Source: a virus
Lineage: Duplodnaviria; Caudoviricetes
IMG/VR virus record: IMGVR_UViG_3300012016_000004
Location: 8,009-72,008 of that record
Strand: one strand, 5' to 3'
Length of the DNA: 64,000 bases
Shown: piece by piece, positions 1-64,000 of the stretch
How positions within the stretch are numbered: position 1 is the first letter of the stretch
How the letters are laid out: the number at the start of each line of letters is the position of its first letter
Program-made: the position numbers and the translations under genes
The notes under the pieces: model-generated
What the model saw: only the letters and a program-made list of their open reading frames with translations
The model's database searches: none
What the model was told of the DNA's origin: nothing

Positions 1-843
1 GCAATCATAGCTATCCTCCGGAGCCAGTGATGAGAGTGTCTTATCGATTCTGCGGATGGACACGCCGTCATCATCCACGATGTATCTCCTGGCGCGGGAT
101 GCCACAAATCCTGGCTCTCCATCGAAGTGCTGGCCATCGTAGCTGAGTTCCTGCCCCTTCGGCAGAAGCAGTGTCTTGCTACCATATGTCGAGTAGTCAA
201 TGTTCCTCTCGCCGCCCTGAACGTACAGAATCTCAAAGGCCCGCGAGTTATCATAGTTCGACCGTCCAAGGCCGGGGATGAAGCCGTTCCCCTTTCCATA
301 GGACAGCGCAATCGGATTCTCCTTGAACTTCTCCAGCTTGCCGAGACTGATGACCTTCCCTTCAATGGACCACTCTGTGTCAAACTCTTTCGCCACCATG
401 TCCAGGGCCTCTGCGACCGTATTGTGGTTGAACGAAAGCAGCTTCTCGCCGGCCACGATGCAGCTGCCGACAGACCATCCGGAATCGCGCTGATTCATGT
501 TGGCCACGATCATCGTCAGGTACTCCTCCGGGCGTGATGCGGCCTCGAACTTTATGCGTCTGTCAACTGGATTCTTGAACCGATACAGAGAAAGTCTGCC
601 GGAGTCAGCCTGCAATGTGAGGTCGTAGCTGAACTTCCTCGTGCCATTCTTCTTGAAGTTCGACGGCTTGAGCAAGTAATATGTCGTGCCGTCAAACACA
701 CAGTATGCGCCCACCGGGATGTTCAGATAGCCCTGGTACTCAAAGCTGAGATACAGAGCATCCTCTCCCATTATGCGCCGTGAGCGATAGGCTTTATCGT
801 CAGGCTGAATCTCGATATACGAGCCGTTGAAATATATCTTCAT
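1..843 (-). CDS. Tail tip / baseplate hub-like protein, N-terminal 281 aa; runs off the left edge of the window
   Basis: Read manually: ATG at 843, MKIYFNGSYIEIQPDDKAYRSRRIMGEDALYLSFE..., open to position 1. Not in the ORF track because there is no stop. Lies downstream of the tape measure and Dit-like genes. Confidence 0.7.
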   Translation of the reverse strand, partial: MKIYFNGSYIEIQPDDKAYRSRRIMGEDALYLSFEYQGYLNIPVGAYCVFDGTTYYLLKPSNFKKNGTRKFSYDLTLQADSGRLSLYRFKNPVDRRIKFEAASRPEEYLTMIVANMNQRDSGWSVGSCIVAGEKLLSFNHNTVAEALDMVAKEFDTEWSIEGKVISLGKLEKFKENPIALSYGKGNGFIPGLGRSNYDNSRAFEILYVQGGERNIDYSTYGSKTLLLPKGQELSYDGQHFDGEPGFVASRARRYIVDDDGVSIRRIDKTLSSLAPEDSYDC

Positions 844-849
844 ATTGCT

Positions 850-1788
850 TTACTCTCCTTCGTAGAAACAAAGTGTGACGGTGAACTGACACCAGATTTG
901 GTTGTCGCCAAGCTTTACAAACTCTCCGAGGCTTTGGCTCTGATAGTAGCATTTGTAGGTCTTCCCCTTCCAGGTCAGAACACGGTTGCCGTTGGATGCG
1001 AATACGCCCAGCAAGCGCAGGTACTCCTTCCAGAATAGACTGGGATTAACCGCCCGCATGAGAAGCGGAATAGAGACCGTTTTAGCCCCCTTTACGGCGG
1101 TGTTGTCCGGGTATAGCTGGCCTTTCATCCCAGTGGCCTTAATGATGAGATTGTCCTTGAGCGGAGCAGCCTTCGTAATCTCATTGTCTGTCCCATCCAA
1201 AACATAGCAGCCGAAGTCTCCGAAGTCCTCGCCGTCCAGCAGGAGGCCGGTCTTCTTCTTGCTGATGACAGCATGGCTCTCCTGGCCGTCGTCATAATCC
1301 GTGAACACAAGCAGGTCTTTGTTGAAGACCAACCTGCTTCCGTTGCGCCGGAAAGTCAGATAGGCCGGAGTGCCAACATACGGCTCCATCTCATCGAGGA
1401 AGTCAAAGTCGAAAGCGAACTCCAACGTGAAGCATTCCAGAGGAGCAATCTTATCACGAGACACGAGTGACTTGTATCTCAGTGGCATGGTTACGCCAAT
1501 CTCCTTGAAATTGAACACATGGTAGCTCTCGCTCTGGAGCATGGCGATGAAGGCATCAGTGCCGGTCGGTGCCGTCCTGCAGAAGAAGTCCACTCTGATG
1601 CTATCCTTCGGCTCCAAACTAACCGAAAGGAGGTCCGGCTCTATGCCAGGCTCCTCCGGCCATTCGATATACTGCGGTGTCTTGAGTCTCGGCCATACGA
1701 CAACACCGTCAAAGCCACCTTCTGCTATTGCGATTCCGTAATTGACGAGGGCATCATTGCCATCGATTAACAGCCTTCCGGTTCTCAT
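850..1788 (-). CDS. Distal tail (Dit-like) protein with duplicated domain
   Basis: 312 aa, directly after the tape measure gene; two related halves (LLIDG.D....G / LLLDGEDFGDFG). Confidence 0.6.
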   Translation of the reverse strand: MRTGRLLIDGNDALVNYGIAIAEGGFDGVVVWPRLKTPQYIEWPEEPGIEPDLLSVSLEPKDSIRVDFFCRTAPTGTDAFIAMLQSESYHVFNFKEIGVTMPLRYKSLVSRDKIAPLECFTLEFAFDFDFLDEMEPYVGTPAYLTFRRNGSRLVFNKDLLVFTDYDDGQESHAVISKKKTGLLLDGEDFGDFGCYVLDGTDNEITKAAPLKDNLIIKATGMKGQLYPDNTAVKGAKTVSIPLLMRAVNPSLFWKEYLRLLGVFASNGNRVLTWKGKTYKCYYQSQSLGEFVKLGDNQIWCQFTVTLCFYEGE

Positions 1789-1799
1789 CTCCAGTCCTC

Positions 1800-4700
1800 C
1801 TATCGTTTGATGGTTACACCCTCTTGCTTCATCCGGCTGATGTCGCTACCGATGGAGTCGAGTCCATCGATGATGTCTCCGGCCTTCTCGTTCAAAGCCT
1901 CGGTATCCTTATGGATGCCCATCACATGCTTGAGGATTGAGCCGGTCATGCCAATCAGCGCAGAGTGAAGCTCGCGCATAGTACGGACATCCTGCTTCAT
2001 CTCGTAGGTGTGTCCTTGGATGGTTGTCAGCCTGGCGTTCTGCTCATCTACGGAATCCTGCGATGCCGTGATGCCACTGTTGGTGGCGCCGGTCCTCGTA
2101 GTGTCTTCCTCGTTCATCTGGAGATTGAGTCCACGGAGGAACTGCGTGATGGCCGGGGCTTCCGAGTTGGCCTTATCCAGCAAGCTGTTGTAGAACTCAA
2201 TGGCACCAGCGGCATCGTTCGCAAGGAGCATGTTCTTGATTTTCTCCTGGGCGTCCTTGTTGAACACATCTTCCATCAGCATGCTGGTCACAACCGACTT
2301 GGCCATCTGCTTACCAAAGTCTTTGGCGAGGTCAGTCAAGTCTGCCAAAGCATCCCCGCTTTCGAGGAAGGCATCAACCATCGAGCTGGCCACATTCTCC
2401 GCGACGCCATTGAACAAGTCGGAGAGGTACTGCGACATACCGTCCATAGCTTCCTCGTATCGCTCCCACTCGGACAAGATGGAATCTACCGTATGCTTGG
2501 TCTGGTCATCCAGGTAGTCTCCGTACTGGTCATACCATGCCTTGAGCTTGTCCCCGTTCAGCTTGCCGTTCTCATCGTAGAAGTCTGCAAGGTCAGCAGT
2601 GACAATGTTCTTGGATGAGCCCCAGAACTTCTGCCAGCCACTACGCATATCGGCCACCAGTTGACCGGATACCTTGCCAACACCTTCGACCACGCCCTTG
2701 AGGGCCATGAGGCCACCGCTGAACGGATCGCCGGTGACACCAAGGCCGGCAGTCATAAGGAGCGCACCCCAGTTCCGGAGTACCTTCTGATTGACCTTCA
2801 TGCCTTTCTCCAGCTCATCGAGATTGTTGCTGGCCTCCTGCAGCTGCTTATTGAATGCGATGAACTGGCCGTAGCCGTCCTCGCCGAAGGCGTTCTTGAG
2901 TTTATCCAACCTCGCTGCATCATTCAGCTCCTCCAGGGCAATCTTGTATTTGCGGGCCGCTTCCGTAGCACGTTCCGTTGCTTCGTTGTTGGCCTTGATG
3001 ATGGAGAAAATCGCCGTGACCACCTTGATAGCAGCCTTGATGATGAGCAGGATGACAGAGGCAGATTCTGCAGCACTGATGGCCTGGGCCGTCGCTTCGC
3101 TGGCCTGCTCTACTCCTTCTGACACTCCTTCTACGGTGTCCTGGAGACCACCAACAATATCCTCGCCCTCCTTGACGAAGATTTCAGTAATCTCCATTGC
3201 GGTGTCACCCACCTCCTCGAACAAGTCAATAGCATCGCCCAGAACCTTGGCAACATCATCATCGAATATGCCTACCAGCTCTACGGCACCACCTGCAACC
3301 GTACTGATTGTGCCGCGAGCCTTGTTTAGCGCGGAGATGAATTTCATCGAGGAGCTGACAACCTTACCCTGGGCGTTGTTGAGCTTCGCGGTGCTCTTGG
3401 TGAGCTTGTCTTGGGCACCACCCAACTCCATCTGCGCAGACTTCAACTGCTCGTCATATTCCTCTTGGGTAAGAATGCCATCGTTGAGCATGCTGTCCAA
3501 CGTGGACTTCTGAATAGCATAGTTGGCGTCAGCAAGAACCATCTCTTGCTGAGCCTTCTTGTATTCCTCCAGGGCAGCAACAGTCTCGTCTTTAGCGGCT
3601 GCTACCTCCTGCATGGAGATGCGCATGGCCGCGAAAGGATTGCGATTGGACAGTTCATCGGAGATGGAGGCGATGGCCTTTTCCATCTCGCTGATGTCCT
3701 TCACATCCATCGACCCTTTGTTCGAGGAGAGGAGAGCCCTCGCTTTTGCAAGGCTTTCAGTGAGAACCCGCGTGGACTGCTCGCCGATGTTACCGAACAA
3801 GGCAGACCAGTTGATGCTGGACTGCATTCCTTTGAGCTTGACTCCGCTCAACTCCTCGTCCCTCTGTTTGGCCAGAGACTTCTTCTCCCACTCGTTATTG
3901 GACTTGGCAATCAGAGCATTGTACTTCTCTGTGATGGCCAGCTCCTGCTCCTTGATGTTTCCATACTCAGCAAGGTATTGCAAGCGGTGGTCATTGAGGG
4001 CAAACAGTGCATCGTCCCTCTGCTTGGCCAGCATCTTCTTCTTATACTCGTCATCCTCCTTCTCGATGGCGGCATTGTAGCTCGCTTCGATAGCCTGCTC
4101 CTGCTCCTTGTAGTCACCATAGGTCATCAGATAGTTCCACTCGCTCTGGAGCTTCTCATCGAGGACCTCCTTGGTCTTTTTAGCGGCAATCTTCTCGGTG
4201 TCATCAATGCGCTTCTGGAACTGGGCAAGGGTAGTCTGATCTATCTTGTTTCCGGACTTCCTTCCAGCTTCTTCCAGCTTCTTTTGCTCATCCTTAATAG
4301 CAGCGATAGATTGGAGCTTTTCATTTTCAATCTCGGCCAGGCGCTTTTCGTAGCCATCCTCCATGGCCTCAATCTCCGTATTGGCAACAGACATCCACAT
4401 ATCGCGCACGGCCTGCTTGAATGCGTCGCCATATCGCTTGATTTCTTTCTTCTCCGCGTCTGTAAGAATCTTCTTCGGAGTAGTTGTCGTTGTCGTATTA
4501 TCGTCTTTCTTATTGAAGCCGGGAGGAGGCATCGGACCAATGAAGTCATTCTCTGTCCTGGTACGTTCGCCAAAACGCCTATCTGCTTCGGCCATTACAT
4601 CAGTAAGAGTCTGAGCAGCGCTCGCAGCGCGAGAGAGCTGCATCTGCATGGCGTTGGTCGTGTATGAATAACTCTGCGCGGCCGTACCCTGGACATAGGA

Positions 4701-6599
4701 GACTGTCTTATCGAAGGAGTCAACGACAGACTTCAATTCATCGCTCATCTCCTGCTTTCCCTCAAGCACTGGCACAATCTTCCAGAAGTATGTCTCGGCA
4801 AGGCTTACGCCATCGCTGCCCTTCTGGTCGCCGAATTTCTCCTTGAGTAGTTTATAGACCTCCTCGCGAACATCAGCTATCGTCTTCCCATAATCATCGG
4901 CAGCGGAAGCGGTGAAGCTCTCAAAGGCTCTGGCTTTTGCTGCTTTCGATGCCTCCTCCGTAATGGTCTTGTATGCAAGAGCAATATCATCAAGCGCGGT
5001 CTTCTCGTCACCAAGCTTAGTGAGATACTGACCGTACTTGGACATGATTTCCTGCTTTGCTCTATCGTACTCCTCCGTCCCTTCCCTTGCAGCCTTGAGC
5101 TTTGCGAACAGAGTGTCGATTTTCGCCGTTTCAGCGATGATTCCGGCAGTGGCATCCTTGTCTGCCTTATCGAGTTTCTTCATCGCTTTCTCGGCGTCAG
5201 AAGTGGCAGAGACCATCTTGTATATGCCGAAGGCAAGACCAGCCACGGCAGCAGCAGCAAGAGCATACGGATTCTTGAGGATGGTCTTATTCAAAGCCTT
5301 CTGCGCCTTATCAGCAGCAGTCAAAGCTGCGAAGTGAGCAATCTCGGCCCTGGTCCAACCCTTGGTGGCCATAGCAGCAGCGGCCTTCAATGCGTTAATA
5401 GTGATGAGAGCTGCCTTGTATGCACCGAATGTAGCTATCAGTTCCACAATCAGCCGACCGAACTCATCGGCGTTGTCCGTGACCTTGTTGATGCCATCGG
5501 CAAGGGCTTCTATGGCATTGGCCATCGGGCCGTTGCTGTCCTGGAACTTCAACATGAGACCTTCCCATGCAGACTGGAGCTTCTTTGTGGCACCAATGAG
5601 GTTCTCGGTCATCGTGCCGTACATCTGCTCCAGTGTACCATCTACACTGCCGAGAGCCTGGCGAAGTTCATCAGCCGATGCCGCTCCAGTGATGAGGGCG
5701 TTAAATGCAGAGACGGAACGTTTGTCCGTCATCTCCAAAGTCTCGCTCAGGTCAATTCCACGAGCATTGCATTCCTTCAACGAATCGATAATCTCCGGGA
5801 ATGTACGAGCTGTATGACCAAGGCCCTTTGCAAGCTTTCCGTTTGCATCCGCAAGGTTGAGCAGGATGTTTCTCGTGGCCGTTGCTGCGGAAGAAGCATC
5901 AAAGCCAGCGTTGGACAAGGCGCCGAGCAGGGTCACGGTGTCTTCTACCGTGAGACCAAAGGTGTGAGCGATAGGCGCTACGATAGAGATGGAGGTCTCC
6001 AGCTTACTGAAATCCAGTGCTGACTTGGTTGTCGCAGCAGCCATTACATCCAGCAGATGAGTGGAATCCTTGGCTTCAAGGCCAAAGCCTCGCAGGGCTG
6101 CGCCAGCGAAATTAGCCGCCCTTCCAAGGTCGGCATTCACGGCAGCAGCGAACTGCAAAACTGTGCCCTGCATTTCCTTAATCTGTGTCTTTGTGAAGCC
6201 AAGGCGAGCGAGGGCCAGCTGGAGCTCAGTGACCTCCGAAGCAGTGAACTCAGTAACACGGCCAAGGTCTTCCGCAGCCTTCGACATGTCTTTGATGTCA
6301 CGGATAGATGAGCCGAGGACAGAGGCAAGTTCTGCATTCTTCCTTTCGAAGTTCGCATTCAGCTCAACGGCGCTCTTACCGACACGTGTTACCGCGCTGA
6401 TGGCTGCTGCAACCGACAGATACCTTGCTGCAAGTGTACCGAGAGAGTCTCCGAGCTTGCTCGATGACTTATCCAGAGAATCGCCGAAATTCTTGACCTT
6501 CCTTTCAGCCTGGTCAAGTCGCTTTTCGAGTTTTGCAACCCCCCTATCAACCGGGGCGTCATCGACTCCCATTACTATTTTCAGTTTGCCATCATCCAT
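1800..6599 (-). CDS. Phage tail tape measure protein (TP901-type core)
   Basis: 1599 aa, Ala/Leu-rich helical protein; N-terminal AEDLGRVTEFTASEVTELQLALARLGF...GFDASSAATATRNI motif; position in the tail module. Confidence 0.92.
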   Translation of the reverse strand: MDDGKLKIVMGVDDAPVDRGVAKLEKRLDQAERKVKNFGDSLDKSSSKLGDSLGTLAARYLSVAAAISAVTRVGKSAVELNANFERKNAELASVLGSSIRDIKDMSKAAEDLGRVTEFTASEVTELQLALARLGFTKTQIKEMQGTVLQFAAAVNADLGRAANFAGAALRGFGLEAKDSTHLLDVMAAATTKSALDFSKLETSISIVAPIAHTFGLTVEDTVTLLGALSNAGFDASSAATATRNILLNLADANGKLAKGLGHTARTFPEIIDSLKECNARGIDLSETLEMTDKRSVSAFNALITGAASADELRQALGSVDGTLEQMYGTMTENLIGATKKLQSAWEGLMLKFQDSNGPMANAIEALADGINKVTDNADEFGRLIVELIATFGAYKAALITINALKAAAAMATKGWTRAEIAHFAALTAADKAQKALNKTILKNPYALAAAAVAGLAFGIYKMVSATSDAEKAMKKLDKADKDATAGIIAETAKIDTLFAKLKAAREGTEEYDRAKQEIMSKYGQYLTKLGDEKTALDDIALAYKTITEEASKAAKARAFESFTASAADDYGKTIADVREEVYKLLKEKFGDQKGSDGVSLAETYFWKIVPVLEGKQEMSDELKSVVDSFDKTVSYVQGTAAQSYSYTTNAMQMQLSRAASAAQTLTDVMAEADRRFGERTRTENDFIGPMPPPGFNKKDDNTTTTTTPKKILTDAEKKEIKRYGDAFKQAVRDMWMSVANTEIEAMEDGYEKRLAEIENEKLQSIAAIKDEQKKLEEAGRKSGNKIDQTTLAQFQKRIDDTEKIAAKKTKEVLDEKLQSEWNYLMTYGDYKEQEQAIEASYNAAIEKEDDEYKKKMLAKQRDDALFALNDHRLQYLAEYGNIKEQELAITEKYNALIAKSNNEWEKKSLAKQRDEELSGVKLKGMQSSINWSALFGNIGEQSTRVLTESLAKARALLSSNKGSMDVKDISEMEKAIASISDELSNRNPFAAMRISMQEVAAAKDETVAALEEYKKAQQEMVLADANYAIQKSTLDSMLNDGILTQEEYDEQLKSAQMELGGAQDKLTKSTAKLNNAQGKVVSSSMKFISALNKARGTISTVAGGAVELVGIFDDDVAKVLGDAIDLFEEVGDTAMEITEIFVKEGEDIVGGLQDTVEGVSEGVEQASEATAQAISAAESASVILLIIKAAIKVVTAIFSIIKANNEATERATEAARKYKIALEELNDAARLDKLKNAFGEDGYGQFIAFNKQLQEASNNLDELEKGMKVNQKVLRNWGALLMTAGLGVTGDPFSGGLMALKGVVEGVGKVSGQLVADMRSGWQKFWGSSKNIVTADLADFYDENGKLNGDKLKAWYDQYGDYLDDQTKHTVDSILSEWERYEEAMDGMSQYLSDLFNGVAENVASSMVDAFLESGDALADLTDLAKDFGKQMAKSVVTSMLMEDVFNKDAQEKIKNMLLANDAAGAIEFYNSLLDKANSEAPAITQFLRGLNLQMNEEDTTRTGATNSGITASQDSVDEQNARLTTIQGHTYEMKQDVRTMRELHSALIGMTGSILKHVMGIHKDTEALNEKAGDIIDGLDSIGSDISRMKQEGVTIKR

Positions 6600-6850
6600 A
6601 GGTCTCGCTGAATGCTTTAATCAGTTCAATGTTATTCGGGTCGCCGGCGTCGAACCGCTCATACCCATCGTCATTCTTATCATCGTCCAAGTCGTAGCTT
6701 GGTAGCACCGCGCTGTACATCATCAGATTGTGATAGCTGAGCTTGTAAATCACGTATTCGAACGAGAGTCCGTAAGCCTTCGCTATCCCTCCGACTACTG
6801 ACCAGATGCTGTCGTTTTCGTAGTCTCGCCCACTTCCCTTTCGCTTCCTA
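6592..6850 (-). CDS. Tail assembly chaperone, second ('T') frame; probably expressed by frameshift from the upstream gene
   Basis: The -1 frame reads ...DYENDSIWSVVGGIAKAYGLSFEYVIYKLSYHNLMMYSAVLPSYD...ETYG* and ends at 6592, overlapping the tape measure ATG; no early ATG of its own. Confidence 0.55.
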
Positions 6851-7280
6851 CGAGATTTACCGTGCGGAGGAAAGTGGTAAGCGCGAAAAAATCCTCAAGC
6901 TCCGAATTGGATAGGATGGTTGTCACTGCATCATATATCTGCGTGGGAGAGAGCTGCAGCAGGAGGTAGTTCTCCAGCTTGATTACACTTTTGCGAAGGA
7001 AAAACGGCTTCCAACGGAATGGATTGCGGATAGCATCGGCGCCATAAAGAAGGATGGCCAGGATTCTCGCCACTTCACGTCCGCGAGTGCATCCTGCCAG
7101 TATTTCCGGGATTTTCTTCTCCGGGGAGAAAGACGGCATGGCAACGATATATTCTGCCACCATAGTCAGTGTGCCGAGTGTGACTCGCGGAACAACGAAT
7201 TTCCGCTTGCCGACTATTACCGTCATCGGCGATTGAAGTAAGGCGTCAGCCACCTTTCCTTCGATGTTCTTCTTGCCCAT
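6795..7280 (-). CDS. Tail assembly chaperone ('G'-like)
   Basis: MGKKNIEGKVADALLQ... (start moved to the ATG at 7280); lies between the major tail and tape measure genes. Confidence 0.6.
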   Translation of the reverse strand: MGKKNIEGKVADALLQSPMTVIVGKRKFVVPRVTLGTLTMVAEYIVAMPSFSPEKKIPEILAGCTRGREVARILAILLYGADAIRNPFRWKPFFLRKSVIKLENYLLLQLSPTQIYDAVTTILSNSELEDFFALTTFLRTVNLVGSEREVGETTKTTASGQ

Positions 7281-7422
7281 AGTCAATGATGCTTCGTTTG
7301 TTAACAATCACGCACTTGCTGTTGTCAAGCCGCACAAGACAGTTGTCACCATTGACCTTTTCTATCGTACCGTGCGCAGTTCCGTTGACCGCTGGCCACG
7401 ATATTCTGCGACCTATCTCCAT
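7246..7422 (-). CDS. Small beta-rich (SH3-like) hypothetical protein, 58 aa
   Basis: MEIGRRISWPAVNGTAHGTIEKVNGDNCLVRLDN...; start moved to 7422 because the longer ORF overlaps a tRNA-like RNA. Confidence 0.45.
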   Translation of the reverse strand: MEIGRRISWPAVNGTAHGTIEKVNGDNCLVRLDNSKCVIVNKRSIIDYGQEEHRRKGG

Positions 7423-7437
7423 AATCAGCAAGTGTGT

Positions 7438-7541
7438 TGGTCGCTCCGGGAGGACTCGAACCCCCGACCAAATCATCATCGGCGAAGTGGATTCCATGGA
7501 AAACCGACGATGCAAAGCTCTACCTACTGAGCTACGGAGCG
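7438..7541 (-). ncRNA. tRNA-like RNA (104 nt) with encoded CCA and an enlarged anticodon arm
   Basis: Acceptor CGCTCCG/CGGAGCG+ACCA; D-arm GCTC-AGTAGGTA-GAGC; T-arm GGGGG-TTCGAGT-CCTCC; variable loop TGGTC; about 28 extra nt where the anticodon arm should be. Confidence 0.75.
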
Positions 7542-7589
7542 ATGGGTGCCGGGATTTGAACACCTCCCGGCGTAGGTGCGGTTTGAGGT

Positions 7590-8120
7590 TTAGAGGTCAA
7601 CGGCAGTGTCGCCGAAGTCCATACCAACACCCTGGAGAGTGTAGGCATCGCCGGACTGGGCCTTGGTGGCCGTGATGGTGCCCCACTTCACAATCTTCCC
7701 GCTCTCAGGAGCAAGGGCATTGTGAGTGTAGTTCCAGTTGGAACCATCGGCGGCGTTGAAGGGGTCTTCAACGGACACAGCGGTGCGCTCGATGTAGAAG
7801 CCAGGGGCGCCGGTCTCCTCCGGAATGAGGGCCACGGCGTACTCGTGCTCTACAGTGCCATCGACATGCGAGATGGGCATATCGCGGTTGGCGAGCAGAC
7901 GGATAGCATAGGCCAGCTCATAGGAGCTTTTCTTGTTCTTCCGTACTTCGGTCTCGCCTCCTTCAATCTTGCCCTCCAGCGCATCACCCTTGGTAGGGGT
8001 CAGCTGGGTCGAATCTTCTACGGGAGTGGGGATGATCTTCCACGCAGGGGTGGCCGCATTCAGATCCTTCACGAAAATCCTGGGCTTACCCCAAGACGGT
8101 GCTTTCTTCGTAGTAGGCAT
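7590..8120 (-). CDS. Major tail (tube) protein
   Basis: 176 aa; WGKPRIFVK...TPVEDSTQLTPTKGD...KIEGGE motif typical of Bacteroidales siphovirus tail tubes; synteny. Confidence 0.75.
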   Translation of the reverse strand: MPTTKKAPSWGKPRIFVKDLNAATPAWKIIPTPVEDSTQLTPTKGDALEGKIEGGETEVRKNKKSSYELAYAIRLLANRDMPISHVDGTVEHEYAVALIPEETGAPGFYIERTAVSVEDPFNAADGSNWNYTHNALAPESGKIVKWGTITATKAQSGDAYTLQGVGMDFGDTAVDL

Positions 8121-8151
8121 AATTCATTGACAGATTAAATGGTTTCACACA

Positions 8152-8562
8152 CTATTCCTCGTCAGCCTCCTGGATGTGTTCGAGGCTAAGCCGATTGTTG
8201 ATTACGCGCACATGGCGGTCATTGACCTTGAACACGTGCTGTGACTGGAGACGGATTTTGAATCCATCGAAAACATTGCTTTCGAGGGCTTGCATGAAGA
8301 CACGGCACAGAGGACGGAGCCTCGGCTGGTTTTCAATCCATTCGTTTTCGCGCTGGACATCATGCACGAAAACATTGACATTGATTGCGACTTCCTGGCG
8401 CTGCTTGGCATCTCCATCAAGGATGGAAATCTCCACATCCTCAAGCACCGAGTTGTCCGGCCGGTTATCCTTGTAGATTCGGCCAGAAATCTCCGTATGG
8501 AGACCTTTCTCACGCAGAAGTGTGTAGATGGTGTCCTTTATTTCGATGTCAGTCAGTGCCAT
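8152..8562 (-). CDS. Tail terminator-like neck protein
   Basis: 136 aa immediately upstream of the major tail gene; ISGRIYK..RP..S..EDV motif. Confidence 0.6.
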   Translation of the reverse strand: MALTDIEIKDTIYTLLREKGLHTEISGRIYKDNRPDNSVLEDVEISILDGDAKQRQEVAINVNVFVHDVQRENEWIENQPRLRPLCRVFMQALESNVFDGFKIRLQSQHVFKVNDRHVRVINNRLSLEHIQEADEE

Positions 8563-8920
8563 TGTCGTTCTCGTCAGAATGGATTAAACAAACCCACGTT
8601 TTAGCATTTAACTGGCCTCTGTGGAAGCCTTTCGCTTCGTACCAGCCAGTGCATTCCCCTTCGGCATTGTAGAGCTTGAGGGTCTGACCATAGCTGATTT
8701 CCGGAATGTCGGTATCCAAGTACACGATGTAGTCGTACACGATGTCCTTACCGACACCTACCGGGACTGTACGTGCTTGGCCGTTCGGTTCATACCTGCA
8801 AGGGTACTGCTCTGACCATTGCTCTCCACCCTGGATGTAGTCTCCGGTCTCCTCGTTATAGGAGCCGGGGACTACAGTCAGCAGGGAAATGGAATGCGGT
8901 CTGAATCGGACTGGAAGCAT
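8549..8920 (-). CDS. Head closure-like protein
   Basis: 123 aa between the head-tail adaptor and tail terminator; G.YNEETGDY...CRYEPNG motif. Confidence 0.55.
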   Translation of the reverse strand: MLPVRFRPHSISLLTVVPGSYNEETGDYIQGGEQWSEQYPCRYEPNGQARTVPVGVGKDIVYDYIVYLDTDIPEISYGQTLKLYNAEGECTGWYEAKGFHRGQLNAKTWVCLIHSDENDNGTD

Positions 8921-8940
8921 TGCGAATAGGCTTTCAGAGG

Positions 8941-9267
8941 TTAGTCTTCATCAATAGGCGTAACAGTCGGTATAGCCTCCAGGATAACGGACTCCGGCTC
9001 AAACTTCGAATAGATACGGTTTGCGATGCCAATGAGCGATTTCCTATCCGTGTAGGAGATACTTACGCCTCCTTCAGACACACTTGTTGGTGTTGTGATG
9101 AAATTAGCAATCATATCAGCTATCGCGAGACGGAAGTTCGGCGTTTTGCCAATCGCTTTCGTGTACTCATCGTTGAGCTTGATACCTCTATCCTCGGCAA
9201 TCACTCCCAGTGTTTTTTGGGACACCGGGAATGATACCTTACTTTCGAGTGCAGTCCTTACATCCAT
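8941..9267 (-). CDS. Head-tail adaptor-like protein (DUF6706-like)
   Basis: 108 aa after the major capsid gene; SVSEGGVSIS motif typical of adaptors. Confidence 0.6.
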   Translation of the reverse strand: MDVRTALESKVSFPVSQKTLGVIAEDRGIKLNDEYTKAIGKTPNFRLAIADMIANFITTPTSVSEGGVSISYTDRKSLIGIANRIYSKFEPESVILEAIPTVTPIDED

Positions 9268-9281
9268 AGGGCAGAGTCGGA

Positions 9282-10415
9282 CTATTCAGCGGGTTCGCCA
9301 CCGTTCCAGTTGGTGACGTACTCCGTATTGAGGAAGTTGACGGTGCTGCGGTTGATGAGCACGCACTGCACGTAACCTTCGGCCAGAGTGACCTCCAGCA
9401 TCGGGTTGACCTGGGAGTAACGGGTCACCTTGTAGAAGGAGCCGTAGCTCTGCAGGGCCTCGGTGTTCCGCACCATGGGTACGGTCTTCCAGTAGGTCCA
9501 GCCCAGCTGGATGCTGGGAGCCAGGGTAACCACGTTCTCAGCCCAGGGCTTGATGGTGGTCACATTGCCTTCCTTGTCCTCGATACCGGCTTCGGTCTCA
9601 ATCACCACGATAGTGGGATAGCCCTGGGAACGCATGAAGGCGTTCACGGCTTCGAGGGTCACGGAGTTCTGGGTCAGGATCATCGACTTGCCGGTGAGGG
9701 CGTTGTAGCCGGAGAGCTTCTGCATGGTGGCCTTCTGGGCGCAGAGGTGCTCGAAAGCAGCCTGCTCCATGATGGCGTAGCGGAGGGTCTTGCCGAGCTT
9801 ACGCATCGCTTTGTAGCGATTGGCGATGTCGGAGATGCCGTCGGCCTGGTCGTGGTTGCTCCATACGACGGGAACGCCGTTGAAGTTCTCGGCAGGCACG
9901 TTGAAGTTGATGATGTCGGCGGTGGCGTTCTCGCCGTCGATGACGGCCGGGAAGTCCTGGACACCGTGGGAGCCGATTCGGCAGGAATCGACCTCAATCT
10001 TGGTGTCCATACCCTCGTTCACATACGCGACATCGTCGTAAATCATGTCAACGAGCTCCATCTTTGCGGAGTTATCCTCGCCTTCCGGCAGGGATGCAAC
10101 GATGGCTTCGAGGTCGTTGTACTCGTTGATGACTTCTTCGTCCTGCTCACGGGAGATGGCCACCTTGCCGAGCTTGCCGCTCCAGGAACCCACAGTCTTG
10201 CGGGTCTTCACCGGAGCCTTCACGTTGAAGGCAATCTTATCGGCGGAGATGGGAACACCCTCCTTACCTGCCAGGGACTTGATGTCGAACTTGGAGGTAG
10301 GACGGAGCGGGAAGAACGTGGGCCATACCTTACCGGCACCAACCTCGTAGGAATCGATCTCAGCCTGCATGGAAGGCTGGTCGATGTCGAAAATGGGCTT
10401 ATGCATATCAGCCAT
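9282..10415 (-). CDS. Major capsid protein
   Basis: 377 aa; strong G/C-ending codon bias; lies after scaffold and decoration genes; major capsid E-like layout. Confidence 0.8.
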   Translation of the reverse strand: MADMHKPIFDIDQPSMQAEIDSYEVGAGKVWPTFFPLRPTSKFDIKSLAGKEGVPISADKIAFNVKAPVKTRKTVGSWSGKLGKVAISREQDEEVINEYNDLEAIVASLPEGEDNSAKMELVDMIYDDVAYVNEGMDTKIEVDSCRIGSHGVQDFPAVIDGENATADIINFNVPAENFNGVPVVWSNHDQADGISDIANRYKAMRKLGKTLRYAIMEQAAFEHLCAQKATMQKLSGYNALTGKSMILTQNSVTLEAVNAFMRSQGYPTIVVIETEAGIEDKEGNVTTIKPWAENVVTLAPSIQLGWTYWKTVPMVRNTEALQSYGSFYKVTRYSQVNPMLEVTLAEGYVQCVLINRSTVNFLNTEYVTNWNGGEPAE

Positions 10416-10439
10416 AGTAAATTCTCCACTCCTTTAGGG

Positions 10440-11018
10440 TTAAACCAGGGAAATGCCCTTCATCATGTCTGCGATTTCCGCAGGGAAAAGGGCGGTCTCT
10501 TTGCGAACGTTGGCGCCGTTCACGAGCTTGGCCAGCTCATCGCCGCAGTTGGCGGGCAGGAACGTGCCGAGCACGAAAACAGGGGCAACCTTGGGTTCGG
10601 CAAGGACTGCGGGGTCATCGCCGGAGGCTTCAGCGGAAGCGGCCTTAGCCTGGTACAGAACTGCGCCTTTCTCGACTGCCACACCGAGGGTGGCGGTCAG
10701 AATGTCGTAGTCTGCGTGGGTGGTATCGATGGCGGTGATGGCGACGGCAACGCCGCTCTCGCCAACTCCGGAACCGACAAATTCACCAACGGCGAAGCCG
10801 TGGTCCTTGGCGACCTTGATGGTCGTGGATTCTGTGGTGATGGCTTCCACGAGGCGAGCACCTTTGAGGCACACGCCGTCAGCGGAAACAGCCAGACCGG
10901 GATGACGGTCATAGGCTGCGTTCTTAACGAGACCACCACCAACCTTCTCGGCGAAGATTTGGTCGAAGATGACCGGCTGCTTAGCCGGGGCTTCATTGTA
11001 GTGGAAATTCTTGTCCAT
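10440..11018 (-). CDS. Head decoration / capsid accessory protein
   Basis: 192 aa between scaffold and capsid genes; Ala/Val/Gly-rich. Confidence 0.55.
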   Translation of the reverse strand: MDKNFHYNEAPAKQPVIFDQIFAEKVGGGLVKNAAYDRHPGLAVSADGVCLKGARLVEAITTESTTIKVAKDHGFAVGEFVGSGVGESGVAVAITAIDTTHADYDILTATLGVAVEKGAVLYQAKAASAEASGDDPAVLAEPKVAPVFVLGTFLPANCGDELAKLVNGANVRKETALFPAEIADMMKGISLV

Positions 11019-11064
11019 CTTTGAACAGAGTGTTAACGGTTAAACTTTGCCGTCGCACTGCTGC

Positions 11065-11802
11065 CTACTTCTTTGGTTCGAGACCACGGATTGAGGCACC
11101 AGGCTGTCCGGCTTTCTTTCTGCGCTCAATGCGAGCATTGACTGCCTCACTGGGTTTGTCTCCGGTAGGAGTTCCAGTCTTGGGAGGACGCACACTTGTG
11201 AGAGAGCCAATCTTGAGCTTCTTGCTCATAGCTTCCCAACCTTCTTTGACCTCGGCTACGAATGAGTCAACATCCTCCTGCTTCTCGAACTTCTTGCCTT
11301 TCAGCATCAGTCCGTAGTAGGACTCGTCAACACCTTCGAGGGCAGCGATGGCTTTTTCGCGGAGAGTGGAATCCGTGCGTTCGCTGACCAGGCGTTTGTT
11401 CTCGGATTCCAGCTCGGAGATTCGCTTTTCCTGGTCGGCCTTGTACTGTTTGAACCATTCCGGTTCTTTCTTCTCGGCCTCCTTACGGCGCTCCTCCTCT
11501 TCCTTCGCTTTGCGTGCGGCTTCTTCTTTAGCCTTGCGCTCAGCCTCCTCTTCCTCCTTAGTCTTGGTGGGATGGTCTTTCTCAAATTGCGCCTTCAACC
11601 GTTCGTATGACCGATTGGCCGCACTCTGTGAAAGTTTCAGAAATGGAAGATGGTTGTCAACTACTTTGTCAACTTCTTCCTGGGTTGCTTCTTCTGGATG
11701 AAGCTTTGCGATGTTTTCGCTGGCTTCCCTGAGTTCTTCCTCACTGAACCCGTACGAAGCTGCTTTCGGTTTCAGTGCATCGAGGACTTGTTGAGTCTCC
11801 AT
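11065..11802 (-). CDS. Capsid scaffolding protein
   Basis: 245 aa, highly charged coiled coil (EEEAERKAKEEAARKAKEEE); first gene of the head operon. Confidence 0.7.
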   Translation of the reverse strand: METQQVLDALKPKAASYGFSEEELREASENIAKLHPEEATQEEVDKVVDNHLPFLKLSQSAANRSYERLKAQFEKDHPTKTKEEEEAERKAKEEAARKAKEEEERRKEAEKKEPEWFKQYKADQEKRISELESENKRLVSERTDSTLREKAIAALEGVDESYYGLMLKGKKFEKQEDVDSFVAEVKEGWEAMSKKLKIGSLTSVRPPKTGTPTGDKPSEAVNARIERRKKAGQPGASIRGLEPKK

Positions 11803-11914
11803 AAATTTACTTTCGTTAAATTTTTAATAAAAACTGGGGCGGCCACACGAATCGGAGACAGCCCCAGCGAAGTAAGTTTTACGAGACTTAGCCTGCGAAT
11901 CGGGTAGCTCGGCG

Positions 11915-11952
11915 CAAATATAAGCAAAACCGTTGCGATTTGCAACGGTTTT
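11915..11952 (-). promoter_or_regulatory. Head-operon promoter (-7 TATATTTG) with a perfect 11-bp-arm inverted repeat just upstream
   Basis: caaatata at 11915-11922 matches the Bacteroidota TAnnTTTG -7 element; AAAACCGTTGC-gattt-GCAACGGTTTT at 11926-11952. Confidence 0.6.
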
Positions 11953-12066
11953 AGGGAAAATTTTTTTCGCTTCCTTCCGAAAGCAAGAAATCCAAATAAC
12001 CAACAGACGGTCAGAACGACCTAATTCGCAGACTCGCGTGGAAGCTCTCGAATCTTCCCTTTGATG

Positions 12067-12408
12067 CTATCTCTGGACTGGAGGAGCGATAACATTGAAA
12101 TCAGTTACGACCACCTCGTAGCCGTACCTCTCCGTTCCGTCCTGGGCAGTGAACTTATAGTTTCGGATTCGCCCGACCACGCTGACATTGGCCCCTTTCT
12201 CGATGGTCTCTACACTTTCCATCTGAGGATAGGGCTGCTGCCAAACGATGCAGTTGAACCACTGGACGTCAACTATCTGATTGCCATCCTTGTCATTGTA
12301 AGTGCGCTCTGTGCAGAGAGAGAAGCGACATGCCTTACGATTTCCATAGGTGGATACTTCGGCGCGACCCACCACCCCGCGCAATTCGATTTTGTTCAAA
12401 TATTCCAT
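12067..12408 (-). CDS. ssb: Single-stranded DNA-binding protein
   Basis: MEYLNKIELRGVVGR...FSLCTERTY.DKDG...WFNCIVW OB-fold motif; start moved to 12408. Confidence 0.85.
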   Translation of the reverse strand: MEYLNKIELRGVVGRAEVSTYGNRKACRFSLCTERTYNDKDGNQIVDVQWFNCIVWQQPYPQMESVETIEKGANVSVVGRIRNYKFTAQDGTERYGYEVVVTDFNVIAPPVQR

Positions 12409-12409
12409 A

Positions 12410-12790
12410 TCAGTTCTGTACTTTATACGTTCTTTCATCAGAGAATGAGAACCAGCAGCCGTTTCCGATGACAACGACATCTGTAAGGCTCATCTGGACC
12501 GACCGGAGCATATTGGTAATGCCGGCCACCGATTCAATCTCCTTGGATGTCGGCTCCGGTGTGTTACGTGCAGTATCATAGACGAGAATGACTGACCTGC
12601 AGTCCGGATTGTCAATGGCTTTGACGACCGGCGAATGATAGTCGGCCAGCAGGTCTCCGACAGTGTGGTCTGTGCCGATGACCTCGTACTGGGAGTTGAG
12701 CATGACTGCCGAAATGATTCCGGCATCGTGATTCTGGTGATACCGACCAACCAGGTCGAACACGTTCTTGGAGCATGTAATCTTTTCCAT
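12410..12790 (-). CDS. RadC-like JAB domain protein, degenerate (no HNHP metal motif)
   Basis: VILVYDTARNTPEPTSKE...MSLTDVVVIG aligns to the RadC pattern ILVHNHPSG...PS..D...LLDHIIIG. Confidence 0.6.
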   Translation of the reverse strand: MEKITCSKNVFDLVGRYHQNHDAGIISAVMLNSQYEVIGTDHTVGDLLADYHSPVVKAIDNPDCRSVILVYDTARNTPEPTSKEIESVAGITNMLRSVQMSLTDVVVIGNGCWFSFSDERTYKVQN

Positions 12791-13402
12791 CTACTTAACC
12801 TCCGCAATCTTGGTTAATTCATCAACGATACGGCGCCATTCTTCGGTGCGCCAGACGAGATTCTCCTCTGCCTTATTGGTGCCTGGGGCTGTGATGATGT
12901 CAATGGCATCCATCAAGTCATTCGGAGCATAGACATTGGATGGGAGCAGGCTGGCAGTCTGAATGGCCAGCTGGAAGGGCATCAGGAACTTCGAGAAGTC
13001 CGACTTTGAGAACTGATAGACATCGTAGCCGGATACTCCGTATGGACTGCGAATGCTTCCGTCAAGACCCAGCTCTCCGATAATGCAGAGTGAGCTGGTC
13101 ATGTACTTCGTTTCTATCTGGCCGGATGCCAGCAGGAGCGCTATTGCAATCGGGAGGTCGAAGCCGGAGCCGAACGCCGTGGCATTGCCATAGACCGACT
13201 CAATGACGATGACCACCTTCTTTCCTGGGATGCGATAGCCTTTGGCCTCGATGGCGGTAACTGTGCGTAGCAGACTTTCTTTGACGGCCTGGTCTGCGAG
13301 ACCGATAAGGTGGATGCCGATGCCGGGCGCGACCTCGCAACTGACTTTGAATTGGCGGTAATGCTGGCCGATTCTGATGACTGAGTGAACTATTGCTTGC
13401 AT
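12791..13402 (-). CDS. Stand-alone N-terminal domain of ComM/YifB (Mg-chelatase-like), lacking the AAA+ ATPase
   Basis: GIHLIGLADQAVKES...GSGFDLPIAIALLLASGQI...IIGELGLDGSIR; stops at about 200 aa. Confidence 0.75.
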   Translation of the reverse strand: MQAIVHSVIRIGQHYRQFKVSCEVAPGIGIHLIGLADQAVKESLLRTVTAIEAKGYRIPGKKVVIVIESVYGNATAFGSGFDLPIAIALLLASGQIETKYMTSSLCIIGELGLDGSIRSPYGVSGYDVYQFSKSDFSKFLMPFQLAIQTASLLPSNVYAPNDLMDAIDIITAPGTNKAEENLVWRTEEWRRIVDELTKIAEVK

Positions 13403-13412
13403 AACTTTCTTA

Positions 13413-13748
13413 CTATTTGTCATTATAAACTCTGATACCGAAACTACCGAGATAGCGCTGGAATTCTTCCTCGTCTCTGCAAAGCCCGTGAACATCTACG
13501 ATGGCTTCCTTCATCTGTCCGTATAGGATGGAGTTCGAATGATAGCTCTCCGCGAGAACGATGAATCCTCCGTCTTCATAGGGGCGAGCAGTGATGAGGC
13601 CATCCTCATCAAGACCGAAGACTTCGATATGCCCAACTTCATCCATCTTAAGGACATAGGCAATCAGCCGGACGATGTGCTGGTATTCAGAATCGAAGGC
13701 GACCTTTGGCTCATTGAACTGAACGGTCTGCATTGATACTAAGTTCAT
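13413..13748 (-). CDS. Hypothetical protein
   Basis: 111 aa ORF tightly packed in the minus-strand array. Confidence 0.55.
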   Translation of the reverse strand: MNLVSMQTVQFNEPKVAFDSEYQHIVRLIAYVLKMDEVGHIEVFGLDEDGLITARPYEDGGFIVLAESYHSNSILYGQMKEAIVDVHGLCRDEEEFQRYLGSFGIRVYNDK

Positions 13749-13750
13749 GG

Positions 13751-14032
13751 CTACTCCTCCGCTATCTTTTGCCCGGCCTTGGTCTGGCGGTTATCCTTGA
13801 ATGCATCCGGCTCAATGATTTCCCAAACCTTGCAGCAAACTCCGATGACGATCATCCATAGGATGCGTTCGATGACGAACCAGGCGCCGGAGAATACGCC
13901 AAACATCTTGTCTGCCCAGTTGTACCATTCTTCGGTAGGTTCTCCTACCACACCGCAGAATGCGTAGAATCCGATGAGGAATAGAGCCACTTTCAGCAGG
14001 CCCTTTCCGATTGTGATAACTGTCTTCTTCAT
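13751..14032 (-). CDS. Small membrane protein
   Basis: 93 aa with two hydrophobic segments; preceded by a start-associated motif variant. Confidence 0.6.
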   Translation of the reverse strand: MKKTVITIGKGLLKVALFLIGFYAFCGVVGEPTEEWYNWADKMFGVFSGAWFVIERILWMIVIGVCCKVWEIIEPDAFKDNRQTKAGQKIAEE

Positions 14033-14055
14033 ATACTTACTTTCTTATTTGGTTC

Positions 14056-14322
14056 TTACTTCGTGAGGGGGTGAGCGATCAGTCGCTCGTCAAGGTCATC
14101 GGCCCAATACTTCAACAGACCGTGAAAGTGCTGAGCCACATTCCATAGATTCAAGCGGCCCTCTACCCGCATCCCTATCGTATCTATCCATCCGTGCTCG
14201 AATGGGTTGTAGCCTTCGTTCAGCTCCTCATCGCTGGCCTTGAACGTGACATACCAAACGTGGAGCAGTATCTCCTTGACCTCCAGCCTGGTCTTCATGG
14301 CTTCGTAAACTTCCTTCTTCAT
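14056..14322 (-). CDS. Hypothetical protein
   Basis: 88 aa; 4-nt overlap with the upstream gene. Confidence 0.55.
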   Translation of the reverse strand: MKKEVYEAMKTRLEVKEILLHVWYVTFKASDEELNEGYNPFEHGWIDTIGMRVEGRLNLWNVAQHFHGLLKYWADDLDERLIAHPLTK

Positions 14323-14603
14323 AGCTCAATATCTTTTGTTTTGATAGCGACTTTCACCGTGTCCAGCAGGTTCATTCTGATGGTCTTTGGCGTTGCATAT
14401 CCTTTGCAAAGACCGTTGATATACAGCTCCATCGTCCGGTCTTCCATATCGACTATTTCAACTCTGATTCGATTGCCTTTCTTGCGAAGATAGAAGGCAG
14501 CATTGGTATTGAGCACCTCCGGGCGAGTCAAGCTCCCCCCGGTCTTCTCTGCGTATTCCTGCATGGGAATCGTATAGCTCCAGACATCAGCGAATGTGAA
14601 CAT
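14319..14603 (-). CDS. Hypothetical protein
   Basis: 94 aa, operonic spacing. Confidence 0.55.
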   Translation of the reverse strand: MFTFADVWSYTIPMQEYAEKTGGSLTRPEVLNTNAAFYLRKKGNRIRVEIVDMEDRTMELYINGLCKGYATPKTIRMNLLDTVKVAIKTKDIEL

Positions 14604-14615
14604 GTCTCGTCCTCC

Positions 14616-14849
14616 TTATTTCAAGATGCATACAATAGCGTCCTGCAACTCCGGACAGAACTGACGGCTACTAAGAATGGACATACCCATCTCCAGAATG
14701 GCATCTTCTTCGTCTTCTTCTTTGAGTGTAAACCAAGACCGGGGAGCGCCGGTCTCTTTCATTGCGCCGGCGATGAACCGCTCAGCACTTTCTTTGCTTT
14801 TGAACTGGAGTGGAGCCTTACGGCCTTTCAGATAGACTTTAGTCTTCAT
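14616..14849 (-). CDS. Hypothetical protein
   Basis: 77 aa; first gene after a promoter plus start-associated motif cassette. Confidence 0.6.
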   Translation of the reverse strand: MKTKVYLKGRKAPLQFKSKESAERFIAGAMKETGAPRSWFTLKEEDEEDAILEMGMSILSSRQFCPELQDAIVCILK

Positions 14850-15075
14850 AACTTGCTTACTTTCGTTTTGTTGTTGGTGTTATTTGGTACTGTAAAGATA
14901 GTCATTATTTGGGAATTATCCAAATTTAATCGCTTAATTTACAATAAATTACACAAGTTTTTTGCAGTCAGACTTTAGGCCGAGAAGATGAGTTGTCCGA
15001 CCATTTCGGACAACTTGACCGGAGCCTCAAACAAGTCCGGGGACTAAGATGGGACCAAGTTGCCATGATTCCATG

Positions 15076-15108
15076 AAAAACGGAGGCGCACTTCACAGCG
15101 GGCCTCCG
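15076..15108 (-). terminator. Intrinsic terminator
   Basis: Minus strand CGGAGGC...GCCTCCG hairpin followed by TTTTT. Confidence 0.55.
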
Positions 15109-15286
15109 AACCAAATAATAACCAACTGGAAAGCAAGTTCCAGAAGGGCTTGCAGCAGCCGCTCCAGGGTGGCGAATTTTTTAGTGTTCAGTTTTTTCGC
15201 ACCTGGGCGACTGACGGGAAATCACAACTTATTCATTATTAACTAATTAACATTTAACCTCTTTACTCTATCGGCCTAATCGGCGG

Positions 15287-15714
15287 TCAATCCCAGTAGG
15301 CATTGTTGGTCACGGTCAATCCTCCGAAGGGTGTTCCCCCGTACATGGAGCATTCCAAAGCCGTTCCAGTCATGTACGAAATCTCATCCGGATTGAACTG
15401 GAGAAAGTCGCGGATGTAGAGCTCAACGTTGTTCTCATACTTCTCGGCAATTTCGTTTTCGTCTGCCTTGACGAAGACCACCTCTCCTGCATTGTGGTCG
15501 AGGATGCAAATATCTATCATGGCTAAAACAGGTTTTCTGACTTGTCACACATGCTGGCAGAGAGTTTCCTCTTGTTCCAGTACAACTTCATGAAGCGCTT
15601 CTTGGCCTTTTCTGCGGCCTCCTGGTAGGTGTCTGCCTTGATATTGAAGAAGACATCGCGTGTGCCGGTATCTTCGACGGCCACCGTGTAGCTGTATTTC
15701 TTTTTCTGAGCCAT
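15287..15714 (-). CDS. Two small hypothetical proteins (15287-15520, 15523-15714)
   Basis: 77 and 63 aa ORFs with 2-nt spacing. Confidence 0.5.
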
Positions 15715-15716
15715 AG

Positions 15717-16295
15717 CTATTTGATTTCAATAACGGCCTCCTTCCACCGATTGAGCAGGTCCTGCATCATGGCCTTGCAATCCTCCATGTCTTTGATGAC
15801 TTCTCGCGGATCATCAGGCGCACCGTTAATTCCGTGGCCATCCACTGTCCATAGGGAGGCTTCATAGAACGGGTCGTAGCCTTCGATGTAGTCCTCAAGG
15901 CGTTCTATCATCTCCTGGGGCGTTTTCTTTTCAAGAATGATGGTGCAATTAAAGTCCTGCCCCTTGGGACTGAATTTCTCCATGTTGTAGTCACACATAG
16001 ATTCGTTGCCGTCCATAAAGACTTTCCATCCAAGTTCCTCGGCAATATCCGTCAGTCTTGCCATCCCATTGCGCTTGAAGGCGAAAATCGGTTCGACGTC
16101 GAGGGCCTTACAGTAATCTGCAAGCATAGTGAGAGTAATAGTCTCGGTACGACTATTTTCTATTTCCGAGATTCTTGAACGTGAAGTGCCAATCCGGCGG
16201 GCTACCTCTGTGATGGTAAGGCCCTGGCGCTCACGTTCCTTTATGAGAGCGGAGAGGACTCTTATTCTTAATTGTTCCGAATGCATGCTTCCCAT
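15717..16295 (-). CDS. XRE-type HTH protein fused to a domain of unknown function
   Basis: RERQGLTITEVARRIGTSRSRISEIEN...TLTMLADYCKALDV N-terminal HTH. Confidence 0.7.
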   Translation of the reverse strand: MGSMHSEQLRIRVLSALIKERERQGLTITEVARRIGTSRSRISEIENSRTETITLTMLADYCKALDVEPIFAFKRNGMARLTDIAEELGWKVFMDGNESMCDYNMEKFSPKGQDFNCTIILEKKTPQEMIERLEDYIEGYDPFYEASLWTVDGHGINGAPDDPREVIKDMEDCKAMMQDLLNRWKEAVIEIK

Positions 16296-16299
16296 ATCG

Positions 16300-16887
16300 C
16301 TATCCCTTTAATATGTCCCACAATTCAAGGATTACCACATTCTCTCCGAAGAACCACCATTTGAAGATAAACGCATCGTCTTCGTCTTCGAGGTCTGGGA
16401 ACTGGAGGAAGTTTCCGGATTCCCAATAGCATCCCTGGGCTTCTTCCTCGGCCCACTCCTTGAATGACTCTGTGGTGTTAACATCCTTCCATATGTTTTC
16501 AACGGACGGGCGTACGCGCTTATCAAGGTATTCCTCGTCATTGAACGTTTCCGGAAGTGCGTCATTCACCTTTCCGAACTTCCACGTGAGGTTCGGCTTC
16601 TGCATGAACGTTTCGAGGGAGACCTGGGGCAAGCCAAGTGAAGTCAGACCTCTATTCAAGTCCTGCAGATAGCCGTTGGCGGGGTCACGGAATTTCTTCA
16701 CATCGATTTCTTTTCGCACGCTCCATAAATCCGGGTCATCCACTTTGTCGGTTTTGAGCCTCCAGTGTTCGAGAGGAAGGCTTTCCAAAGCGGCCCAGTT
16801 TGCGAGTGTCTGCTGGAGATGGGTTGCAGATTGAGCGACCGTACTGAGGTCGTAGAGTGCCGTTTGGCTGAATCGGATACTACTCAT
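16300..16887 (-). CDS. Hypothetical protein
   Basis: MSSIRFSQ...; start moved to 16887. Confidence 0.55.
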   Translation of the reverse strand: MSSIRFSQTALYDLSTVAQSATHLQQTLANWAALESLPLEHWRLKTDKVDDPDLWSVRKEIDVKKFRDPANGYLQDLNRGLTSLGLPQVSLETFMQKPNLTWKFGKVNDALPETFNDEEYLDKRVRPSVENIWKDVNTTESFKEWAEEEAQGCYWESGNFLQFPDLEDEDDAFIFKWWFFGENVVILELWDILKG

Positions 16888-16888
16888 A

Positions 16889-17330
16889 TTACCTTCTGAT
16901 AACGCCGCCTCCTTTGCGCAGCTTTTCGGTTGCTTCCTTATCAACAGTCAGGCACTTCATGGGGATGACCGGTTCGAAGACCTGCACTTTGTTGCCGGGC
17001 AACTCTATATTACCGTACTTGACCTTGGCATAGCTGCCGAACAGACCTATGACCTCCGCAAGCTGGCCATCGTGCCGAGAGCCGGTGCCATGAATCTTTA
17101 CGGCCATGCCAACCTTGATTTCACTGTCCTCCGTGACTTTCAAACTCCTAATCATTGCGAACCCTCCTCTGGATTACGTGGAACGTGATGCCAGGATATT
17201 TCTTTTTCAGCTCATTCAGTGCCTTGCCGACCTCCGCCACCTGGTTGTCTTCGAAAGTCTGCTCGTCCTCCCACTTATGGGTGCGAGTGTCTCGGCGCTG
17301 AATTACGATGATGGTCTTCTTCTTGCTCAT
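16889..17330 (-). CDS. Two small hypothetical proteins (16889-17155, 17148-17330)
   Basis: 88 and 60 aa overlapping ORFs. Confidence 0.5.
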
Positions 17331-18254
17331 TTTGCGTAGTCGTATTGAAATTCGAACTTGATGCCTTCCGGCAGGAACACCTCGTCATCCCAGTCGGAAT
17401 GATCGTCCTCGCTGACCGAATCCACAAATGCCTGGAACTCCTCGCGTGTCCAGTGCTTGCAGTAGTGAGCGAAGCGCTCCTCCGTGTGATTGAACACGAC
17501 CGTATTCTTGTGCGTGTAGTAGATGATATTGTCAACGGTGCCGAGGCGGTCAAAGATGTAGAGAGAGACGGCCTTGTCAAGCACTGCCTCCTGCATTACC
17601 TTATCGTATCTGGAGACAATTCGGTCGCGCTCTTTCTCAAGTTTCTCGATGCGGGCCTTCTCCTCGCGTTCTGCGATGGCTTCTTTTTCCCAGTAGCCTT
17701 GTGCCAGGAGTGTCTCGACCTCTTGGCATTCTTCATCCGTGAGTGTGAGTGTGCGCTCCTCCTCCGGCTTGTATGGATTGACAAAGGTATCGCCGGACAA
17801 CTCCTCCAGGTGCTTGATGGCGGCATCGGCCGCTTTCTGCCAGCGGTCAACGATTCCCATCTTGAAAAGCTGATATTTGAAGTACCGCTTGTCCGCAGAG
17901 AGCTGCATGGCCTCGGCCTTGCTGATGTGGAGATAATCGGCAGCTTTTTCTGCCCCCCCCCTCCTTCAACCAGTAGATGCCGTTCTCGACGGCATACATC
18001 GGAACGCCGTGGCAGTTCGAGAGATGCAAGGCAACAAAATCCTTGAACTCCGGGAAATGCTTGAGGATGGTGTCGTGGATGCATCCTCCTTCATTATGAA
18101 TCCATCGGCCGTTTTCCTTGATATAGGTTTCTCCAGTGATGGCAAAATCACAATGACCATTGTGGCATTCATCATCGAGTCGGATTTCCACGACAATCTT
18201 CTTTCTGGAAGTCTCCTTCGTGGCGATGTGCATGATTCCGGTTTGTGTCTTCAT
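17327..18254 (-). pseudogene. Single hypothetical gene split by a frameshift in a G9 tract (17953-17961)
   Basis: ORF 17847-18254 reads ...YWLKEGGG; removing one G gives ...EGGAEKAADYLHISKAEAMQLSAD..., joining ORF 17327-17908. Confidence 0.7.
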
Positions 18255-18265
18255 GGCCGTTCCTC

Positions 18266-19535
18266 CTACTCGTTATTCATACCGGCAATCACGAACACCG
18301 TGTAGAGTGCAGTGATGGGAGTGACCTGGCAGACAGCCCCGTCAGAGAACTCCTTGTCCTGGAAATACGAGGCGAGGCCGTCGATGACCTCCTCCCGGCT
18401 GTTGGCATTCTTGTTGATGAAAAACTCAGCCTGGTCTTCTTCCTCCTCCAGATAGAAGGACGGCTCCGGGCGGTCTTCTCCTTCGACCCATTTCTTGGCG
18501 CCGAAGATTTCGGATAGGCGGGCGATGGCCTCCTTCCGTGTGATTTGAATTTTGCTTGTCTCCATAAATACTTACTTTCGTTATTGGTTATTACTTGTCT
18601 TCTATCTTGTAGCATTCGTAGCTATAATGCCAGTGATTAGCTTCGCACTTCCGCTGGACGATCTCGAACTGCTTCTCCAGGAACCAGGTCTTTGATTCAG
18701 CAGCGATGACAGTGAGAGTAATACCGCCATCATAATTTATCGGCATCTGAGACTTAACGAGAATCCGTGCCAGGTTGCTAAGCTCTGCGAGCGGTGCCTT
18801 GATGTAGTGTTTGTATATCTCCATCACTGTCTGAAATCAAAATACTGCTCGGCGCAAGCCTCGATAGTTTCCGGCTCAGCATCAACGATGCTTTCGTATA
18901 TCCAGCCCTCCGGTGTGTCAAGATAACCGTCAATGACCTTGACCTCATAGGTTGCAGGATTGACGGCAAACTCATACACTTCCGGGATGTCATCCTCGTA
19001 GGCTTCTGCCAGTGCGTTGTAGATATTGTCGCACAACTCCTTGAAACGATTGTACTCGGACTGCTTCATCTTGACGCCCTCCTTCCTTTAGTTTGATTAC
19101 GGCGATGGGCCTTTTTCTTCTTGCGGGTATCTTTACCTATCCCCACCCGATATTCGTGATGCTGATTCGGGAGCGAATCAGACCAGGCTTGAGCTACGCG
19201 CTCGATGTCTGAGAACCTCGTCATGACTGCTCCTCCTATTTCAGAACGAACTTGATAGCATCGCAGCTTTCCGGCTGGAAGATGTTCAGCTGCCGGTCAT
19301 CGTAACCCATGCTCCGGAGAGCATAATACAGAGAGTAGCGGAGGTCGCTGAGCTGTGCTTCGAGAATCGACTGGGTGTCGTAATACGTGTAAATCGTATT
19401 CTCCAGCTCCTCCCTTTCTTCGATGGGAGTTTCAGCGCGACGGCCTTTCAGCATTTCGCGATACTGTTCAGTGTGGGAGATTTCCTCTTTGTGAGCCTCG
19501 ATCTGGGCTTTCAGATGTTCAATAACGGTCTTCAT
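18266..19535 (-). CDS. Cluster of small hypothetical proteins (18266-18565, 18591-18827, 18824-19069, 19236-19535)
   Basis: 78-99 aa ORFs with operonic spacing; two are preceded by the start-associated motif. Confidence 0.55.
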
Positions 19536-19612
19536 AAACTTACTTTCGTTGAGTTGTTATTTGGTATTGCAAATCTAATCATTTTTTGGGAATTTACCAA
19601 ATAATAACGCAT

Positions 19613-19936
19613 TTATTTACAGATAGTTATGCGAATTTTTGACGCATCAAAATCCGCAAGAATGAGAGGCACGAAAAGACGGAACACAGCGCGTTTTTCC
19701 TCCGGTATATCGTCCTCTGTCAAGCACCGACATATCAGACCTCCAAGCGAGATTTGCATCGCTTCTGCGAGCTTTTTGAGGTGTTCCTGCGTGGGAAAAG
19801 AATAGCCCTTTTCTATGCTCGACAGGGCGTTGGACGAGATGCCGGCCATAGCGGCGAGCTGCTTCTGCTTGAGGTGGCGCTCCTTTCGGACGAGCCGGAT
19901 GGTCTCTCCAAGTTCTGCCATGACATCAGAAGTCAA
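19613..19936 (-). CDS. XRE-family HTH transcriptional regulator
   Basis: LGETIRLVRKERHLKQKQLAAMAGISSNALSSIEKG. Confidence 0.8.
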   Translation of the reverse strand: MTSDVMAELGETIRLVRKERHLKQKQLAAMAGISSNALSSIEKGYSFPTQEHLKKLAEAMQISLGGLICRCLTEDDIPEEKRAVFRLFVPLILADFDASKIRITICK

Positions 19937-20169
19937 GAGAGAATACCCAATCCTTCAAGGAGCCGAAGTCCTTGCATTTCTTCGGGACTTTCAACGTGCG
20001 CTGGTGGCAGATGATTACCAGGGCCTTGCGGCCAGGCAACAGATGGCACTCCATGAACTTCTGTGCAAGTTCCTTGTTGAAACGAGAGATGTCAACCGGA
20101 TGCGTCTTGATGAGTATCGGCGCCAGGTCTGACTTGACTGAGCAGGTGAAATTATCCATATATCTGGAT

Positions 20170-20496
20170 TTAGTTAAGGATGAAACTCATGTCGTACTTG
20201 GAGAACGGGTCTTCTACGGAGCCAGCTGCATGGCAGTTGAGAATGGCCGAGAACTTGTAGCTTCCGCATTCGATTTCCATCTTGTATTCTTTCCACTGAA
20301 CACCGTCCGAGTTCTTTCTGTACCCACCGTTCTCGCACCAGACATCAACGTTGCATCCATTCTCACAGAGAGCATCGATGACATCGTTTTTGCCTTGCCA
20401 CCATTCATCGTAGTACATCTTGGAAGTGAGCGGGCTGATGGAGCGGTAGAGTTGGTTCTTTGCTCCGGTCTTTGTCTGATAATTTGCAGCTTTCAT
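20170..20496 (-). CDS. Hypothetical protein
   Basis: 108 aa; first gene after a promoter cassette. Confidence 0.6.
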   Translation of the reverse strand: MKAANYQTKTGAKNQLYRSISPLTSKMYYDEWWQGKNDVIDALCENGCNVDVWCENGGYRKNSDGVQWKEYKMEIECGSYKFSAILNCHAAGSVEDPFSKYDMSFILN

Positions 20497-20704
20497 CTTA
20501 CTTGCTTTCGTTAGAAGTTGGTGTATTATTTGGTACTGTAAAGATAGGCATTTTATTTGGATTTACCAAATTTAATCGCTTAATTATCAATGATTTATGC
20601 AATTATTTTTCATCGCGTAGCCTGGCGGGAATTTACTCGCCTTACTCGGATTTTACTTACTCGAAAAGATTTACTACCTTTGTATCTACAAGCAAGTTAG
20701 AGAG

Positions 20705-20896
20705 ATGAAAGAAGAATTTACAACAGCAATGCACGAGGAACTCATCGGAAAGGAGATTCCTCATAGCGACCTTCTTATCGGCAGTGTTTACGGAGCAATC
20801 AAAAACGGCGTAAAGAAATCTGATGCGCTTGCAAAATACGGAGTATCAGAATCTGAGTACGACCAAAATATCCATCGTGTCTTATACTCCGTTTAG
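20705..20896 (+). CDS. Small protein convergent with muF; candidate antitoxin
   Basis: 63 aa with its own TACCTTTG promoter at 20675-20682; 15-nt tail-to-tail overlap with muF. Confidence 0.5.
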   Translation: MKEEFTTAMHEELIGKEIPHSDLLIGSVYGAIKNGVKKSDALAKYGVSESEYDQNIHRVLYSV

Positions 20897-22726
20897 ATAG
20901 CCCCTCAAGTATGACATCGCTTTCGGATCATCGAGAAACATTACTCCGTCCCAGCTACTTCCATACAAAATAGCCTTTGCTCCAGGAATCTCCGCAAATA
21001 AGCGCATCGGGAAAAGACCTCTATGGTCGATATAGTAGCTATCGTACGCCTTCTTGAAAGCTATACCAAGTTCAGTATTTTCTGCTTCTGCAAGACTGAT
21101 AAACGCCCTTGCCGTTTTGCTATCGGTAGAGAATCCATATCTCGCCCAGCAATAGCCACCCACATCAATATTTGCACGTAAGTCAATCCGGCTGAATTTC
21201 GACCTCTTATACTCATTAAGGAACACATTGAAGACCTTCTTAGATGCACCCTTACCTTGAAACTGGGTTGCCAATTCAAAGCTTTGGTGCTCTACCCTTA
21301 TCTCACCATCAAGCATAGAGAACTGGCGTTCCAATCTGAAATAATCTCCATCAAGAGTCAATCTAAAGGCATTCTGACCATCTACAACCACACGTTTGAA
21401 AGACGCTCCGAATCCATATTCGTCATAGATTGACTGCATACCTCTCTCAATTCGAGGGAGATTAAAATGCGACAGAGGTACACAAGACTCGATGGCCTGC
21501 AAAGCATCCTTTCCAACAAGCTGTTCGCCAGAATTTGTTTTGAAAGCATATCCGGAGGAAATCATCGACTGCACAGATTCAATACTCCATGAGAAACTCT
21601 GTTGCGCTTCTTTAACGATAGCATCTACAACTGCCTTATTGTCTTTGATGAAGTATGGGAGAGACCCTCGCATCTCAGCTTGCGTGATCCTATCACTGTT
21701 GTCCGAAACCCAATCCTTGAAGTTGCCAGGCACATCGCTGATATAATTCTTCGACTGTGTTGTATCGTAATCTTCTCCATTGATGTAGGCCAGTGTCCTC
21801 GCCTCCATCTCCTCATCGGAAATCAGAATCGGCACCATGTAGCACCGGCAGTTCGGATGCCACCCATTCCACTTAAAGTCCTTTGGGTAACGTCCGGCCA
21901 GCGAAGCACACACCGGGCAATCGTAAGGATGGTTACTCCTCTTGATCTCAATACCGACAACATAGTCTTTCTCCAGATAGCTCAACTGCTCCGCGTTCCG
22001 GTAGGCCATGTTAATCTCCGTTCTGGCCAGGCGCTTTGCATTCTTGAAGGAGCTTCTGTAAACACCCTCGCCGGGGTTGTAGGCAGCGGCATTCTTCGAC
22101 AGATGGAGCATCCCAAACTCATCCCGCACCCTGCGGAACAGCTTACTCGGCTCATTCAGCAGTTCCTTCATGGATTCAGCCAGTTCGTCCGCGCTGGTGC
22201 CACTGGCTATGGAGCGGGCCAGTTCCGCTTCTATACGGCTCTGATTTGCAAGATTCCAAACCCTTGAAGAGAGATTGAGACCGCCAATCTGACGGGTCTG
22301 GAAAGCCTTTAGCGCAGTTTCATGATTGTTCAGATGCTCACCAACCATCGAAGCCTTCAATTCGTCCGCAGAGATGCCCAGCTTCTTCATCCGGGAAGTG
22401 AGGCCGGTCTTCTGCATCACATACTCCAGGATACCGTCATTCGCATCCTGCGTACCATGCGCCCACTCGGCTGTGGTCCCAGTGATAATGGTTTGCCCCA
22501 TACCGCGAGCGAGGCTGGCAACAAGGTTGTCAACCTCCCTCTTGATTTCCGGATAGTCGGAGAAATAGAACTGGCCGTCCTTTTCGCGGTCGTAGGATAC
22601 ACTTGTGGACAAGGAAATGAATCGACCAGTAGCCTTTCTCATTAGCGACTCAATGCGCTTGACATACTGCTCGATTCTCCTTAGGTTAGCGGCACCTAAT
22701 CTCTGATAGCTGCCTTCGAGACTCAT
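20882..22726 (-). CDS. MuF/SPP1 gp7-like minor head protein with a C-terminal GNAT-like extension
   Basis: CPVCASLAG...WHPNCRC MuF motif; C-terminus has FQGKGASKK and GGYCWARYGF, GNAT-like motifs. Confidence 0.8.
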   Translation of the reverse strand: MSLEGSYQRLGAANLRRIEQYVKRIESLMRKATGRFISLSTSVSYDREKDGQFYFSDYPEIKREVDNLVASLARGMGQTIITGTTAEWAHGTQDANDGILEYVMQKTGLTSRMKKLGISADELKASMVGEHLNNHETALKAFQTRQIGGLNLSSRVWNLANQSRIEAELARSIASGTSADELAESMKELLNEPSKLFRRVRDEFGMLHLSKNAAAYNPGEGVYRSSFKNAKRLARTEINMAYRNAEQLSYLEKDYVVGIEIKRSNHPYDCPVCASLAGRYPKDFKWNGWHPNCRCYMVPILISDEEMEARTLAYINGEDYDTTQSKNYISDVPGNFKDWVSDNSDRITQAEMRGSLPYFIKDNKAVVDAIVKEAQQSFSWSIESVQSMISSGYAFKTNSGEQLVGKDALQAIESCVPLSHFNLPRIERGMQSIYDEYGFGASFKRVVVDGQNAFRLTLDGDYFRLERQFSMLDGEIRVEHQSFELATQFQGKGASKKVFNVFLNEYKRSKFSRIDLRANIDVGGYCWARYGFSTDSKTARAFISLAEAENTELGIAFKKAYDSYYIDHRGLFPMRLFAEIPGAKAILYGSSWDGVMFLDDPKAMSYLRGYLNGV

Positions 22727-24144
22727 TACTCAGCACCGGGGAAAAGTTCGATCTGACGTTCGGTCTCGGACTGCGCTGCTGCTTCCGTCTCAATCTGCTC
22801 ATAATCAGCCTCCGGGTCTTCCACCAGATTGGCCTCCATGACAGAAGCCTTGTGGGAGATGATGGCCTTGCCACCGTTCGCTTTCGTTAGATTGTTGATG
22901 TCGGTGGTCGTGTCGTTCTGAATGAACGGCGTGATGACATGCTTGCATGTGGTGGTATGGACAAACGGCATCCACTCCGGGTTCTCATGTGCAACGATGG
23001 CCTTCACCACCTCAAACTCGCGGTCAAGGAACTCGATGATGTCATGGGATTCCTCCTTCACCTTGAGGTGTGCATCCGTCAGCAGGGTCTTCCTGGCCTC
23101 GCCGGACTGGGCACCAAGTCCCTTTATGTTCTCCAGCGAAAGGTCCGGAAGCTGCGTTACTTCGCAGTTGATTTGCTTGAGCATGTCCACATGGGTCTTG
23201 CTGTCAGAAGTGGTCAGAGCCGGAGCTACGAGGTCAAGGTCACCTCCCTGCTCCAGCTTATACACCTGGCGAGATGTATCGCCGACTGGCATGTCACCTT
23301 CAATCGTACCCATGATTTTCAGAATAGGCGTAGAGTTTTTCCGGATATTGTCAGAGTTACGACTGAGGGTAAACTCAATATCATCACGGTTCGTAGAGAT
23401 ACCGTCATAGATGGGAAGCGGACGGCACAGATAGATGGCCGGGATTTTATTTATGTCAATATCCACATCCTCCAGAATCCATTCGCTGCCCTCCTTTGTG
23501 AAATAGTAGGCTTTCTCTGCCGTAAACGCATCGAAGTGGTCCACACTATCGGCATCCCTATATTCAAAACTGAGGACGATAAGGTCATCCATATCGTCAA
23601 AGTACGGATAAATCTTTGCGGAGGTTATTTTCGAATACTTTTTCGGCATCGGCGAGAAACTCCTGCAGCGAATCTTGGACTTGGTGCTGAATCCATACCT
23701 ATTGTGCTCCTCTTTGCCCTCTACGACAAACCAGAACGTAGCGCATTCGCACCCGGCAAAATATGCGTAGAATCGCTTCGCATTCACACCATCGATGCGA
23801 ACGTATTCATACACCTTGTCAATGGCGTTCTGGAAAGCTTTTTCGCTATCGTTGGACGGTTTGCTGTATCGGCGCTTTACCGGGATGGAGAATGCCATCT
23901 GGTTCATGCGACGGGCAGCAATCATTTCGGCAGGATAGACGAGCTTGGCCGGGACTTCCTTCTTGGCATTCTTTACTTTGACCCTCGGACGGCGAGACGG
24001 GTCTGCGATGATGTCGTGCAGCTTCGGGACAAAGTTCTTTTCCAGCTCGCCCCATGACGGACAATCCTTCCCCTGGCTGGATAGGATTTCCATAATCTTC
24101 TCCGGCTTCAATCCTCCTTCAAAGATTTCTTCAAGAGACTTCAT
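22726..24144 (-). CDS. Portal protein (SPP1 gp6-like)
   Basis: 472 aa between TerL and MuF; ENIKGLGAQSGEARK motif. Confidence 0.85.
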   Translation of the reverse strand: MKSLEEIFEGGLKPEKIMEILSSQGKDCPSWGELEKNFVPKLHDIIADPSRRPRVKVKNAKKEVPAKLVYPAEMIAARRMNQMAFSIPVKRRYSKPSNDSEKAFQNAIDKVYEYVRIDGVNAKRFYAYFAGCECATFWFVVEGKEEHNRYGFSTKSKIRCRSFSPMPKKYSKITSAKIYPYFDDMDDLIVLSFEYRDADSVDHFDAFTAEKAYYFTKEGSEWILEDVDIDINKIPAIYLCRPLPIYDGISTNRDDIEFTLSRNSDNIRKNSTPILKIMGTIEGDMPVGDTSRQVYKLEQGGDLDLVAPALTTSDSKTHVDMLKQINCEVTQLPDLSLENIKGLGAQSGEARKTLLTDAHLKVKEESHDIIEFLDREFEVVKAIVAHENPEWMPFVHTTTCKHVITPFIQNDTTTDINNLTKANGGKAIISHKASVMEANLVEDPEADYEQIETEAAAQSETERQIELFPGAE

Positions 24145-24208
24145 AACTTACTTTCGTGAATTGGTTAACCGATGCAAAGATAATAAATTCCGTTTCAAAA
24201 TGAAACGC

Positions 24209-25741
24209 TTAGTCCATATCTTCTTCAATTTCCTCGACCGACAGCCCCTTGCTGTCCTTCACCGGATAGAAAGTATTGCACAACGCATCCCACTTATCTG
24301 GCGAGCGGCCAAGCCTTTCCTTGATGTCCTCCTTCTTCTCTATGAGGATGGAGCCGGTGCTGGTAAACGACCACTTGATGGCCGTCGCTTCCTCCAAAAG
24401 CATATCATCTGGCGGCAACATGGCACCAGTCTTGTTCTTCGGATTGAGCCAGTCTCTCACACACCAATGCAGATATGCCCTCATATTGGCAAATTTGTAC
24501 TGTCCGGTTTTATCGGACAGTCCGTTGGCGCCCTCGCTGAACTTACACGAATAGGCATTCTTAATATTCAGTTCCTGGAGCCGAGAGTACACGCCGGCGC
24601 CTTCTCCGATGGTATCAATCAAGGCCCGCGACTTCTTCTTGCTCTGATGAAGGCCGTTGATAGTCATTCCGGCAACCTTCATGTGGTCGGCTTTGCCACC
24701 CGACTGATGCACCTGGAATCTGGAAACGTAGTTGTCGTAGCGGTAGCATAAGTTGGAGCTATCACGGCCCATACCAGCCACATCAACACCAAGGTCCAGA
24801 TCCTCATCCGGAATCCAGTCATCGCCCATCTCCTCCTTTTTCTCCTTCCATCTCTCCTGGGCAAGAGTGACCCACTCGTAAGGGATGAGGCAGTCTTCGG
24901 AGGCGCGAGGGAATAGCCCAAGCACCTTTACACGGAAAAGGTCATTTGGACGATACAGCCCACCTTCCCATTTGAAGTCTCCCTCGCCCTCATTGAAGTC
25001 ATCCGGGTTGTAGATAGGGGTACACCAGTTTTCAACCTTATCGGCCACCCAGCGATAGTCCACCTGGCCGGGGAAAATCATCTGCTTCCTCACGACATTC
25101 TCTGCATTCAGAGAGTTAAGCCGGAAGTGCTTGAATCGGTCAGAGGACATGGCCTTGGCCGCATAGCCGGAAGTGATATTCGGGTTAAACACCAGCAGCA
25201 GCCGTGAATCGCCCTGCAGGTTACCTTCTATGGCATTGTACACCGTTTCCGAGATACCGGATGCTTCCGTCACGGCGAACATGATGTGGACGGCATGGAG
25301 ACCGGACCAAGACTCTGTTTCCTCCGCTGCCTTGAAGCCGGTCAGAAACCATTCCTCATACGGAGTCTTAATCTTCGAGGACTGGAGTATGCCAGGAAGG
25401 AATCCGGCCCGGCGGTAGAGCCTGGAGATTTCCGGCATCATGATGTTATACACCTGCCGGCCGGTAGGCGCAGTCATGATGACCTTCGTATTCTCAACCA
25501 GCTCTCCCTTCTTGTTGAATCTGGGGGTCAGATATAGAAAGCAGAGGCATCCGCAGGCCGAGACAAAATCCTTGCCCCTTGAGGTCCCGGATGCCACTGC
25601 TGTCATCGGATTCGTTTGGAGGGATTCGATGATGGCTTGCTGTTCTTTGTCAAGACGAGCACCAAGCACATCCCGGACAAACTTGTTCCAGTCTGCCCGC
25701 CAAGACATCATGTATTTCAGTCCTTTCTCGTTTACCTCCAT
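24209..25741 (-). CDS. Terminase large subunit
   Basis: Walker A-like VASGTSRGKD, Walker B-like FAVTEASG, nuclease motifs GVDVAGMGRD and RSPDKWDA. Confidence 0.92.
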   Translation of the reverse strand: MEVNEKGLKYMMSWRADWNKFVRDVLGARLDKEQQAIIESLQTNPMTAVASGTSRGKDFVSACGCLCFLYLTPRFNKKGELVENTKVIMTAPTGRQVYNIMMPEISRLYRRAGFLPGILQSSKIKTPYEEWFLTGFKAAEETESWSGLHAVHIMFAVTEASGISETVYNAIEGNLQGDSRLLLVFNPNITSGYAAKAMSSDRFKHFRLNSLNAENVVRKQMIFPGQVDYRWVADKVENWCTPIYNPDDFNEGEGDFKWEGGLYRPNDLFRVKVLGLFPRASEDCLIPYEWVTLAQERWKEKKEEMGDDWIPDEDLDLGVDVAGMGRDSSNLCYRYDNYVSRFQVHQSGGKADHMKVAGMTINGLHQSKKKSRALIDTIGEGAGVYSRLQELNIKNAYSCKFSEGANGLSDKTGQYKFANMRAYLHWCVRDWLNPKNKTGAMLPPDDMLLEEATAIKWSFTSTGSILIEKKEDIKERLGRSPDKWDALCNTFYPVKDSKGLSVEEIEEDMD

Positions 25742-25757
25742 TTCTCATAGTCGTACT

Positions 25758-26984
25758 CTATCGGACGATTCCTCGATACAGATAGTCGCGCAGCTCCGGC
25801 AAGGTCATCTTTCCGATGCCAAGGTAGTCAAGGCTGTACTTCGATGTGGCTCTGAGGTCTTTCTCATGGAAGGCAGAACCAATGACGATCATCGAATCAA
25901 TGACCGGAGTTGGAACGCCGAACTTCGCGCCCAGCTCGCTGTAAATCTTGCATCCGACCGGAATGTCCTCCGTGATGTAACGGTGGTTGATATTGTCCGG
26001 TCCAGTATTGCCTTCATCGCACGGCTTGTCCAGAGGGAACACCACATTGTCCCTTCCGCTGGCATCAAGGCCCATGTACTCTGCCGTGAGGATGCTGCGC
26101 CGGGAGAAGAACTGCTCGTACTCATACTCCGGGTACTTGATACCGATAGCATCGGCAATAGCGCACTCCTCTTTGTAGAACCGGTACTGTGTTCTGCAGA
26201 TGGAAGGGCAAAGGCCATGCGAGTACATGGAATAGCTGCCGGGGGCATTCCCGTACACTTCCCAATTCTCCATGCTTGAAACGCCAAGCAATGACGCAGG
26301 GACATGGATAACCGGGTTCACATTGGAGAAACCGATGTCAAGCATCGTATCGCCGACCACCGGACCGTCCCCCTTTGTCACAGACTCCATGCACGGTAGA
26401 TAGTCCACGGAATCCATGAACGTTGCAATGTCCGTCATCGGAAGGCAAGCACCGCGAAGACTGATGGCCCGATACTTAACACCAACATGGTTGGTCCAGA
26501 ATCCGGCCACCTTCTCTATCCTCGTGCCGTAAGGAGCGGAAGACCATCCTCCAACGATAACATCCTTTGTACAACCGGCTTCACGCATCAGTTTCCTGAG
26601 CAGCAAGCTCGCGTAGTTGTCCGGGAACGTGTGGATAATCATTCCGTCCTCCAGCAGCGGGACGAGTTTCCGCAGGTAGTCTTCGTGGGCAAGCGCAGGG
26701 ACAGAGATGAGTATGAGCTTTGCTCCTCTCACCGCCTCGGCCATGTCGTTCGTAACGACATCAAGAAATGCACGGCCAGAACGTTCGAATCCATACAGAT
26801 TGCGCTGGATACCGTCAAGCAGGATGCCGGTGCGCTCTACATACTGGATAGACTTCGGGCTACGCGAGTACAGACGGACCTCGCGGCCGGCCAGCTTGCA
26901 GTCAGCAGCGAGTGTCTTTCCGACGGCGCCACCACCGAGTACGGCGATGGGGCAGTCTTTCAGATAGGTTAAATTCTTCATCAT
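25758..26984 (-). CDS. NAD(P)-dependent opine (octopine/nopaline) dehydrogenase family protein
   Basis: Rossmann motif IAVLGGGAVGKTLAA; NVNPVIHVP and HRYITEDIPVG...TPVIDSMI, typical of the opine dehydrogenase C-terminal domain. Confidence 0.85.
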   Translation of the reverse strand: MMKNLTYLKDCPIAVLGGGAVGKTLAADCKLAGREVRLYSRSPKSIQYVERTGILLDGIQRNLYGFERSGRAFLDVVTNDMAEAVRGAKLILISVPALAHEDYLRKLVPLLEDGMIIHTFPDNYASLLLRKLMREAGCTKDVIVGGWSSAPYGTRIEKVAGFWTNHVGVKYRAISLRGACLPMTDIATFMDSVDYLPCMESVTKGDGPVVGDTMLDIGFSNVNPVIHVPASLLGVSSMENWEVYGNAPGSYSMYSHGLCPSICRTQYRFYKEECAIADAIGIKYPEYEYEQFFSRRSILTAEYMGLDASGRDNVVFPLDKPCDEGNTGPDNINHRYITEDIPVGCKIYSELGAKFGVPTPVIDSMIVIGSAFHEKDLRATSKYSLDYLGIGKMTLPELRDYLYRGIVR

Positions 26985-27011
26985 AAACTTACTTTCGTTA
27001 TTTGGGTACTA

Positions 27012-27353
27012 TTATTCCGGATTATCCGGGAGTTTCTTCATCATCTCCTCGAAGGGATTCAGCTGGACCTTGTTCTCCACCGTCTCCACATAGCCACGTT
27101 CTTTACCCTTCGTCTTTAAGAAGAAGATGAGGCAGGTATCGTTCCCCGCATCTATCTTCTCTATGAGCTTGGACTCTGCCCAGTCAATCAGAGACTCGTC
27201 AACGTCCTTGAGCATCTCCGCAAGTTTCGGAAACGACTTCCTCCAATGGTAGAACTGTGTGCGCCCACATCCGAGAGCAGTGCAGGTGGCAGACACGTTG
27301 CCACCCTTCTTCTCATACACCTTTGCAATGGTTGCAAAACTTGGTCTTTTCAT
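27012..27353 (-). CDS. Terminase small subunit-like HTH protein
   Basis: GNVSATCTALGCGRTQFYHW...IFFLKTKGKERGYVE. Confidence 0.75.
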   Translation of the reverse strand: MKRPSFATIAKVYEKKGGNVSATCTALGCGRTQFYHWRKSFPKLAEMLKDVDESLIDWAESKLIEKIDAGNDTCLIFFLKTKGKERGYVETVENKVQLNPFEEMMKKLPDNPE

Positions 27354-27364
27354 ATCTTCTCCTC

Positions 27365-28216
27365 CTATTTTGTTGCGGTCTCAACGACCTTGCGAATAAA
27401 TTCATCATATTCTATCCCGGCGCATTCTTTGGCGCAACCGGCCAGGTGGTCCGTGGCGCCGAGACATGGGTACAGATTGAGGTCAATGAGCACGTAGTCT
27501 CCGTCCAGTGTCTGACGGAAGTCTATTCTCATGTATCTCTTGGCGCCGACCGCCCAGAAAGCGGCCCGTGCATAGCGGATCAGCTTATCATCAATCAGCG
27601 GATGGCAGACATCCACCTCCTTGAACTTGAGTTCGTGAGTGAGGATGCCGGACTTACTCTCATACTCAAGTATGACCGGCCAGCAATCCGGAACGCCAGT
27701 CTTGTAATTGGCTACGAGGCCGACGGTGCAGTCGCGCCCTTCCACAAACTCCTCGATAATGGCATGGTCATTAAGGGTGGTCTCAATCTCCACGACCTTC
27801 TTGCGGATTGCCTCGCGAGACGTGCAGATGGAGTCCTCGTCAATACAGTTGCTATCTTCGCCATGCATCGGCTTGACGAAATAACGGCCACCGTCACAAG
27901 GCTCTATGACGGTTTCTGGGACACGAACTCCGGCCTGCCGGAGCAAACCCTTACTGATTGCCTTATCGTGCGTCAGATGCACCGTTTCCCGGCTTTCTGC
28001 CGTAGTGTATGCGCACGTCGCAACAAGCTTGTCAATGATGGTGCGGTTCCTGGTCTGAACGAGAATCCTATCGCTGGGACAGATATAGTGAAAATCATCG
28101 TCCTCCGTGGCGAAGATTCTCTTGATATTGGAGCCGAACACCCTTTCAAGGTGGGCATACCTTTCGTCCGGCATGAAGGCGCTTTCCTCGCGCCTGGTGG
28201 TTACAACGTAAATCAT
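27365..28216 (-). CDS. ATP-grasp ligase (D-Ala-D-Ala-ligase-like C-terminal domain)
   Basis: HDKAISKGLL..AGVRVP, FVKP, IEEFVEGRD, RIDFR...DLNLYP. Confidence 0.8.
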   Translation of the reverse strand: MIYVVTTRREESAFMPDERYAHLERVFGSNIKRIFATEDDDFHYICPSDRILVQTRNRTIIDKLVATCAYTTAESRETVHLTHDKAISKGLLRQAGVRVPETVIEPCDGGRYFVKPMHGEDSNCIDEDSICTSREAIRKKVVEIETTLNDHAIIEEFVEGRDCTVGLVANYKTGVPDCWPVILEYESKSGILTHELKFKEVDVCHPLIDDKLIRYARAAFWAVGAKRYMRIDFRQTLDGDYVLIDLNLYPCLGATDHLAGCAKECAGIEYDEFIRKVVETATK

Positions 28217-28224
28217 ACTGATAC

Positions 28225-28956
28225 CTATTTCTTTCCCGCTGATTCAAAAGCCGTCATACTATCTCCTATTTGCATCAGAGCCAGCTCCAGAATCTTCGAG
28301 AATATGATGTTTGAGGATTTGATTTCGAGCTTCTGATTTATCTCCTTGGAGAGCTTGAGATACAGCTCCTCGTTCGGCTCGTTCTCGGCCATGACAACGA
28401 CATCGCTTTTCTTGATAGCCTCACGCAACTCCCCGACCAGTTCCTCGAAATACTGCATGGCCTTGTTATACAGAACAAGCGTGACCGTGAAGGTCTCCTT
28501 CTCCAGAGGGGATGCGATGGAACCGACATCAATGTTGCCGATTTCGTCAATGTTGATGTGGGCGAACTTCTTGAAGTCAACACTCGAAATGCTTTCGAAC
28601 AATTTCTTCAAGATGCTCTTGTTGTCTGTCCCATGCAAGGAGTTGTGGGAAAGCTGGATTGCTACAATCTCATCTTTCGTCAATTCTGACTCCAGGGCAT
28701 AAAGAATGCCTATCTCTGTGAAGCCCTTCTTGCGACATGCATGGACACGATGATGACCACTGATGATAGTAAACCGGCCATTCTCCCGCTTATAGCAGGT
28801 CGGCACCGAACTTAAACCACTCCGGCCGATGTTCTCGACCAACTGATTGAAGTCATCGTCAGACATCATGTTGGCATTCAACTCGGCATCGTCTATCATG
28901 TCGATGGGTACGACCTCGTACTTCCATCGGTTTTCCACTTTATCCTTTTGCTGCAT
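28225..28956 (-). CDS. ParB/Sulfiredoxin N-terminal domain protein
   Basis: ELNANMMSDDDFNQLVENI...FTIISGHHRVHAC. Confidence 0.85.
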   Translation of the reverse strand: MQQKDKVENRWKYEVVPIDMIDDAELNANMMSDDDFNQLVENIGRSGLSSVPTCYKRENGRFTIISGHHRVHACRKKGFTEIGILYALESELTKDEIVAIQLSHNSLHGTDNKSILKKLFESISSVDFKKFAHINIDEIGNIDVGSIASPLEKETFTVTLVLYNKAMQYFEELVGELREAIKKSDVVVMAENEPNEELYLKLSKEINQKLEIKSSNIIFSKILELALMQIGDSMTAFESAGKK

Positions 28957-30997
28957 CGTTGACAGATTTTAAGTATGTTTTGATGATTTCCTCGTTATCG
29001 GCAAACCGGCCAAGGTGGCCCACATAGAAAAGTGAGTTCGGAGTGCATCTCTCCTTCACCTTGTTGTACAGACCACGGTACTTCATGGACACCGGCTTCT
29101 TCGTATAGGCAATAGTGAAGACTGACTCCGCTTCCATGCGATTGAAACGGGACAGAATCTTCTTTACCTCCTTTGACAGAAGGCACATCAGCACCAGGCG
29201 GGACAGCCGGGGAACGGCATTGTTCGTGGCGAAATCACAGAGCTGCTCCATGTCATATTCCTTCGCCGGCGATTTGGTGAAGCCAAAACCACCAAGCAGA
29301 TAGTCTCCGTACATCACGACAAAGCTGAGCCTGGGGCTTTGGAATGAGTTGACCTTATACACGAAATGCTCCTGCAGGATTCGGAAGTCAACGGCGCACC
29401 GTCTGATAGACAGCAGCGCGGGGTCATTGATATACAGATCATCCGGAGGCACCTTGTAATCCACCTGGTTCGGAAGCTGGTCGTTCACGATGATGGCAGA
29501 CGTCTTCGGCTTCGGATGGTTGCTATAAAGATACTTCCCGAAATCCTTCGAGCCATGCCCGGTGTCGAACAAGGCAATCTTGTGAAGGTTCATCAGATAC
29601 GGCGTCTCGCTGAACACATAGAAGTTCACATCGTCCGGGACACTCTCTACCAGGCCGTCATACTCCGTTGGCTTGACATCCCAGTCTTCCACTTCGCAGT
29701 TCCTCCGATAGATGCCGAACGTGCGCTTTGAGGTCTTATCTCCGACCAGCTGGAAAAGGATGTTCTTTTCTCCGTTAGCGAGGGCATCATGGACCGTCCC
29801 ACGAACATACCGGCACGAGGTCAGCATGTCGATGTAGAACTGGGCCTGCTCACGCATGTTTGCGATGCTCTCGTGCATCTTCTCTCGGTAAGCGGCCACT
29901 TCATCATCCTTGAACTCGTTCCCGCCTTCTATGACCTTTCTGAGCTTCGTGACGATGAGAAGGAGCGACACCTGGCGCAAAGGCGTGTTGTCATTATACT
30001 CCTCCAACCACGCGATGTCCTTCTTGAATGTCACGGTCATCTGTCCAGTGGCCAGCAGGTACAGCAGGTGGCAGTAATTGTTCTGATTGTAGATGACAAG
30101 CTTCGGCACCTTCTTGAACAGAGCGCTCTCAAAGCCAAACATGTTCGGATTCACGCAGCAAATCTCATCGAGGTTCAAGTCAACGAGCGCCTTGACCATC
30201 TTCTGGTTGCTGTCGATGGCTTTCGCCATGAAGCATTCCTTGGGATGGTACGGATTGCCCATGTAAAGCAGCGGAGGGATGAGAGCCGGCATCTCCTTCG
30301 GCAGCTTCGTAAGCGCCATGAACTCCTCGTAGGAGCGGATGGACTTGAAGTCTTCTTCGGTGTGATGGATGGCGTATTCAAACATCCGGTAGGCAGACAG
30401 AACACAGTTGAAGGCCAGTTCCGGAGACTGCGTAGCATTGAAGCAGCGGAACTCAACTGTCTTCGTCTTGAACACGGCTGCTATATTGATGAGGAAACGG
30501 ATGTAGCCCTTCTTACTCTGGTTCGACAGAGTGTTTTGCAGGTCTTGCATCGTCTCGCACTTCTTCACACGCTCGTAGTAACTTGGAGTGATGGCAGGCT
30601 GGCAGTTGAACACCTTGTCATTCCAGTCACCCCAGTTGTTATGCTGGTTGATATACGGCGTCAGAAAATACGTGAAGAAGAAAACGCGCTTCAATTCTTC
30701 AACGGTCAGGTCGCCGGCGTAGATGTGGACATGCGTATCGATAGACCACTTGAGCTTGCCACCATGCTTCTTCATCTGGTCGTATAGGTAAACGAGGTCA
30801 TCCCGGTCCTTCCAACAAAGATGAAGCGGAGGGGTGTTCACCTCGCCGCCGTATTGTTTGCTTACCTGGCCGTCGGTATTGAAAATTTGCTCATCTGGGC
30901 TCCATGAATAACCTGCAGGGAGAGAGACGCGCGTTCGATCCACATTGCACATCTCTATCTCCATTCCGAAAGTCCTCTCTGTGATTTTCAGTTCCAT
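28940..30997 (-). CDS. Fusion: amidoligase (COOH-NH2 ligase) + degenerate methylase-like domain + Mom-like GNAT
   Basis: N-terminal FGMEIE / EVNTPPL / THVHI / TVEFR amidoligase motifs; C-terminal FVVMYGDYLLGGFGF...VPRLSRLVL...TIAYTKKPVSMKYRG resembles Mom-type GNATs. The middle domain is the weakest call. Confidence 0.7.
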   Translation of the reverse strand: MELKITERTFGMEIEMCNVDRTRVSLPAGYSWSPDEQIFNTDGQVSKQYGGEVNTPPLHLCWKDRDDLVYLYDQMKKHGGKLKWSIDTHVHIYAGDLTVEELKRVFFFTYFLTPYINQHNNWGDWNDKVFNCQPAITPSYYERVKKCETMQDLQNTLSNQSKKGYIRFLINIAAVFKTKTVEFRCFNATQSPELAFNCVLSAYRMFEYAIHHTEEDFKSIRSYEEFMALTKLPKEMPALIPPLLYMGNPYHPKECFMAKAIDSNQKMVKALVDLNLDEICCVNPNMFGFESALFKKVPKLVIYNQNNYCHLLYLLATGQMTVTFKKDIAWLEEYNDNTPLRQVSLLLIVTKLRKVIEGGNEFKDDEVAAYREKMHESIANMREQAQFYIDMLTSCRYVRGTVHDALANGEKNILFQLVGDKTSKRTFGIYRRNCEVEDWDVKPTEYDGLVESVPDDVNFYVFSETPYLMNLHKIALFDTGHGSKDFGKYLYSNHPKPKTSAIIVNDQLPNQVDYKVPPDDLYINDPALLSIRRCAVDFRILQEHFVYKVNSFQSPRLSFVVMYGDYLLGGFGFTKSPAKEYDMEQLCDFATNNAVPRLSRLVLMCLLSKEVKKILSRFNRMEAESVFTIAYTKKPVSMKYRGLYNKVKERCTPNSLFYVGHLGRFADNEEIIKTYLKSVNDAAKG

Positions 30998-31018
30998 AAT
31001 CCGCAGCTAATAAAAAAG

Positions 31019-31089
31019 AGCGGAGAGACCGATTCGAACAGCCGCCTCGATGCAGGAAGCACCGCGCTCTACCACTGAGCTATCTCCGC
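31019..31089 (-). tRNA. tRNA-Gly(UCC), atypical (U37, G38, two G-U pairs in the T-stem; CCA not encoded)
   Basis: GCGGAGA-TA-GCTC AGTGGTA GAGC-G-CGGTG CTTCCTG CATCG-AGGC-GGCTG TTCGAAT CGGTC-TCTCCGC-T; carries the Gly identity elements C2:G71 and U73. Confidence 0.88.
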
Positions 31090-31116
31090 TTTGGTGGGGA
31101 CTTCATCGTCCCCTAT

Positions 31117-31563
31117 CTAAAACAACCCGTCAAAGAGGCTTGGCTCCTCAAGTACCGGCGTTTGCATCTGTTTTGCCACCTGCTCCTCAATCTGCTTCTG
31201 GTCCGGTTCCCATTCCTTGATTTCAAGTCCGGTCTCCCTGAGCATCCAGTCGGCGAACAGTCTGCGGTGGCAGAAGTCTCCAGGCTTTTCGTAACAGAGC
31301 AGAGCGGCATCCTTGCCTTGCGACATCCTTTCGATGTCAGCGATGACCTGGGCCGGATTCAGATGGCCTACGACATCTCTGTAGTACATCTGAATATACT
31401 GCTCCCTTGTTACCTCATCCTTCATCATATACCGTTTCGGCGCGAGGTACTGGAGATGCAATCCTTGAAAGAACTTCGGCGGCCAAAGTGCGATTCCAAT
31501 CGGGACTATGCCAGCCTCTCTTAATTTGCCCTGGCGGGCGAAATAGGATGTATAAATTTCCAT
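31117..31563 (-). CDS. DUF488-family protein
   Basis: MEIYTSYF...LLCYEKPGDFCHRRLFADW; start moved to 31563. Confidence 0.8.
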   Translation of the reverse strand: MEIYTSYFARQGKLREAGIVPIGIALWPPKFFQGLHLQYLAPKRYMMKDEVTREQYIQMYYRDVVGHLNPAQVIADIERMSQGKDAALLCYEKPGDFCHRRLFADWMLRETGLEIKEWEPDQKQIEEQVAKQMQTPVLEEPSLFDGLF

Positions 31564-31578
31564 TTCCTTTTGTATATG

Positions 31579-31612
31579 CAAATCTACAAATAATTTTCCA
31601 AATAGTTGCAAA
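31579..31612 (-). promoter_or_regulatory. Promoter of the modification/packaging operon
   Basis: -7 TAGATTTG at 31579-31586, with a TTTG at about 31609-31612. Confidence 0.6.
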
Positions 31613-31639
31613 ATGAAACGCTTTTTTGCAAAAAAATCG

Positions 31640-32999
31640 TCATTTTTTGGTCTGCAACTGCACTTCTTGCGGTTCTCCATGCGGACGGTCTTTGTACAGC
31701 CACTTAATCATCTTCTGGCAAAGAATGTCAACAGCCGCCACTATCGGCTTACTCTGATTCGGATTGACATGCCGGTCACTGACAGCACTGTGGAACAGAT
31801 TCATGAACCTGGAGCTGGCCTTCTCGATTGCCTGGATATCCATGTTCTTCTGATTGTACAACGTTGATGTCTTATAGCAATTCCCCCAGACAATCTGTGC
31901 AGACTGCGCCATGATGTTTGCAATCATCAGCTCTGCACATGTCTTCTGAATGTCGAAGTCAAGGTCCTGCAGGAAATTCATTATCTGGACTTTCGCAATC
32001 ATCACATCGTTGGCAATCCAGTTGTCGAAGTCATCCATCTTGTCCACTACCTCATTCTGCTCATCCAGCGTGAATGCCCGGAAAAACTGCTTGTTCAGAC
32101 GGTTGTATGCATCAATCCACCTCTGCTTCCACAACTTCATCTCATGCTTGCTTTCGAGCGGTCTGACCGTTTTAAGGAATATCTGATAATTGACATCCAG
32201 CATCAGGAACGGAAGGATGGTCTCAAGGGTATGGCCCTGCACACGTTTCATGCCGATGGAAGCGAGCCATTTATCTACCATTTCATCGTTCGTCATTTTT
32301 TCTCCTCCTCGCCAGCGATGAATTTCAGAAACTCCTCCTTCTTCTTGGTCTGATAATCGAGGTCAGACTGCATTTTGGTCAGTTGCGCGTCAGTATAAGG
32401 CCGTGGACAGCCTTTGCAGAAGGACGGATAGTTGATATGAACCAACTTGCCTTCTTCACGATTCGGCTTGTATAGGATTTCATAGTCCAGCTCGATATTT
32501 CTAAGCTTATCCTCGTAGTCGGAATACTGCTCGAATACCTCCTTCGGGACGGCATGGTCAATATCGTAGCGAATGGTGTCAAAGTCGATCCAGAGGTCTC
32601 CACCTCCAGGATTGACAACTGTGCCGATTCCGTCCTCTGAGCCAACCCAGTCTCTGGGATTGTATTCAAGGTCGTGCTTTTCGCAGAATAGCCGGAGATA
32701 CTCATTTGCGATATTGGCAAAGGACTCCTTCATCATCTTGCCGAGCATACGTGCTCTACGTTCTTTCCCATCCATGACTACTTCTCCTCCTTCGTGTTCT
32801 TTAACACCTGGTCTGTAATGTCGAACATCTTACCATTGGCATTGGTCAGATAATGCGTCTCCTTTCCATTGAAGACGGAAACAGAGTGCTTGAGATACTT
32901 CCGGCAGAAAGTCTTCTCCGGCAGTGTCACCTTGATGCCCCGGCCACAAATCTTTTGGCCTTTCTGGGGACTTGAGATACATTCAGTACAATTTGGCAT
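31640..32999 (-). CDS. Three hypothetical proteins (31640-32296, 32293-32775, 32778-32999)
   Basis: 218, 160 and 73 aa with operonic overlaps. Confidence 0.55.
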
Positions 33000-33014
33000 A
33001 GCTAATATGTTTAA

Positions 33015-33590
33015 TCAAAATACTTCGTCAATGGAGGCGCCGGTAGCAGCCTTATACTCCGCCTTAAGAAAACCGACTTCATTTCGGAGTTGGCGGATGA
33101 TTTCATCCTTATGGTCGTGCTTCCATCTGAGATGTGAATAGTTGTAATAGAACTTCTCCAGCAGATGTAAACTTTCATCAGAGAGCTTCTCGCCGTGCAG
33201 CTGATCCGGACACCTGACTAATAGTATCTGACCGTGGTCATCGACGGTACATATCCCGGCATAGTCTGGGATGAGGTCTCTTACTTTGTCAAGCAACTCT
33301 TTGGGAACGCAATACGAAAAGTAGTTCGGTTTCAGCCCTTCCGTCCGTCCCTCCAGGATGTCATACTTCTCCGACTTGTGCTTTCGGTCATTCTTGAAAT
33401 CCGCACGTGAGATTTTCACTTCCACCTCATACCAATACCCAGCCTTGGTCTTCAAGAGGAAATCGCTTTCCCATGAGAACACGAACAGATTGGCAATGGC
33501 GTAGGCTGGATTACTCATGTAACCCAGACGGAGCCGTTCGAGGATATTCTGCTCTGTGAAGACAAAATTGCCCTTTCTTTGTATGCCCAT
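33015..33590 (-). CDS. PD-(D/E)xK nuclease-like protein (MmcB-like)
   Basis: ESDFL...YEVEVKISRADFKND motif. Confidence 0.65.
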   Translation of the reverse strand: MGIQRKGNFVFTEQNILERLRLGYMSNPAYAIANLFVFSWESDFLLKTKAGYWYEVEVKISRADFKNDRKHKSEKYDILEGRTEGLKPNYFSYCVPKELLDKVRDLIPDYAGICTVDDHGQILLVRCPDQLHGEKLSDESLHLLEKFYYNYSHLRWKHDHKDEIIRQLRNEVGFLKAEYKAATGASIDEVF

Positions 33591-33595
33591 ACTCT

Positions 33596-34039
33596 TTACA
33601 ACAATTCGTCAACCTTGACAATGTGCATCATCCCTCTAACGTACTGGTGGCCGTCTTTCTCGTAATGAGCAATATCTATCAGCTTATCTTTATACTTGAC
33701 CAGCGCCTGGTGGAATCCTTCGATAATCCTCGCCTCATACTCCTTCAATTCGATGTCCTCGTGATAGAGTTCATCTCCTTGCTCAAGCAATACCCCGAAT
33801 TTTGCTGTCCGGGCGAAGTCTCCCGGAACGACCTCTCTCGCAACTCCACACACCTCGTATTCCGGTCCGACCAGTTCAAAGTCACCGCCATTCGGAAATA
33901 CTTTCTCGATGTATTCCAGAGTGTCTTTGGCCTCGTTCATGGCACCGAACATCATGCGGTCTTTGGATTCATTGTACTTGGCTTCGTAGTCTGCAATTCG
34001 CTCCTTGAGCAACTGCTTGAATTTCTCGATTCTGTTCAT
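33596..34039 (-). CDS. Hypothetical protein
   Basis: 147 aa ORF. Confidence 0.55.
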   Translation of the reverse strand: MNRIEKFKQLLKERIADYEAKYNESKDRMMFGAMNEAKDTLEYIEKVFPNGGDFELVGPEYEVCGVAREVVPGDFARTAKFGVLLEQGDELYHEDIELKEYEARIIEGFHQALVKYKDKLIDIAHYEKDGHQYVRGMMHIVKVDELL

Positions 34040-34072
34040 CTCTTTTTCCTATTTGAATACTAAGTCTATCGT

Positions 34073-34492
34073 TCATTTCAGCTCTTTTACATATTGAATC
34101 AGATGTTCATCCTCGCCATCGAATGAGTAACCAAGCCGTTGATACCAGGCGGCAGTGAAGCTATCTTTCTCGGAGCTGATTAAAGCTATGTTTGCACCAA
34201 GATAGCGAGCCTCATCCTCGGCTGCGTCAATAAGGTCTGACGCATATCCTTTCCTCCGCTTTGACGGGATAACGGATAATGCGTGGATTGTAGCGACATT
34301 CGGATCATCGTCTTCAACGGATACAGAAACACTTCCAGCGCCATCGTCTGTGATGATGTGTGTCGAATATCCCCACCAGTTCCTATTCCGATGATAGACA
34401 TAGCGAATATCAGCATCGTTCCCTTCACTGCATCTTAAAACGGCAACCGTAATAGCGATGCCAAGGACAAAACCAATTATCAGTAGCATCAT
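34073..34492 (-). CDS. GNAT acetyltransferase with a hydrophobic N-terminus
   Basis: IHALSVIPSKRRKGYASDLI...AWYQRLGY. Confidence 0.8.
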   Translation of the reverse strand: MMLLIIGFVLGIAITVAVLRCSEGNDADIRYVYHRNRNWWGYSTHIITDDGAGSVSVSVEDDDPNVATIHALSVIPSKRRKGYASDLIDAAEDEARYLGANIALISSEKDSFTAAWYQRLGYSFDGEDEHLIQYVKELK

Positions 34493-35067
34493 GATAACCT
34501 CTCTCCAAGTTTGATGACAAAATACTTCTTACCTGGCTCTGCACCCCATTCCGGATTCCCGAAACCGACAAACACATGTTCAATCTTAAACCGCATCTTG
34601 GTATTCGTATAGCCTCGATGAAAGGTTACAATCGAATGTTTACACCACACACCTGCATCATGGCAGTTGATGTTGGCCTTGCAAACCTCCTTCATTTTGC
34701 ATACAGACTGATATTGGCAGATCCTTTTTCTCCAGAATGGCGTTATATCACGGTACTCCTCCAGCTTGATTCCTTTATCAATGAGGTCGTAATACTCAGC
34801 CTTCAAAACCAACTCAAGGGACGGCTCTGTTATGCTACATCCTTCGACCTCGCTCAAAGCATCCATGCCTTTGAAGGTCACAACATAATCGATGAAGCGA
34901 CCGCTCCCTTCCATAGTTGCCAGTCCCTGCGCTACGAGTTCATCCCAGACATGGGAACCTCCTTCTGTACGGAAGTAGTTGCGATACGGAACGTAGCGAC
35001 CTCGGACCGGGTGCTTATGGTCAAGGCCAATCGCATGCTTCAGTTCGCTAATCTGTCTCGGTGTCAT
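34489..35067 (-). CDS. Two-domain protein with a C-terminal ASCH/PUA-like domain
   Basis: LELVLKAEYYDLIDKGIKLEEYR...FHRGY...WGAEPGKKYFVIKLG. Confidence 0.65.
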   Translation of the reverse strand: MTPRQISELKHAIGLDHKHPVRGRYVPYRNYFRTEGGSHVWDELVAQGLATMEGSGRFIDYVVTFKGMDALSEVEGCSITEPSLELVLKAEYYDLIDKGIKLEEYRDITPFWRKRICQYQSVCKMKEVCKANINCHDAGVWCKHSIVTFHRGYTNTKMRFKIEHVFVGFGNPEWGAEPGKKYFVIKLGERLS

Positions 35068-35069
35068 AT

Positions 35070-35850
35070 CTATTTCCTCCTTTTTTTCTTCGGTGGTGTA
35101 TAATTGGAGCCACGATTACCGGCACCACATTCTTTCCGGTCATTCTGCGAGCCAGTACATTTGTTAAGCTCGCAACTCCATTTCTTGCAGCAATCACATC
35201 CCATAACTATTCAATCTTAATGGTTATCGAGCAAGGCGTAGCCTTCTCGTCCTCCCACTTGACAGACGGGAACTCCGTGTCTTTGAGCCGGAGAATCGGA
35301 TTGTTCCAGGATGAAGTCCAGTGGCCATGTTTATAGCATGGCGCACAAGGCAACTTGATTGGCTCAACGGTGAAGACGGCAAGACTACCATTTTCATCTC
35401 GCGCTACAAATCCGTCGATGACCTTTTCCTTCTTGTGGCCATGGAAAATCTTAGCGACCATATCCTTGGCCCAGTTCATTTTTTCTTCTCTTGTGTGTGG
35501 CATTATTCTGTATCTTTAACAAAATTGCTTAAACGTGCGAGGCTATCGCATTCTTGGTCGAGAATATCTCTGAGTTCATGGAAGATGCTCCACACTGCCT
35601 CCGGTGGAACCTCTATTTCTTCCGGCTTTTCTCGACGATTTACGAAGACTTTGAATAGAAAAGACTTCTTCTCCTTTTTCGGCAATTCCAGCAAGGCTCT
35701 GCCATCTTTATAGAACCAGAGCAACTGCTGCAAGAAAAAGTGGAGCTTGGAAATTTCTTTGGCTGCTGGCAACTCAATTCCGAATAGATTTTTTGAGTAT
35801 GAGAGCAACTTCTTGATTTGCTCATCTGTCCATTTCTTTCCCATAATCAC
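35070..35850 (-). CDS. Small hypothetical proteins (35070-35204 Cys-rich 44 aa, read manually; 35207-35503; 35503-35850)
   Basis: Operonic spacing; MGCDCCKKWSCELNKC... Confidence 0.45.
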
Positions 35851-36638
35851 ATCCCTATATTGAAGATGTCGATAGGCTCCTGGGCCGGAAGACCGAGATA
35901 GTCCGTGAGACTTTTCTTCAAGTACACGTTGCGGCCTCTTGACAAAATAGCCTCTGTCATCCGCTCAACCTCGTCGCGATTATACGTCGAGAGACTGATT
36001 CCGCTTTGCAGCCCAACTTTGAACAGGTCACAGCAGTCTTCTATTTGGTAGAACACACTGAGAGTTGATACCGGATCAATCACGGGTTCCAGAGAGGCGA
36101 ACGTTCGGAACCCATTCTTCTTGAGTAGGTGCATTGTCTTTACCCGTTTCGTATTGTCAGATGCACCTGGCTCCAAATCATCACGTCCGGTGAGGGTGAA
36201 TCCAAAAGCGAGGTACTCGCTATAATGTAACCCACTCGTGTTAGACACAATGCGACTTAATGCTTCATCCAAGATGAAGTCCGCATTCTTTGTGAGGAGC
36301 TGGCACCTTACGCGGCGCTGGATTGCGTAGTCAATACACCTTACGTTCAAAGCTCGTGTCTCCGGAATTAGCGGGTCGCTTGAGAATGTAAAGAACAGAC
36401 TCGACTGACGGATCGCATCAATGTTCGAGTCCAGCTCTTTGACAAATACCTCGAAAGCGTGCTGCTCGTTGCGGAAGCAGGATTTCAGTTTAGCAACGGG
36501 GCCACCCATTACATGAGCGAGGACACCCCTCTTGCAGTAGCAGTAGTAGCAGTTGTTGCTGCATCCAACGTACAGATTGCAGGCCCATTCGGCATACTCG
36601 CCGGCCTTGCCTTTCGGCTTGTAGATAGCTTTACTCAT
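35847..36638 (-). CDS. Radical SAM protein (SPL-like)
   Basis: CxxxCxxC motif: VGCSNNCYYCY. Confidence 0.85.
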   Translation of the reverse strand: MSKAIYKPKGKAGEYAEWACNLYVGCSNNCYYCYCKRGVLAHVMGGPVAKLKSCFRNEQHAFEVFVKELDSNIDAIRQSSLFFTFSSDPLIPETRALNVRCIDYAIQRRVRCQLLTKNADFILDEALSRIVSNTSGLHYSEYLAFGFTLTGRDDLEPGASDNTKRVKTMHLLKKNGFRTFASLEPVIDPVSTLSVFYQIEDCCDLFKVGLQSGISLSTYNRDEVERMTEAILSRGRNVYLKKSLTDYLGLPAQEPIDIFNIGM

Positions 36639-36913
36639 TTCTTTCTCAGTTTGATTCTCAGTTTGATACAGACCCTGCGGAGGTTAGACTTGGCTTCAAG
36701 CAGCCTCACGTAGAGCAGGATGGCTTGATAAAACAGCTGGCGCTTCACGAAGTAGTACAGCAGTATCGGGAAGAAGACCGGGCCGAAAATAATCGACGTC
36801 CGAATGTCCGGGGTAAACGGGAGCTCGGAATCATCCGCGAGCCATTTCGACAACCATGCCGTCAGTAGGCCGGATACGAACCATGCAGGGATGATGTAGA
36901 TTGCTTTACTCAT
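36635..36913 (-). CDS. Small membrane protein
   Basis: Two hydrophobic segments; shares its first six codons with the downstream radical SAM gene. Confidence 0.55.
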   Translation of the reverse strand: MSKAIYIIPAWFVSGLLTAWLSKWLADDSELPFTPDIRTSIIFGPVFFPILLYYFVKRQLFYQAILLYVRLLEAKSNLRRVCIKLRIKLRKK

Positions 36914-37632
36914 TAGCAAAGAACTTTAATCGTGTCCATGGCCTCACGGATTTCGTCAAGGTGCTCCTCTACATACTTATCGAAGGAACCTTCCCCACCA
37001 TAGATTTCGTCAAGGCGTTTTGCAACTTGGCCCAAAGGATTGAGCCATGAATCATTCTTGACAATATCCTGCGGCTCATATAGAGCGATGAGATGGTTGT
37101 TACGACCGAAGTGGGCAATCATCCCAGCATAAGCAGTGAGCTTGTTATCAGCCTCAATAGAGTATCTGGAACTCATGGCGCCGTATTCGTATGTCTGAAT
37201 CTTGAGCAACCGCTCCACATCCTGGATTGAAAGTGCGATGCCATCCAGAAGACCATACATCAGCTCCGGTTCAATGGAACTTCCCGGAGGGATAAACGCG
37301 ATAACCCTTTTTCCCGCACCCTTCATCCAACCAGCTTCAAGATGAGCACTCCTTCCGCAAGGAAGACAGAGAACACAGATGTCAGCTTCTTTCATGGCAT
37401 CGAAATCCCGATTGAAGCCAAACTTTGCATAGTCATCTTTCAGCGCCTTGCGGTACTGTTCCATTGACCAGTTCTGCCATTTTTCATCGAGCTTGCTCCA
37501 TTTGAACCCCGGCTTTCCGTCATCCGGATGTTTGAAATCATAAACATCATAGCCCATTAAGCGCAGCTCTTTTACAAGGCTTTCCTGAGCCTCATTGCGC
37601 CAGCTGCTGGCAACATATACTTTCTTTTTCAT
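36913..37632 (-). CDS. Nucleoside 2-deoxyribosyltransferase-like domain fused to an unknown domain
   Basis: KVYVASSW...DFDAMKEADICVLCLPCGRSAHLEAGW..GAGK. Confidence 0.7.
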   Translation of the reverse strand: MKKKVYVASSWRNEAQESLVKELRLMGYDVYDFKHPDDGKPGFKWSKLDEKWQNWSMEQYRKALKDDYAKFGFNRDFDAMKEADICVLCLPCGRSAHLEAGWMKGAGKRVIAFIPPGSSIEPELMYGLLDGIALSIQDVERLLKIQTYEYGAMSSRYSIEADNKLTAYAGMIAHFGRNNHLIALYEPQDIVKNDSWLNPLGQVAKRLDEIYGGEGSFDKYVEEHLDEIREAMDTIKVLC

Positions 37633-37649
37633 ATGCTTCCTTTCTTGAG

Positions 37650-39627
37650 TTAATTATCTATCGTATAATCGAAGTTACGCGGGTGCCAAATATGCCCACA
37701 TTCACGACACACGCAATTTGTTCTTACGTGTTCACCACCATCGTCTGCGCCCTCCGCTGTCACTATTCCATCCTCGACCTCGTATATGTAGCCAGTCACA
37801 CAATAATCGACGATTTGAAAGCACCGGCTCCCGCATTTCGGGCATTTCTTGTCTGTCATTTCTGCCCCTCCTTTCTTGCGTTAAGTCCAAGTTCGTAGAA
37901 GTGGCGAGCAATTTCTTTTATATCGCCAACCGTCATGCTCTGGTTGCCGAAATGGTTGCAAGTACAAAGCCCCAAATCTTCGTCAATGGTCATGTCTGGC
38001 AATTCAAGGATAAGGAGTTTCTCCAAATCCACCTCCGGCCGCTCCTGCTCAATGGAATCATTACGGATATATTCTATTGCAGTCATATCTTGCGGGGCGT
38101 AAGACATATCAATTGTCTTGTTATCTTTTGTTCTCGCATATAGGTATTTAGGGAAGACAAATTTCCCGCTTTGAACCTCCGGCTGCTCTTGCTGGAGGGA
38201 CTCAACAATATCTATAGCTTGTAGCAATCCAGCATCCTTACCTTGTTCCCACTCATCGTAATCCCTATCAACAACGGTTGGTATTAGATGCTTTCTTAAC
38301 TCGGAAATCAGTTTGTCTGCGTCAATGCACTTCATATAATCTGTTATGTCTTAAAGTTATCGGCCACCATTTGGCTTTCCAGAGAGAACGGCAGTTAAGA
38401 TGATTGATTTCATCTCCATAAATGTTTTCCATCCATTCAGCATGATTCTCTGGATTCTTACAGTTCTTGAAGAATAGTTCTATGATAAGTGTCAATATAA
38501 TCATAGGGCCAGGTGTTTTCGTGGAAAACAAAATTCATATTACTCGAACATTTGAGCTTCACACCAGTACAGAGGATAACAGTCCTGCTCGGCAATACCG
38601 ATTTGTTGGGCAACATCATCTGCGCCCTGGCTCCATATTACACGGATTATCCGACGATCGCCAAGGAACAAGAATACATCCATACCGTCATCCGGCTTCT
38701 TTTCTGCAATCTTCTTCCAATGGCCATAGTCCTTCTTCTCGCTCTCACGAGGCGCTATCCGAGAATGGCACCAACGATGGTAGTGCTCCAATACCGTGTC
38801 CTCTGTTTCGTACGGCTCTACCAAGATTGAGGCACTGTTAAAGGACAACATAATAGGACGTCCTTCTTCTTTAACCATCTCGACTGCTTCCTTTGCAGCC
38901 TTCTGAATAGTGGTGCCGGCAATCGGTCTGAATACGCGAATCGTGTCTTTATGCGTTTGACGAATATCCTTATATGGCTTTAATCGAAGTTCTTTAATAA
39001 GTGCGTCTGCATATGAGATTGCATTACACATTACGTGCTTCTTGAAATATGCGTTGTCAAACTGAGCGGCAACTGAGTGGCCACTGAAACGCTTATACCA
39101 CATAGGGTTCGCAAGGATGGATGCTGCAAATCGAGTGGCCGCTTCTTTTCTGAATTCAGAGACAGAATCTGATTCTTCTCCAGTCAGAACCTGGAGGCAG
39201 GATGGGAACATATATGCCTGGTGGCCATCCTCTGTACGACAGAGGAAAAGCCGACCGCCTGGGATATTCCAAATGCCTTCTGAATCCGTCTCCATCCCTG
39301 GGACGATCTCAACCACATCTCCCTTCTTGAAGTTCGGGGAGTACGGAGTTTCTTCTATTACTTTTGCTTTCATTTCTTTAACATCTTTTCTGTGACATAC
39401 ATTGCGGTATAGCATCCGAGGAAGTTCGTAAATGCTTGGACTAAGAGAGCTGTCAGCAAGTCATAGTCTGCAATAAACTTGATAACGACCGCTGAGAAAG
39501 TATAGCAGATGCAATTGGCGAAGCTACCTACCAGCTTTGATGGGTGCTTGATTATGACTATGTTCTTTGCAGTATGCAGGAACACGTTCAAAAAACCGAC
39601 AACGATATAAACGAGTAAACGAATCAT
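37650..39627 (-). CDS. Hypothetical proteins (37650-37859 Zn-ribbon, 37856-38335, 38540-39415, 39370-39627 membrane)
   Basis: CPKC...C..CGH in the first; overlapping operonic arrangement. Confidence 0.5.
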
Positions 39628-40190
39628 TTCTTCCTGAACTTATTTGACTGGTAGCGTGCAAACTTGTGCTGCTCTCGTAAAGCGTTAGCCCTTTTTCTCC
39701 TATCGTCTTCGATACGGACTTCGACTTGGGAGAAGAAATCTTTGATGTCTATCTTCGGCTCGAAACATTCTTCTTTGGGCTGAAAGCTTTCTGTTACTAT
39801 TTCGTCCGGAATAACGCTTGTAATGTCTTTGATTTCTTTTGGAAGAGTCTGAATACCGATGTCATCACCTATCTCTGGTCTAACGACTATTCTTACCACG
39901 TTGTATTCTTTTGCAAAGAACGCTACCGATTTTGTAACATCGGAACTCCCAACAAAAAGGACAATCGGGTTTTTGCTCGCCTTTGCACGAATAAGCGATT
40001 CGACTTCTTCACGAAATTCACACTCCTCCGTGCAGCCAACACAACGGGCCTTGTACTTCACTTGACCACGTCCGTATTTCAGTGTTGGGCAATACGGATT
40101 TCCAAGCAGATCAAACTCTATCTTTGACATCTTGTGAGTTATTTCGAATACTTCAAATAGCCTTCGACGATAAAATACTCGTCCGAACAC
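39624..40190 (-). CDS. Hypothetical protein
   Basis: 188 aa ORF; true start uncertain. Confidence 0.45.
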   Translation of the reverse strand: MFGRVFYRRRLFEVFEITHKMSKIEFDLLGNPYCPTLKYGRGQVKYKARCVGCTEECEFREEVESLIRAKASKNPIVLFVGSSDVTKSVAFFAKEYNVVRIVVRPEIGDDIGIQTLPKEIKDITSVIPDEIVTESFQPKEECFEPKIDIKDFFSQVEVRIEDDRRKRANALREQHKFARYQSNKFRKK

Positions 40191-40978
40191 GTGCCGTCAG
40201 TGAAGTAGTTCAGACTATTGATAGACGTCTCCACCGTTCGCCAAAAATTGACTTCCTTGCCATAGAGCATATATCTCTGCGCAAGGTGGAAATCTGTTAT
40301 TCTATCCTGCTTATGCGCATCAGAGAACTTCTCATAGAAGCGCTCATACAGAGTAATGTCTTCTTCCAGCAGTTCGTACCTTGTGTCGGTGGATATTCTT
40401 CTAACTTGGATGTATCGAACGTTTTCAAACTTGCTGATATACTTGATGAGGTCATCGAATTCATCCACGTTATATCTGCAGAGAACGATTGAAATTCGAA
40501 CATTATCTCCGCTTGCAGGAATGATATAATCCCAGTCCGGAATCGTACTGAAGCCCATTATCTTCTTGTTGACGTCCGGCTTCAATGTGTGGATGGAATA
40601 CGCAATCTCGTCCTTCATTGCGTGAATGCAATCCATCTTCTGTTTGGCAAGGATGCCGTTGGTTCTGACACCAACGAGGAAGCCCTGGCCCTGCAGAAAA
40701 TCAATAATCTCGGCCAAATACTTGTACTGGAGACCGTCAGCCGTTTGGCCGGTCAGATAGAGCTTCTTGATTCCTTCCTCTTTACATGTCTCAAGGAACG
40801 TATCAAAGTTCTTCCACTCTGAAAAGTGTACGTTCAGCTGGTTCTTTCCAGCGAGATTCTCGCTGATGTCTTTTCCAAGGCAGAAATAGCAATTTGCATT
40901 GCAGGCGCCAAGCAGGTTGATGTTCGCGAAAGAGAATCCTTCGCGGTTTCTATTCTTTTTGATTTCAACTTTTTCCAT
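40139..40978 (-). CDS. Radical SAM protein
   Basis: GACNANCYFC motif, then LYLTG and VRTNG. Confidence 0.85.
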   Translation of the reverse strand: MEKVEIKKNRNREGFSFANINLLGACNANCYFCLGKDISENLAGKNQLNVHFSEWKNFDTFLETCKEEGIKKLYLTGQTADGLQYKYLAEIIDFLQGQGFLVGVRTNGILAKQKMDCIHAMKDEIAYSIHTLKPDVNKKIMGFSTIPDWDYIIPASGDNVRISIVLCRYNVDEFDDLIKYISKFENVRYIQVRRISTDTRYELLEEDITLYERFYEKFSDAHKQDRITDFHLAQRYMLYGKEVNFWRTVETSINSLNYFTDGTCSDEYFIVEGYLKYSK

Positions 40979-41190
40979 AATTCAAACTTTTTTACCCCCG
41001 CACCATTCTTCCAACATTGTTCAGATGATTCTGGACGGCCAGAGCGATGTCGTGGCATACCTTCTTGCTGCGGATTTTAATCCGGCAGTCCCCGGTCACA
41101 CCGTCATAGCCGGGGATGACAATTTCCACGACCGGGGACTGCCGAATAGCCTCGACAAGAATCCTTTCGTTCTTCTCAAGACCTTTCATG

Positions 41191-41739
41191 CTACTTCTCC
41201 TCCAGAAGAAGGTAATCTGCGTAGAGTTGCGTGAACGTGGTCGCTGCGTAAAGCGCGAGGTCGCTACTTTTGAAGCAAAGCCGAGAGCCGAAGTGCGCAT
41301 ACGTATGCGAGGGGGCGTTAGGCGAGTACGAGCACGCGAGGCCGGCAGTATTCTTTATTCCTTGGACACGGACTACGGTGTAGCCATTTCTGCGGTATTC
41401 ATCGAACTCGTTTTCCTTGAGCATGATGAACCAGGGCCAATAGACATAGCATTCACCGCGCTTCTGAGGATGCTCCCATCCTTCATTCAGAGCCTTAGTG
41501 ATGGTCTCCAGCTTGAGCATTGCAGAGACATGGCGCTTTTCTCGCTCCGGGAGATAATCGAAGTTGACCGGCTTGATTCCGAGAACCTTGCAGGCATCTT
41601 CATAGGACTTTACGACATCGGTAATCTTGACCTTGCAGTCATTGCCGAACAGATGCTCCAGCATTTCGCGCTGGGATGGATTACCATTTCTCCAGGCATC
41701 CTGGACGGACTCTTGCGAGACCACTAATTCTTTCTTCAT
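41191..41739 (-). CDS. Hypothetical protein with a DGR variable-region-like C-terminal segment
   Basis: GLACSYSPNAPSHTYAHFGSRLCF at 41272-41346; preceded by a promoter and start-associated motif. Confidence 0.65.
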   Translation of the reverse strand: MKKELVVSQESVQDAWRNGNPSQREMLEHLFGNDCKVKITDVVKSYEDACKVLGIKPVNFDYLPEREKRHVSAMLKLETITKALNEGWEHPQKRGECYVYWPWFIMLKENEFDEYRRNGYTVVRVQGIKNTAGLACSYSPNAPSHTYAHFGSRLCFKSSDLALYAATTFTQLYADYLLLEEK

Positions 41740-41821
41740 AAACCACTTTCGTTAATTTGTTTTTTTGGTATTGTAAATCTAATCATTATTTTGGAAATAT
41801 CAAAATATAATCAGCTTATTT

Positions 41822-43132
41822 TCAAGCATTTGCACACATATTTGCAATGCGCTGGATTCTTCCCATATTGCGGTTAACCAACCGGACAATCCGCTTGTGA
41901 TAAGGACTCGAAGTGTCTCCATAGCCACGAGACTGGAGGACAATGAACTCCTTTGTGCTGATCTCGACCGTTTCAGCACGCTTTCCGTCAACCCTCGCTG
42001 TCATCAGAAGGGTTCCGTTCTTGTAGTATTCGCAACGGAAGACGCAGTGACCGAGATGGTTTCCTTCCTCCAGGACTTCCTTGACAGAGCGCAGCGTTCT
42101 GATGGTCAGCTCGTGGTCAGTGAACTCCAGTCCGAAGTAAGGAGCCATCTTCTTGACGTAAGCCGGGTTATCTCGTTCTGCTTTGGCCAGGTCTTCCTTC
42201 TTGGTTGTCTTCTTGGCGCGTCTCGCCTGCATCTGGAAGTGAGTCCGGGCCAGGTCATCCGGGCAAAGGTAGTAGGGGCTATGAATGTCCAGCCCCAGCT
42301 CCTGCAGGTCTCCGATATAGTCGCACCACGTCCTTACATCAGTGAACTTGTACTTGTGCCTGGTGGCAACATTGATGGCCTCCCAGGGAACGTTGATGAG
42401 CTTCGAGTCGGCCCTCAGCCGTTCAACGAATAGATTGCGGTAGCCTCTCTTGAGCAGAATCTCAGAGATGGGGTCTGTCAGCACAGAGACGATCTGGCGC
42501 CATGAGCAGACCTCGTCAGAAAGCCTCGTAAGACCTCTCTGCTTGACGGACGGCAGGAACTTGCATCCGCTGGCGATATATCCTCCGATACCACTATACC
42601 GACGGTGCCAGCATCGAAGCTCCATCGATGACTCGAACCTCCATAGGTCGTAGTACAGATTGCTCATATTCGTCAGCTTGGCGAAGACAGTTGTCTTCCC
42701 ATCCTGGCCTATCCAAATCTGACAGACCTCATCAATGAAGTCACGTTTCTGCTCCTCTCTGATTGACGTTCCGTAGAACTTGACCGGCCTGGTTCTGTGG
42801 GTGCTGACAAAGAACATCCTCTGAATCTGGAACTCGCCGGCCACATCCATCAGTTCGTAGTAATACCGGCTCTCTATTGAGTGCTTTTGCGTGTTCCTTA
42901 CCGGGAGGCGCTTGTGGCAGTGCGGGCAAACTGAGCGGCCATTGTCAAGGGCCTTCTTCCATACCTGGGTATCTTCCCAAATGTGACCGCAGTCAGTACA
43001 CCACGCCTCCTTCTTGGTTGCTATGATTTCGCCGTTCTTATGGAATGCTTCTTCCTTCTGCCTTGCCGTCAGAGGGCGTAGCAAGGGACGAAGCTCGATG
43101 CAACGGCGTTCTCTATCAGTGGTGGGTTTCAT
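41822..43132 (-). CDS. PcfJ-like domain protein
   Basis: N-terminal Zn ribbons; C-terminal EEGNHLGHCVF...TVEIS...LQSRG. Confidence 0.8.
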   Translation of the reverse strand: MKPTTDRERRCIELRPLLRPLTARQKEEAFHKNGEIIATKKEAWCTDCGHIWEDTQVWKKALDNGRSVCPHCHKRLPVRNTQKHSIESRYYYELMDVAGEFQIQRMFFVSTHRTRPVKFYGTSIREEQKRDFIDEVCQIWIGQDGKTTVFAKLTNMSNLYYDLWRFESSMELRCWHRRYSGIGGYIASGCKFLPSVKQRGLTRLSDEVCSWRQIVSVLTDPISEILLKRGYRNLFVERLRADSKLINVPWEAINVATRHKYKFTDVRTWCDYIGDLQELGLDIHSPYYLCPDDLARTHFQMQARRAKKTTKKEDLAKAERDNPAYVKKMAPYFGLEFTDHELTIRTLRSVKEVLEEGNHLGHCVFRCEYYKNGTLLMTARVDGKRAETVEISTKEFIVLQSRGYGDTSSPYHKRIVRLVNRNMGRIQRIANMCANA

Positions 43133-43135
43133 AGG

Positions 43136-43606
43136 CTACTCGTCGAACAAGAACATCACTCCACTCTCCTCCTCCTTCTGACGCTTCTCTTTTGACTTCT
43201 GACGGCGTTTCTCCTCCTCAGCCTTAATCTTCCTCGCCTCCTCCTCCGCGAGTCGCTCTATGGCCTTCTCTCGCGCCTTAGCTTTGTCTTCCTCACTCAG
43301 CTCCACTCCCGGAGTTGCGGTTGCGACCGAACCGACGCCATCCATCTTGCGAATCTCAATCTTCTCCTCATCGTAGTAGTGGACGGCGAGGCCGAAGCAC
43401 TCCTGGCGTGACGGCATGGCAACGGCGACGCGCTTTCCGCCCGCCTCCTTGACGTACTTGTGAAATATCTCGCCCTCGATGAACTCAAGGCACTTGTCTA
43501 TGCTCTTGTCCGGGTTGGCGAGCTTCTGGGCGAAAACCGGATCACCGGCAGCATAGGTTTCAAGGTACGCTTGAATCGCCTCCTGGATTGTCTGAAACTG
43601 GCTCAT
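43136..43606 (-). CDS. PcfK-like (AcrIIA9-related) protein
   Basis: IQAYLE..A..DPVFAQK...KSIDKC..FI...E.FGLAVHYYDEE; adjacent to pcfJ. Confidence 0.75.
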   Translation of the reverse strand: MSQFQTIQEAIQAYLETYAAGDPVFAQKLANPDKSIDKCLEFIEGEIFHKYVKEAGGKRVAVAMPSRQECFGLAVHYYDEEKIEIRKMDGVGSVATATPGVELSEEDKAKAREKAIERLAEEEARKIKAEEEKRRQKSKEKRQKEEESGVMFLFDE

Positions 43607-43635
43607 AATACTTACTTTCGTTATGGATGGTTATC

Positions 43636-46067
43636 CTATTTGCTTACTTGGCTTAATTGGATGCAGTTGTAACCGCCACAAGGCATGCATGCAATCGTGG
43701 GCTTCGTGCATCCCGTGATGTAAAGGTCTCCGGTATCACATCCGACCACAATCTGGAAAACGCCGGTCTTTGTCTCGATATTGATGCGATTGGCTTCTGT
43801 CTCATAGACCACATCGCCGACGGAATCTGTCACTTTCATAGGCCGAGCAACTTATTCGTATCCGGAACACGTAGGATGTCAACCTTGCATTGACGAGTGA
43901 ATCCTCCTGCCTCAGTAGCCGTGTAGTGTAACTCCAAAAGCTGATACTTGATTCTGCATTCGCACATCCACCCGTCATCAAGGATATGGAGCCATGCATC
44001 CGGGAATCTTTTCTTCACGGCCTCCTGGAACTCGTGGTTCTTTGCATTAGCCGTCTCGATATACTCCCGCTTGGCATCGTTCTCATTGAGGAGATACTCT
44101 ACCCAGGCTTCAATCTTCTTCTTGGATGCCTTGCCGATGAAATTCGGCCTTTCCTCATCATTGTACTTGAAGTCTCTTAAACGGCCTTCAACCTTGTCTT
44201 CTCTGTCCAAGAAAAGGCCGAATGTCTTGGCATTCCATGAATCCTTCCACGGAACCAGCACCAAGCCGGGCTTAATCCTTGGATTATCAGACTTGATGAT
44301 GCGGATGCAATACTGGGCTATCTCGAAACTGATGTACGTCTCAGGCTCGCCGTTGAACGTATTCCCGCATTGTTCGCGGAACTCATAGACATCGACCACC
44401 TCAGAGAAACCTTCGATTTCGAAGGCATCTTTGAGGACCTGGAGATTGTCATCAAGATAGTGGCGATGCGCCCCGTTCTCGATGTCACTCAGATAGTAGT
44501 CTTTCAAGTAGGTGCAATGCTCACGGGCAAATTGCAGAGCTTGTTCTTTTCCGATTACATTCATAAACTTACTTCGTTATCTTGTTAAACTTACTTTCTA
44601 TCAATAATGTGGGTCGATGCTGTGCATCTGATAGTGGAGCATCAGTATGACCGAATGCGGAGATGTTTCCTGCCCATCCATATACCAACGTCCGTTTCTG
44701 CGTAGAGTGAAGCGGTCTGTACGACCTTCCTCCAGCTCTGGTAGAATCTCGTAGTTATCAGCAAAGTAATCGATGCACTTCGTCTTGTTATGAGTGACAA
44801 TGACGGCTTTGGGCTTGCCAGCCTTCGTGTACTCAACTTCGGTGATGGTAGCAGCTCTCTTGTCAGAATAGTAGCAGATCGTGCATCCACGACCGACCTC
44901 TGGAATGATTTCCCGGATGGCCAGCTCTTTCTCCTTCCGGAGTGCGGATGCATCTTCTCTCGTCTTATACGCATTCTTGATGCGCTCAGTCAACTTTTCG
45001 ACCCTCTCGTATGATTCTGCAGGTGTCATAGCTATTAGTCTCTATCGTAATACCATCCATTCCAGTTGCTATCCATAAACACATTACGGTGGTAGCCTTT
45101 CAAGCAAAGGGCAATCTCTTTCAGCTGGTCATAGCTGAGCTGGCAGTCCTTGTCAATCCGGAACACGCTCTTTTTGAAGTCATCCCTGGAGCAATACCTC
45201 CGGTTCTTCTCGACGTAGTAGCGAATTTCGCCGGAGTAGAACTGCCCAGTTCGCTCGCGCTCCTCCTTGGAGTTCTCCGTCTTCTTGATTCCCATAACAT
45301 CCCAGTTCCTGCAGGGATTGTCGGAACCGAACAGAATCGCATTCCCATCCGCATCCTTCATCGGATGCTCATTCGTCTTGGACTTGAGGTGCAGCGGCTG
45401 CTTGGCATACGATACCTCGTTGAACCGTGCTATGATGTAGGCAATCAGTTCCGCTCTGAGAGTCTTCTCAAGCTCCTCGCGGGCCTTGGCCACCTGCTCA
45501 TTGAACTTCTCAATGGCTTTGGTGGTTCTTTCGATAGCGTCAGTCATCTTTTCCATAGCCTTACACCTCCATTCCTCTGTTATACTTGAAATGGTCGATG
45601 ACAGCCGTGACTGACATAAGGCCGTCTGACAGATTCCATCTTTTTTCGTGGTCTCCTGCCATAATCGCATCCTCAATGAGTTTGTCGTAGAAAAGGACAA
45701 TCTCATCGCGCTTATCCTTGAGCTGCTCGTTGGTCAGACCAGCCAGGTCGAGCTTTTCGGCAATCATCTTGATTTCTTCTTCGCTGGTGAAATGCTTGTC
45801 TTTCGGCTGATAGTCTTTCAGCCAGTCCAGAGAACCAAGCAACTCAGTATGCTGGAGGTTTCCCCATCCATCTGACTTCCTTGCGGAAGACCAGTATTCG
45901 GTGTACTCATCATCACCCCACTGAACCGGTTTGTCCAGGGCGATCTTTACTGAGACAGTGTACTCGTCTTCGTTGATTTCGGTGATGGTTCCAGTGACGG
46001 CCATTGCGGTGAAAACACCCTTGACCTTGCGTCCGATGATGGACTGATTGACTTCTTGGACTTTCAT
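43636..46067 (-). CDS. Hypothetical proteins (43636-43839, 43836-44564, 44601-45029, 45035-45556, 45561-46067)
   Basis: Contiguous ORFs; cassette headed by a promoter plus start-associated motif at 46068-46170. Confidence 0.55.
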
Positions 46068-46172
46068 CTTACTTTCGTTTTTAGTGGTTGTTATTTGGTA
46101 CTGTAAAGGTAGTCATTTTATTTGTTAATTCCAAATTTAATCCGCTAAAAATCAATAAGTTACACGAAATTT

Positions 46173-46547
46173 TTAATCGTCAATCGTCACTATCCGGAAC
46201 TCAACTCTTGGGTTCACTTTGTCAATGAACTTCTCGGCCACGATCTTCACGCAGCGGTTGTCGTTCTTCAATGTCTTGGTATGCTGCAAGCAGTCCTCCA
46301 GCACTTTGAGGGCGTTATCCAGGTCGCTGCTCATGGTGGGATAGTACACCCGGACATAGAACTCATACAGAGAATCTATCTCCAGGTTCCGGAGAGAGCC
46401 AACCTGCATATAGAACGAGCGCTCATAGTCCCTGATTCTGTCGGACTTAACTATCGTGCCGTGGCCATTTCTGGATGCGACACGATAGCTGTTCGACTTT
46501 GATGGGACTTTACCGATAATGGTCTTCCATCCGTAGTCCATGGGCAT
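46173..46547 (-). CDS. rusA: RusA-like Holliday junction resolvase
   Basis: VPSKSN...SDLDNALKVLEDCL...NDNRC...PRVEF. Confidence 0.8.
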   Translation of the reverse strand: MPMDYGWKTIIGKVPSKSNSYRVASRNGHGTIVKSDRIRDYERSFYMQVGSLRNLEIDSLYEFYVRVYYPTMSSDLDNALKVLEDCLQHTKTLKNDNRCVKIVAEKFIDKVNPRVEFRIVTIDD

Positions 46548-47530
46548 CAGTTCTGAATGGGATTCTTCTTGCGAGACTTCTTTGGTGCCGGTCCCTCCGG
46601 GATGCCGGCCATTGCCGAGATGTCATATACACCAAGTGTAGCAGAAGCACGAAATCCGTGTCCTTTCGTCTCGACAACCTCGAACTTAATGAGGCCGTTG
46701 GCAATGATTCCGCTGACGATACGGTTGATGCACTCTTGCTCCAGCTCCGTCAGAGCCTGGGCTTTTTCCTCTTGGGATTTGCCGGAGAAATCAGTCTTGT
46801 CCTCCAGTGTTACTTTCAGTCTTTTTAGCTGCATAATCTTCAAATTTTAACAGTTTTCCTTTCATTCTTTCTGGGTGTCCTTCAAGAACACTTCCGATAC
46901 AGTTTGCAATCCATTGGATTAAGTAGGCATGTGGTTCATCCTCATTCAGTGTAGGCGGGCTGATTCCGATCCAGTCACATAGCATCGTGACCACATGCAG
47001 AGCCTCGTGCGATACAACTCCCCAGCGACATTTCTTTGGCCGATACAGAATGATGAGATACTTCATATACTCCGTCTCCTTATCAACCACACACAGAGTT
47101 TTTGCCGTGAGAGTTGGGAAAGCCAGAAGCTCATCTGCATCTAACGACATCATCGTTTTCTTATCAACGACCTTGTTGTACCTCTGCGCAATCTCTGCTG
47201 ACGTCACACCAGGAACGTACTTGCATACAATCACCGGGAAGGGGTACACCACCGGGTCGAACTCAAACAGCTTCGTCTTCATCTCTTTTTTTCACGTTCA
47301 TTGAATCTACTATCAATAAAATCAGCATATTCTAAAATCCATACACAGACAATGAGCGGAGCAACCAGTGGCGCGAAGAATAGAGCTTTGAAAGCATTCT
47401 CAGCCAATTTGGAGAGCATAATCTCTTTCCTGGCAGAAAAAAGCCTTGTGAGCCTTATTACCGAATCTATAACGAAGACCAGATAGCTCACCGCCCAGAC
47501 GATAGATACGATGTCCCAAAACTTGCTCAT
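46547..47530 (-). CDS. Three ORFs: 46547-46843 hypothetical; 46791-47282 HExxH metalloprotein-like; 47279-47530 membrane protein
   Basis: SHEALH...EPHAY in the middle ORF. Confidence 0.55.
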
Positions 47531-48060
47531 AGGATTATTATCTCATTCTCATGCCGGCGTGAGATGTAGGCAAAGACCTCATCCCGCTGCACAAGGCGTT
47601 CTTTCACTTTACGACCATGTGCCTTGGCATAGGCAAGGCACCATTCGAAATCAGTAGTCCACGATATGCCTGGGTCTGGTATTCTGTCATAGGCCCGCCA
47701 GACTTTCAGAGGGAAAGTCATCTCCTCCAAAGTCTTCGCATCTTCAACGGTCATAAACCAGCCCTTGCATGGCCTTTTTGACTGGAAGAACGGACGGAAC
47801 TTATCTGCCAGGTCAGTTGAACCAACTCCCACCCAAACAGTGCGAAGCAGCTCCCAGTAGCGAGGATTAGAGAGGAGCCTGGACTTTCTGAACCAAATGT
47901 CCAGTGTCTTTTCCTCTGACTGCTCTACATCATACGCATTGACGAGCTGGCGGGCAATCTTTGCATCCATCGCCAGCTGCTTATTCGACAGCGCCGGGAT
48001 TCTTCGCGTGAACTCCGTCTGGTCAGTATTCGGCCTGGTATGGTTATAGACGGTTATCAT
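47527..48060 (-). CDS. Putative ADP-ribosyltransferase (R-S-E type)
   Basis: KVWRAY...GISWTTD...RHENEIII matches the R / S-x-T / E-x-E layout. Confidence 0.5.
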   Translation of the reverse strand: MITVYNHTRPNTDQTEFTRRIPALSNKQLAMDAKIARQLVNAYDVEQSEEKTLDIWFRKSRLLSNPRYWELLRTVWVGVGSTDLADKFRPFFQSKRPCKGWFMTVEDAKTLEEMTFPLKVWRAYDRIPDPGISWTTDFEWCLAYAKAHGRKVKERLVQRDEVFAYISRRHENEIIIL

Positions 48061-48539
48061 CTTCCGGAACTCCCATAACCGTTGGCGCCGCGCTCCGTGG
48101 AATCCAGCTCATCAACTTCGATGAACTCGATGTCGCACGTAAAGCCGATCTTGATTTGTCCGATTCTATCTCCGACGTGATACCTGGGCATGTTGGGCAT
48201 CACGTGATAGAACACCGCGCTTATCTCGCCGGTATAGCCTTCATCTATTGTTCCAGTGCAGTTCGACAGAACCATACCTGTCTTCCATACTGATGAGCGA
48301 GGACGAAGGTCGATTGATAACCTTCCCTGGTTTACGTACACCCTATGAGATTTCGTCTCATAAGCGATGGAAGTCAGTTGCTCCTTGTCAATCTGCAGAG
48401 CGAAACCAAGCCCATAGCGCCAAACATTCGGAGCTATTTCCTCCTCAGTGACGGCAGTCACATCATAACAGAAATCTGTCTTATTTGCTTTTGTAGGGAT
48501 GACTGCATCCGGGTGCAGTCTCTTAAATTTAAGTATCAT
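48057..48539 (-). CDS. dut: dUTPase
   Basis: RPRSS...GTIDEGYTGEI...GDRIGQ...RGANGYGSSG. Confidence 0.92.
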   Translation of the reverse strand: MILKFKRLHPDAVIPTKANKTDFCYDVTAVTEEEIAPNVWRYGLGFALQIDKEQLTSIAYETKSHRVYVNQGRLSIDLRPRSSVWKTGMVLSNCTGTIDEGYTGEISAVFYHVMPNMPRYHVGDRIGQIKIGFTCDIEFIEVDELDSTERGANGYGSSGR

Positions 48540-49735
48540 CTTTTATCTTCTGCTTTGAAGTTATACACTGGCTTGATGATATTCACGACGTCAACAGTCG
48601 GAGCAATACACTCGATGATTTCCTCCATCGGCTTGTAGGCCATCGGAGACTCGTCGATAGTTCCTTTGCCGACCGTGGTCGAAAAGATTCCGGCCATGGT
48701 CCGCTTGAAATCATCAACGGACAGAGACTCCTTTGCTTTAGCGCGTGACATGAGACGGCCGGCGCCATGCGGAGCAGAGTAGTTCCAGTCCGGATTGCCC
48801 TTGCCCACACAAATCAGCGAGCCGTCTCGCATGTTCATCGGGATGATGAGCTTCTCGTCAGCGTCAGCCCGGACCGCGCCTTTGCGGAGAATCATGGCCT
48901 TCGTGTCAATGTAGTTGTGAATCGTCTCGAAGTACAGCTTCGGATTCCAGTGCATACCGGCAAAGATGAATCCGGCCATCGTCATTCGGTTCACAGATGC
49001 ATACCGCTGAACGATCTCCATGTCGTGGATGTAGTCGGCGAAGTCCTGCCCTTCCAGGTGGGCCAGCTCTTTATTGCATGCAGGTTTCTGGAGCTTCTTC
49101 AACTCAGTCTGGATGTCCTTTTCTCGGCCCTCTGCTTTCAGTTTGCGCACCAGATCATCCTTGACCTTACCAATCTCATTCAGCTTCTTATAAGCGAGGT
49201 CCTGGTAATACTTGCAGACCTGCACTCCGAGGTTTCTTGAGCCGGAATGAATGACAAGGTAATACTTCCCAGTCTTCTCGTCAATATCCAGCTCTATGAA
49301 GTGATTCCCACCACCGAGCGAGCCGAGAGAAAGGGATGCTCTCTCCAAGTCCACATGCTTTGCGCAGCGAAGTAATTCCAGCTGCGGAAACTTAGCAATC
49401 GGGAAGTCATGGACATTGAATCCGGACGGGATACCGGTCTTGATGAGATCGTCCAAGAAGGCCAAATCCGGATGTATTCTTGACCCTAACTCGGCAACAT
49501 ACATCCCGCATCCGATGTCCACTCCAACAAGGTTCGGCGTGACCTTGCCATGCAGTGTCATCGTGGTGCCAATCGTGCATCCCGCGCCGGCGTGGGCATC
49601 AGGCATGATGCGGATGGTGGATTCTTTGTACGGCTCGTAGTTGGCCAGCGCCTTCACCTGGTCATACGCCTCATATTCGAAGGTCTTGGCAAACACCTTT
49701 ACGACCGACCCATTTTCGCGTTTAATCTCTATCAT
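48536..49735 (-). CDS. rtcB: RtcB RNA ligase
   Basis: PDAHAG, GVDIGCG, GGGNHF, IHSGSR, HGAGR and DESPMAYK motifs. Confidence 0.95.
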   Translation of the reverse strand: MIEIKRENGSVVKVFAKTFEYEAYDQVKALANYEPYKESTIRIMPDAHAGAGCTIGTTMTLHGKVTPNLVGVDIGCGMYVAELGSRIHPDLAFLDDLIKTGIPSGFNVHDFPIAKFPQLELLRCAKHVDLERASLSLGSLGGGNHFIELDIDEKTGKYYLVIHSGSRNLGVQVCKYYQDLAYKKLNEIGKVKDDLVRKLKAEGREKDIQTELKKLQKPACNKELAHLEGQDFADYIHDMEIVQRYASVNRMTMAGFIFAGMHWNPKLYFETIHNYIDTKAMILRKGAVRADADEKLIIPMNMRDGSLICVGKGNPDWNYSAPHGAGRLMSRAKAKESLSVDDFKRTMAGIFSTTVGKGTIDESPMAYKPMEEIIECIAPTVDVVNIIKPVYNFKAEDKR

Positions 49736-50412
49736 ACTTCATCAAATAGCGACAGTTCCTTTATTACCTTTCCGGACGGAGTGTGGAACGTCAATAAACA
49801 CTCCTCCTCGAATCTTTTCTGCTGGGCCTCGAAATACTTCGGGTCAATCTCGCATCCGTAGAAGTCATAACCCATTTGGTAGGCCACTATCCTGCTTGAG
49901 CCGGAGCCAAGATGGGTGTCGAGTATCTTACCCCCCCCCTTGAAGTAGTTCTCCAGTATCCATCTGTACAGAGACTTTGGTTTCTCATGTGGATGGATGC
50001 CACTCCGCTTCTCGCACCTGCAGCAGCCATTCCATATCAGCGAGACAATACGTACCGGGATGTTGAATGATGTCCATGCAAGCTCTGCTTCGGATAGGTG
50101 CTGCGTTGGGAAGTCTATCTGCTTGTCCCAAACAATCCAGCTGTTCCTCGCCGGCAAGTGCTCCGTGTAGTAGTTGGCTCCCCAGATAATCTGATTCTTG
50201 CTCACCCGGAACAATTCTTTGAAATACTCCGGGCCTGGTATCGAATCATTCATGTACGTGGAATCTTCACGATAGAACTTGCTATGCTTATCCTTCCTCC
50301 AGTTACGGCCAATGCCGTATGGCGGATCAACGAGCGCGAGGTCGAAATGCTTATCCGGCATCGTTCTCATGTATGCGAGGCAGTCGCAGTTGTATGTTTC
50401 ACTTATCGGCAT
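49732..50412 (-). CDS. Orphan DNA methyltransferase (N6-adenine/N4-cytosine, beta class)
   Basis: DPPY precedes HPHEKP and LDTHLGSGSS; in-frame G9 tract at 49931-49939. Confidence 0.9.
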   Translation of the reverse strand: MPISETYNCDCLAYMRTMPDKHFDLALVDPPYGIGRNWRKDKHSKFYREDSTYMNDSIPGPEYFKELFRVSKNQIIWGANYYTEHLPARNSWIVWDKQIDFPTQHLSEAELAWTSFNIPVRIVSLIWNGCCRCEKRSGIHPHEKPKSLYRWILENYFKGGGKILDTHLGSGSSRIVAYQMGYDFYGCEIDPKYFEAQQKRFEEECLLTFHTPSGKVIKELSLFDEV

Positions 50413-50527
50413 ATATTATCTTTGTAAACAAATGTGCGGTGGAGCTATATGGTCTCGATTCTATCTATTGCGTAAAAGATGCTCCTGCTTGATTCACACC
50501 GAGCTTTTCCGCACATTCGTTAAGCCT

Positions 50528-52379
50528 CTATTCTTTAATCAGCCTCTCAGCGAAGCTTTCAAGAACACCACGGGCGCCACTAAGCATTCCTTTGAGGTTT
50601 GTAAGGTCTTTCTCGTCTTGCTCAGATTCCGCTTCGACATACATGAGCGAGACATATTGTTCATTGATGACTCTGCGGATTTCCAAGAGTCTATTGACCG
50701 TTTCTTCGTTCTTCATAAACTTTTGAGTTAAGAGGAGGCGTAGCAGAGCCAGGCTGATACGCCCCCTCAAACGAACTACACTTCGATGATGGCGATGTCC
50801 GGGGCAATCTCGCGGATGGCTGTCAGCTGTGCGTCGATTTCCGTGGCCTTGATTTCTTCGATGAGAGCAGCAGCATCCGGAGCGCTGAGAACGCATGTCA
50901 CATCCCGGCCGGAGATTTTCGCAAAGGTCTCGACGTCGATTTCTTCGGGCTTGCCACCCTTGAGCACAGGAATCATGAGCTTGAACGATTCCGGGAGGTT
51001 GGAGTTAACTGTCTGACGGAACTCGTCACCACGATCGCCGTTCTGTTTAATGCTGTTCTGCAGAGAACTGTTCACGGTGGCAGTGAAGTTCATCAGAGTG
51101 GACACAAGCTCCATGCACTGGTTACGGTCGGGGAAGTAGGTTCGGTTCATCTTGATGAACAATCCCAGTTCTGCCGGTTGCCAGACAATAGACGAGTTGT
51201 TGATGCCGAACTCATCGAACTTGGGGTTGGTCTCGATGACACCGGCCACCTGGCCCATCCTATAAGCATCGCGCTCGTTAAAGATGAGATGGATGACACC
51301 TTTGTCGCGGTTCACGAGGATGTGGCAGTCCTTCTGTTCGAACTGACCAGAGTTAACTCTCTTAGAGAGATACTCCTGCACGGCGCCAATCGTGCCTTTG
51401 ATTTCGACAGCCACCGGGGCTTTTTCGTCCAACTGCTTGGGGGCATTGCCTTCGAGCTGTACAACGGTCAACTTGTCTTGACCAGGGGCGCAATGGATTT
51501 CTAATTCTTTTGCCATAACGATTCTGATTTAGCTTGCGATTACACGTGATTCTTTCTGCTCCTCTTTTTCGACCATGTGGATGCTTGGACGGAACAGCTG
51601 TCCCTGCATCTCGTCGGCTGTGGCCTGGCGCATCTCAATCAGATCGCCAAGCGAGTTGTAGAAGCCGGTCTCTCCGGCATCCTGGTCCGTGATGCGATAG
51701 CATTCCTCCGTGACCAGTTCGGCTTTCGCTTTGATGTTGCCTACCAGCTGGGCCTTCTGCTCATAGAGAGGCTTGAGCTTTCCCTTGATTTCTGCGAGCA
51801 TGGCTTTCTTCTCGGCCTCCAACTCGGAGATTTCAATCTCGATGCTGGTAAGGTCCTCTTTCTTGCCCTGCAGCTCCGGAACGGTGTACTGCTTCATGTA
51901 GGTCTTCTTCACTACCTCGTCCGCATTGTCAGAGATGAAGATTTTCCTACGATTGACATCTTGAATGTCTTTTCCTAATGATTTTTCCATAAACTTACTT
52001 TCGTTTTTGAATTGGGTTTCTTTCTGAACTATCTGATTCTCCAGGTCATAGGAGGAGAACGGGGGGGGGTAAATGTCTTCATGAACTTTCATCAATAGTT
52101 CTTACGTTTCTGTTCCTCCTCAAGCAGAGCGAAGAAATTCTCCGCATACTTGCCCGTCAGACCTCCTTTGCACTGGAAATATCCACTCCATGGATAGAAA
52201 TACAATTTCTCAGTTCGGTACATGACCACGAAGTAGTCCAGAGTCTCCTCAATAATCCGGACACCCATCTTGTCCAGACGGCTACGGATATAGGACATGC
52301 GTCCTACCATCTTTTCCCGGCGCCTGGCTCTCCATTCGGACTTGGGAGGGTATCTTTTATGCTTGCGAGTGTGTGGCAT
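50528..52379 (-). CDS. Hypothetical proteins (50528-50716, 50776-51516, 51529-51990, 52092-52379)
   Basis: Contiguous ORFs; start of the third moved to 51990 on the basis of the start-associated motif. Confidence 0.55.
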
Positions 52380-53091
52380 AGTCGCTTACTTTCTTAAATG
52401 TCTTTCCGTTGCTGTATGCCCGTTCAAACACGTCCAGCAGAGATTCGCCTTCCTTTGCAAATCCTTTCTGTTGCAGGTAGGTTATCCTCATCCTGCCGTA
52501 GTCATAGCAGGAAAACGGCATACCGATAACCTCTCCAATGGATACGGGGTCATTCTTTCTGGGCTTGATGACGCCTTTCTTGATGGCTTCAAGTCTTTTC
52601 ACCATGGCATCCTTATACTCGCAGAACTCTGACCAAGCATCGGCTGTCATCCGCTTGAAATCCTCCTCCTTCATCTCATGGGCCGGAAGTTGCTTCGGTT
52701 TCTCTCTGTGGTCTTCCACATACTGACCAATAGCCTCACGGCGCTCCTGGTGCTTGATGTAGCCTTCAACCCAGCGGATCAGACTCTTGTAAGTCAGAAC
52801 GATGTCCTTATCTGTTCCGAGACGGCCCTTCATTCCATTGGAGAAGATGTAGGGAATCTCCTTGTCACGGATTGACTTGTAAACCGGGTCTGTCACGAGT
52901 TCCTGGTACAGAGCAACAGCACATGTACGGACTTCCTCTTTGAAGGCATCCGGCTGCATCTGGCGATGGAGACCGTTCATCACATAGACGGTCATTATGT
53001 CATTGTTCAGCTTTGTCAGAGCTTCGACCTCCGGGATGTCCCGGAGAGGCCGGCCTTCTTCAATCAGCACTTTGATAAACTTCTTGTCCAT
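52357..53091 (-). CDS. Replication-region hypothetical protein
   Basis: 244 aa directly downstream of the initiator gene. Confidence 0.5.
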   Translation of the reverse strand: MDKKFIKVLIEEGRPLRDIPEVEALTKLNNDIMTVYVMNGLHRQMQPDAFKEEVRTCAVALYQELVTDPVYKSIRDKEIPYIFSNGMKGRLGTDKDIVLTYKSLIRWVEGYIKHQERREAIGQYVEDHREKPKQLPAHEMKEEDFKRMTADAWSEFCEYKDAMVKRLEAIKKGVIKPRKNDPVSIGEVIGMPFSCYDYGRMRITYLQQKGFAKEGESLLDVFERAYSNGKTFKKVSDYATHSQA

Positions 53092-53093
53092 AG

Positions 53094-54005
53094 CTATTCT
53101 CCCAAAAGTTTGGTGATGTCAAGCGAACCTTCCATTCCGGTTGCCGGGATGGCCGTTGCCTGAACTACTTCGGAAATCTTGCTTCCTCTGCGGGCTTGGC
53201 GCCCGGAACCGAATCCTTGCTCCGCCTTTTTCTTCCACGTTGCCAACCGGCCTCCGATATTGAATACACCGCCCCTGGTTTTTGCAATCTCAAACCGCAT
53301 CTTCTTGCCTCCCTCGTTATGTTCCGTCCAATAGTCGAAGAACTCACGTATCATGCTTTGGCCGTACTTCTCGACGTATGGGATGAGTGCCACGCCGAAA
53401 TCATGCTTCCTCTCCTCAAGAGTCTTTTTCTTGGCCGGAGTTTTCTCAGAATCGTCGGCATTTTCACTGGGGGGGACTATCTCGTTAGAGATAGGGGGGG
53501 TATTTACTTTTATTTCCTTTACTTTACTTTGTTGCATTTCTTCCGTAATAATTCCGGAGAAACCGGGTATTTCTTCGGAAGAAATTCCATTTTGTTCAGC
53601 AAAAATTGTCGGTTCGAGGAGATTAAACTGACCAATCGTAGCTTTCCGTTTGCTTGTCTCGCAAACCTTCTTATATCGAACTTGGATTGCTATCGAGGTC
53701 AAGACCCCTCCTTCTGAATAGGAAGCTTCGTCAAACAGACCAATGGAGATGCACGTCTTGATGACTTCGAGTACATAGCCCTCATCATAACCCGAACCTA
53801 AATCGTCCGATATTATGAACGGCAACTCATCATCCCACAGAATGTAGTACCCATGTCCACCATAGATACGACACAGCAGGTCGATGTACACAAGCGCAGC
53901 CTTTCCTCCCTGGTACTTAATCAGCTTCCTTATCTTGATGTCGCTGAAAAAGGAACGTTCGAAAGGGAAATAATCGAGACCAGTATGAATCGGTCTTCCA
54001 CTCAT
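53094..54005 (-). CDS. Replication initiator-like protein (DUF4373-type N-terminus)
   Basis: GLDYFP...D.KIRKLI...G..Y..LL..IY...GY; C-terminal FFDYWTE...WK. Confidence 0.75.
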   Translation of the reverse strand: MSGRPIHTGLDYFPFERSFFSDIKIRKLIKYQGGKAALVYIDLLCRIYGGHGYYILWDDELPFIISDDLGSGYDEGYVLEVIKTCISIGLFDEASYSEGGVLTSIAIQVRYKKVCETSKRKATIGQFNLLEPTIFAEQNGISSEEIPGFSGIITEEMQQSKVKEIKVNTPPISNEIVPPSENADDSEKTPAKKKTLEERKHDFGVALIPYVEKYGQSMIREFFDYWTEHNEGGKKMRFEIAKTRGGVFNIGGRLATWKKKAEQGFGSGRQARRGSKISEVVQATAIPATGMEGSLDITKLLGE

Positions 54006-54008
54006 ATC

Positions 54009-54335
54009 CTACCTTGCAGAAATCTTGTCTGTCGCGTGGATGCTCGCCCATGTTGCCAGCTCGTCGTCCAGCTCCAGGCCGTGCTTCTTTGCGAATGCTT
54101 CTGGGATGTAGTACGCCTTGACCCTCTTGTCAGTCGGAGTCGTAATCCGGACTGAATCGAAAGGGACATTATCCTTCTTGAGGTCTGTCATTCGGCTTGC
54201 CAGACGGAAGCACTTGAACAGCTCCAAGGCTTCGAGCGATGTGATGGTCTCGCCATCCTCAAGATACTTGCGTATCTTTGCTTTCTGTGACTCCGAACTG
54301 ACTTCGTTCGGATTGTCATTCTCATTGGTCATCAT
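54009..54335 (-). CDS. Winged-HTH protein
   Basis: SQKAKIRKYLEDGETITSLEAL..F.CFRLASRMTDLK. Confidence 0.75.
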   Translation of the reverse strand: MMTNENDNPNEVSSESQKAKIRKYLEDGETITSLEALELFKCFRLASRMTDLKKDNVPFDSVRITTPTDKRVKAYYIPEAFAKKHGLELDDELATWASIHATDKISAR

Positions 54336-54419
54336 AACACTTACTTTCGTTAATTTTTTTTGATATGTAAATCTAAGCATAATTATCTGAAAATCAAAGT
54401 ATTATGCCGATAAATTGCA

Positions 54420-54836
54420 TCAGTATCCGCGCCGTGTGAGTGATAATTGCTCCTTGGCAAAACTGACCTGGGTGCGGATATTGTCGCTCTGGTGGACACA
54501 TGCCTTGTTGATGCGCTCGATCCACGCGACATAGTAGTTCTCGCTCTCGCACTGCGATGAGATGAACTTCGTGCTCACTGTGGCCGGCATCTTCAAAATC
54601 ATATTGGAGTAGGCTGCGAACACTCCTGCAGTGGCATTGTCAAGGTCTGCCTTTGCCTCTGCCAGCAGGAAGCCGGTCCTGGCCATGTAGGCGTTCAGAT
54701 AGGTAATCCTTTCCACGAGGGCATTCGGGTCATCGCCTGGTGCCTCGATTTCGAGGAACTCCTGGATTTGCTTCAACTCCTCTACAATCTGTGGAGTGAT
54801 GTGTCTGGTAGGCTTATTGTCTTCCATAGCATTCAA
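54420..54836 (-). CDS. Hypothetical protein
   Basis: 138 aa ORF. Confidence 0.55.
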   Translation of the reverse strand: MNAMEDNKPTRHITPQIVEELKQIQEFLEIEAPGDDPNALVERITYLNAYMARTGFLLAEAKADLDNATAGVFAAYSNMILKMPATVSTKFISSQCESENYYVAWIERINKACVHQSDNIRTQVSFAKEQLSLTRRGY

Positions 54837-55582
54837 ATCAAATTTCTGTTGAACGGAATGTCAAGTCCCTTGTCTGCCACGAATACCAGTTTCCCGGTTG
54901 CCTCCTCTACGGCCTTCTTGAAGTCGGCCGGGCTGGAGTTGTTGTGGGAGAGGTGCAGGAGCACCACCGTATTCACTCTTGACAAGTCGTTTGCAAGCAG
55001 GGTGGAAATATGGGTTTCCAGAGACATGTGCGAGCGGAAAACCCTATCACGGTAGAACGGAGGAATGACCTTGTTCTGGACGTTCCGCTCTATGATTCCG
55101 CTCTCATAGTTGCACTCAAGCATGATGTGCGTGAGGTTCGGGAACTGGTACTTCAAGTAGTACGTGTCAGTGGCGAAAAGAATCTGACCCATCTCCTCAT
55201 GATAGACCAGGAAGCCGAATGGCTCCGCGCAATCATGCTCAGTATCGAAAGGCAGAACCTTGAATCTTCCGACCTCGAACAACTGCTGGTTGGCAACCGG
55301 CGTCATCTTGAGGAGCTTCTTCTTGAAAAGCTGCTCCTCGGCCTTACACGTTCCCTCGCTGGCATACACCTTTATTCCGGCTTCGAGATACTGCTCCACA
55401 TACTTGGCATGGTCTTGATGCTCATGGGTTACCAGGGCACCGACAATCCACTCACGGTGGAAGTCAATGGCCCGGAGGCACTGGCTGTACGGAACACCGC
55501 ACTCGATAACCAGCGCCTCGTGGTCATTGTACAAAACGTAGCCGTTTCCGGATGAGCCGGATGCCAGTACATGAAGTCTCAT
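54833..55582 (-). CDS. Metallo-beta-lactamase-fold exonuclease
   Basis: LASGSSGNG, THEHQDH, TDT, LECNY and HLS motifs; start moved to 55582. Confidence 0.88.
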   Translation of the reverse strand: MRLHVLASGSSGNGYVLYNDHEALVIECGVPYSQCLRAIDFHREWIVGALVTHEHQDHAKYVEQYLEAGIKVYASEGTCKAEEQLFKKKLLKMTPVANQQLFEVGRFKVLPFDTEHDCAEPFGFLVYHEEMGQILFATDTYYLKYQFPNLTHIMLECNYESGIIERNVQNKVIPPFYRDRVFRSHMSLETHISTLLANDLSRVNTVVLLHLSHNNSSPADFKKAVEEATGKLVFVADKGLDIPFNRNLI

Positions 55583-55586
55583 CTCG

Positions 55587-56441
55587 CTATCCCTGCATAA
55601 AGAGTGGCATTTCCTTACTCTCGCCGAGCGGCTTCTCATTCTGTTCGGCTGACGGCTGTTCGGCTGCGGCTGCTGCAGGAGCTGCGGTCTCCTCCTTAGG
55701 AGCCTCAGAGCCGTCCCCCTCGATGCCATTGATCTGAATCTTCTGGCGGTTGGCTTTGGCAGCAATCTCCTGCTTGTACTCCGGAGGTGTCTGATCATCG
55801 ACATCCTCAATCTCCTCGGTGGTCATCAGGCCCATGGAAATCTCCGGGCAGTACACTCTCTGCCAGAAGGCGGCGGCACGGTAACGGAGCATCTGATTTG
55901 GCATGGTCTGCCACTTGCTACCGTTCTTGGAGTACCATCCTTCCTTCTTGGCCATGTCAATGGAGACCCAATCGCCGAACAGCGGTTCCTTGTGCTCCTT
56001 GTCCCAGGACTCATAGGCGAACACACGGCAGGAATAGTTGTCTTTACCTTCTTCCCCACGGAACTCGTAGCGCAGAGGCGTGAAACGACCGCTGGCGTTG
56101 ATGGTAGCGATGAGGAACTTGGAGGAGAATGACGGATTACCGTGAACGATGTAGAGGTTCTGAATCACCATCAGAGGATTGGCGTTCATACGCATCGCCA
56201 TGTCAATGGCAATAACGCAGTTGCCGATGTTTCCACGATAGGTGTCCGGAACGATGGTCGATGTGGCGTACATCTGTGCCATCCTTTGCTGAACCTCGAA
56301 CTTCTTCACCTGCTGACCGATGGGAGTGAGCGCGAACTCCGCTGCACTCTGTGCCTGGATAATCTGAACTTCCGGTGGCACGACAGCAGCCGGGATTTTG
56401 GTCTGTGTCCCGGCCGGCTGACCTTGTTGGTTTTTGTCCAT
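55587..56441 (-). CDS. RecT/Red-beta-like single-strand annealing protein
   Basis: NCVIAIDMA.RM..NPL.V.QNLY.V.G.P...W..MP.QML.YRA. Confidence 0.75.
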   Translation of the reverse strand: MDKNQQGQPAGTQTKIPAAVVPPEVQIIQAQSAAEFALTPIGQQVKKFEVQQRMAQMYATSTIVPDTYRGNIGNCVIAIDMAMRMNANPLMVIQNLYIVHGNPSFSSKFLIATINASGRFTPLRYEFRGEEGKDNYSCRVFAYESWDKEHKEPLFGDWVSIDMAKKEGWYSKNGSKWQTMPNQMLRYRAAAFWQRVYCPEISMGLMTTEEIEDVDDQTPPEYKQEIAAKANRQKIQINGIEGDGSEAPKEETAAPAAAAAEQPSAEQNEKPLGESKEMPLFMQG

Positions 56442-56544
56442 AAACTTACTTTCGTTAAATTAAACTTACTTTCGTTAGCACACCTCGTTATTTGGTAGCT
56501 TTTGTATATGTAAATCTACATATAATTTATTGATTTTCAAAACA

Positions 56545-58503
56545 TTATTGCACTAAAAGTGCAGAATTTTCGAGCACCGACAGCGTGATTATCTGGGCAT
56601 CCGTTTCGATGAGCGAAGTCACGGACTCCTTGCCGTCTATCCAGAGCGGGACCGAGATTCCGAGCCACTTCGACAGTGCGTTGATGATGTCTATACCGGC
56701 ATTGATACCTCCGGCCGTGTTAACGTTGGTGGAGACAGGAACGCCGTCCACCAGGCACTCGCAGATTTCCGTCTCTCCGTCATTGCTGACATTCTTGGAG
56801 TACATCTTCCACGTGACCAGCTTGAACATAGAGGAGACCTGGCTCTCTACCAGTTCGATGTAGGCTTTGCCATACTGCTGGATTTCGAACATCACGGCAT
56901 CAAGGTCAGCGATGGATGTGGCCAGCTTGGCATTCTCCTCCTCCAATTCTTTCCTGCGGGCCTCGACCTTGGCGATGTTCTGCTCCTTGGCGAGCTCCAT
57001 AGTGAGAGACTGAATCTCGCGCTTCAACTGCTCCTTCTGATTCTTTCTGGAGAGCTCGTCGGAGCTTTCAACCGGAGTCTCATTGCTGATCTTCTTCTTG
57101 AGTTCGTCCCGCTTGGCGAGGACATTCTGATACTCCTTGCTGATCACCTTGAGCTGTTCCAGTGAAGGAACACCGGCACGTTTCTGCTCTGCTTCGATAG
57201 CAACGTTCCTGGCAGCAGCCAGCTTGGCATTCTCCTCCTCCAGCTCCTTCTTCTTCGAGGCCAGGGTGGCATTATGCTCCTTAATCTGAGCGACCACCTT
57301 CTCTCCCTCTGCAGAGATTTGGGCCAAAACTCCAGCCTTGCCGGAGTTGAAGGCTCTGATTGCTTCATTGCGGAGGTTCGTCACGTCTGCCTCGTCATAG
57401 GGTCGGTGGCAGTGGGGGCAGACCGTCTCGATATTGTCCGGGTAGGTCTCCTTGTTCTTGGATGTCCACTGCTCGCCAAGTGTATTCTTGCGGGCCTCCA
57501 AAGTCTGAATCCTTGACTCCAGGTCTGCGATGTCATTCTTAAGACCATTCACCTTGACTTCGATGTTCCGGAAATCAGTGTTGGCCTTCACGACCTCCTC
57601 GCCGACCTCATTCAGTTTCTTGGTGCGCTGGCTTGCGAGACTGGTCTCAATCTCCATCAGCTCGGCAGATACCTTGCCAAGTTCCTCGTTCAAGGCATTC
57701 ACGCCGGAGAACAGAGAAGCGCGGCCATCGGCAGCTTTCTGCAGGAAGGCGTCAATAGCTTCGACCTCAGCCTGCTTTTGTGCCAACTGACCACGCAAGG
57801 CTTCGAAATCAATGCCGGTGGGCATGTTCCGCTCATTCTCGGTTATCTTGATGGGAATCTCGGCCTGCTTCTCTTTCAGACCGTCCATCTCGTACTTGAC
57901 CTGCCTCTTTATGGCATCGACATTCTTGACCTTTGCATAGTAGGCTGACAGCCTGGGATAGTCAGTCGCATTGATGAGTTCCGGCATCTGGCCGGCCATC
58001 TGAATGAGCTTGCCCCGCTTTGATTTCATGTCCAGCTGGCCGAAGGCCCGGATGGACGAAACAAGCTTGAAGTCCTCCGGATTGCAGAACAGATTGGCAA
58101 TCTCCTTTGAGAACTCTCCGGCCTTGTAAGGAACTTTGTCGATGAAATACTCACTTTCGGAGCCGGTCAGCACCTCCTCCTTCGTGTTTCTGCGCTTCGT
58201 CCATGTCTGATGCAAGCAGCGCTTGATTTCGTGCTGGATTCCATCGAAGTCAAACACACCGGTAACGGTGGTCGTAAGGCGGTCAATCGTCTTGCCAGAT
58301 TCGTCCAGCGGCTGAACACTGAACGAGGCTCTGTTGGCAGAATCGATACCGAGCAGCAGCCAGAGGTAGGCATCGTGGATGGATGTCTTACCAGTGCCGT
58401 TGGCGCCGACGATCTTGGTCAAATCGTCGTTGAATGCAACCGAGAAGGACCGAAGCCCCTTGAAGTTCTCGATTGACAGATTCTTGATTTTTACTTGTCT
58501 CAT
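56545..58503 (-). CDS. Rad50/SbcC-like AAA ATPase with a long coiled coil
   Basis: ENFKG...GANGTGKT Walker A, central CPHC, C-terminal PLWIDGKES; start moved to 58503. Confidence 0.85.
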   Translation of the reverse strand: MRQVKIKNLSIENFKGLRSFSVAFNDDLTKIVGANGTGKTSIHDAYLWLLLGIDSANRASFSVQPLDESGKTIDRLTTTVTGVFDFDGIQHEIKRCLHQTWTKRRNTKEEVLTGSESEYFIDKVPYKAGEFSKEIANLFCNPEDFKLVSSIRAFGQLDMKSKRGKLIQMAGQMPELINATDYPRLSAYYAKVKNVDAIKRQVKYEMDGLKEKQAEIPIKITENERNMPTGIDFEALRGQLAQKQAEVEAIDAFLQKAADGRASLFSGVNALNEELGKVSAELMEIETSLASQRTKKLNEVGEEVVKANTDFRNIEVKVNGLKNDIADLESRIQTLEARKNTLGEQWTSKNKETYPDNIETVCPHCHRPYDEADVTNLRNEAIRAFNSGKAGVLAQISAEGEKVVAQIKEHNATLASKKKELEEENAKLAAARNVAIEAEQKRAGVPSLEQLKVISKEYQNVLAKRDELKKKISNETPVESSDELSRKNQKEQLKREIQSLTMELAKEQNIAKVEARRKELEEENAKLATSIADLDAVMFEIQQYGKAYIELVESQVSSMFKLVTWKMYSKNVSNDGETEICECLVDGVPVSTNVNTAGGINAGIDIINALSKWLGISVPLWIDGKESVTSLIETDAQIITLSVLENSALLVQ

Positions 58504-58528
58504 AAACTTACTTCTATATGATGAAAAC

Positions 58529-59002
58529 TTACTTTCCAAATCTTCTGTTCCAGCTGGCATTCAGCTTGGCCAGCTTGTCTTTGGCGAGAATACGTCCACC
58601 GGCGAGGACAGTACGGCTCTTTACGGACTCAACATAAGCAGCGTATTCCATACCGGCCACGATGATGAGGACGATTCCCTTCGGATATTCAGATGCAATC
58701 TCCTGGGCATAACTGACACCGGCCTTTGAACCGTCAACGGTGGTGCTGTCCATCTTAGGGCCATCGACTCTCTCAAAACCTCCGCGATGATACTCTTTGC
58801 CATCATACATGATGATGTAACCTATTGAGCTACGAAGGTTTCCCGTCTGGTCTTCCCAGTACGAGACATCGCTTGTGCGGATGGCCTTCACCACCGACAT
58901 GGCCAGGGCATCAAGTTCTGCCAGGTATGCTTCGCGCATCCTCCTGGCCCTATCCCGGATATATCGTTTTGCGCCTTCTACGCCTTCCAACTTTGCTCCC
59001 AT
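58529..59002 (-). CDS. HK97 gp10-like neck/tail-completion protein, displaced into the early region
   Basis: WEDQTGNLRSSIGY...VAGMEYAAYVE motifs. Confidence 0.7.
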   Translation of the reverse strand: MGAKLEGVEGAKRYIRDRARRMREAYLAELDALAMSVVKAIRTSDVSYWEDQTGNLRSSIGYIIMYDGKEYHRGGFERVDGPKMDSTTVDGSKAGVSYAQEIASEYPKGIVLIIVAGMEYAAYVESVKSRTVLAGGRILAKDKLAKLNASWNRRFGK

Positions 59003-59003
59003 G

Positions 59004-59309
59004 TTACATCGTTTTTGCTTTGTTACGCATCGCCGTGAAATCGAGCAGCAGAGCATCGGAGCCACGAATGACTATCTTGGCATCGGTCGTGCTTGGGTGC
59101 GTGGGTATAAGCCCCATATCAACGTACTTTCTGACAAGATACGGAGACACGCTGTGCAGCTTTGCCACAACATCCACTCCCAGAGGCACTGCGTAGAACT
59201 TCTCCGCATTGTACTGCGAAGTCTCAAGCTCCTTGCACCTGCGCTCAAGGCGGTTGTAGTTGTCAACGAAGACAGCCACGTTTCCCATCAATGTTTCTCC
59301 GACACTCAT
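59004..59309 (-). CDS. Excisionase-like HTH protein
   Basis: VDVVAKLHSVSPYLVRKYVDMGLI; TAATG overlap with the cro-like gene. Confidence 0.55.
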   Translation of the reverse strand: MSVGETLMGNVAVFVDNYNRLERRCKELETSQYNAEKFYAVPLGVDVVAKLHSVSPYLVRKYVDMGLIPTHPSTTDAKIVIRGSDALLLDFTAMRNKAKTM

Positions 59310-59533
59310 TACTGTTCGGCTTTTTTCAGTTTCGGGAAAAGTTCCTCCTCCGGGATGCCGGTCACTTTCGACAGCAGCCGACGATGGTCCGGATTGCTGG
59401 GGGTTGTCTTGCCCCTTACCCATAATTTCGCGGTGTTCAAGTCCACATTGCAGGTGGCCACAATCTCTTTTACGAACTCCGTCTTTGGGGAAGTTCTGGG
59501 CGGCAATGCTTCGTAATACTCAGTTAGATTCAT
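59309..59533 (-). CDS. Cro-like regulator
   Basis: 74 aa HTH divergent from the repressor gene. Confidence 0.7.
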   Translation of the reverse strand: MNLTEYYEALPPRTSPKTEFVKEIVATCNVDLNTAKLWVRGKTTPSNPDHRRLLSKVTGIPEEELFPKLKKAEQ

Positions 59534-59675
59534 ATAAAACTTACTTTATGTGTTGCAAATTGCAATGGTTTTTCTTACCTTTGCTTCACCCATTTGGTGT
59601 AAATGTCAAATGGATATGCAAATATAAGCATTTTTTTGATAGGAAACAAGCATTTTGCTGATTATTTTATAGCCT

Positions 59676-60077
59676 ATGTTTACACCTGAAATGCTCGACC
59701 TACTTATCAAGAGATATGCAGATGGCAACCAGCGGAGGTTTGCCGAAATACTGCAAATCCCTAATCCTCAGTCAATTACAGACTGGAAAAAGCGTGGTAT
59801 CAACAGCCTCGAAAACATCGAGCGCATATACCGAAAGTTCGGAGACGAGTTGTCAGCCGAGTGGCTTATTACGGGAGAGGGGGAACCATTCAAGCAAAAT
59901 GCTTCCGGCAATCAAAACAGCACGGTCGTTGGCAATAATGTACATGGTAATGGGAATCATATATCGGCAAACGATAAATCCGACCAGACAACAGAAGCAC
60001 TCATAAGGCAACTCGCCGAAAAAGACCGTCAAATTCAGCAATTACACCAGATAATCATCAATCTTTCCTCGAAATGA
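59676..60077 (+). CDS. CI-like repressor (HTH, no recognisable S24 peptidase)
   Basis: NQRRFAEIL...ITDWKKRG...LSAEWLITGEGEP. Confidence 0.75.
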   Translation: MFTPEMLDLLIKRYADGNQRRFAEILQIPNPQSITDWKKRGINSLENIERIYRKFGDELSAEWLITGEGEPFKQNASGNQNSTVVGNNVHGNGNHISANDKSDQTTEALIRQLAEKDRQIQQLHQIIINLSSK

Positions 60078-60640
60078 TGTCTTTCCTCGCGAACATATTC
60101 AATAAGAAGCATGAGCCGGAAACGACCACAACAAGGCCATACAAGCTCTATGATGCCGAATCCTTCTATTGGAAGTATCGATACGGAATGATATCCAGCG
60201 CCGTTGGCGAAGCTGTGATGGAGAGACGAACAGACGCATGCATCAATGGCAAGAAAAAATTCATTGTCTATGATGATGAGATGGAGGCTATTCTATCCGA
60301 ACAGAAACGAATTGAAGACTTCAATCGCAAACTCGGAGCTGCCGTCGATAACAACAATGACGGCATTGCATTGGAGAAGGCCGGTGACATCGCCGGCGCC
60401 ATATCAAAGTTCGAGGAAAACATCAAGCCGGACACATACTTCACCCTTCATCCATACCTCCGCCTCTGCGTACTTTACCGCCGGGCTGGAGACTACGACA
60501 ACGAAATCCGTGTCATAGAGACCTGCCTCGCCAGGCCGGAGTGGAAGAGCCGACAATACAATGAATCGAAAGAACTGGCCTTCTTCGAGGACCGACTCGT
60601 CAAGGCCAAGAAATACAGAGAACAACACCAACAAAAGTAA
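60074..60640 (+). CDS. TPR-like helical protein
   Basis: NNNDGIALEKAGDIAGAISKFEEN...YLRLCVLYRRAGDYDNEIRVIE. Confidence 0.6.
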   Translation: MMSFLANIFNKKHEPETTTTRPYKLYDAESFYWKYRYGMISSAVGEAVMERRTDACINGKKKFIVYDDEMEAILSEQKRIEDFNRKLGAAVDNNNDGIALEKAGDIAGAISKFEENIKPDTYFTLHPYLRLCVLYRRAGDYDNEIRVIETCLARPEWKSRQYNESKELAFFEDRLVKAKKYREQHQQK

Positions 60641-60644
60641 GTTT

Positions 60645-60998
60645 ATGAGAACAGCTACAGAGAACATTCAGATCATCGGCAAGGCCACCAGCATAGCCGA
60701 GTTGAACGCCGCCTACAACGAGGCGATGATGAAGACCGAGCAGCTTGCTGCAGACGGAGTATTCGAGCAGATGGGGCAGTCTGTCTCAGAGGTCATCGCT
60801 ACCCTCAATCATCTGACAAACTACAACATCGTCCGCATTGCCAACAAAGCCTTCGAGGACTATGAAGCATCCGGACGCACTGACAGAACCCGCATCATCG
60901 AGATTGCCCAGTGCCGTGATTCACTCAAGGAACACGAGGACATCGAAACCGAGCAGGGCCTCCTGGACAGCCTTTGCGACCAATTCGAAATCAACTGA
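60645..60998 (+). CDS. Hypothetical protein
   Basis: Start moved to 60645; preceded by AAAGTAAGTTT. Confidence 0.55.
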   Translation: MRTATENIQIIGKATSIAELNAAYNEAMMKTEQLAADGVFEQMGQSVSEVIATLNHLTNYNIVRIANKAFEDYEASGRTDRTRIIEIAQCRDSLKEHEDIETEQGLLDSLCDQFEIN

Positions 60999-61002
60999 TA
61001 CC

Positions 61003-61269
61003 ATGCCAACGACCGAGATTCCTCAAATCAGCATAGACATCTGCAACCGATTCTTCGAAGCCGTAGAAATCCTCCGGCAGCAGAAGAAAATCAGAGGCAC
61101 CGGCACTCTTGCAAGGGAGTGGGGCACTTCGCTGTTCGCTATGAAGTGGTCCAAGAACCACCCGGACGAGAAGCGAATCAAGGTCGAATACATCTATTAC
61201 ATCGCGCGTGACTACCATGTCTCGCTGGAGTGGCTTTTCTTCGGCAAGGGCAATATCTTCACAAAGTGA
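61003..61269 (+). CDS. HTH regulator
   Basis: RFFEA...YHVSLEWLFFGKG. Confidence 0.65.
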   Translation: MPTTEIPQISIDICNRFFEAVEILRQQKKIRGTGTLAREWGTSLFAMKWSKNHPDEKRIKVEYIYYIARDYHVSLEWLFFGKGNIFTK

Positions 61270-62615
61270 CCACCTTCATCCTCATACACAAGGAGCGCGA
61301 AGTCTCTCCGGTGGCAATCCTGGTCTCATTCCGTGGCCAGAAATACAAGAAGGCCATCGGTGAAACTGTTCCGGTCAAGATGTGGAACGGACGCACAAAG
61401 GCCGTCAGAGTGACGGCAAACAATCCGGAGGCCACACTCATCAATGACCGGATAGATGAGTGGCGCAAGGCCGCTGAGCGAACAATAAACCGGTTCAAGA
61501 AGGCCAAGTCCACGCCTCCGAAGGACGAGTTTTTCCAAGTCCTCGAAGACGAGCGATACGGCAAGAATGACTCGCAGAAATCACTACTGGTGCCTTACTT
61601 TGACCGCTTCATCAGCAGGTATGAGGGTGTTCGCTCGCTCTCGCAAATCAAACACTACCGGGGTTGCAAGCACACAATCGAGGAATACGAGACATTCATC
61701 GGCAGGAAGCTCCACTTCGATGACATCGACATGGACTTCTACAACCGGTTCACTTCCTGGTTCAACACGAAGCACCTCTCCCTGAATTACCTTGGAGAGA
61801 AAATCAAAATCCTCAAGGTAGTGATGAACGATGCCCGGCAGATAGACGGCTACCATTCCAACGATGTGACCACCCTCCGAGGCTTCGCTACGCCGTTCGA
61901 CTACTCCGATACTATCTATCTGTCCACCGATGAGCTTATGCGGCTCTACCTGCTCCGTATTGACGATGAGACTGTCCTTCCTTTGATGAAGAACGATGAC
62001 CACCGCCCGCAGAACGTATCAAAGAAGGTCACGGCGATGCGCAAGGCCAGGGACATGTTTCTTATCGGCGCCTTCACCGGCCTTCGATTCTCGGACTACT
62101 CCAGGCTAAAGCCGGCGAACATCGTCAACGGCGTCATCCGCATCCGCAACAAGAAGACCGGGGTGGATACAGCCGTTCCGGTTCACTGGGTCGTGCAGGA
62201 AATCATAGACAACGGTTATGATTTTGACCATCCGCTGTTCGAGCAGAAGCTCAACGACCAGATTAAGGATGTGGCCAAGCTCGCCGGCCTTGATGACGAG
62301 GTGCTCATCAACCGGAACATCGGTGGCGAGAACGTGGAGCTCATCAAGAAGCGGTATGAGCTTATCTCCAGCCATACGGCCAGGCGCTCGTTTGCGACCA
62401 ATGCTTACAAGGCTGGAATCCCGTCCCTGGCCATCATGAAAATCACTGGCCACAAGAGGGAGACCACCTTCCTACGTTACATCCGCATCTCCGAGAAGGA
62501 GAATGCAGAGATGCTCAAGACATCCACCTTCTTCGTCAAACCGGAGGCCGGAGACGGAGTACCGGGTGGAGTACCAAACGATTCAACCAAAACGGATGAA
62601 CCGTTACAAGAATGA
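61266..62615 (+). CDS. int: Tyrosine integrase
   Basis: FTGLRFSD...KTG...SSHTARRSFAT...ITGH...YI catalytic motifs; likely GTG start at 61266. Confidence 0.95.
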   Translation: MTTFILIHKEREVSPVAILVSFRGQKYKKAIGETVPVKMWNGRTKAVRVTANNPEATLINDRIDEWRKAAERTINRFKKAKSTPPKDEFFQVLEDERYGKNDSQKSLLVPYFDRFISRYEGVRSLSQIKHYRGCKHTIEEYETFIGRKLHFDDIDMDFYNRFTSWFNTKHLSLNYLGEKIKILKVVMNDARQIDGYHSNDVTTLRGFATPFDYSDTIYLSTDELMRLYLLRIDDETVLPLMKNDDHRPQNVSKKVTAMRKARDMFLIGAFTGLRFSDYSRLKPANIVNGVIRIRNKKTGVDTAVPVHWVVQEIIDNGYDFDHPLFEQKLNDQIKDVAKLAGLDDEVLINRNIGGENVELIKKRYELISSHTARRSFATNAYKAGIPSLAIMKITGHKRETTFLRYIRISEKENAEMLKTSTFFVKPEAGDGVPGGVPNDSTKTDEPLQE

Positions 62616-62696
62616 TGAATAAACGTGCGCGAGAAGCAGATATTTTGACGATTCGGAAAATCTCGTTACGAACGTTCGGCTCTGATTTCGCGCACG

Positions 62697-62725
62697 AAGG
62701 ATGGCTCAAAAGGCCATCCTTTTTG
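62697..62725 (+). terminator. Intrinsic terminator-like hairpin
   Basis: AAGGATGGC-tcaaaag-GCCATCCTT-TTT. Confidence 0.6.
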
Positions 62726-62762
62726 TTTATTCTGATATAATAGACCGTTTTTTGTGGGTCAA

Positions 62763-63964
62763 GGTATAGGTGCAAAAAGTAGTTGGTGATACGCCATTAA
62801 ACTTTTTGATATATAGATATTTATGAGTAGTTTGATGAAACGCATTTCATCTAACTACTTTTTTTATGGCTAAAACAAGGCGAGAAAGATGTCCATATTG
62901 TGGCTTTTTAGATACGATAAAGTGGGGGAAACAATGCGGTCATCAGCGCTATAAATGCAACAACTGTGGAAGTCTTTTCACAGCCCGTAGGAAAGATATC
63001 AGTCACAAGAATAGGTTCGTTTGGTTCCGCTGGTGGATTGAGGGGAAGCAGACAATAGAACAGATATCCTTAATGAGCGGATACAGTGTTCGCCAACTCA
63101 AGACTTGGTTCTATGAGTACCTTGAAGAAGCCCCTTCCTGGAAGATCCGGAAGTATGAAAAAGTCAACCTTTTGATAGACGGGACATGGTTCCCAAATAA
63201 GGTTTGCCTGATTGTCTATCGGGCTGATAATATCAAGGCTACTCTTTTCTATCGGCTTACCGATGACGAGAGAGAGGTGGAGATTATTGCCGACTTAAAA
63301 GCTCTTCGTAGGATGAAAATCAGAGTTGAGAGTGTTACGTCTGACGGCGGACAAGACATCATCAAAGCAGTTAAGTATGTTTTTCCTAATGCAATAAGAC
63401 AGAGATGTTTAGCTCACATAGAACGCGAGTGCTTAAACTGGATTACCCAGCATCCGAAGAGTGCTGCAGGTATTGAACTACGCCGATTAGTCTGTCAGAT
63501 CAGCAGGATAAAGACACATAACGATGAACTTTATTGGAAGCGTTGTTTGAGCGACTGGTACGATGAGTACGCAGAGTTCTTGAAAGAAAAAACTGTCTCT
63601 CCGACTACCGGAGAAAAGTCATATACACACGATACTATCCGCAAGGCTTACTTCCACATCTGGCATGCGCTGCCAGATATGTTCCAGTTCATCGATCATC
63701 CTGCTGTTCCAAGGACTTCGAATGGACTTGAGTCATTCTTTGGCCACATCAAGGACCATATGAGAATACACCGAGGACTCTCTATAGAACACCATAAAAA
63801 CTTCGTAAAATGGTACCTGAACTTCAACACTGAAAAGGGTAAGAAGAAGAGGTGACGCCGCCTCGCACAACCAGGCTCGGCGGCTACGGCTCGCCGCTGC
63901 GGTGGGCTACTAGAAACGGCCCTCCTCGCGGCGGCCGTCACCAACTGTTTTTTGCATCATTACC
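62763..63964 (+). mobile_element. IS256-family insertion sequence (1202 bp)
   Basis: Imperfect terminal inverted repeats (GGTATAGGTGCAAAAAGTAGTTGGTG / GGTAATGATGCAAAAAACAGTTGGTG); 8-bp target-site duplication TGGGTCAA at 62755-62762 and 63965-63972. Confidence 0.88.
62866..63855 (+). CDS. Transposase (IS256/mutator-like, N-terminal Zn ribbon)
   Basis: CPYC...C..C; IDGT; VTSDG; QRCLAH; RTSNGLESFF. Confidence 0.88.
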   Translation: MAKTRRERCPYCGFLDTIKWGKQCGHQRYKCNNCGSLFTARRKDISHKNRFVWFRWWIEGKQTIEQISLMSGYSVRQLKTWFYEYLEEAPSWKIRKYEKVNLLIDGTWFPNKVCLIVYRADNIKATLFYRLTDDEREVEIIADLKALRRMKIRVESVTSDGGQDIIKAVKYVFPNAIRQRCLAHIERECLNWITQHPKSAAGIELRRLVCQISRIKTHNDELYWKRCLSDWYDEYAEFLKEKTVSPTTGEKSYTHDTIRKAYFHIWHALPDMFQFIDHPAVPRTSNGLESFFGHIKDHMRIHRGLSIEHHKNFVKWYLNFNTEKGKKKR

Positions 63965-64000
63965 TGGGTCAATGTCAAAAGTAGGTTGTAAAAGATATTC

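Follow-up and report, generated by a model that had tools for sequence, protein, structure and literature searches.

A candidate tRNA-Gly-dependent DNA hypermodification module in the packaging operon of a temperate gut phage

Mom from phage Mu transfers glycine from Gly-tRNA(Gly) to the N6 of adenine in double-stranded DNA, late in infection (Silva et al. 2026, PMC13219725). It acts as a single enzyme with tRNA from the host, and recognizes DNA through an HTH-like insert within the protein itself. In staphylococci, an extra tRNA-Gly serves FmhB, FemA, and FemB; it keeps the identity elements for GlyRS, has UGC instead of UUC in its T-loop (a mark of these non-proteogenic tRNAs), and lacks further features on which EF-Tu and the ribosome depend (PMC7826273). 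In the phages M6, ViI, and PaMx11, amino-acid-derived groups are added to thymidine stepwise after replication, and the gene clusters encode transferases, radical SAM isomerases, acetyltransferases, and uncharacterized amidoligases (Lee et al. 2021, PMC8989533). These pathways begin with 5-hydroxymethyl-dU, a kinase, and an amino-acid:DNA transferase, and they do not use tRNA. Another phage enzyme, a thymine dioxygenase, needs the adjacently-encoded ParB-like protein, which has no obvious DNA-binding domain, to act on double-stranded DNA (PMC13229309).

Here we describe a locus from a 64-kb window (the whole stretch of viral DNA that was analyzed). We lean towards the view that it is a DNA hypermodification module of a Bacteroidales-type temperate gut phage. 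On the minus strand, the genes are ordered as DUF488-N3a, tRNA-Gly(UCC), a 685-amino-acid fusion protein, a ParB-like protein, an ATP-grasp ligase, a TerS-like protein, an opine dehydrogenase, and TerL, which the original prediction described as the end of the operon. Every feature that it had named, with its position, was found in place on this strand. The spacing between genes ranges from a 17-nt overlap (between the start of the ParB-like gene and the end of the fusion gene) to 28 nt. Late expression is presumed, given that the packaging operon begins with the module. Among the ~40 ORFs of the window that we scanned, we did not find a 5-hydroxymethyl-dU pathway, a kinase, or an amino-acid:DNA transferase, in contrast to the M6, ViI, and PaMx11 clusters. 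The proposed module would resemble those clusters in adding amino-acid-derived groups to a base in successive steps.

A promoter-like site of the Bacteroidetes type (TTTG ... TAGATTTG) matches the consensus at 31579..31612 on the minus strand; its TAGATTTG at 31579-31586 agrees with the Bacteroidetes -7 box, TAnnTTTG. When we scanned the 64 kb for TTTG-N17-23-TAnnTTTG, there were only two matches, at 31579-31612 and 19570-19601. Both are intergenic, on the coding strand, and upstream of an operon. Since two matches where one is expected is not significant on its own, we consider 31579-31612 to be a plausible promoter for the operon.

The fusion protein (28940-30997, minus strand) combines Amidoligase_2, DAM-like-phage2, and GNAT-phage-like domains. 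Amidoligase_2 proteins are glutamine-synthetase-like COOH-NH2 ligases. Residues 1-215 (30353..30997) match this family (PF12224; E = 1.5e-13 to 4e-15; 56.8 bits, with a cutoff of 22), and E13, E15, H89, H91, E182, and R184 are invariant in our alignment.

Residues 216-480 (29558..30352, minus strand) form a Dam-like fold with a helical insert and match PF22556 (DAM-like-phage2; E = 2.8e-33 to 6e-34). The top match of the AF2 model (pLDDT 82) is E. coli Dam (Foldseek E = 0.014). With VIA, Dam aligned over 158 residues (Z = 8.2, rmsd 4.4), and the next methylase family had Z = 6.0. The [DNS]PP[YFWH] motif (DPPY) is absent from all 98 fusion proteins in which we sought it. We propose that the domain is catalytically dead and that it grips DNA and flips a base. 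A Dam-like fold without the methylase motifs suggests that the target is a DNA base, most simply adenine.

The remaining residues, 481-685 (28943..29557, minus strand), match the acyltransferase family PF22559 (GNAT-phage-like; E = 1.7e-29 to 1.6e-30). The original prediction had this domain as Mom-like, and as far as the fold goes, this holds up: the domain is a GNAT, and the top PDB match of its AF2 model (pLDDT 82.6) is Mom (8BV8) by both Foldseek (E = 5.8e-5) and VIA (Z = 10.7, rmsd 2.9, 133 residues). But Mom leads the generic acetyl-CoA GNATs by less than one Z unit in VIA, which is effectively a tie. Membership in the Mom family by sequence had to be rejected, as PF25680 does not match the GNAT domain even at E = 10 and hhalign to Mom gives a probability of 0.2%. 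We were unable to place either the essential residues of Mom or its HTH-like insert on the window's GNAT domain. Many GNATs are recognized by Q/RxxGxG/A, the CoA pyrophosphate loop motif. In our alignment, this motif was not found at the turn after strand 4, which instead reads T-N-N-x-x-P-R. We propose that the GNAT domain is a candidate transferase with Gly-tRNA as its donor.

Besides belonging to a different sequence family (PF22559 instead of PF25680), the phage enzyme differs from Mom in its fused and apparently dead Dam-like domain for DNA, in its ParB-like and DUF488 companions, and, in many members, in having its own tRNA. The phage in the window adds two ligases and an opine dehydrogenase.

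The DUF488-N3a protein (31117..31563, minus strand; 148 amino acids) matches PF22751 (E = 1.6e-8; 35.3 bits, with a cutoff of 27) and phrog_2450 (E = 4e-31), and it belongs to the rhodanese-phosphatase superfamily. The motif C..E.P..FCHR is invariant in an alignment of 22 relatives. The start codon is the ATG at 31563; we rejected a longer ORF, up to 31680, because it overlaps the upstream gene. The ParB/Srx-like protein (28225..28956, minus strand; 243 amino acids) matches phrog_7405 (E = 1.7e-63) and several ParB PHROGs (E ~ 1e-11), scores under the cutoff for Pfam's ParB_N, and has a conserved S-G-H-H-R (GHHR) box in our alignment. As with the ParB-dependent dioxygenase, the ParB-like gene adjoins the gene for a putative DNA-modifying enzyme. 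By analogy, we propose that the ParB-like protein loads or activates the fusion enzyme on DNA, although the partner in the described system is an Fe/2-oxoglutarate dioxygenase and the fusion protein is a predicted partner.

The ATP-grasp ligase (27365..28216, minus strand; 283 amino acids) matches PF07478 (Dala_Dala_lig_C; E = 1.5e-9; 38.1 bits, with a cutoff of 24). All of its PDB matches at E < 0.1 are Ddl, and its scores against the NCBIfam models for Ddl are far under their cutoffs. By sequence, it is a distant relative of D-Ala-D-Ala ligase. The small HTH protein that follows (27012..27353, minus strand) is probably the terminase small subunit: it matches phrog_309 (E = 4.4e-6), with HTH_23 and HTH_29 under their cutoffs, and 24 of 25 relatives have a TerS-like protein at the corresponding place, as a rule immediately upstream of TerL. 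Between TerS and TerL lies the opine dehydrogenase (25758..26984, minus strand; 408 amino acids), which matches PF02317 (Octopine_DH; E = 8e-32) and aligns over its full length with the CENDH structure 1BG6 (E = 3e-23). Its His, Arg, and Asp align with H202, R292, and D297 of 1BG6. TerL (24209..25741, minus strand) matches phrog_2 (E = 4.6e-24), and TerL proteins of relatives are 63-76% identical to it.

The tRNA-Gly(UCC) at 31018..31089 (minus strand) was identified by ARAGORN and by Rfam RF00005 (52.1 bits). It has G1-C72, C2-G71, G3-C70, U73, and C35C36, and the gene does not encode CCA. The D-loop and T-loop are normal, unlike the T-loop of the staphylococcal tRNA-Gly. Because it deviates only at positions 37 and 38 (U37/G38) and in its T stem, which has two G-U pairs, it might still decode. 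We propose it as a candidate private glycyl donor. Across the loci, 47 distinct tRNAs share these identity elements (G1-C72, C2-G71, G3-C70, U73, and C35C36), and we consider these to be Gly-type. Just 13 of them are canonical. The anticodon loop has 6 nt in nine, A34 is present in 11, and six with 7-nt loops lack U33; three have a pyrimidine at position 37, including the window's tRNA. The UGC T-loop of the staphylococcal tRNAs is found in 18 of the 47, and 17 of these 18 lack G18G19. Thus, many of these tRNAs keep the identity elements for GlyRS and break the rules for decoding, in contrast to the canonical tRNA-Gly genes of Prevotella, the host. The staphylococcal tRNAs are not viral, and the phage tRNAs differ from them in being tied to a DNA-type enzyme and in having many broken anticodon loops. 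Among the phage's other genes is one for an RtcB tRNA ligase.

We examined the gene neighborhoods of 25 relatives (dereplicated at <88% identity in the fusion protein). The genes were predicted to travel together, and they do: ParB is present in all 25, the ATP-grasp in 24, DUF488 in 23, and any tRNA in 22. An Octopine_DH-family gene is present in 18/25, though elsewhere: in 17 of the 18, it is flanked immediately by the tRNA and the fusion gene; in the other 7, none was found within 8 kb. The tRNA slot holds a Gly-type tRNA in 20/25. There is no tRNA in L009 or L097, and the slot holds only Met, Asn, Arg, Ser, or Lys tRNAs in L039, L040, L069, and L070.

A core of four parts (DUF488-N3a, tRNA-Gly, Dam-like plus GNAT, and ParB-like) is shared with actinophages, including cultured Mycobacterium phages such as Jeon. 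Jeon gp65 is homologous to the window's DUF488 (hhalign 98.3%), its tRNA-Gly(UCC) overlaps the start of gp68, gp68 comprises DAM-like-phage1 (E = 9e-86) and GNAT-phage-like (E = 2e-57), and gp69 is homologous to the ParB-like protein (hhalign 99.1%). In 80 distant loci from IMG/VR (the Dam1+GNAT class), the ParB-like gene adjoins the GNAT gene in 79. About three quarters of these loci have no tRNA nearby. Where there are tRNAs within 2 kb, 20 of 21 are Gly, mostly between DUF488 and the GNAT gene; those farther away are Met, Met, Arg, Gln, SeC, and Gly. The predicted link to tRNA-Gly is thus specific, and it recurs in Bacteroidales phages, mycobacteriophages, and other, unrelated lineages. That this family keeps a tRNA-Gly gene alongside suggests the donor that Mom uses. 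On the other hand, the relatives with other tRNAs or none, and the mostly bare distant loci, show that the slot can also be an ordinary tRNA island. And because the tRNA is often missing, the enzyme must often depend on a host tRNA.

The original prediction knew of no description of this combination of genes. This needs to be tempered: the window's proteins exceed the curated cutoffs of their Pfam families, so the architecture is already catalogued, as DUF488-N3a (PF22751), phage Dam-like 1 and 2 (PF22555 and PF22556), and phage GNAT-like (PF22559). We take these families to stem from Burroughs and Aravind in 2023. The entries are family names with putative functions.

From the domain identities, gene linkage, and tRNA features computed here, we infer a donor, a target, an order of steps, a product, and a biological role. 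Our preferred reading, to which we assign a probability of roughly 55%, is that a DNA base, probably adenine, is modified in a tRNA-Gly-dependent way and that the ligases and the opine dehydrogenase then enlarge the modification. The host's GlyRS would charge a private tRNA-Gly that suits the ribosome poorly or not at all. The dead Dam-like module would grip duplex DNA and present a base, most simply adenine, and the GNAT domain would transfer glycine from Gly-tRNA(Gly) to the exocyclic amine of the base, which is the step that was demonstrated for Mom. The ParB-like protein would load or activate the enzyme on DNA, as was demonstrated for the thymine dioxygenases. The free glycyl amine could then be extended, with the fused amidoligase and the ATP-grasp forming one amide bond each and the opine dehydrogenase attaching a carboxyalkyl group from a 2-keto acid. 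On packaged DNA, the resulting adduct would be bulky, resembling a peptide or an opine, and would protect against host nucleases. If so, then the phage brings its own glycyl donor tRNA for a Mom-like kind of DNA modification. Overall, the sequence evidence partly supports the original prediction.

Several observations weigh against this reading. The GNAT domain is outside the Mom family, with a structural lead of under one Z unit; 7 of 25 relatives lack a nearby opine dehydrogenase; and the window's tRNA is near-normal, with non-Gly or missing tRNAs in some relatives. Also, N6-acyl adenine is reportedly unstable and rearranges (PMC13219725), so the free amine for the ligases would be lost unless tailoring is fast.

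The same enzymes and tRNA-borne glycine might act on something besides a DNA base: the DNA ends made by terminase, a phage protein (such as terminase, portal, or ParB), or tRNA itself, with the Dam-like domain as just a nucleic-acid clamp. The genes are immediately before TerS and TerL both here and in L139, whose lineage is unrelated and whose terminase is of another family; DUF488 is within a phosphatase-like superfamily; and the motifs that contact adenine N6 have been lost. Burroughs and Aravind are also said to have predicted in 2023 that members of the DUF488 clade have roles in DNA-end processing. However, in Jeon the genes are ~8 kb from the genome end and away from terminase, every family member retains the entire Dam-like fold and the helical DNA-recognition insert, and the sole characterized tRNA-dependent GNAT that acts on DNA modifies a base (PMC13219725). 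We consider such an acceptor to be unlikely. A little more doubtful is that the GNAT's donor is an acyl-CoA, or is activated by the amidoligase, with the tRNAs as chance neighbors (an ordinary island, codon supply, or decoys for host anticodon nucleases). This would account for the Met, Asn, Arg, Ser, Lys, Cys, or Phe tRNAs, or none, in some relatives' slots and for the bare distant loci; RtcB could be a sign of tRNA conflict, and CoA-using GNATs fit the fold nearly as well as Mom. It does not fit with the excess of tRNA-Gly within 2 kb (20/21, versus 1/6 farther away), the recurrence across lineages, the retention of GlyRS identity despite 6-nt loops, A34, or missing U33, or the lack of the CoA loop motif.

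Amidoligases, Ddl-like ATP-grasps, opine dehydrogenases, and tRNA-dependent transferases are usual in natural-product and peptidoglycan pathways. The operon could thus make a free small molecule (an opine-capped peptide or an aminoacyl nucleoside) or a cell-wall adduct, with Fem enzymes as a tRNA-dependent precedent (PMC7826273), and not modify DNA. This is improbable given the invariable fusion to a Dam-like module, the adjacent ParB-like gene (79/80 distant and 25/25 related loci), and the core that occurs without any ligase or dehydrogenase; nor did a domain scan of the operon's proteins find a transporter or carrier protein. Least of all do we expect that the GNAT acetylates the amino group of Gly-tRNA(Gly), as TacT or AtaT would, to stop host translation, with the phage tRNA as a decoy or antidote. 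TacT is a Gly-tRNA(Gly)-specific GNAT (as cited in PMC13219725), but TacT-type GNATs retain acetyl-CoA binding, and the loop motif is missing here. Also, phage tRNAs whose anticodon loop has only 6 nt would be unable to rescue translation, and the Dam-like domain, ParB, and the ligases would be left unexplained.

In favor of the preferred reading, the amine-tailoring enzymes are swapped among variants of the locus. In L138, for instance, there is a radical SAM gene that resembles aminomutases, along with an additional acetyltransferase domain.

All of the genes in the original prediction are present in the window and in the order that it gave, as judged from the ORF listing, ARAGORN, Pfam, and PHROGs. 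They lie on the minus strand, as do nearly all of the window's genes. The operon begins with DUF488-N3a (31117-31563; ORF listing, Pfam, and PHROGs) and tRNA-Gly(UCC) (31018-31089; ARAGORN). These are followed by the fusion gene (28940-30997), whose 685-amino-acid product has Amidoligase_2, DAM-like-phage2, and GNAT-phage-like domains in Pfam; by a ParB-like protein (28225-28956; PHROGs), a Ddl-like ATP-grasp protein (27365-28216; Pfam), a TerS-like HTH protein (27012-27353; PHROGs), and an opine dehydrogenase (25758-26984; Pfam); and by TerL (24209-25741; PHROGs), the portal, and a MuF/ADP-ribosyltransferase protein. Spacing within the operon ranges from a 17-nt overlap to 28 nt. We will call the DUF488, tRNA, fusion, ParB-like, ATP-grasp, and opine dehydrogenase genes the kit, and the site between DUF488 and the fusion gene the slot.

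The promoter-like site at 31579-31586 reads TAGATTTG and has TTTG upstream of it. The full Bacteroidetes pattern (TTTG-N17-23-TAnnTTTG) has only two matches in the window: this site and 19570-19601 (minus strand), which is in the gap ahead of the structural genes. A Bacteroidetes-type promoter at 31579-31586 is plausible from its sequence. A scan of the window for sigma-70 promoters and terminators gave no more matches than chance. Relatives are found in the genomes of Prevotella, Paludibacteraceae, and other Bacteroidales. The source record (72,008 bp, of which the window covers 64 kb) is rated complete in IMG/VR. The window encodes a tyrosine integrase (61230-62615, plus strand), so the phage is temperate. 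After the integrase, at the right end of the window, is a Mutator/IS66-like transposase (62866-63855, plus strand), which may be an IS element at the phage's edge. The product of the gene after the portal (20882-22726, minus strand) has a MuF-like head-morphogenesis domain and also matches a Bxa-type ADP-ribosyltransferase PHROG (E = 2e-66); its counterpart in a related locus, L004, matches ADPrib_exo_Tox. This protein may be an enzyme that is packaged or injected with the DNA.

The expectation that homologous loci keep these genes together was borne out. In a large protein collection, 829 relatives have the same three-domain architecture as the fusion protein. We fetched about 100 loci, scored them with tblastn and ARAGORN, and were left with 25 relatives after dereplication at 88% identity. 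The ParB-like gene is present in all 25, the ATP-grasp and TerS-like genes in 24 each, DUF488 in 23, any tRNA in the slot in 22, a Gly-type tRNA in 20, and an Octopine_DH-family gene in 18. The slot of some relatives holds non-Gly tRNAs, or none. The usual place of the opine dehydrogenase gene, seen in 17 loci (Pfam E = 1e-25 to 1e-31), is between the tRNA and the fusion gene. The closest relatives (84% identity) have it four genes upstream, and only the window has it between TerS and TerL. Its presence in 18 of the 25 relatives and its shifting position argue that it is a frequent but movable and dispensable member of the kit, and not a chance insertion. A search for longer fused forms (over 1200 amino acids) found none, which is weak evidence.

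We made several other observations in these loci. One clade has a second family of odd tRNA-like elements in the same slot (L026:6723-6794, L069:6500-6572, L070:2736-2808, L073:6587-6662, and L082:6737-6811). Its members have a common acceptor, (T)AGCAGT...ACTGCG, and an anticodon arm for which a 6-bp stem and a 5-nt loop are the better reading; the anticodons that ARAGORN gives them differ (Arg, Ser, Asn, Ile). A DUF4417 gene occurs at varying positions in the kit (L006:12083-13283, L021:7277-8002, and about 4 kb after the start of the fusion gene in L067), and in L006 it adjoins an ADP-ribosyltransferase-like gene. DUF4417 is reported to be often fused to ParB folds in phages. The large terminase subunit of L001 (11970-14630) has 886 amino acids and a faint match to LAGLIDADG; the insertion is probably an intein or a homing endonuclease.

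The core of the kit extends to cultured phages. A tblastn search of cultured phages matched the GNAT part alone, in the Mycobacterium phages Jeon, Taptic, Megabear, GodPhather, Cepens, Argie, PR, and D12. Scans with single proteins, run on cultured phages and on GTDB genomes, gave this mycobacteriophage GNAT part or nothing, so alignment-based scans were required. In Jeon, gp65 is a DUF488 protein (hhalign 98.3% to the window's family), gp66 lies between gp65 and a tRNA-Gly(UCC), the tRNA overlaps the start of gp68, gp68 has DAM-like-phage1 and GNAT-phage-like domains, and gp69 is ParB-like (hhalign 99.1%).

An exhaustive profile search for the GNAT family gave 573 clusters at 50% identity. 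The family has two main forms, of about 680 amino acids with the amidoligase and about 430-450 without it. We surveyed the short form in 8 sampled contexts and 80 further IMG/VR loci. The ParB-like gene adjoins the enzyme gene in 79 of the 80 loci, and DUF488 is nearby in at least 52. Twenty of the loci have a tRNA within 2 kb (21 tRNAs in total), most often in the slot; 20 of the 21 are Gly, and the last has an acceptor stem of the Gly type. The tRNAs beyond 2 kb are Met, Met, Arg, Gln, SeC, and Gly. In the L139 lineage, the kit is again directly ahead of the terminase, which belongs to a different family. A variant, L138, has an extra lysine-aminomutase-like radical SAM gene and an added acetyltransferase domain.

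The tRNAs themselves are unusual. Using the GlyRS identity set (G1-C72, C2-G71, G3-C70, U73, and C35C36; PMC7826273), we selected 47 Gly-type tRNAs from the 68 distinct slot tRNAs of the Bacteroidales loci. Only 13 of the 47 obey the usual rules for elongators: the anticodon loop is 6 nt long in 9, position 34 is A in 11, U33 is missing from 6 of those with 7-nt loops, and position 37 is a pyrimidine in 3. The T-loop reads UGC instead of UUC in 18, and 17 of these 18 lack G18G19. The UGC T-loop is a hallmark of the staphylococcal tRNA-Gly that feeds cell-wall synthesis and avoids EF-Tu (PMC7826273). The tRNA-Gly genes of the host Prevotella are canonical. From their sequences, the tRNA-Gly genes of the kit look freed from translation. 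The window's tRNA is a milder case and is only mildly abnormal. Like the staphylococcal non-proteogenic tRNA-Gly, it keeps the identity set (G1-C72, C2-G71, G3-C70, U73, and C35C36), but it has neither a UGC/UGU T-loop nor the loss of G18G19 (TTCGAAT and AGTGGTA are both canonical). Its anticodon loop, CUUCCUG, has U37 and G38, and two G-U pairs (G50-U64 and U52-G62) occur in its T stem; its closest relative has A33 in addition.

The original prediction likened the C-terminal domain of the fusion protein to Mom of phage Mu. The GNAT fold stood up, and a relationship in sequence did not; in structure, Mom is the best match by a small margin. An AF2 model of the domain (pLDDT 82.6) has a GNAT fold, and the domain matches PF22559 with 106.5 bits (cut-off 27). 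With VIA, 391 PDB chains align to the model at Z ≥ 8, and all 50 matches listed are GNAT acyltransferases. Mom (8BV8) ranks first by both Foldseek (E = 5.8e-5, TM 0.46) and VIA (Z 10.7, rmsd 2.9, 133 residues). Generic GNATs come next at Z 10.4 to 10.0, so in these comparisons of a predicted model, Mom is ahead of ordinary GNATs by a small margin, within 1 Z unit. Mu Mom scores 253 bits on PF25680, and the window's GNAT domain has no match to that family at E up to 10. With a profile of 26 GNAT sequences, hhalign gave a probability of 0.2% to Mu Mom, and a search of PDB sequences did not find 8BV8. When PDB sequences were searched with profiles for the whole fusion, the GNAT part, or the Dam-like part, all matches were at chance level. 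Mom has essential residues R111, S124, and R151 and an HTH-like insert (175-209). The window's domain has invariant residues of its own, S616-R617 and K639-Y640-R641, which may or may not correspond to those of Mom.

The middle domain matches PF22556 (117.8 bits) and has a Dam fold with a helical DNA-recognition insert. The best matches of its model (pLDDT 82) are E. coli Dam and DpnM (Z 8.2 to 6.8), spanning model residues 44-254, and the next family is at Z 6.0. The [DNS]PP[YFWH] motif is absent from all 98 fusion proteins and from 8 distant members. The hydrophobic-x-G-x-G SAM loop is absent from the six distant Dam-like+GNAT proteins without extra domains, the set that was searched for it. 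Because the DPPY-type motif and, in distant members, the SAM loop are missing, we infer that the middle domain is a Dam scaffold without methylase chemistry, and not an active methylase.

The amidoligase domain matches PF12224 (56.8 bits; cut-off 22), and its acidic, His, and Arg residues are kept, with E-x-E, H-x-H, and E-F-R invariant in 13 relatives. The opine dehydrogenase matches PF02317 (110.8 bits; cut-off 30) and, over its full length, CENDH (1BG6). The catalytic residues of CENDH (H202, R292, and D297) are matched by His, Arg, and Asp in the alignment. The ATP-grasp protein matches PF07478 (38.1 bits; cut-off 24), and every PDB match with E < 0.1 is a Ddl. We considered whether it is a true Ddl and rejected this: its highest score on an NCBIfam Ddl model is 52.9 bits, against a cut-off of 243 for that model. 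The ParB-like protein is under the cut-off for Pfam's ParB_N (16.9 vs. 26.3 bits). It matches ParB PHROGs (E = 2e-11 to 1e-5) and conserves an S-G-H-H-R box, in line with the GxxR pattern of the ParB nucleotide box, and the ParB-like neighbors of the distant members match PF02195. A predicted complex of the fusion protein with the ParB-like protein scored 0.01, which speaks neither for nor against binding.

Mom takes glycine off Gly-tRNA(Gly) and attaches it to adenine N6 in double-stranded DNA, and a rearrangement of the product was seen (PMC13219725). ParB-like helpers also have a precedent (PMC13229309). Given the chemistry of Mom, the fusion of a GNAT to an adenine-methylase scaffold, and the specific company of tRNA-Gly, the core would be a tRNA-Gly-dependent aminoacyl transferase for a DNA base, probably adenine, with the ParB-like protein as its helper. 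The two ATP-dependent amide ligases and the opine dehydrogenase would tailor the DNA-bound glycyl amine, provided that they outpace a rearrangement like that of the Mom product, as all of these add-ons act on amines or carboxylates, and the opine dehydrogenase would be the reductive step that condenses an amine with a keto acid. The aminomutase-like enzyme and the acetyltransferase that are swapped in by relatives fit such tailoring as well. From sequence and analogy, we put the probability of tRNA-Gly-dependent DNA-base modification extended by tailoring enzymes at roughly 0.55; that tRNA-Gly is the donor, taken by itself, seems likely. The main weak points are the narrow lead of Mom, the slots with other tRNAs or none, and the mildly abnormal tRNA of the window. 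More tentatively, and at a little under even odds, a widespread family might bring its own tRNA-Gly, released from decoding, with a sole role as aminoacyl donor for the dead-Dam/GNAT enzyme; in the Bacteroidales branch, the DNA-bound glycine might be extended by the two ligases and capped by the opine dehydrogenase, giving peptide- or opine-like adducts of adenine.

The same chemistry could instead act on DNA ends or on a protein. We consider this unlikely. Slightly less likely again is a CoA-type donor, with tRNAs that are incidental or anti-defence. Generic GNATs do score close to Mom, and some slots are empty. Typical GNATs bind the pyrophosphate of acyl-CoA with a Q/R-x-x-G-x-G/A loop after strand 4; this loop is absent from the window's domain, whose model has T-N-N-x-I-P-R in the turn that joins E103-110 to H118-126. 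Across the family the turn is T-N-N-x-x-P-R, with T, N, and N invariant and no glycine. That the operon makes a free metabolite is improbable. Its ligases and dehydrogenase would suit one, but the ParB-like gene accompanies the enzyme in nearly every locus. Least probable of all is a TacT-like toxin that acts on Gly-tRNA, which would not account for the Dam scaffold or the ligases. As for other routes to modified bases, none of the roughly 40 ORFs of the window that we scanned encodes a thymidine-pathway enzyme (hydroxymethyl-pyrimidine synthase, kinase, or amino-acid:DNA transferase).

To our knowledge, Mom was long the sole enzyme known to modify DNA with a charged tRNA, and it works alone with a host tRNA. 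The original prediction knew of no description of this combination of genes. This holds in part: full-text searches of the available papers found none that describes the kit together with its tRNA, but Pfam has families built for exactly these domains, so the architecture is already catalogued. These families reportedly come from Burroughs and Aravind (2023). If, on the more tentative reading, the tRNA serves only as aminoacyl donor, it would be the first virus-encoded non-proteinogenic tRNA. If tRNA-Gly-dependent modification of DNA is correct, tRNAs withdrawn from translation would have a second, independent example. DNA aminoacylation by tRNA would then be a large modular family in which the tRNAs are dedicated, the scaffold is borrowed from Dam, a ParB-like protein helps, and the tailoring enzymes can be exchanged, and DUF488-N3a and several function-less Pfam families would gain a function. 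Peptide- or opine-like adenine adducts are not known from any DNA; such chemistries would be relevant to restriction evasion and biotechnology and would have consequences for how gut phage DNA is sequenced and analyzed with restriction enzymes. The proposal is directly testable in cultured material: phages of Mycobacterium smegmatis (Jeon, Taptic, Megabear, and others) have the core, and the kit with the opine dehydrogenase is present in prophages of the cultured lysogens Prevotella vespertina A2879 and Prevotella sp. KH2C16.

Upstream of the operon are a small classical GNAT (34073-34492; Acetyltransf_1, E = 2e-10) and two radical-SAM-like genes (35847-36638 and 40139-40978; E = 4e-4 and 4e-8), all on the minus strand. 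Synteny with L004 covers the GNAT and the first radical-SAM-like gene (30% and 72% identity). These could be further tailoring enzymes, as the aminomutase-like radical SAM gene of L138 adjoins the fusion gene.

Two relatives encode genes reminiscent of 2-aminoadenine (Z-base) genomes, of which they are a possible sign: a PurZ-like adenylosuccinate-synthetase-like gene (PF00709) upstream of the kit at L004:1-331, and a dATP/dGTP pyrophosphohydrolase (PF04447) at L140:7707-8159. The window has no PurZ-like gene. In those phages, if they do use Z, diaminopurine might be the enzyme's substrate.

Elsewhere in the window, an RtcB tRNA ligase (48536-49735, minus strand; PF01139, E = 6e-61) is flanked by a dUTPase/dCTP-deaminase-like gene (48057-48539, minus strand) and an N6/N4 DNA methylase (49732-50412, minus strand). 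The methylase is a second, ordinary DNA modification of the same phage, and RtcB suggests that the phage repairs tRNAs that were cut by host nucleases.

Follow-up and report, generated by a model that had tools for sequence, protein, structure and literature searches.

A phage tRNA-Gly gene paired with a Dam-like/GNAT gene is a candidate glycyl donor withdrawn from decoding

The locus described here raises the question of why a rumen phage of Bacteroidales should encode its own glycine tRNA directly in front of a gene for a protein with a GNAT domain, and whether such a tRNA serves translation or the protein beside it. The window, by which we mean the whole 64-kb stretch of DNA that was analysed, is part of a 72,008-base IMG/VR virus record rated 100% complete, and it occurs in sequencing runs from sheep and bovine gut. 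ARAGORN finds a sole tRNA in it, a minus-strand Gly(tcc) at 31018-31089, and the Rfam model RF00005, whose gathering score is 29, matches 31019-31089 with 52.1 bits (E 2.7e-08); a second tRNA-like gene, at 7441-7541, is called by ARAGORN as tRNA-Glu when introns are allowed, which is unconvincing.

In standard numbering, the acceptor end of the window tRNA has G1-C72, C2-G71, G3-C70 and U73, and the set of positions needed by bacterial GlyRS (U73, G1-C72, C2-G71, C35 and C36; PMC9976931) is complete. The D loop keeps G18G19, the anticodon stem is CGGUG/CAUCG, the T stem is formed by G49-C65, G50-U64, C51-G63, U52-G62 and G53-C61, and the T loop is a canonical UUCGAAU; CCA is not encoded by the gene. 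The anticodon loop, CUUCCUG, reads C32 U33 U34 C35 C36 U37 G38, so that two elongator-type features, U33 and the 7-nt loop, are both present and a third, a purine at 37, is absent, with U37 in the window tRNA and in all five relatives of its clade. From the 3′ end of the tRNA (31019) there are 21 nt to the ATG, at 30997, of a 685-aa ORF. A first-pass annotation of this DNA had listed the GlyRS identity elements, the CU-UCC-UG loop, the T-stem wobbles and the 21-nt spacing, and all of these are present when read directly; to them we add that C32 and G38 are Watson-Crick pairable, shrinking the loop to 5 nt, a feature absent from that annotation.

The 685-aa protein, the presumed user of the window tRNA, matches the Pfam families Amidoligase_2, Dam-like and GNAT-phage-like at E 1.5e-13, 2.8e-33 and 1.7e-29, respectively, and has 734 homologues (Table 1). 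In its Dam-like domain the DPPY/NPPY of adenine methylases is reduced to an NPY remnant at residue 248, and an SMKYR motif is invariant in the alignment of its GNAT-phage-like domain. The DUF488 gene, which likely starts at 31563, lies upstream of the tRNA in relatives too, in unchanged order; a literature search on the function of DUF488 yielded nothing useful. The TAGATTTG box is likely, from its sequence and position, to be the putative operon promoter. Downstream of the fusion gene come the ParB-like, ATP-grasp, small-terminase-like and opine-dehydrogenase-like genes and then the large terminase. Prophage relatives are found in Paludibacteraceae, Prevotella, Alistipes, Muribaculaceae and other Bacteroidota. 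In four runs of RNA libraries from ruminant gut, short contigs lie to either side of the tRNA: those in the DUF488 gene begin at about 31126-31133 and run upward, and those over the 5′ part of the fusion gene reach as far as 31024; no contig on or bridging the window tRNA occurs in these four runs, which are assembled, of low depth and possibly DNA-containing.

Table 1. Features of the tRNA-Gly locus, in positions of the 64-kb window
Feature	Positions	Strand	Basis or remark
tRNA-Gly(UCC), positions 1-73	31019..31089	(-)	ARAGORN and Rfam RF00005
Three-domain protein of 685 aa (Amidoligase_2, Dam-like, GNAT-phage-like)	28940..30997	(-)	Pfam, PHROG 2443
Amidoligase_2 domain, residues 44-189	30431..30868	(-)	PF12224
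Dam-like domain, residues 238-407	29777..30286	(-)	PF22556 and PF22555
GNAT-phage-like domain, residues 537-677	28967..29389	(-)	PF22559, 36-sequence alignment, AF2 model
DUF488-N3a gene, 148 aa from ATG at 31563	31117..31563	(-)	Directly upstream of the tRNA
TAGATTTG, Bacteroidota-type -7 box (putative)	31579..31586	(-)	16 nt upstream of the DUF488 start; read from sequence
G+C-rich hairpin without a U run	31096..31113	(-)	In the gap that separates the DUF488 stop codon from the 5′ end of the tRNA
ParB-like gene, overlapping the end of the fusion gene	28225..28956	(-)	PHROG 7405, ParB families
ATP-grasp (D-Ala-D-Ala ligase-like) gene, same operon	27365..28216	(-)	Conserved in relatives
Opine-dehydrogenase-like gene	25758..26984	(-)	

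The closest relatives, at 83-86% protein identity, keep the order of DUF488 gene, tRNA and fusion gene. Their tRNAs have an identical acceptor stem, GCGGAGA/UCUCCGC with U73, and the anticodon loops of the clade are CUUCCUG, CAUCCUG (with A33, seen in relatives at 84-86% protein identity) and CUGCCUG (anticodon GCC), so that only positions 33 and 34 vary, and C32, C35, C36, U37 and G38 are the same throughout. Conservation of U37 and G38 beside close homologues, which the first-pass annotation had put forward as a check on its reading, is therefore found in the window clade. The T stems carry compensatory substitutions (GGCUG/CGGUC, GGUCG/CGGCC and GGUAG/CUACC). The G50-U64 and U52-G62 wobbles, which had been taken for hallmarks, are lost in clade relatives and cannot serve as lasting ones; what recurs is a weak 51-63 pair, always C-G, U-G or U-A. 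At two homologues of 73% identity, L001 and L086, the tRNA is absent: in L001 the DUF488 stop codon lies 2 nt from the start of the fusion gene, and L086 has an intergenic space of only about 35 nt, in which ARAGORN detects no tRNA. From these two loci we conclude that the tRNA is accessory and dispensable, not a requirement. It had been said beforehand that homologous loci carrying no tRNA would speak against a reserved tRNA; this is the case at these two loci. In the wider family, a glycine-identity tRNA lies upstream in 104 of 165 loci with a PF22559 homologue.

These 165 loci come from viral contigs and from GTDB genomes, one for each species, and were searched over a span of 3-5 kb upstream. 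We assigned to the glycine-identity class those tRNAs with a GCG...CGC acceptor stem, U73 and C35C36, a definition which makes invariance at these positions partly circular. The general Rfam tRNA model misses the most divergent copies (the UGC-T-loop class and the tRNA of mycobacteriophage Jeon), and the counts therefore rest on ARAGORN and our own parsing. No glycine-identity tRNA lies within the flanks of the other 61 loci, and all but one of the unique glycine-identity tRNAs share the strand of the PF22559 gene. The linked loci belong to Bacteroidota prophages (24-46% protein identity), Streptomyces, Chloroflexi, Clostridia and mycobacteriophages. Bacteroidales phages at 45-47% identity often have two tandem tRNA-Gly genes with DUF488 upstream, placed either directly before the fusion gene or parted from it by the opine-dehydrogenase-like gene only. 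In the cultured mycobacteriophages Jeon and PR, a tRNA-Gly(UCC) with the loop CUUCCAG abuts gp68/ORF71, which encodes Dam-like and GNAT domains without the amidoligase, the DPPY adenine pocket being reduced to a PPF remnant in the Dam-like domain of Jeon gp68; in Streptomyces a tRNA-Gly with the loop CCCCCGG ends at the start of a gene for a two-domain, Dam-like and GNAT protein. The Dam-like (PF22555/PF22556) and GNAT-phage-like (PF22559) domains are thus joined in one protein in the window, in Jeon gp68 and in the Streptomyces gene, and because the pairing holds with two-domain proteins, the link of the tRNA is to the Dam-like/GNAT part and not to the amidoligase, ATP-grasp or opine dehydrogenase. 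The M. smegmatis phages Jeon, Taptic and PR, all of them cultured, carry the pair of tRNA and gene; Jeon gp69 is in a position equal to that of the window ParB-like gene, with only a faint ParB_N match.

The fusion gene had been described as Mom-like. As a statement of family this fails: Mu Mom (from AF083977) matches PF25680 alone and the window domain matches PF22559 alone, the GNAT fold being all that they share. Searches of PDB sequences with phmmer and with a 13-sequence profile gave nothing relevant, and hhalign of Mu Mom against two alignments of the window-domain family was not significant (probability <1%). With no similarity by Pfam, phmmer, profile or hhalign, sequence kinship of the window GNAT to Mom is rejected. 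The AlphaFold2 model of residues 480-685, made from the 36-sequence alignment, has a GNAT fold (mean pLDDT 88.5), against which Foldseek places the Mom crystal structure 8bv8 at rank 5-6 and VIA-align puts it first (Z 10.6, 135 residues, rmsd 3.1 A); by VIA-align, dozens of ordinary acetyltransferases come within one Z unit of 8bv8, so that the lead of Mom among the structural matches is only nominal. Mom is a functional precedent for the window GNAT, not a family assignment. It moves glycine from Gly-tRNA-Gly onto N6 of adenine in double-stranded DNA (Silva et al., Nat Commun 2026, PMC13219725; preprint 10.1101/2023.03.24.534169), the glycyl adduct then rearranging to carbamoylmethyl-adenine, and all three E. 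coli tRNA-Gly isoacceptors serve it (PMC13219725). We found no mention of phage-encoded tRNAs in the available portions of that paper or of its preprint, and no tRNA near Mom in 44 Mu-like loci, all from close Mu relatives with Mom at 85-99% identity. The Mom of phage Mu (PF25680; PDB 8bv8) is, like the window protein, a phage GNAT-fold enzyme; the window GNAT differs in being fused to a Dam-like domain and, in the window phage, to an amidoligase, and whereas Mom draws on host isoacceptors, the window phage encodes its own tRNA-Gly.

We know of no dedicated tRNA gene beside a GNAT-fold aminoacyl transferase, except those that go with the staphylococcal Fem enzymes. Staphylococcal non-proteogenic tRNA-Gly has an extra C-G38 pair and weak EF-Tu pairs, and its three forms, NP1-NP3, are without G18G19 and U55 (T loop UGC or UGU); FmhB prefers NP1-NP3, and EF-Tu inhibits or starves FmhB by sequestering proteogenic Gly-tRNA (PMC13443448, PMC7826273). 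The G38 and the weak T stems of these tRNAs, which the first-pass annotation had named, are confirmed by the same two papers; a pyrimidine at 37, named with them, was not found in the literature on staphylococcal non-proteogenic tRNAs that we searched. All four of the staphylococcal traits, as published, occur within the phage tRNA-Gly family, and the window copy has two of the four (the C32-G38 pair and the weak T stem), differing from the NP tRNAs in keeping G18G19, U55 and UUCGAAU. In both systems a tRNA of glycine identity, seemingly chargeable yet unfit for translation, would stand beside a GNAT-fold aminoacyl transferase, as we infer for the phage; the phage tRNA is virus-encoded and beside a presumed DNA-modifying enzyme, the staphylococcal tRNA goes with a cell-wall enzyme, and the phage family varies much more at positions 33 and 34 than do the three staphylococcal genes. 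Since the NP lineage is restricted to staphylococci (PMC7826273) and the window tRNA is phage-borne in Bacteroidales, descent of the one from the other is unlikely, and we regard the window tRNA as an analogue whose resemblance is convergent. The GNAT-fold enzymes FemX, MurM, MprF, L/F-transferase and PacB also use charged tRNA as an activated amino-acid donor outside the ribosome (PMC13219725, Fig. 5); their acceptors are peptidoglycan precursors, lipids, proteins and nucleoside antibiotics, not DNA.

If the phage tRNAs have left decoding, positions read by GlyRS might be expected to persist where those read by the ribosome alone drift, and the family agrees with this. The GlyRS identity positions are invariant in 61 aligned relatives, which were themselves selected on those positions. 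Among 64 unique phage tRNA-Gly sequences the anticodon loop has 7 nt in 54, 6 nt in nine and 8 nt in one; U33 is kept in 37 of the 54 seven-nt loops, with A in eight, C in seven and G in two, and position 34 in these loops is A in 15, U in 22, C in 14 and G in three. A pyrimidine at 37 is found in six of the 64, one copy has the anticodon ACG and another has UCU on a glycine-type acceptor stem. Of 52 family loops, 31 have C-G, G-C or A-U at 32-38, pairings that the true non-Gly tRNAs of these loci never show. G55 replaces U55 in 17 of the 64 and G18G19 is absent in 19, both losses being exemplified by L004 and L016, and 51-63 is G-C in just eight. As a host control we took the 28 distinct tRNAs of one genome, that of Prevotella vespertina: all 28 have a purine at 37, the norm that the first-pass annotation had invoked, and U33 as well, U37 is never seen, C32-G38 occurs once, and the sole UGC T loop is that of a prophage's own tRNA-Gly. 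The sequences thus suggest, with the partial circularity that comes from selecting on those positions, that what GlyRS requires is retained and what only the ribosome requires drifts.

Affinity for EF-Tu was calculated from the T stem with the additive model of Schrader and Uhlenbeck (Table 2 of PMC3239215); Table 3 of that paper gave, by back-calculation, a reference value of -10.1 kcal/mol. The window tRNA has a calculated value of -8.6 kcal/mol, the least secure of our figures on account of the non-additive G50-U64, such T stems being known as non-additive in a GC/GU/GC context (PMC3239215). Its clade relatives come to -9.5 kcal/mol, and the family has a median of -9.5 kcal/mol (range -8.0 to -10.7; n = 49 computable). 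The three host tRNA-Gly of P. vespertina, each with G49-U65, C50-G64 and G51-C63, come to -11.2 kcal/mol, and the two prophage tRNA-Gly of the same genome to -9.4 and -9.5 kcal/mol. For comparison, the bacterial mean for tRNA-Gly(UCC) is -10.8 kcal/mol and the staphylococcal non-proteogenic tRNA is at -9.5 kcal/mol (PMC3239215). Binding of the phage tRNAs to EF-Tu is thus predicted by the model to be about 1.7-2.6 kcal/mol weaker than that of host tRNA-Gly.

We propose that the window tRNA is probably a phage glycyl carrier withdrawn from decoding, and the donor for the downstream GNAT, a reading drawn from its linkage to that gene, the GNAT fold, the fusion to a Dam-like domain and the precedent of Mom. 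A late operon transcript would carry DUF488, tRNA and fusion gene together; host RNase P and a 3′ end-processing nuclease would excise the tRNA, a host enzyme would add CCA, and host GlyRS would charge it via G1-C72, C2-G71, U73, C35 and C36, a reliance on host synthetases and processing that it would share with phage tRNAs in general. The C32-G38 pair, with U37, would close the anticodon loop, and the weak T-stem pairs would reduce EF-Tu binding, so that the Gly-tRNA would be free and not sequestered for translation. The GNAT-phage-like domain of the downstream protein could then accept the glycyl group, and an adenine flipped out and held by the fused Dam-like domain could be glycylated at N6, in the manner of Mu Mom with host Gly-tRNA; further enzymes of the window phage (amidoligase, ATP-grasp, opine-dehydrogenase-like) may extend the adduct. 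The view of the first-pass annotation, that the tRNA is chargeable, avoids EF-Tu and the ribosome and is reserved for the adjacent GNAT, is supported as far as sequence analysis reaches, by the cross-phylum pairing, the kept cloverleaf and GlyRS elements, the relaxed decoding features and the weak predicted EF-Tu affinity.

The tRNA might instead enlarge the Gly-tRNA pool of late infection for translation and the GNAT alike, without being excluded from the ribosome. Judged from its sequence, the window copy is the most canonical-looking of the phage tRNA-Gly family, and with its U33, 7-nt loop, G18G19 and canonical UUCGAAU T loop, and 52 bits on the general tRNA model, it may do some decoding of GGA/GGG; such dual use would also agree with the acceptance by Mom of all three E. 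coli isoacceptors and with the dispensability of the tRNA in the 73%-identity relatives. However, close relatives have A33 or the anticodon GCC with the rest unchanged, U37 and the pairable C32-G38 are conserved where the 28 host-type tRNAs have only a single C32-G38, and EF-Tu binding is predicted to be 2.6 kcal/mol below that of host tRNA-Gly, all of which makes a shared pool unlikely in our judgement.

Two explanations are usual for phage tRNAs, codon supply and evasion of host tRNA nucleases, and neither works unless the tRNA decodes; compared with phage tRNAs in general, the PF22559-linked family has decoding-incompatible variants, one isotype and one enzyme family. As to escape, phage tRNAs with altered anticodon loops do evade nucleases, and the window tRNA might be a decoy for, or a version resistant to, host toxins or nucleases that target tRNA-Gly (the GNAT toxins TacT and AtaT, FaRel2, or anticodon nucleases). 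In tRNA-Gly, such toxins read either the acceptor stem or U73 and G71 (PMC9976931, PMC11559606), and these elements exactly match what the phage tRNA-Gly family conserves. A counter-defence role is nonetheless improbable, for it leaves unexplained the strict linkage and co-orientation with Dam-like/GNAT genes, and a resistant replacement would have to decode, which A33, ACC and 6-nt loops forbid.

Codon supply, with the GNAT adjacent by chance or through a tRNA hot spot, finds some agreement in those few lineages that have Met, Asn, Lys, Arg, Ser and Cys tRNAs at the corresponding site, either instead of tRNA-Gly or in mixed clusters. We consider it very improbable, since glycine-identity tRNAs make up 151 of the 189 tRNAs in the PF22559 loci (80%), the linkage persists across phyla and protein architectures, and the anticodon ACC, the non-U33 and the 6-nt loops could not serve decoding. 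The window phage, moreover, has just one other tRNA-like gene; near-complete relatives of 65-76 kb likewise have, besides these tRNAs, only one conserved tRNA-like gene, of 101-108 nt.

The phage tRNA-Gly family consists, on the evidence of its alignment, of functional RNAs and not of pseudogenes: in 61 distinct aligned tRNAs, standard pairs make up 96.4% of cells, both sides have changed in 16 of 21 pairs, and the covariation score is 0.74, against 0.20 in shuffles (reached by 0 of 500) and at most 0.18 with slid partners. That the window tRNA is a relic, an attP-type tRNA copy or a decaying functionless pseudogene, is scarcely credible, even though several relatives are proviruses and odd anticodons occur (one ACG, and one UCU on a glycine-type acceptor stem), and is rejected on the strong compensatory covariation in all four helices and on a place inside the operon, not beside an integrase or at a prophage end, the phage sequence differing besides from host tRNA-Gly.

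The reading of the window tRNA as a glycyl carrier outside translation brings together two things that were known separately, the tRNA-Gly that staphylococci keep for the cell wall and the host Gly-tRNA that Mu Mom takes for DNA. A full-text literature search found no description of a phage-encoded non-decoding tRNA-Gly tied to DNA modification, and what is new here, as far as we have found, is the proposed link of a non-proteogenic tRNA to tRNA-dependent DNA modification. We would suggest more tentatively, and with considerable doubt, that PF22559 Dam-like/GNAT proteins and a co-encoded, non-decoding, EF-Tu-escaping tRNA-Gly form an old, cross-phylum class of DNA aminoacylation apart from Mom, in which the glycyl-adenine is enlarged in Bacteroidales phages, by amidoligase, ATP-grasp and opine-dehydrogenase-like enzymes, into a chemically undescribed hypermodification.

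If the proposed carrier role is true, this would be a second, independent origin of non-proteogenic tRNAs and, as far as we have found, the first in a virus, and some phage tRNA genes would not be about translation. A co-substrate is thereby predicted for a widespread family of enzymes without known function, whose members occur in gut Bacteroidales phages, Streptomyces prophages and mycobacteriophages, and the natural variation of the tRNA family would show which positions of a tRNA are for GlyRS and the transferase and which for the ribosome only. Viruses, it would appear, encode private glycine donors with which to disguise their DNA chemically.

Where tRNA-Gly genes stand as a tandem pair at loci carrying a PF22559 homologue, the loops of the second copy look canonical and its anticodon is CCC or ACC (L004:4880-4954, L034:3826-3899, L064:3826-3899, L068:3821-3894 and similar copies). 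At 51-63, A faces C, A or G and in no copy U; position 5-68 is often mismatched, as G-G or A-G. A51 without U63 would be an alternative route to a spoiled EF-Tu-contacting pair. Two other copies (L012:4802-4875 and L013:3903-3975) have a glycine-type acceptor stem with U73 present, and have lost C36 or C35C36, their anticodons being ACG and UCU; this may reflect decay or a shifted identity.

At six loci (L062, L063, L066, L073, L115 and L026) a further odd tRNA family occurs some 1.1-1.6 kb ahead of the fusion gene, on its upstream side. Its members share the arm CCCGA/UCGGG, and have the loops CGGUUAA, UCGCUAA, UAGAUAA and UAGCUAA, with a non-U at position 33 and a variable anticodon of the form G-N-U. 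They are found in lineages without tRNA-Gly, or in those with Met and Asn tRNAs beside tRNA-Gly.

Mycobacterium phage PR shares with phage Jeon a tRNA-Gly(UCC), which in PR precedes ORF71, and the examined part of record AP018463.1 lists no tRNA feature at this site. In phage Jeon the tRNA overlaps the annotated start of gene 68 by 18 nt, and the true start of that gene is therefore probably further downstream.

Around the tRNA-Gly(UCC) of the window itself, RNA-library contigs from at least two studies end at 31024 and at 31126-31133, flanking the tRNA and the G+C-rich hairpin; these ends would fit a longer transcript from which the tRNA is cut out, and are too weak to count as evidence of this.

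The window also holds a second tRNA-like gene, in which the acceptor, D and T arms are all normal and the 17-nt anticodon arm is replaced by a 45-nt segment, whose 9-bp stem carries a loop of 21 nt that includes UUCCAUGGAA. The gene is kept among related phage genomes, in copies of 101-108 nt; ARAGORN, run with introns allowed, gave an unconvincing Glu call.

Coordinates of the tRNA, tRNA-like and opine-dehydrogenase-like genes
Feature	Location	Strand	Remark
Second tRNA-like gene	window 7441-7541	(-)	Rfam, 41.9 bits
Copy of second tRNA-like gene	related genome G001 27437-27544		
Copy of second tRNA-like gene	related genome G003 52498-52606		
Copy of second tRNA-like gene	related genome G007 26408-26515		
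Opine-dehydrogenase-like gene	window 25758-26984	(-)	compared with L034:3929-4996
tRNA-Gly(UCC), phage PR	L227:829-900 (AP018463.1, about 51199-51270)		

In the window phage the opine-dehydrogenase-like gene has the small terminase gene on one side and the large terminase gene on the other. Among the 45-47%-identity relatives its neighbours are the tRNAs and the fusion gene, between which it lies; the 83-86% relatives carry it upstream of DUF488. Its position shifts, yet it remains associated with the module.
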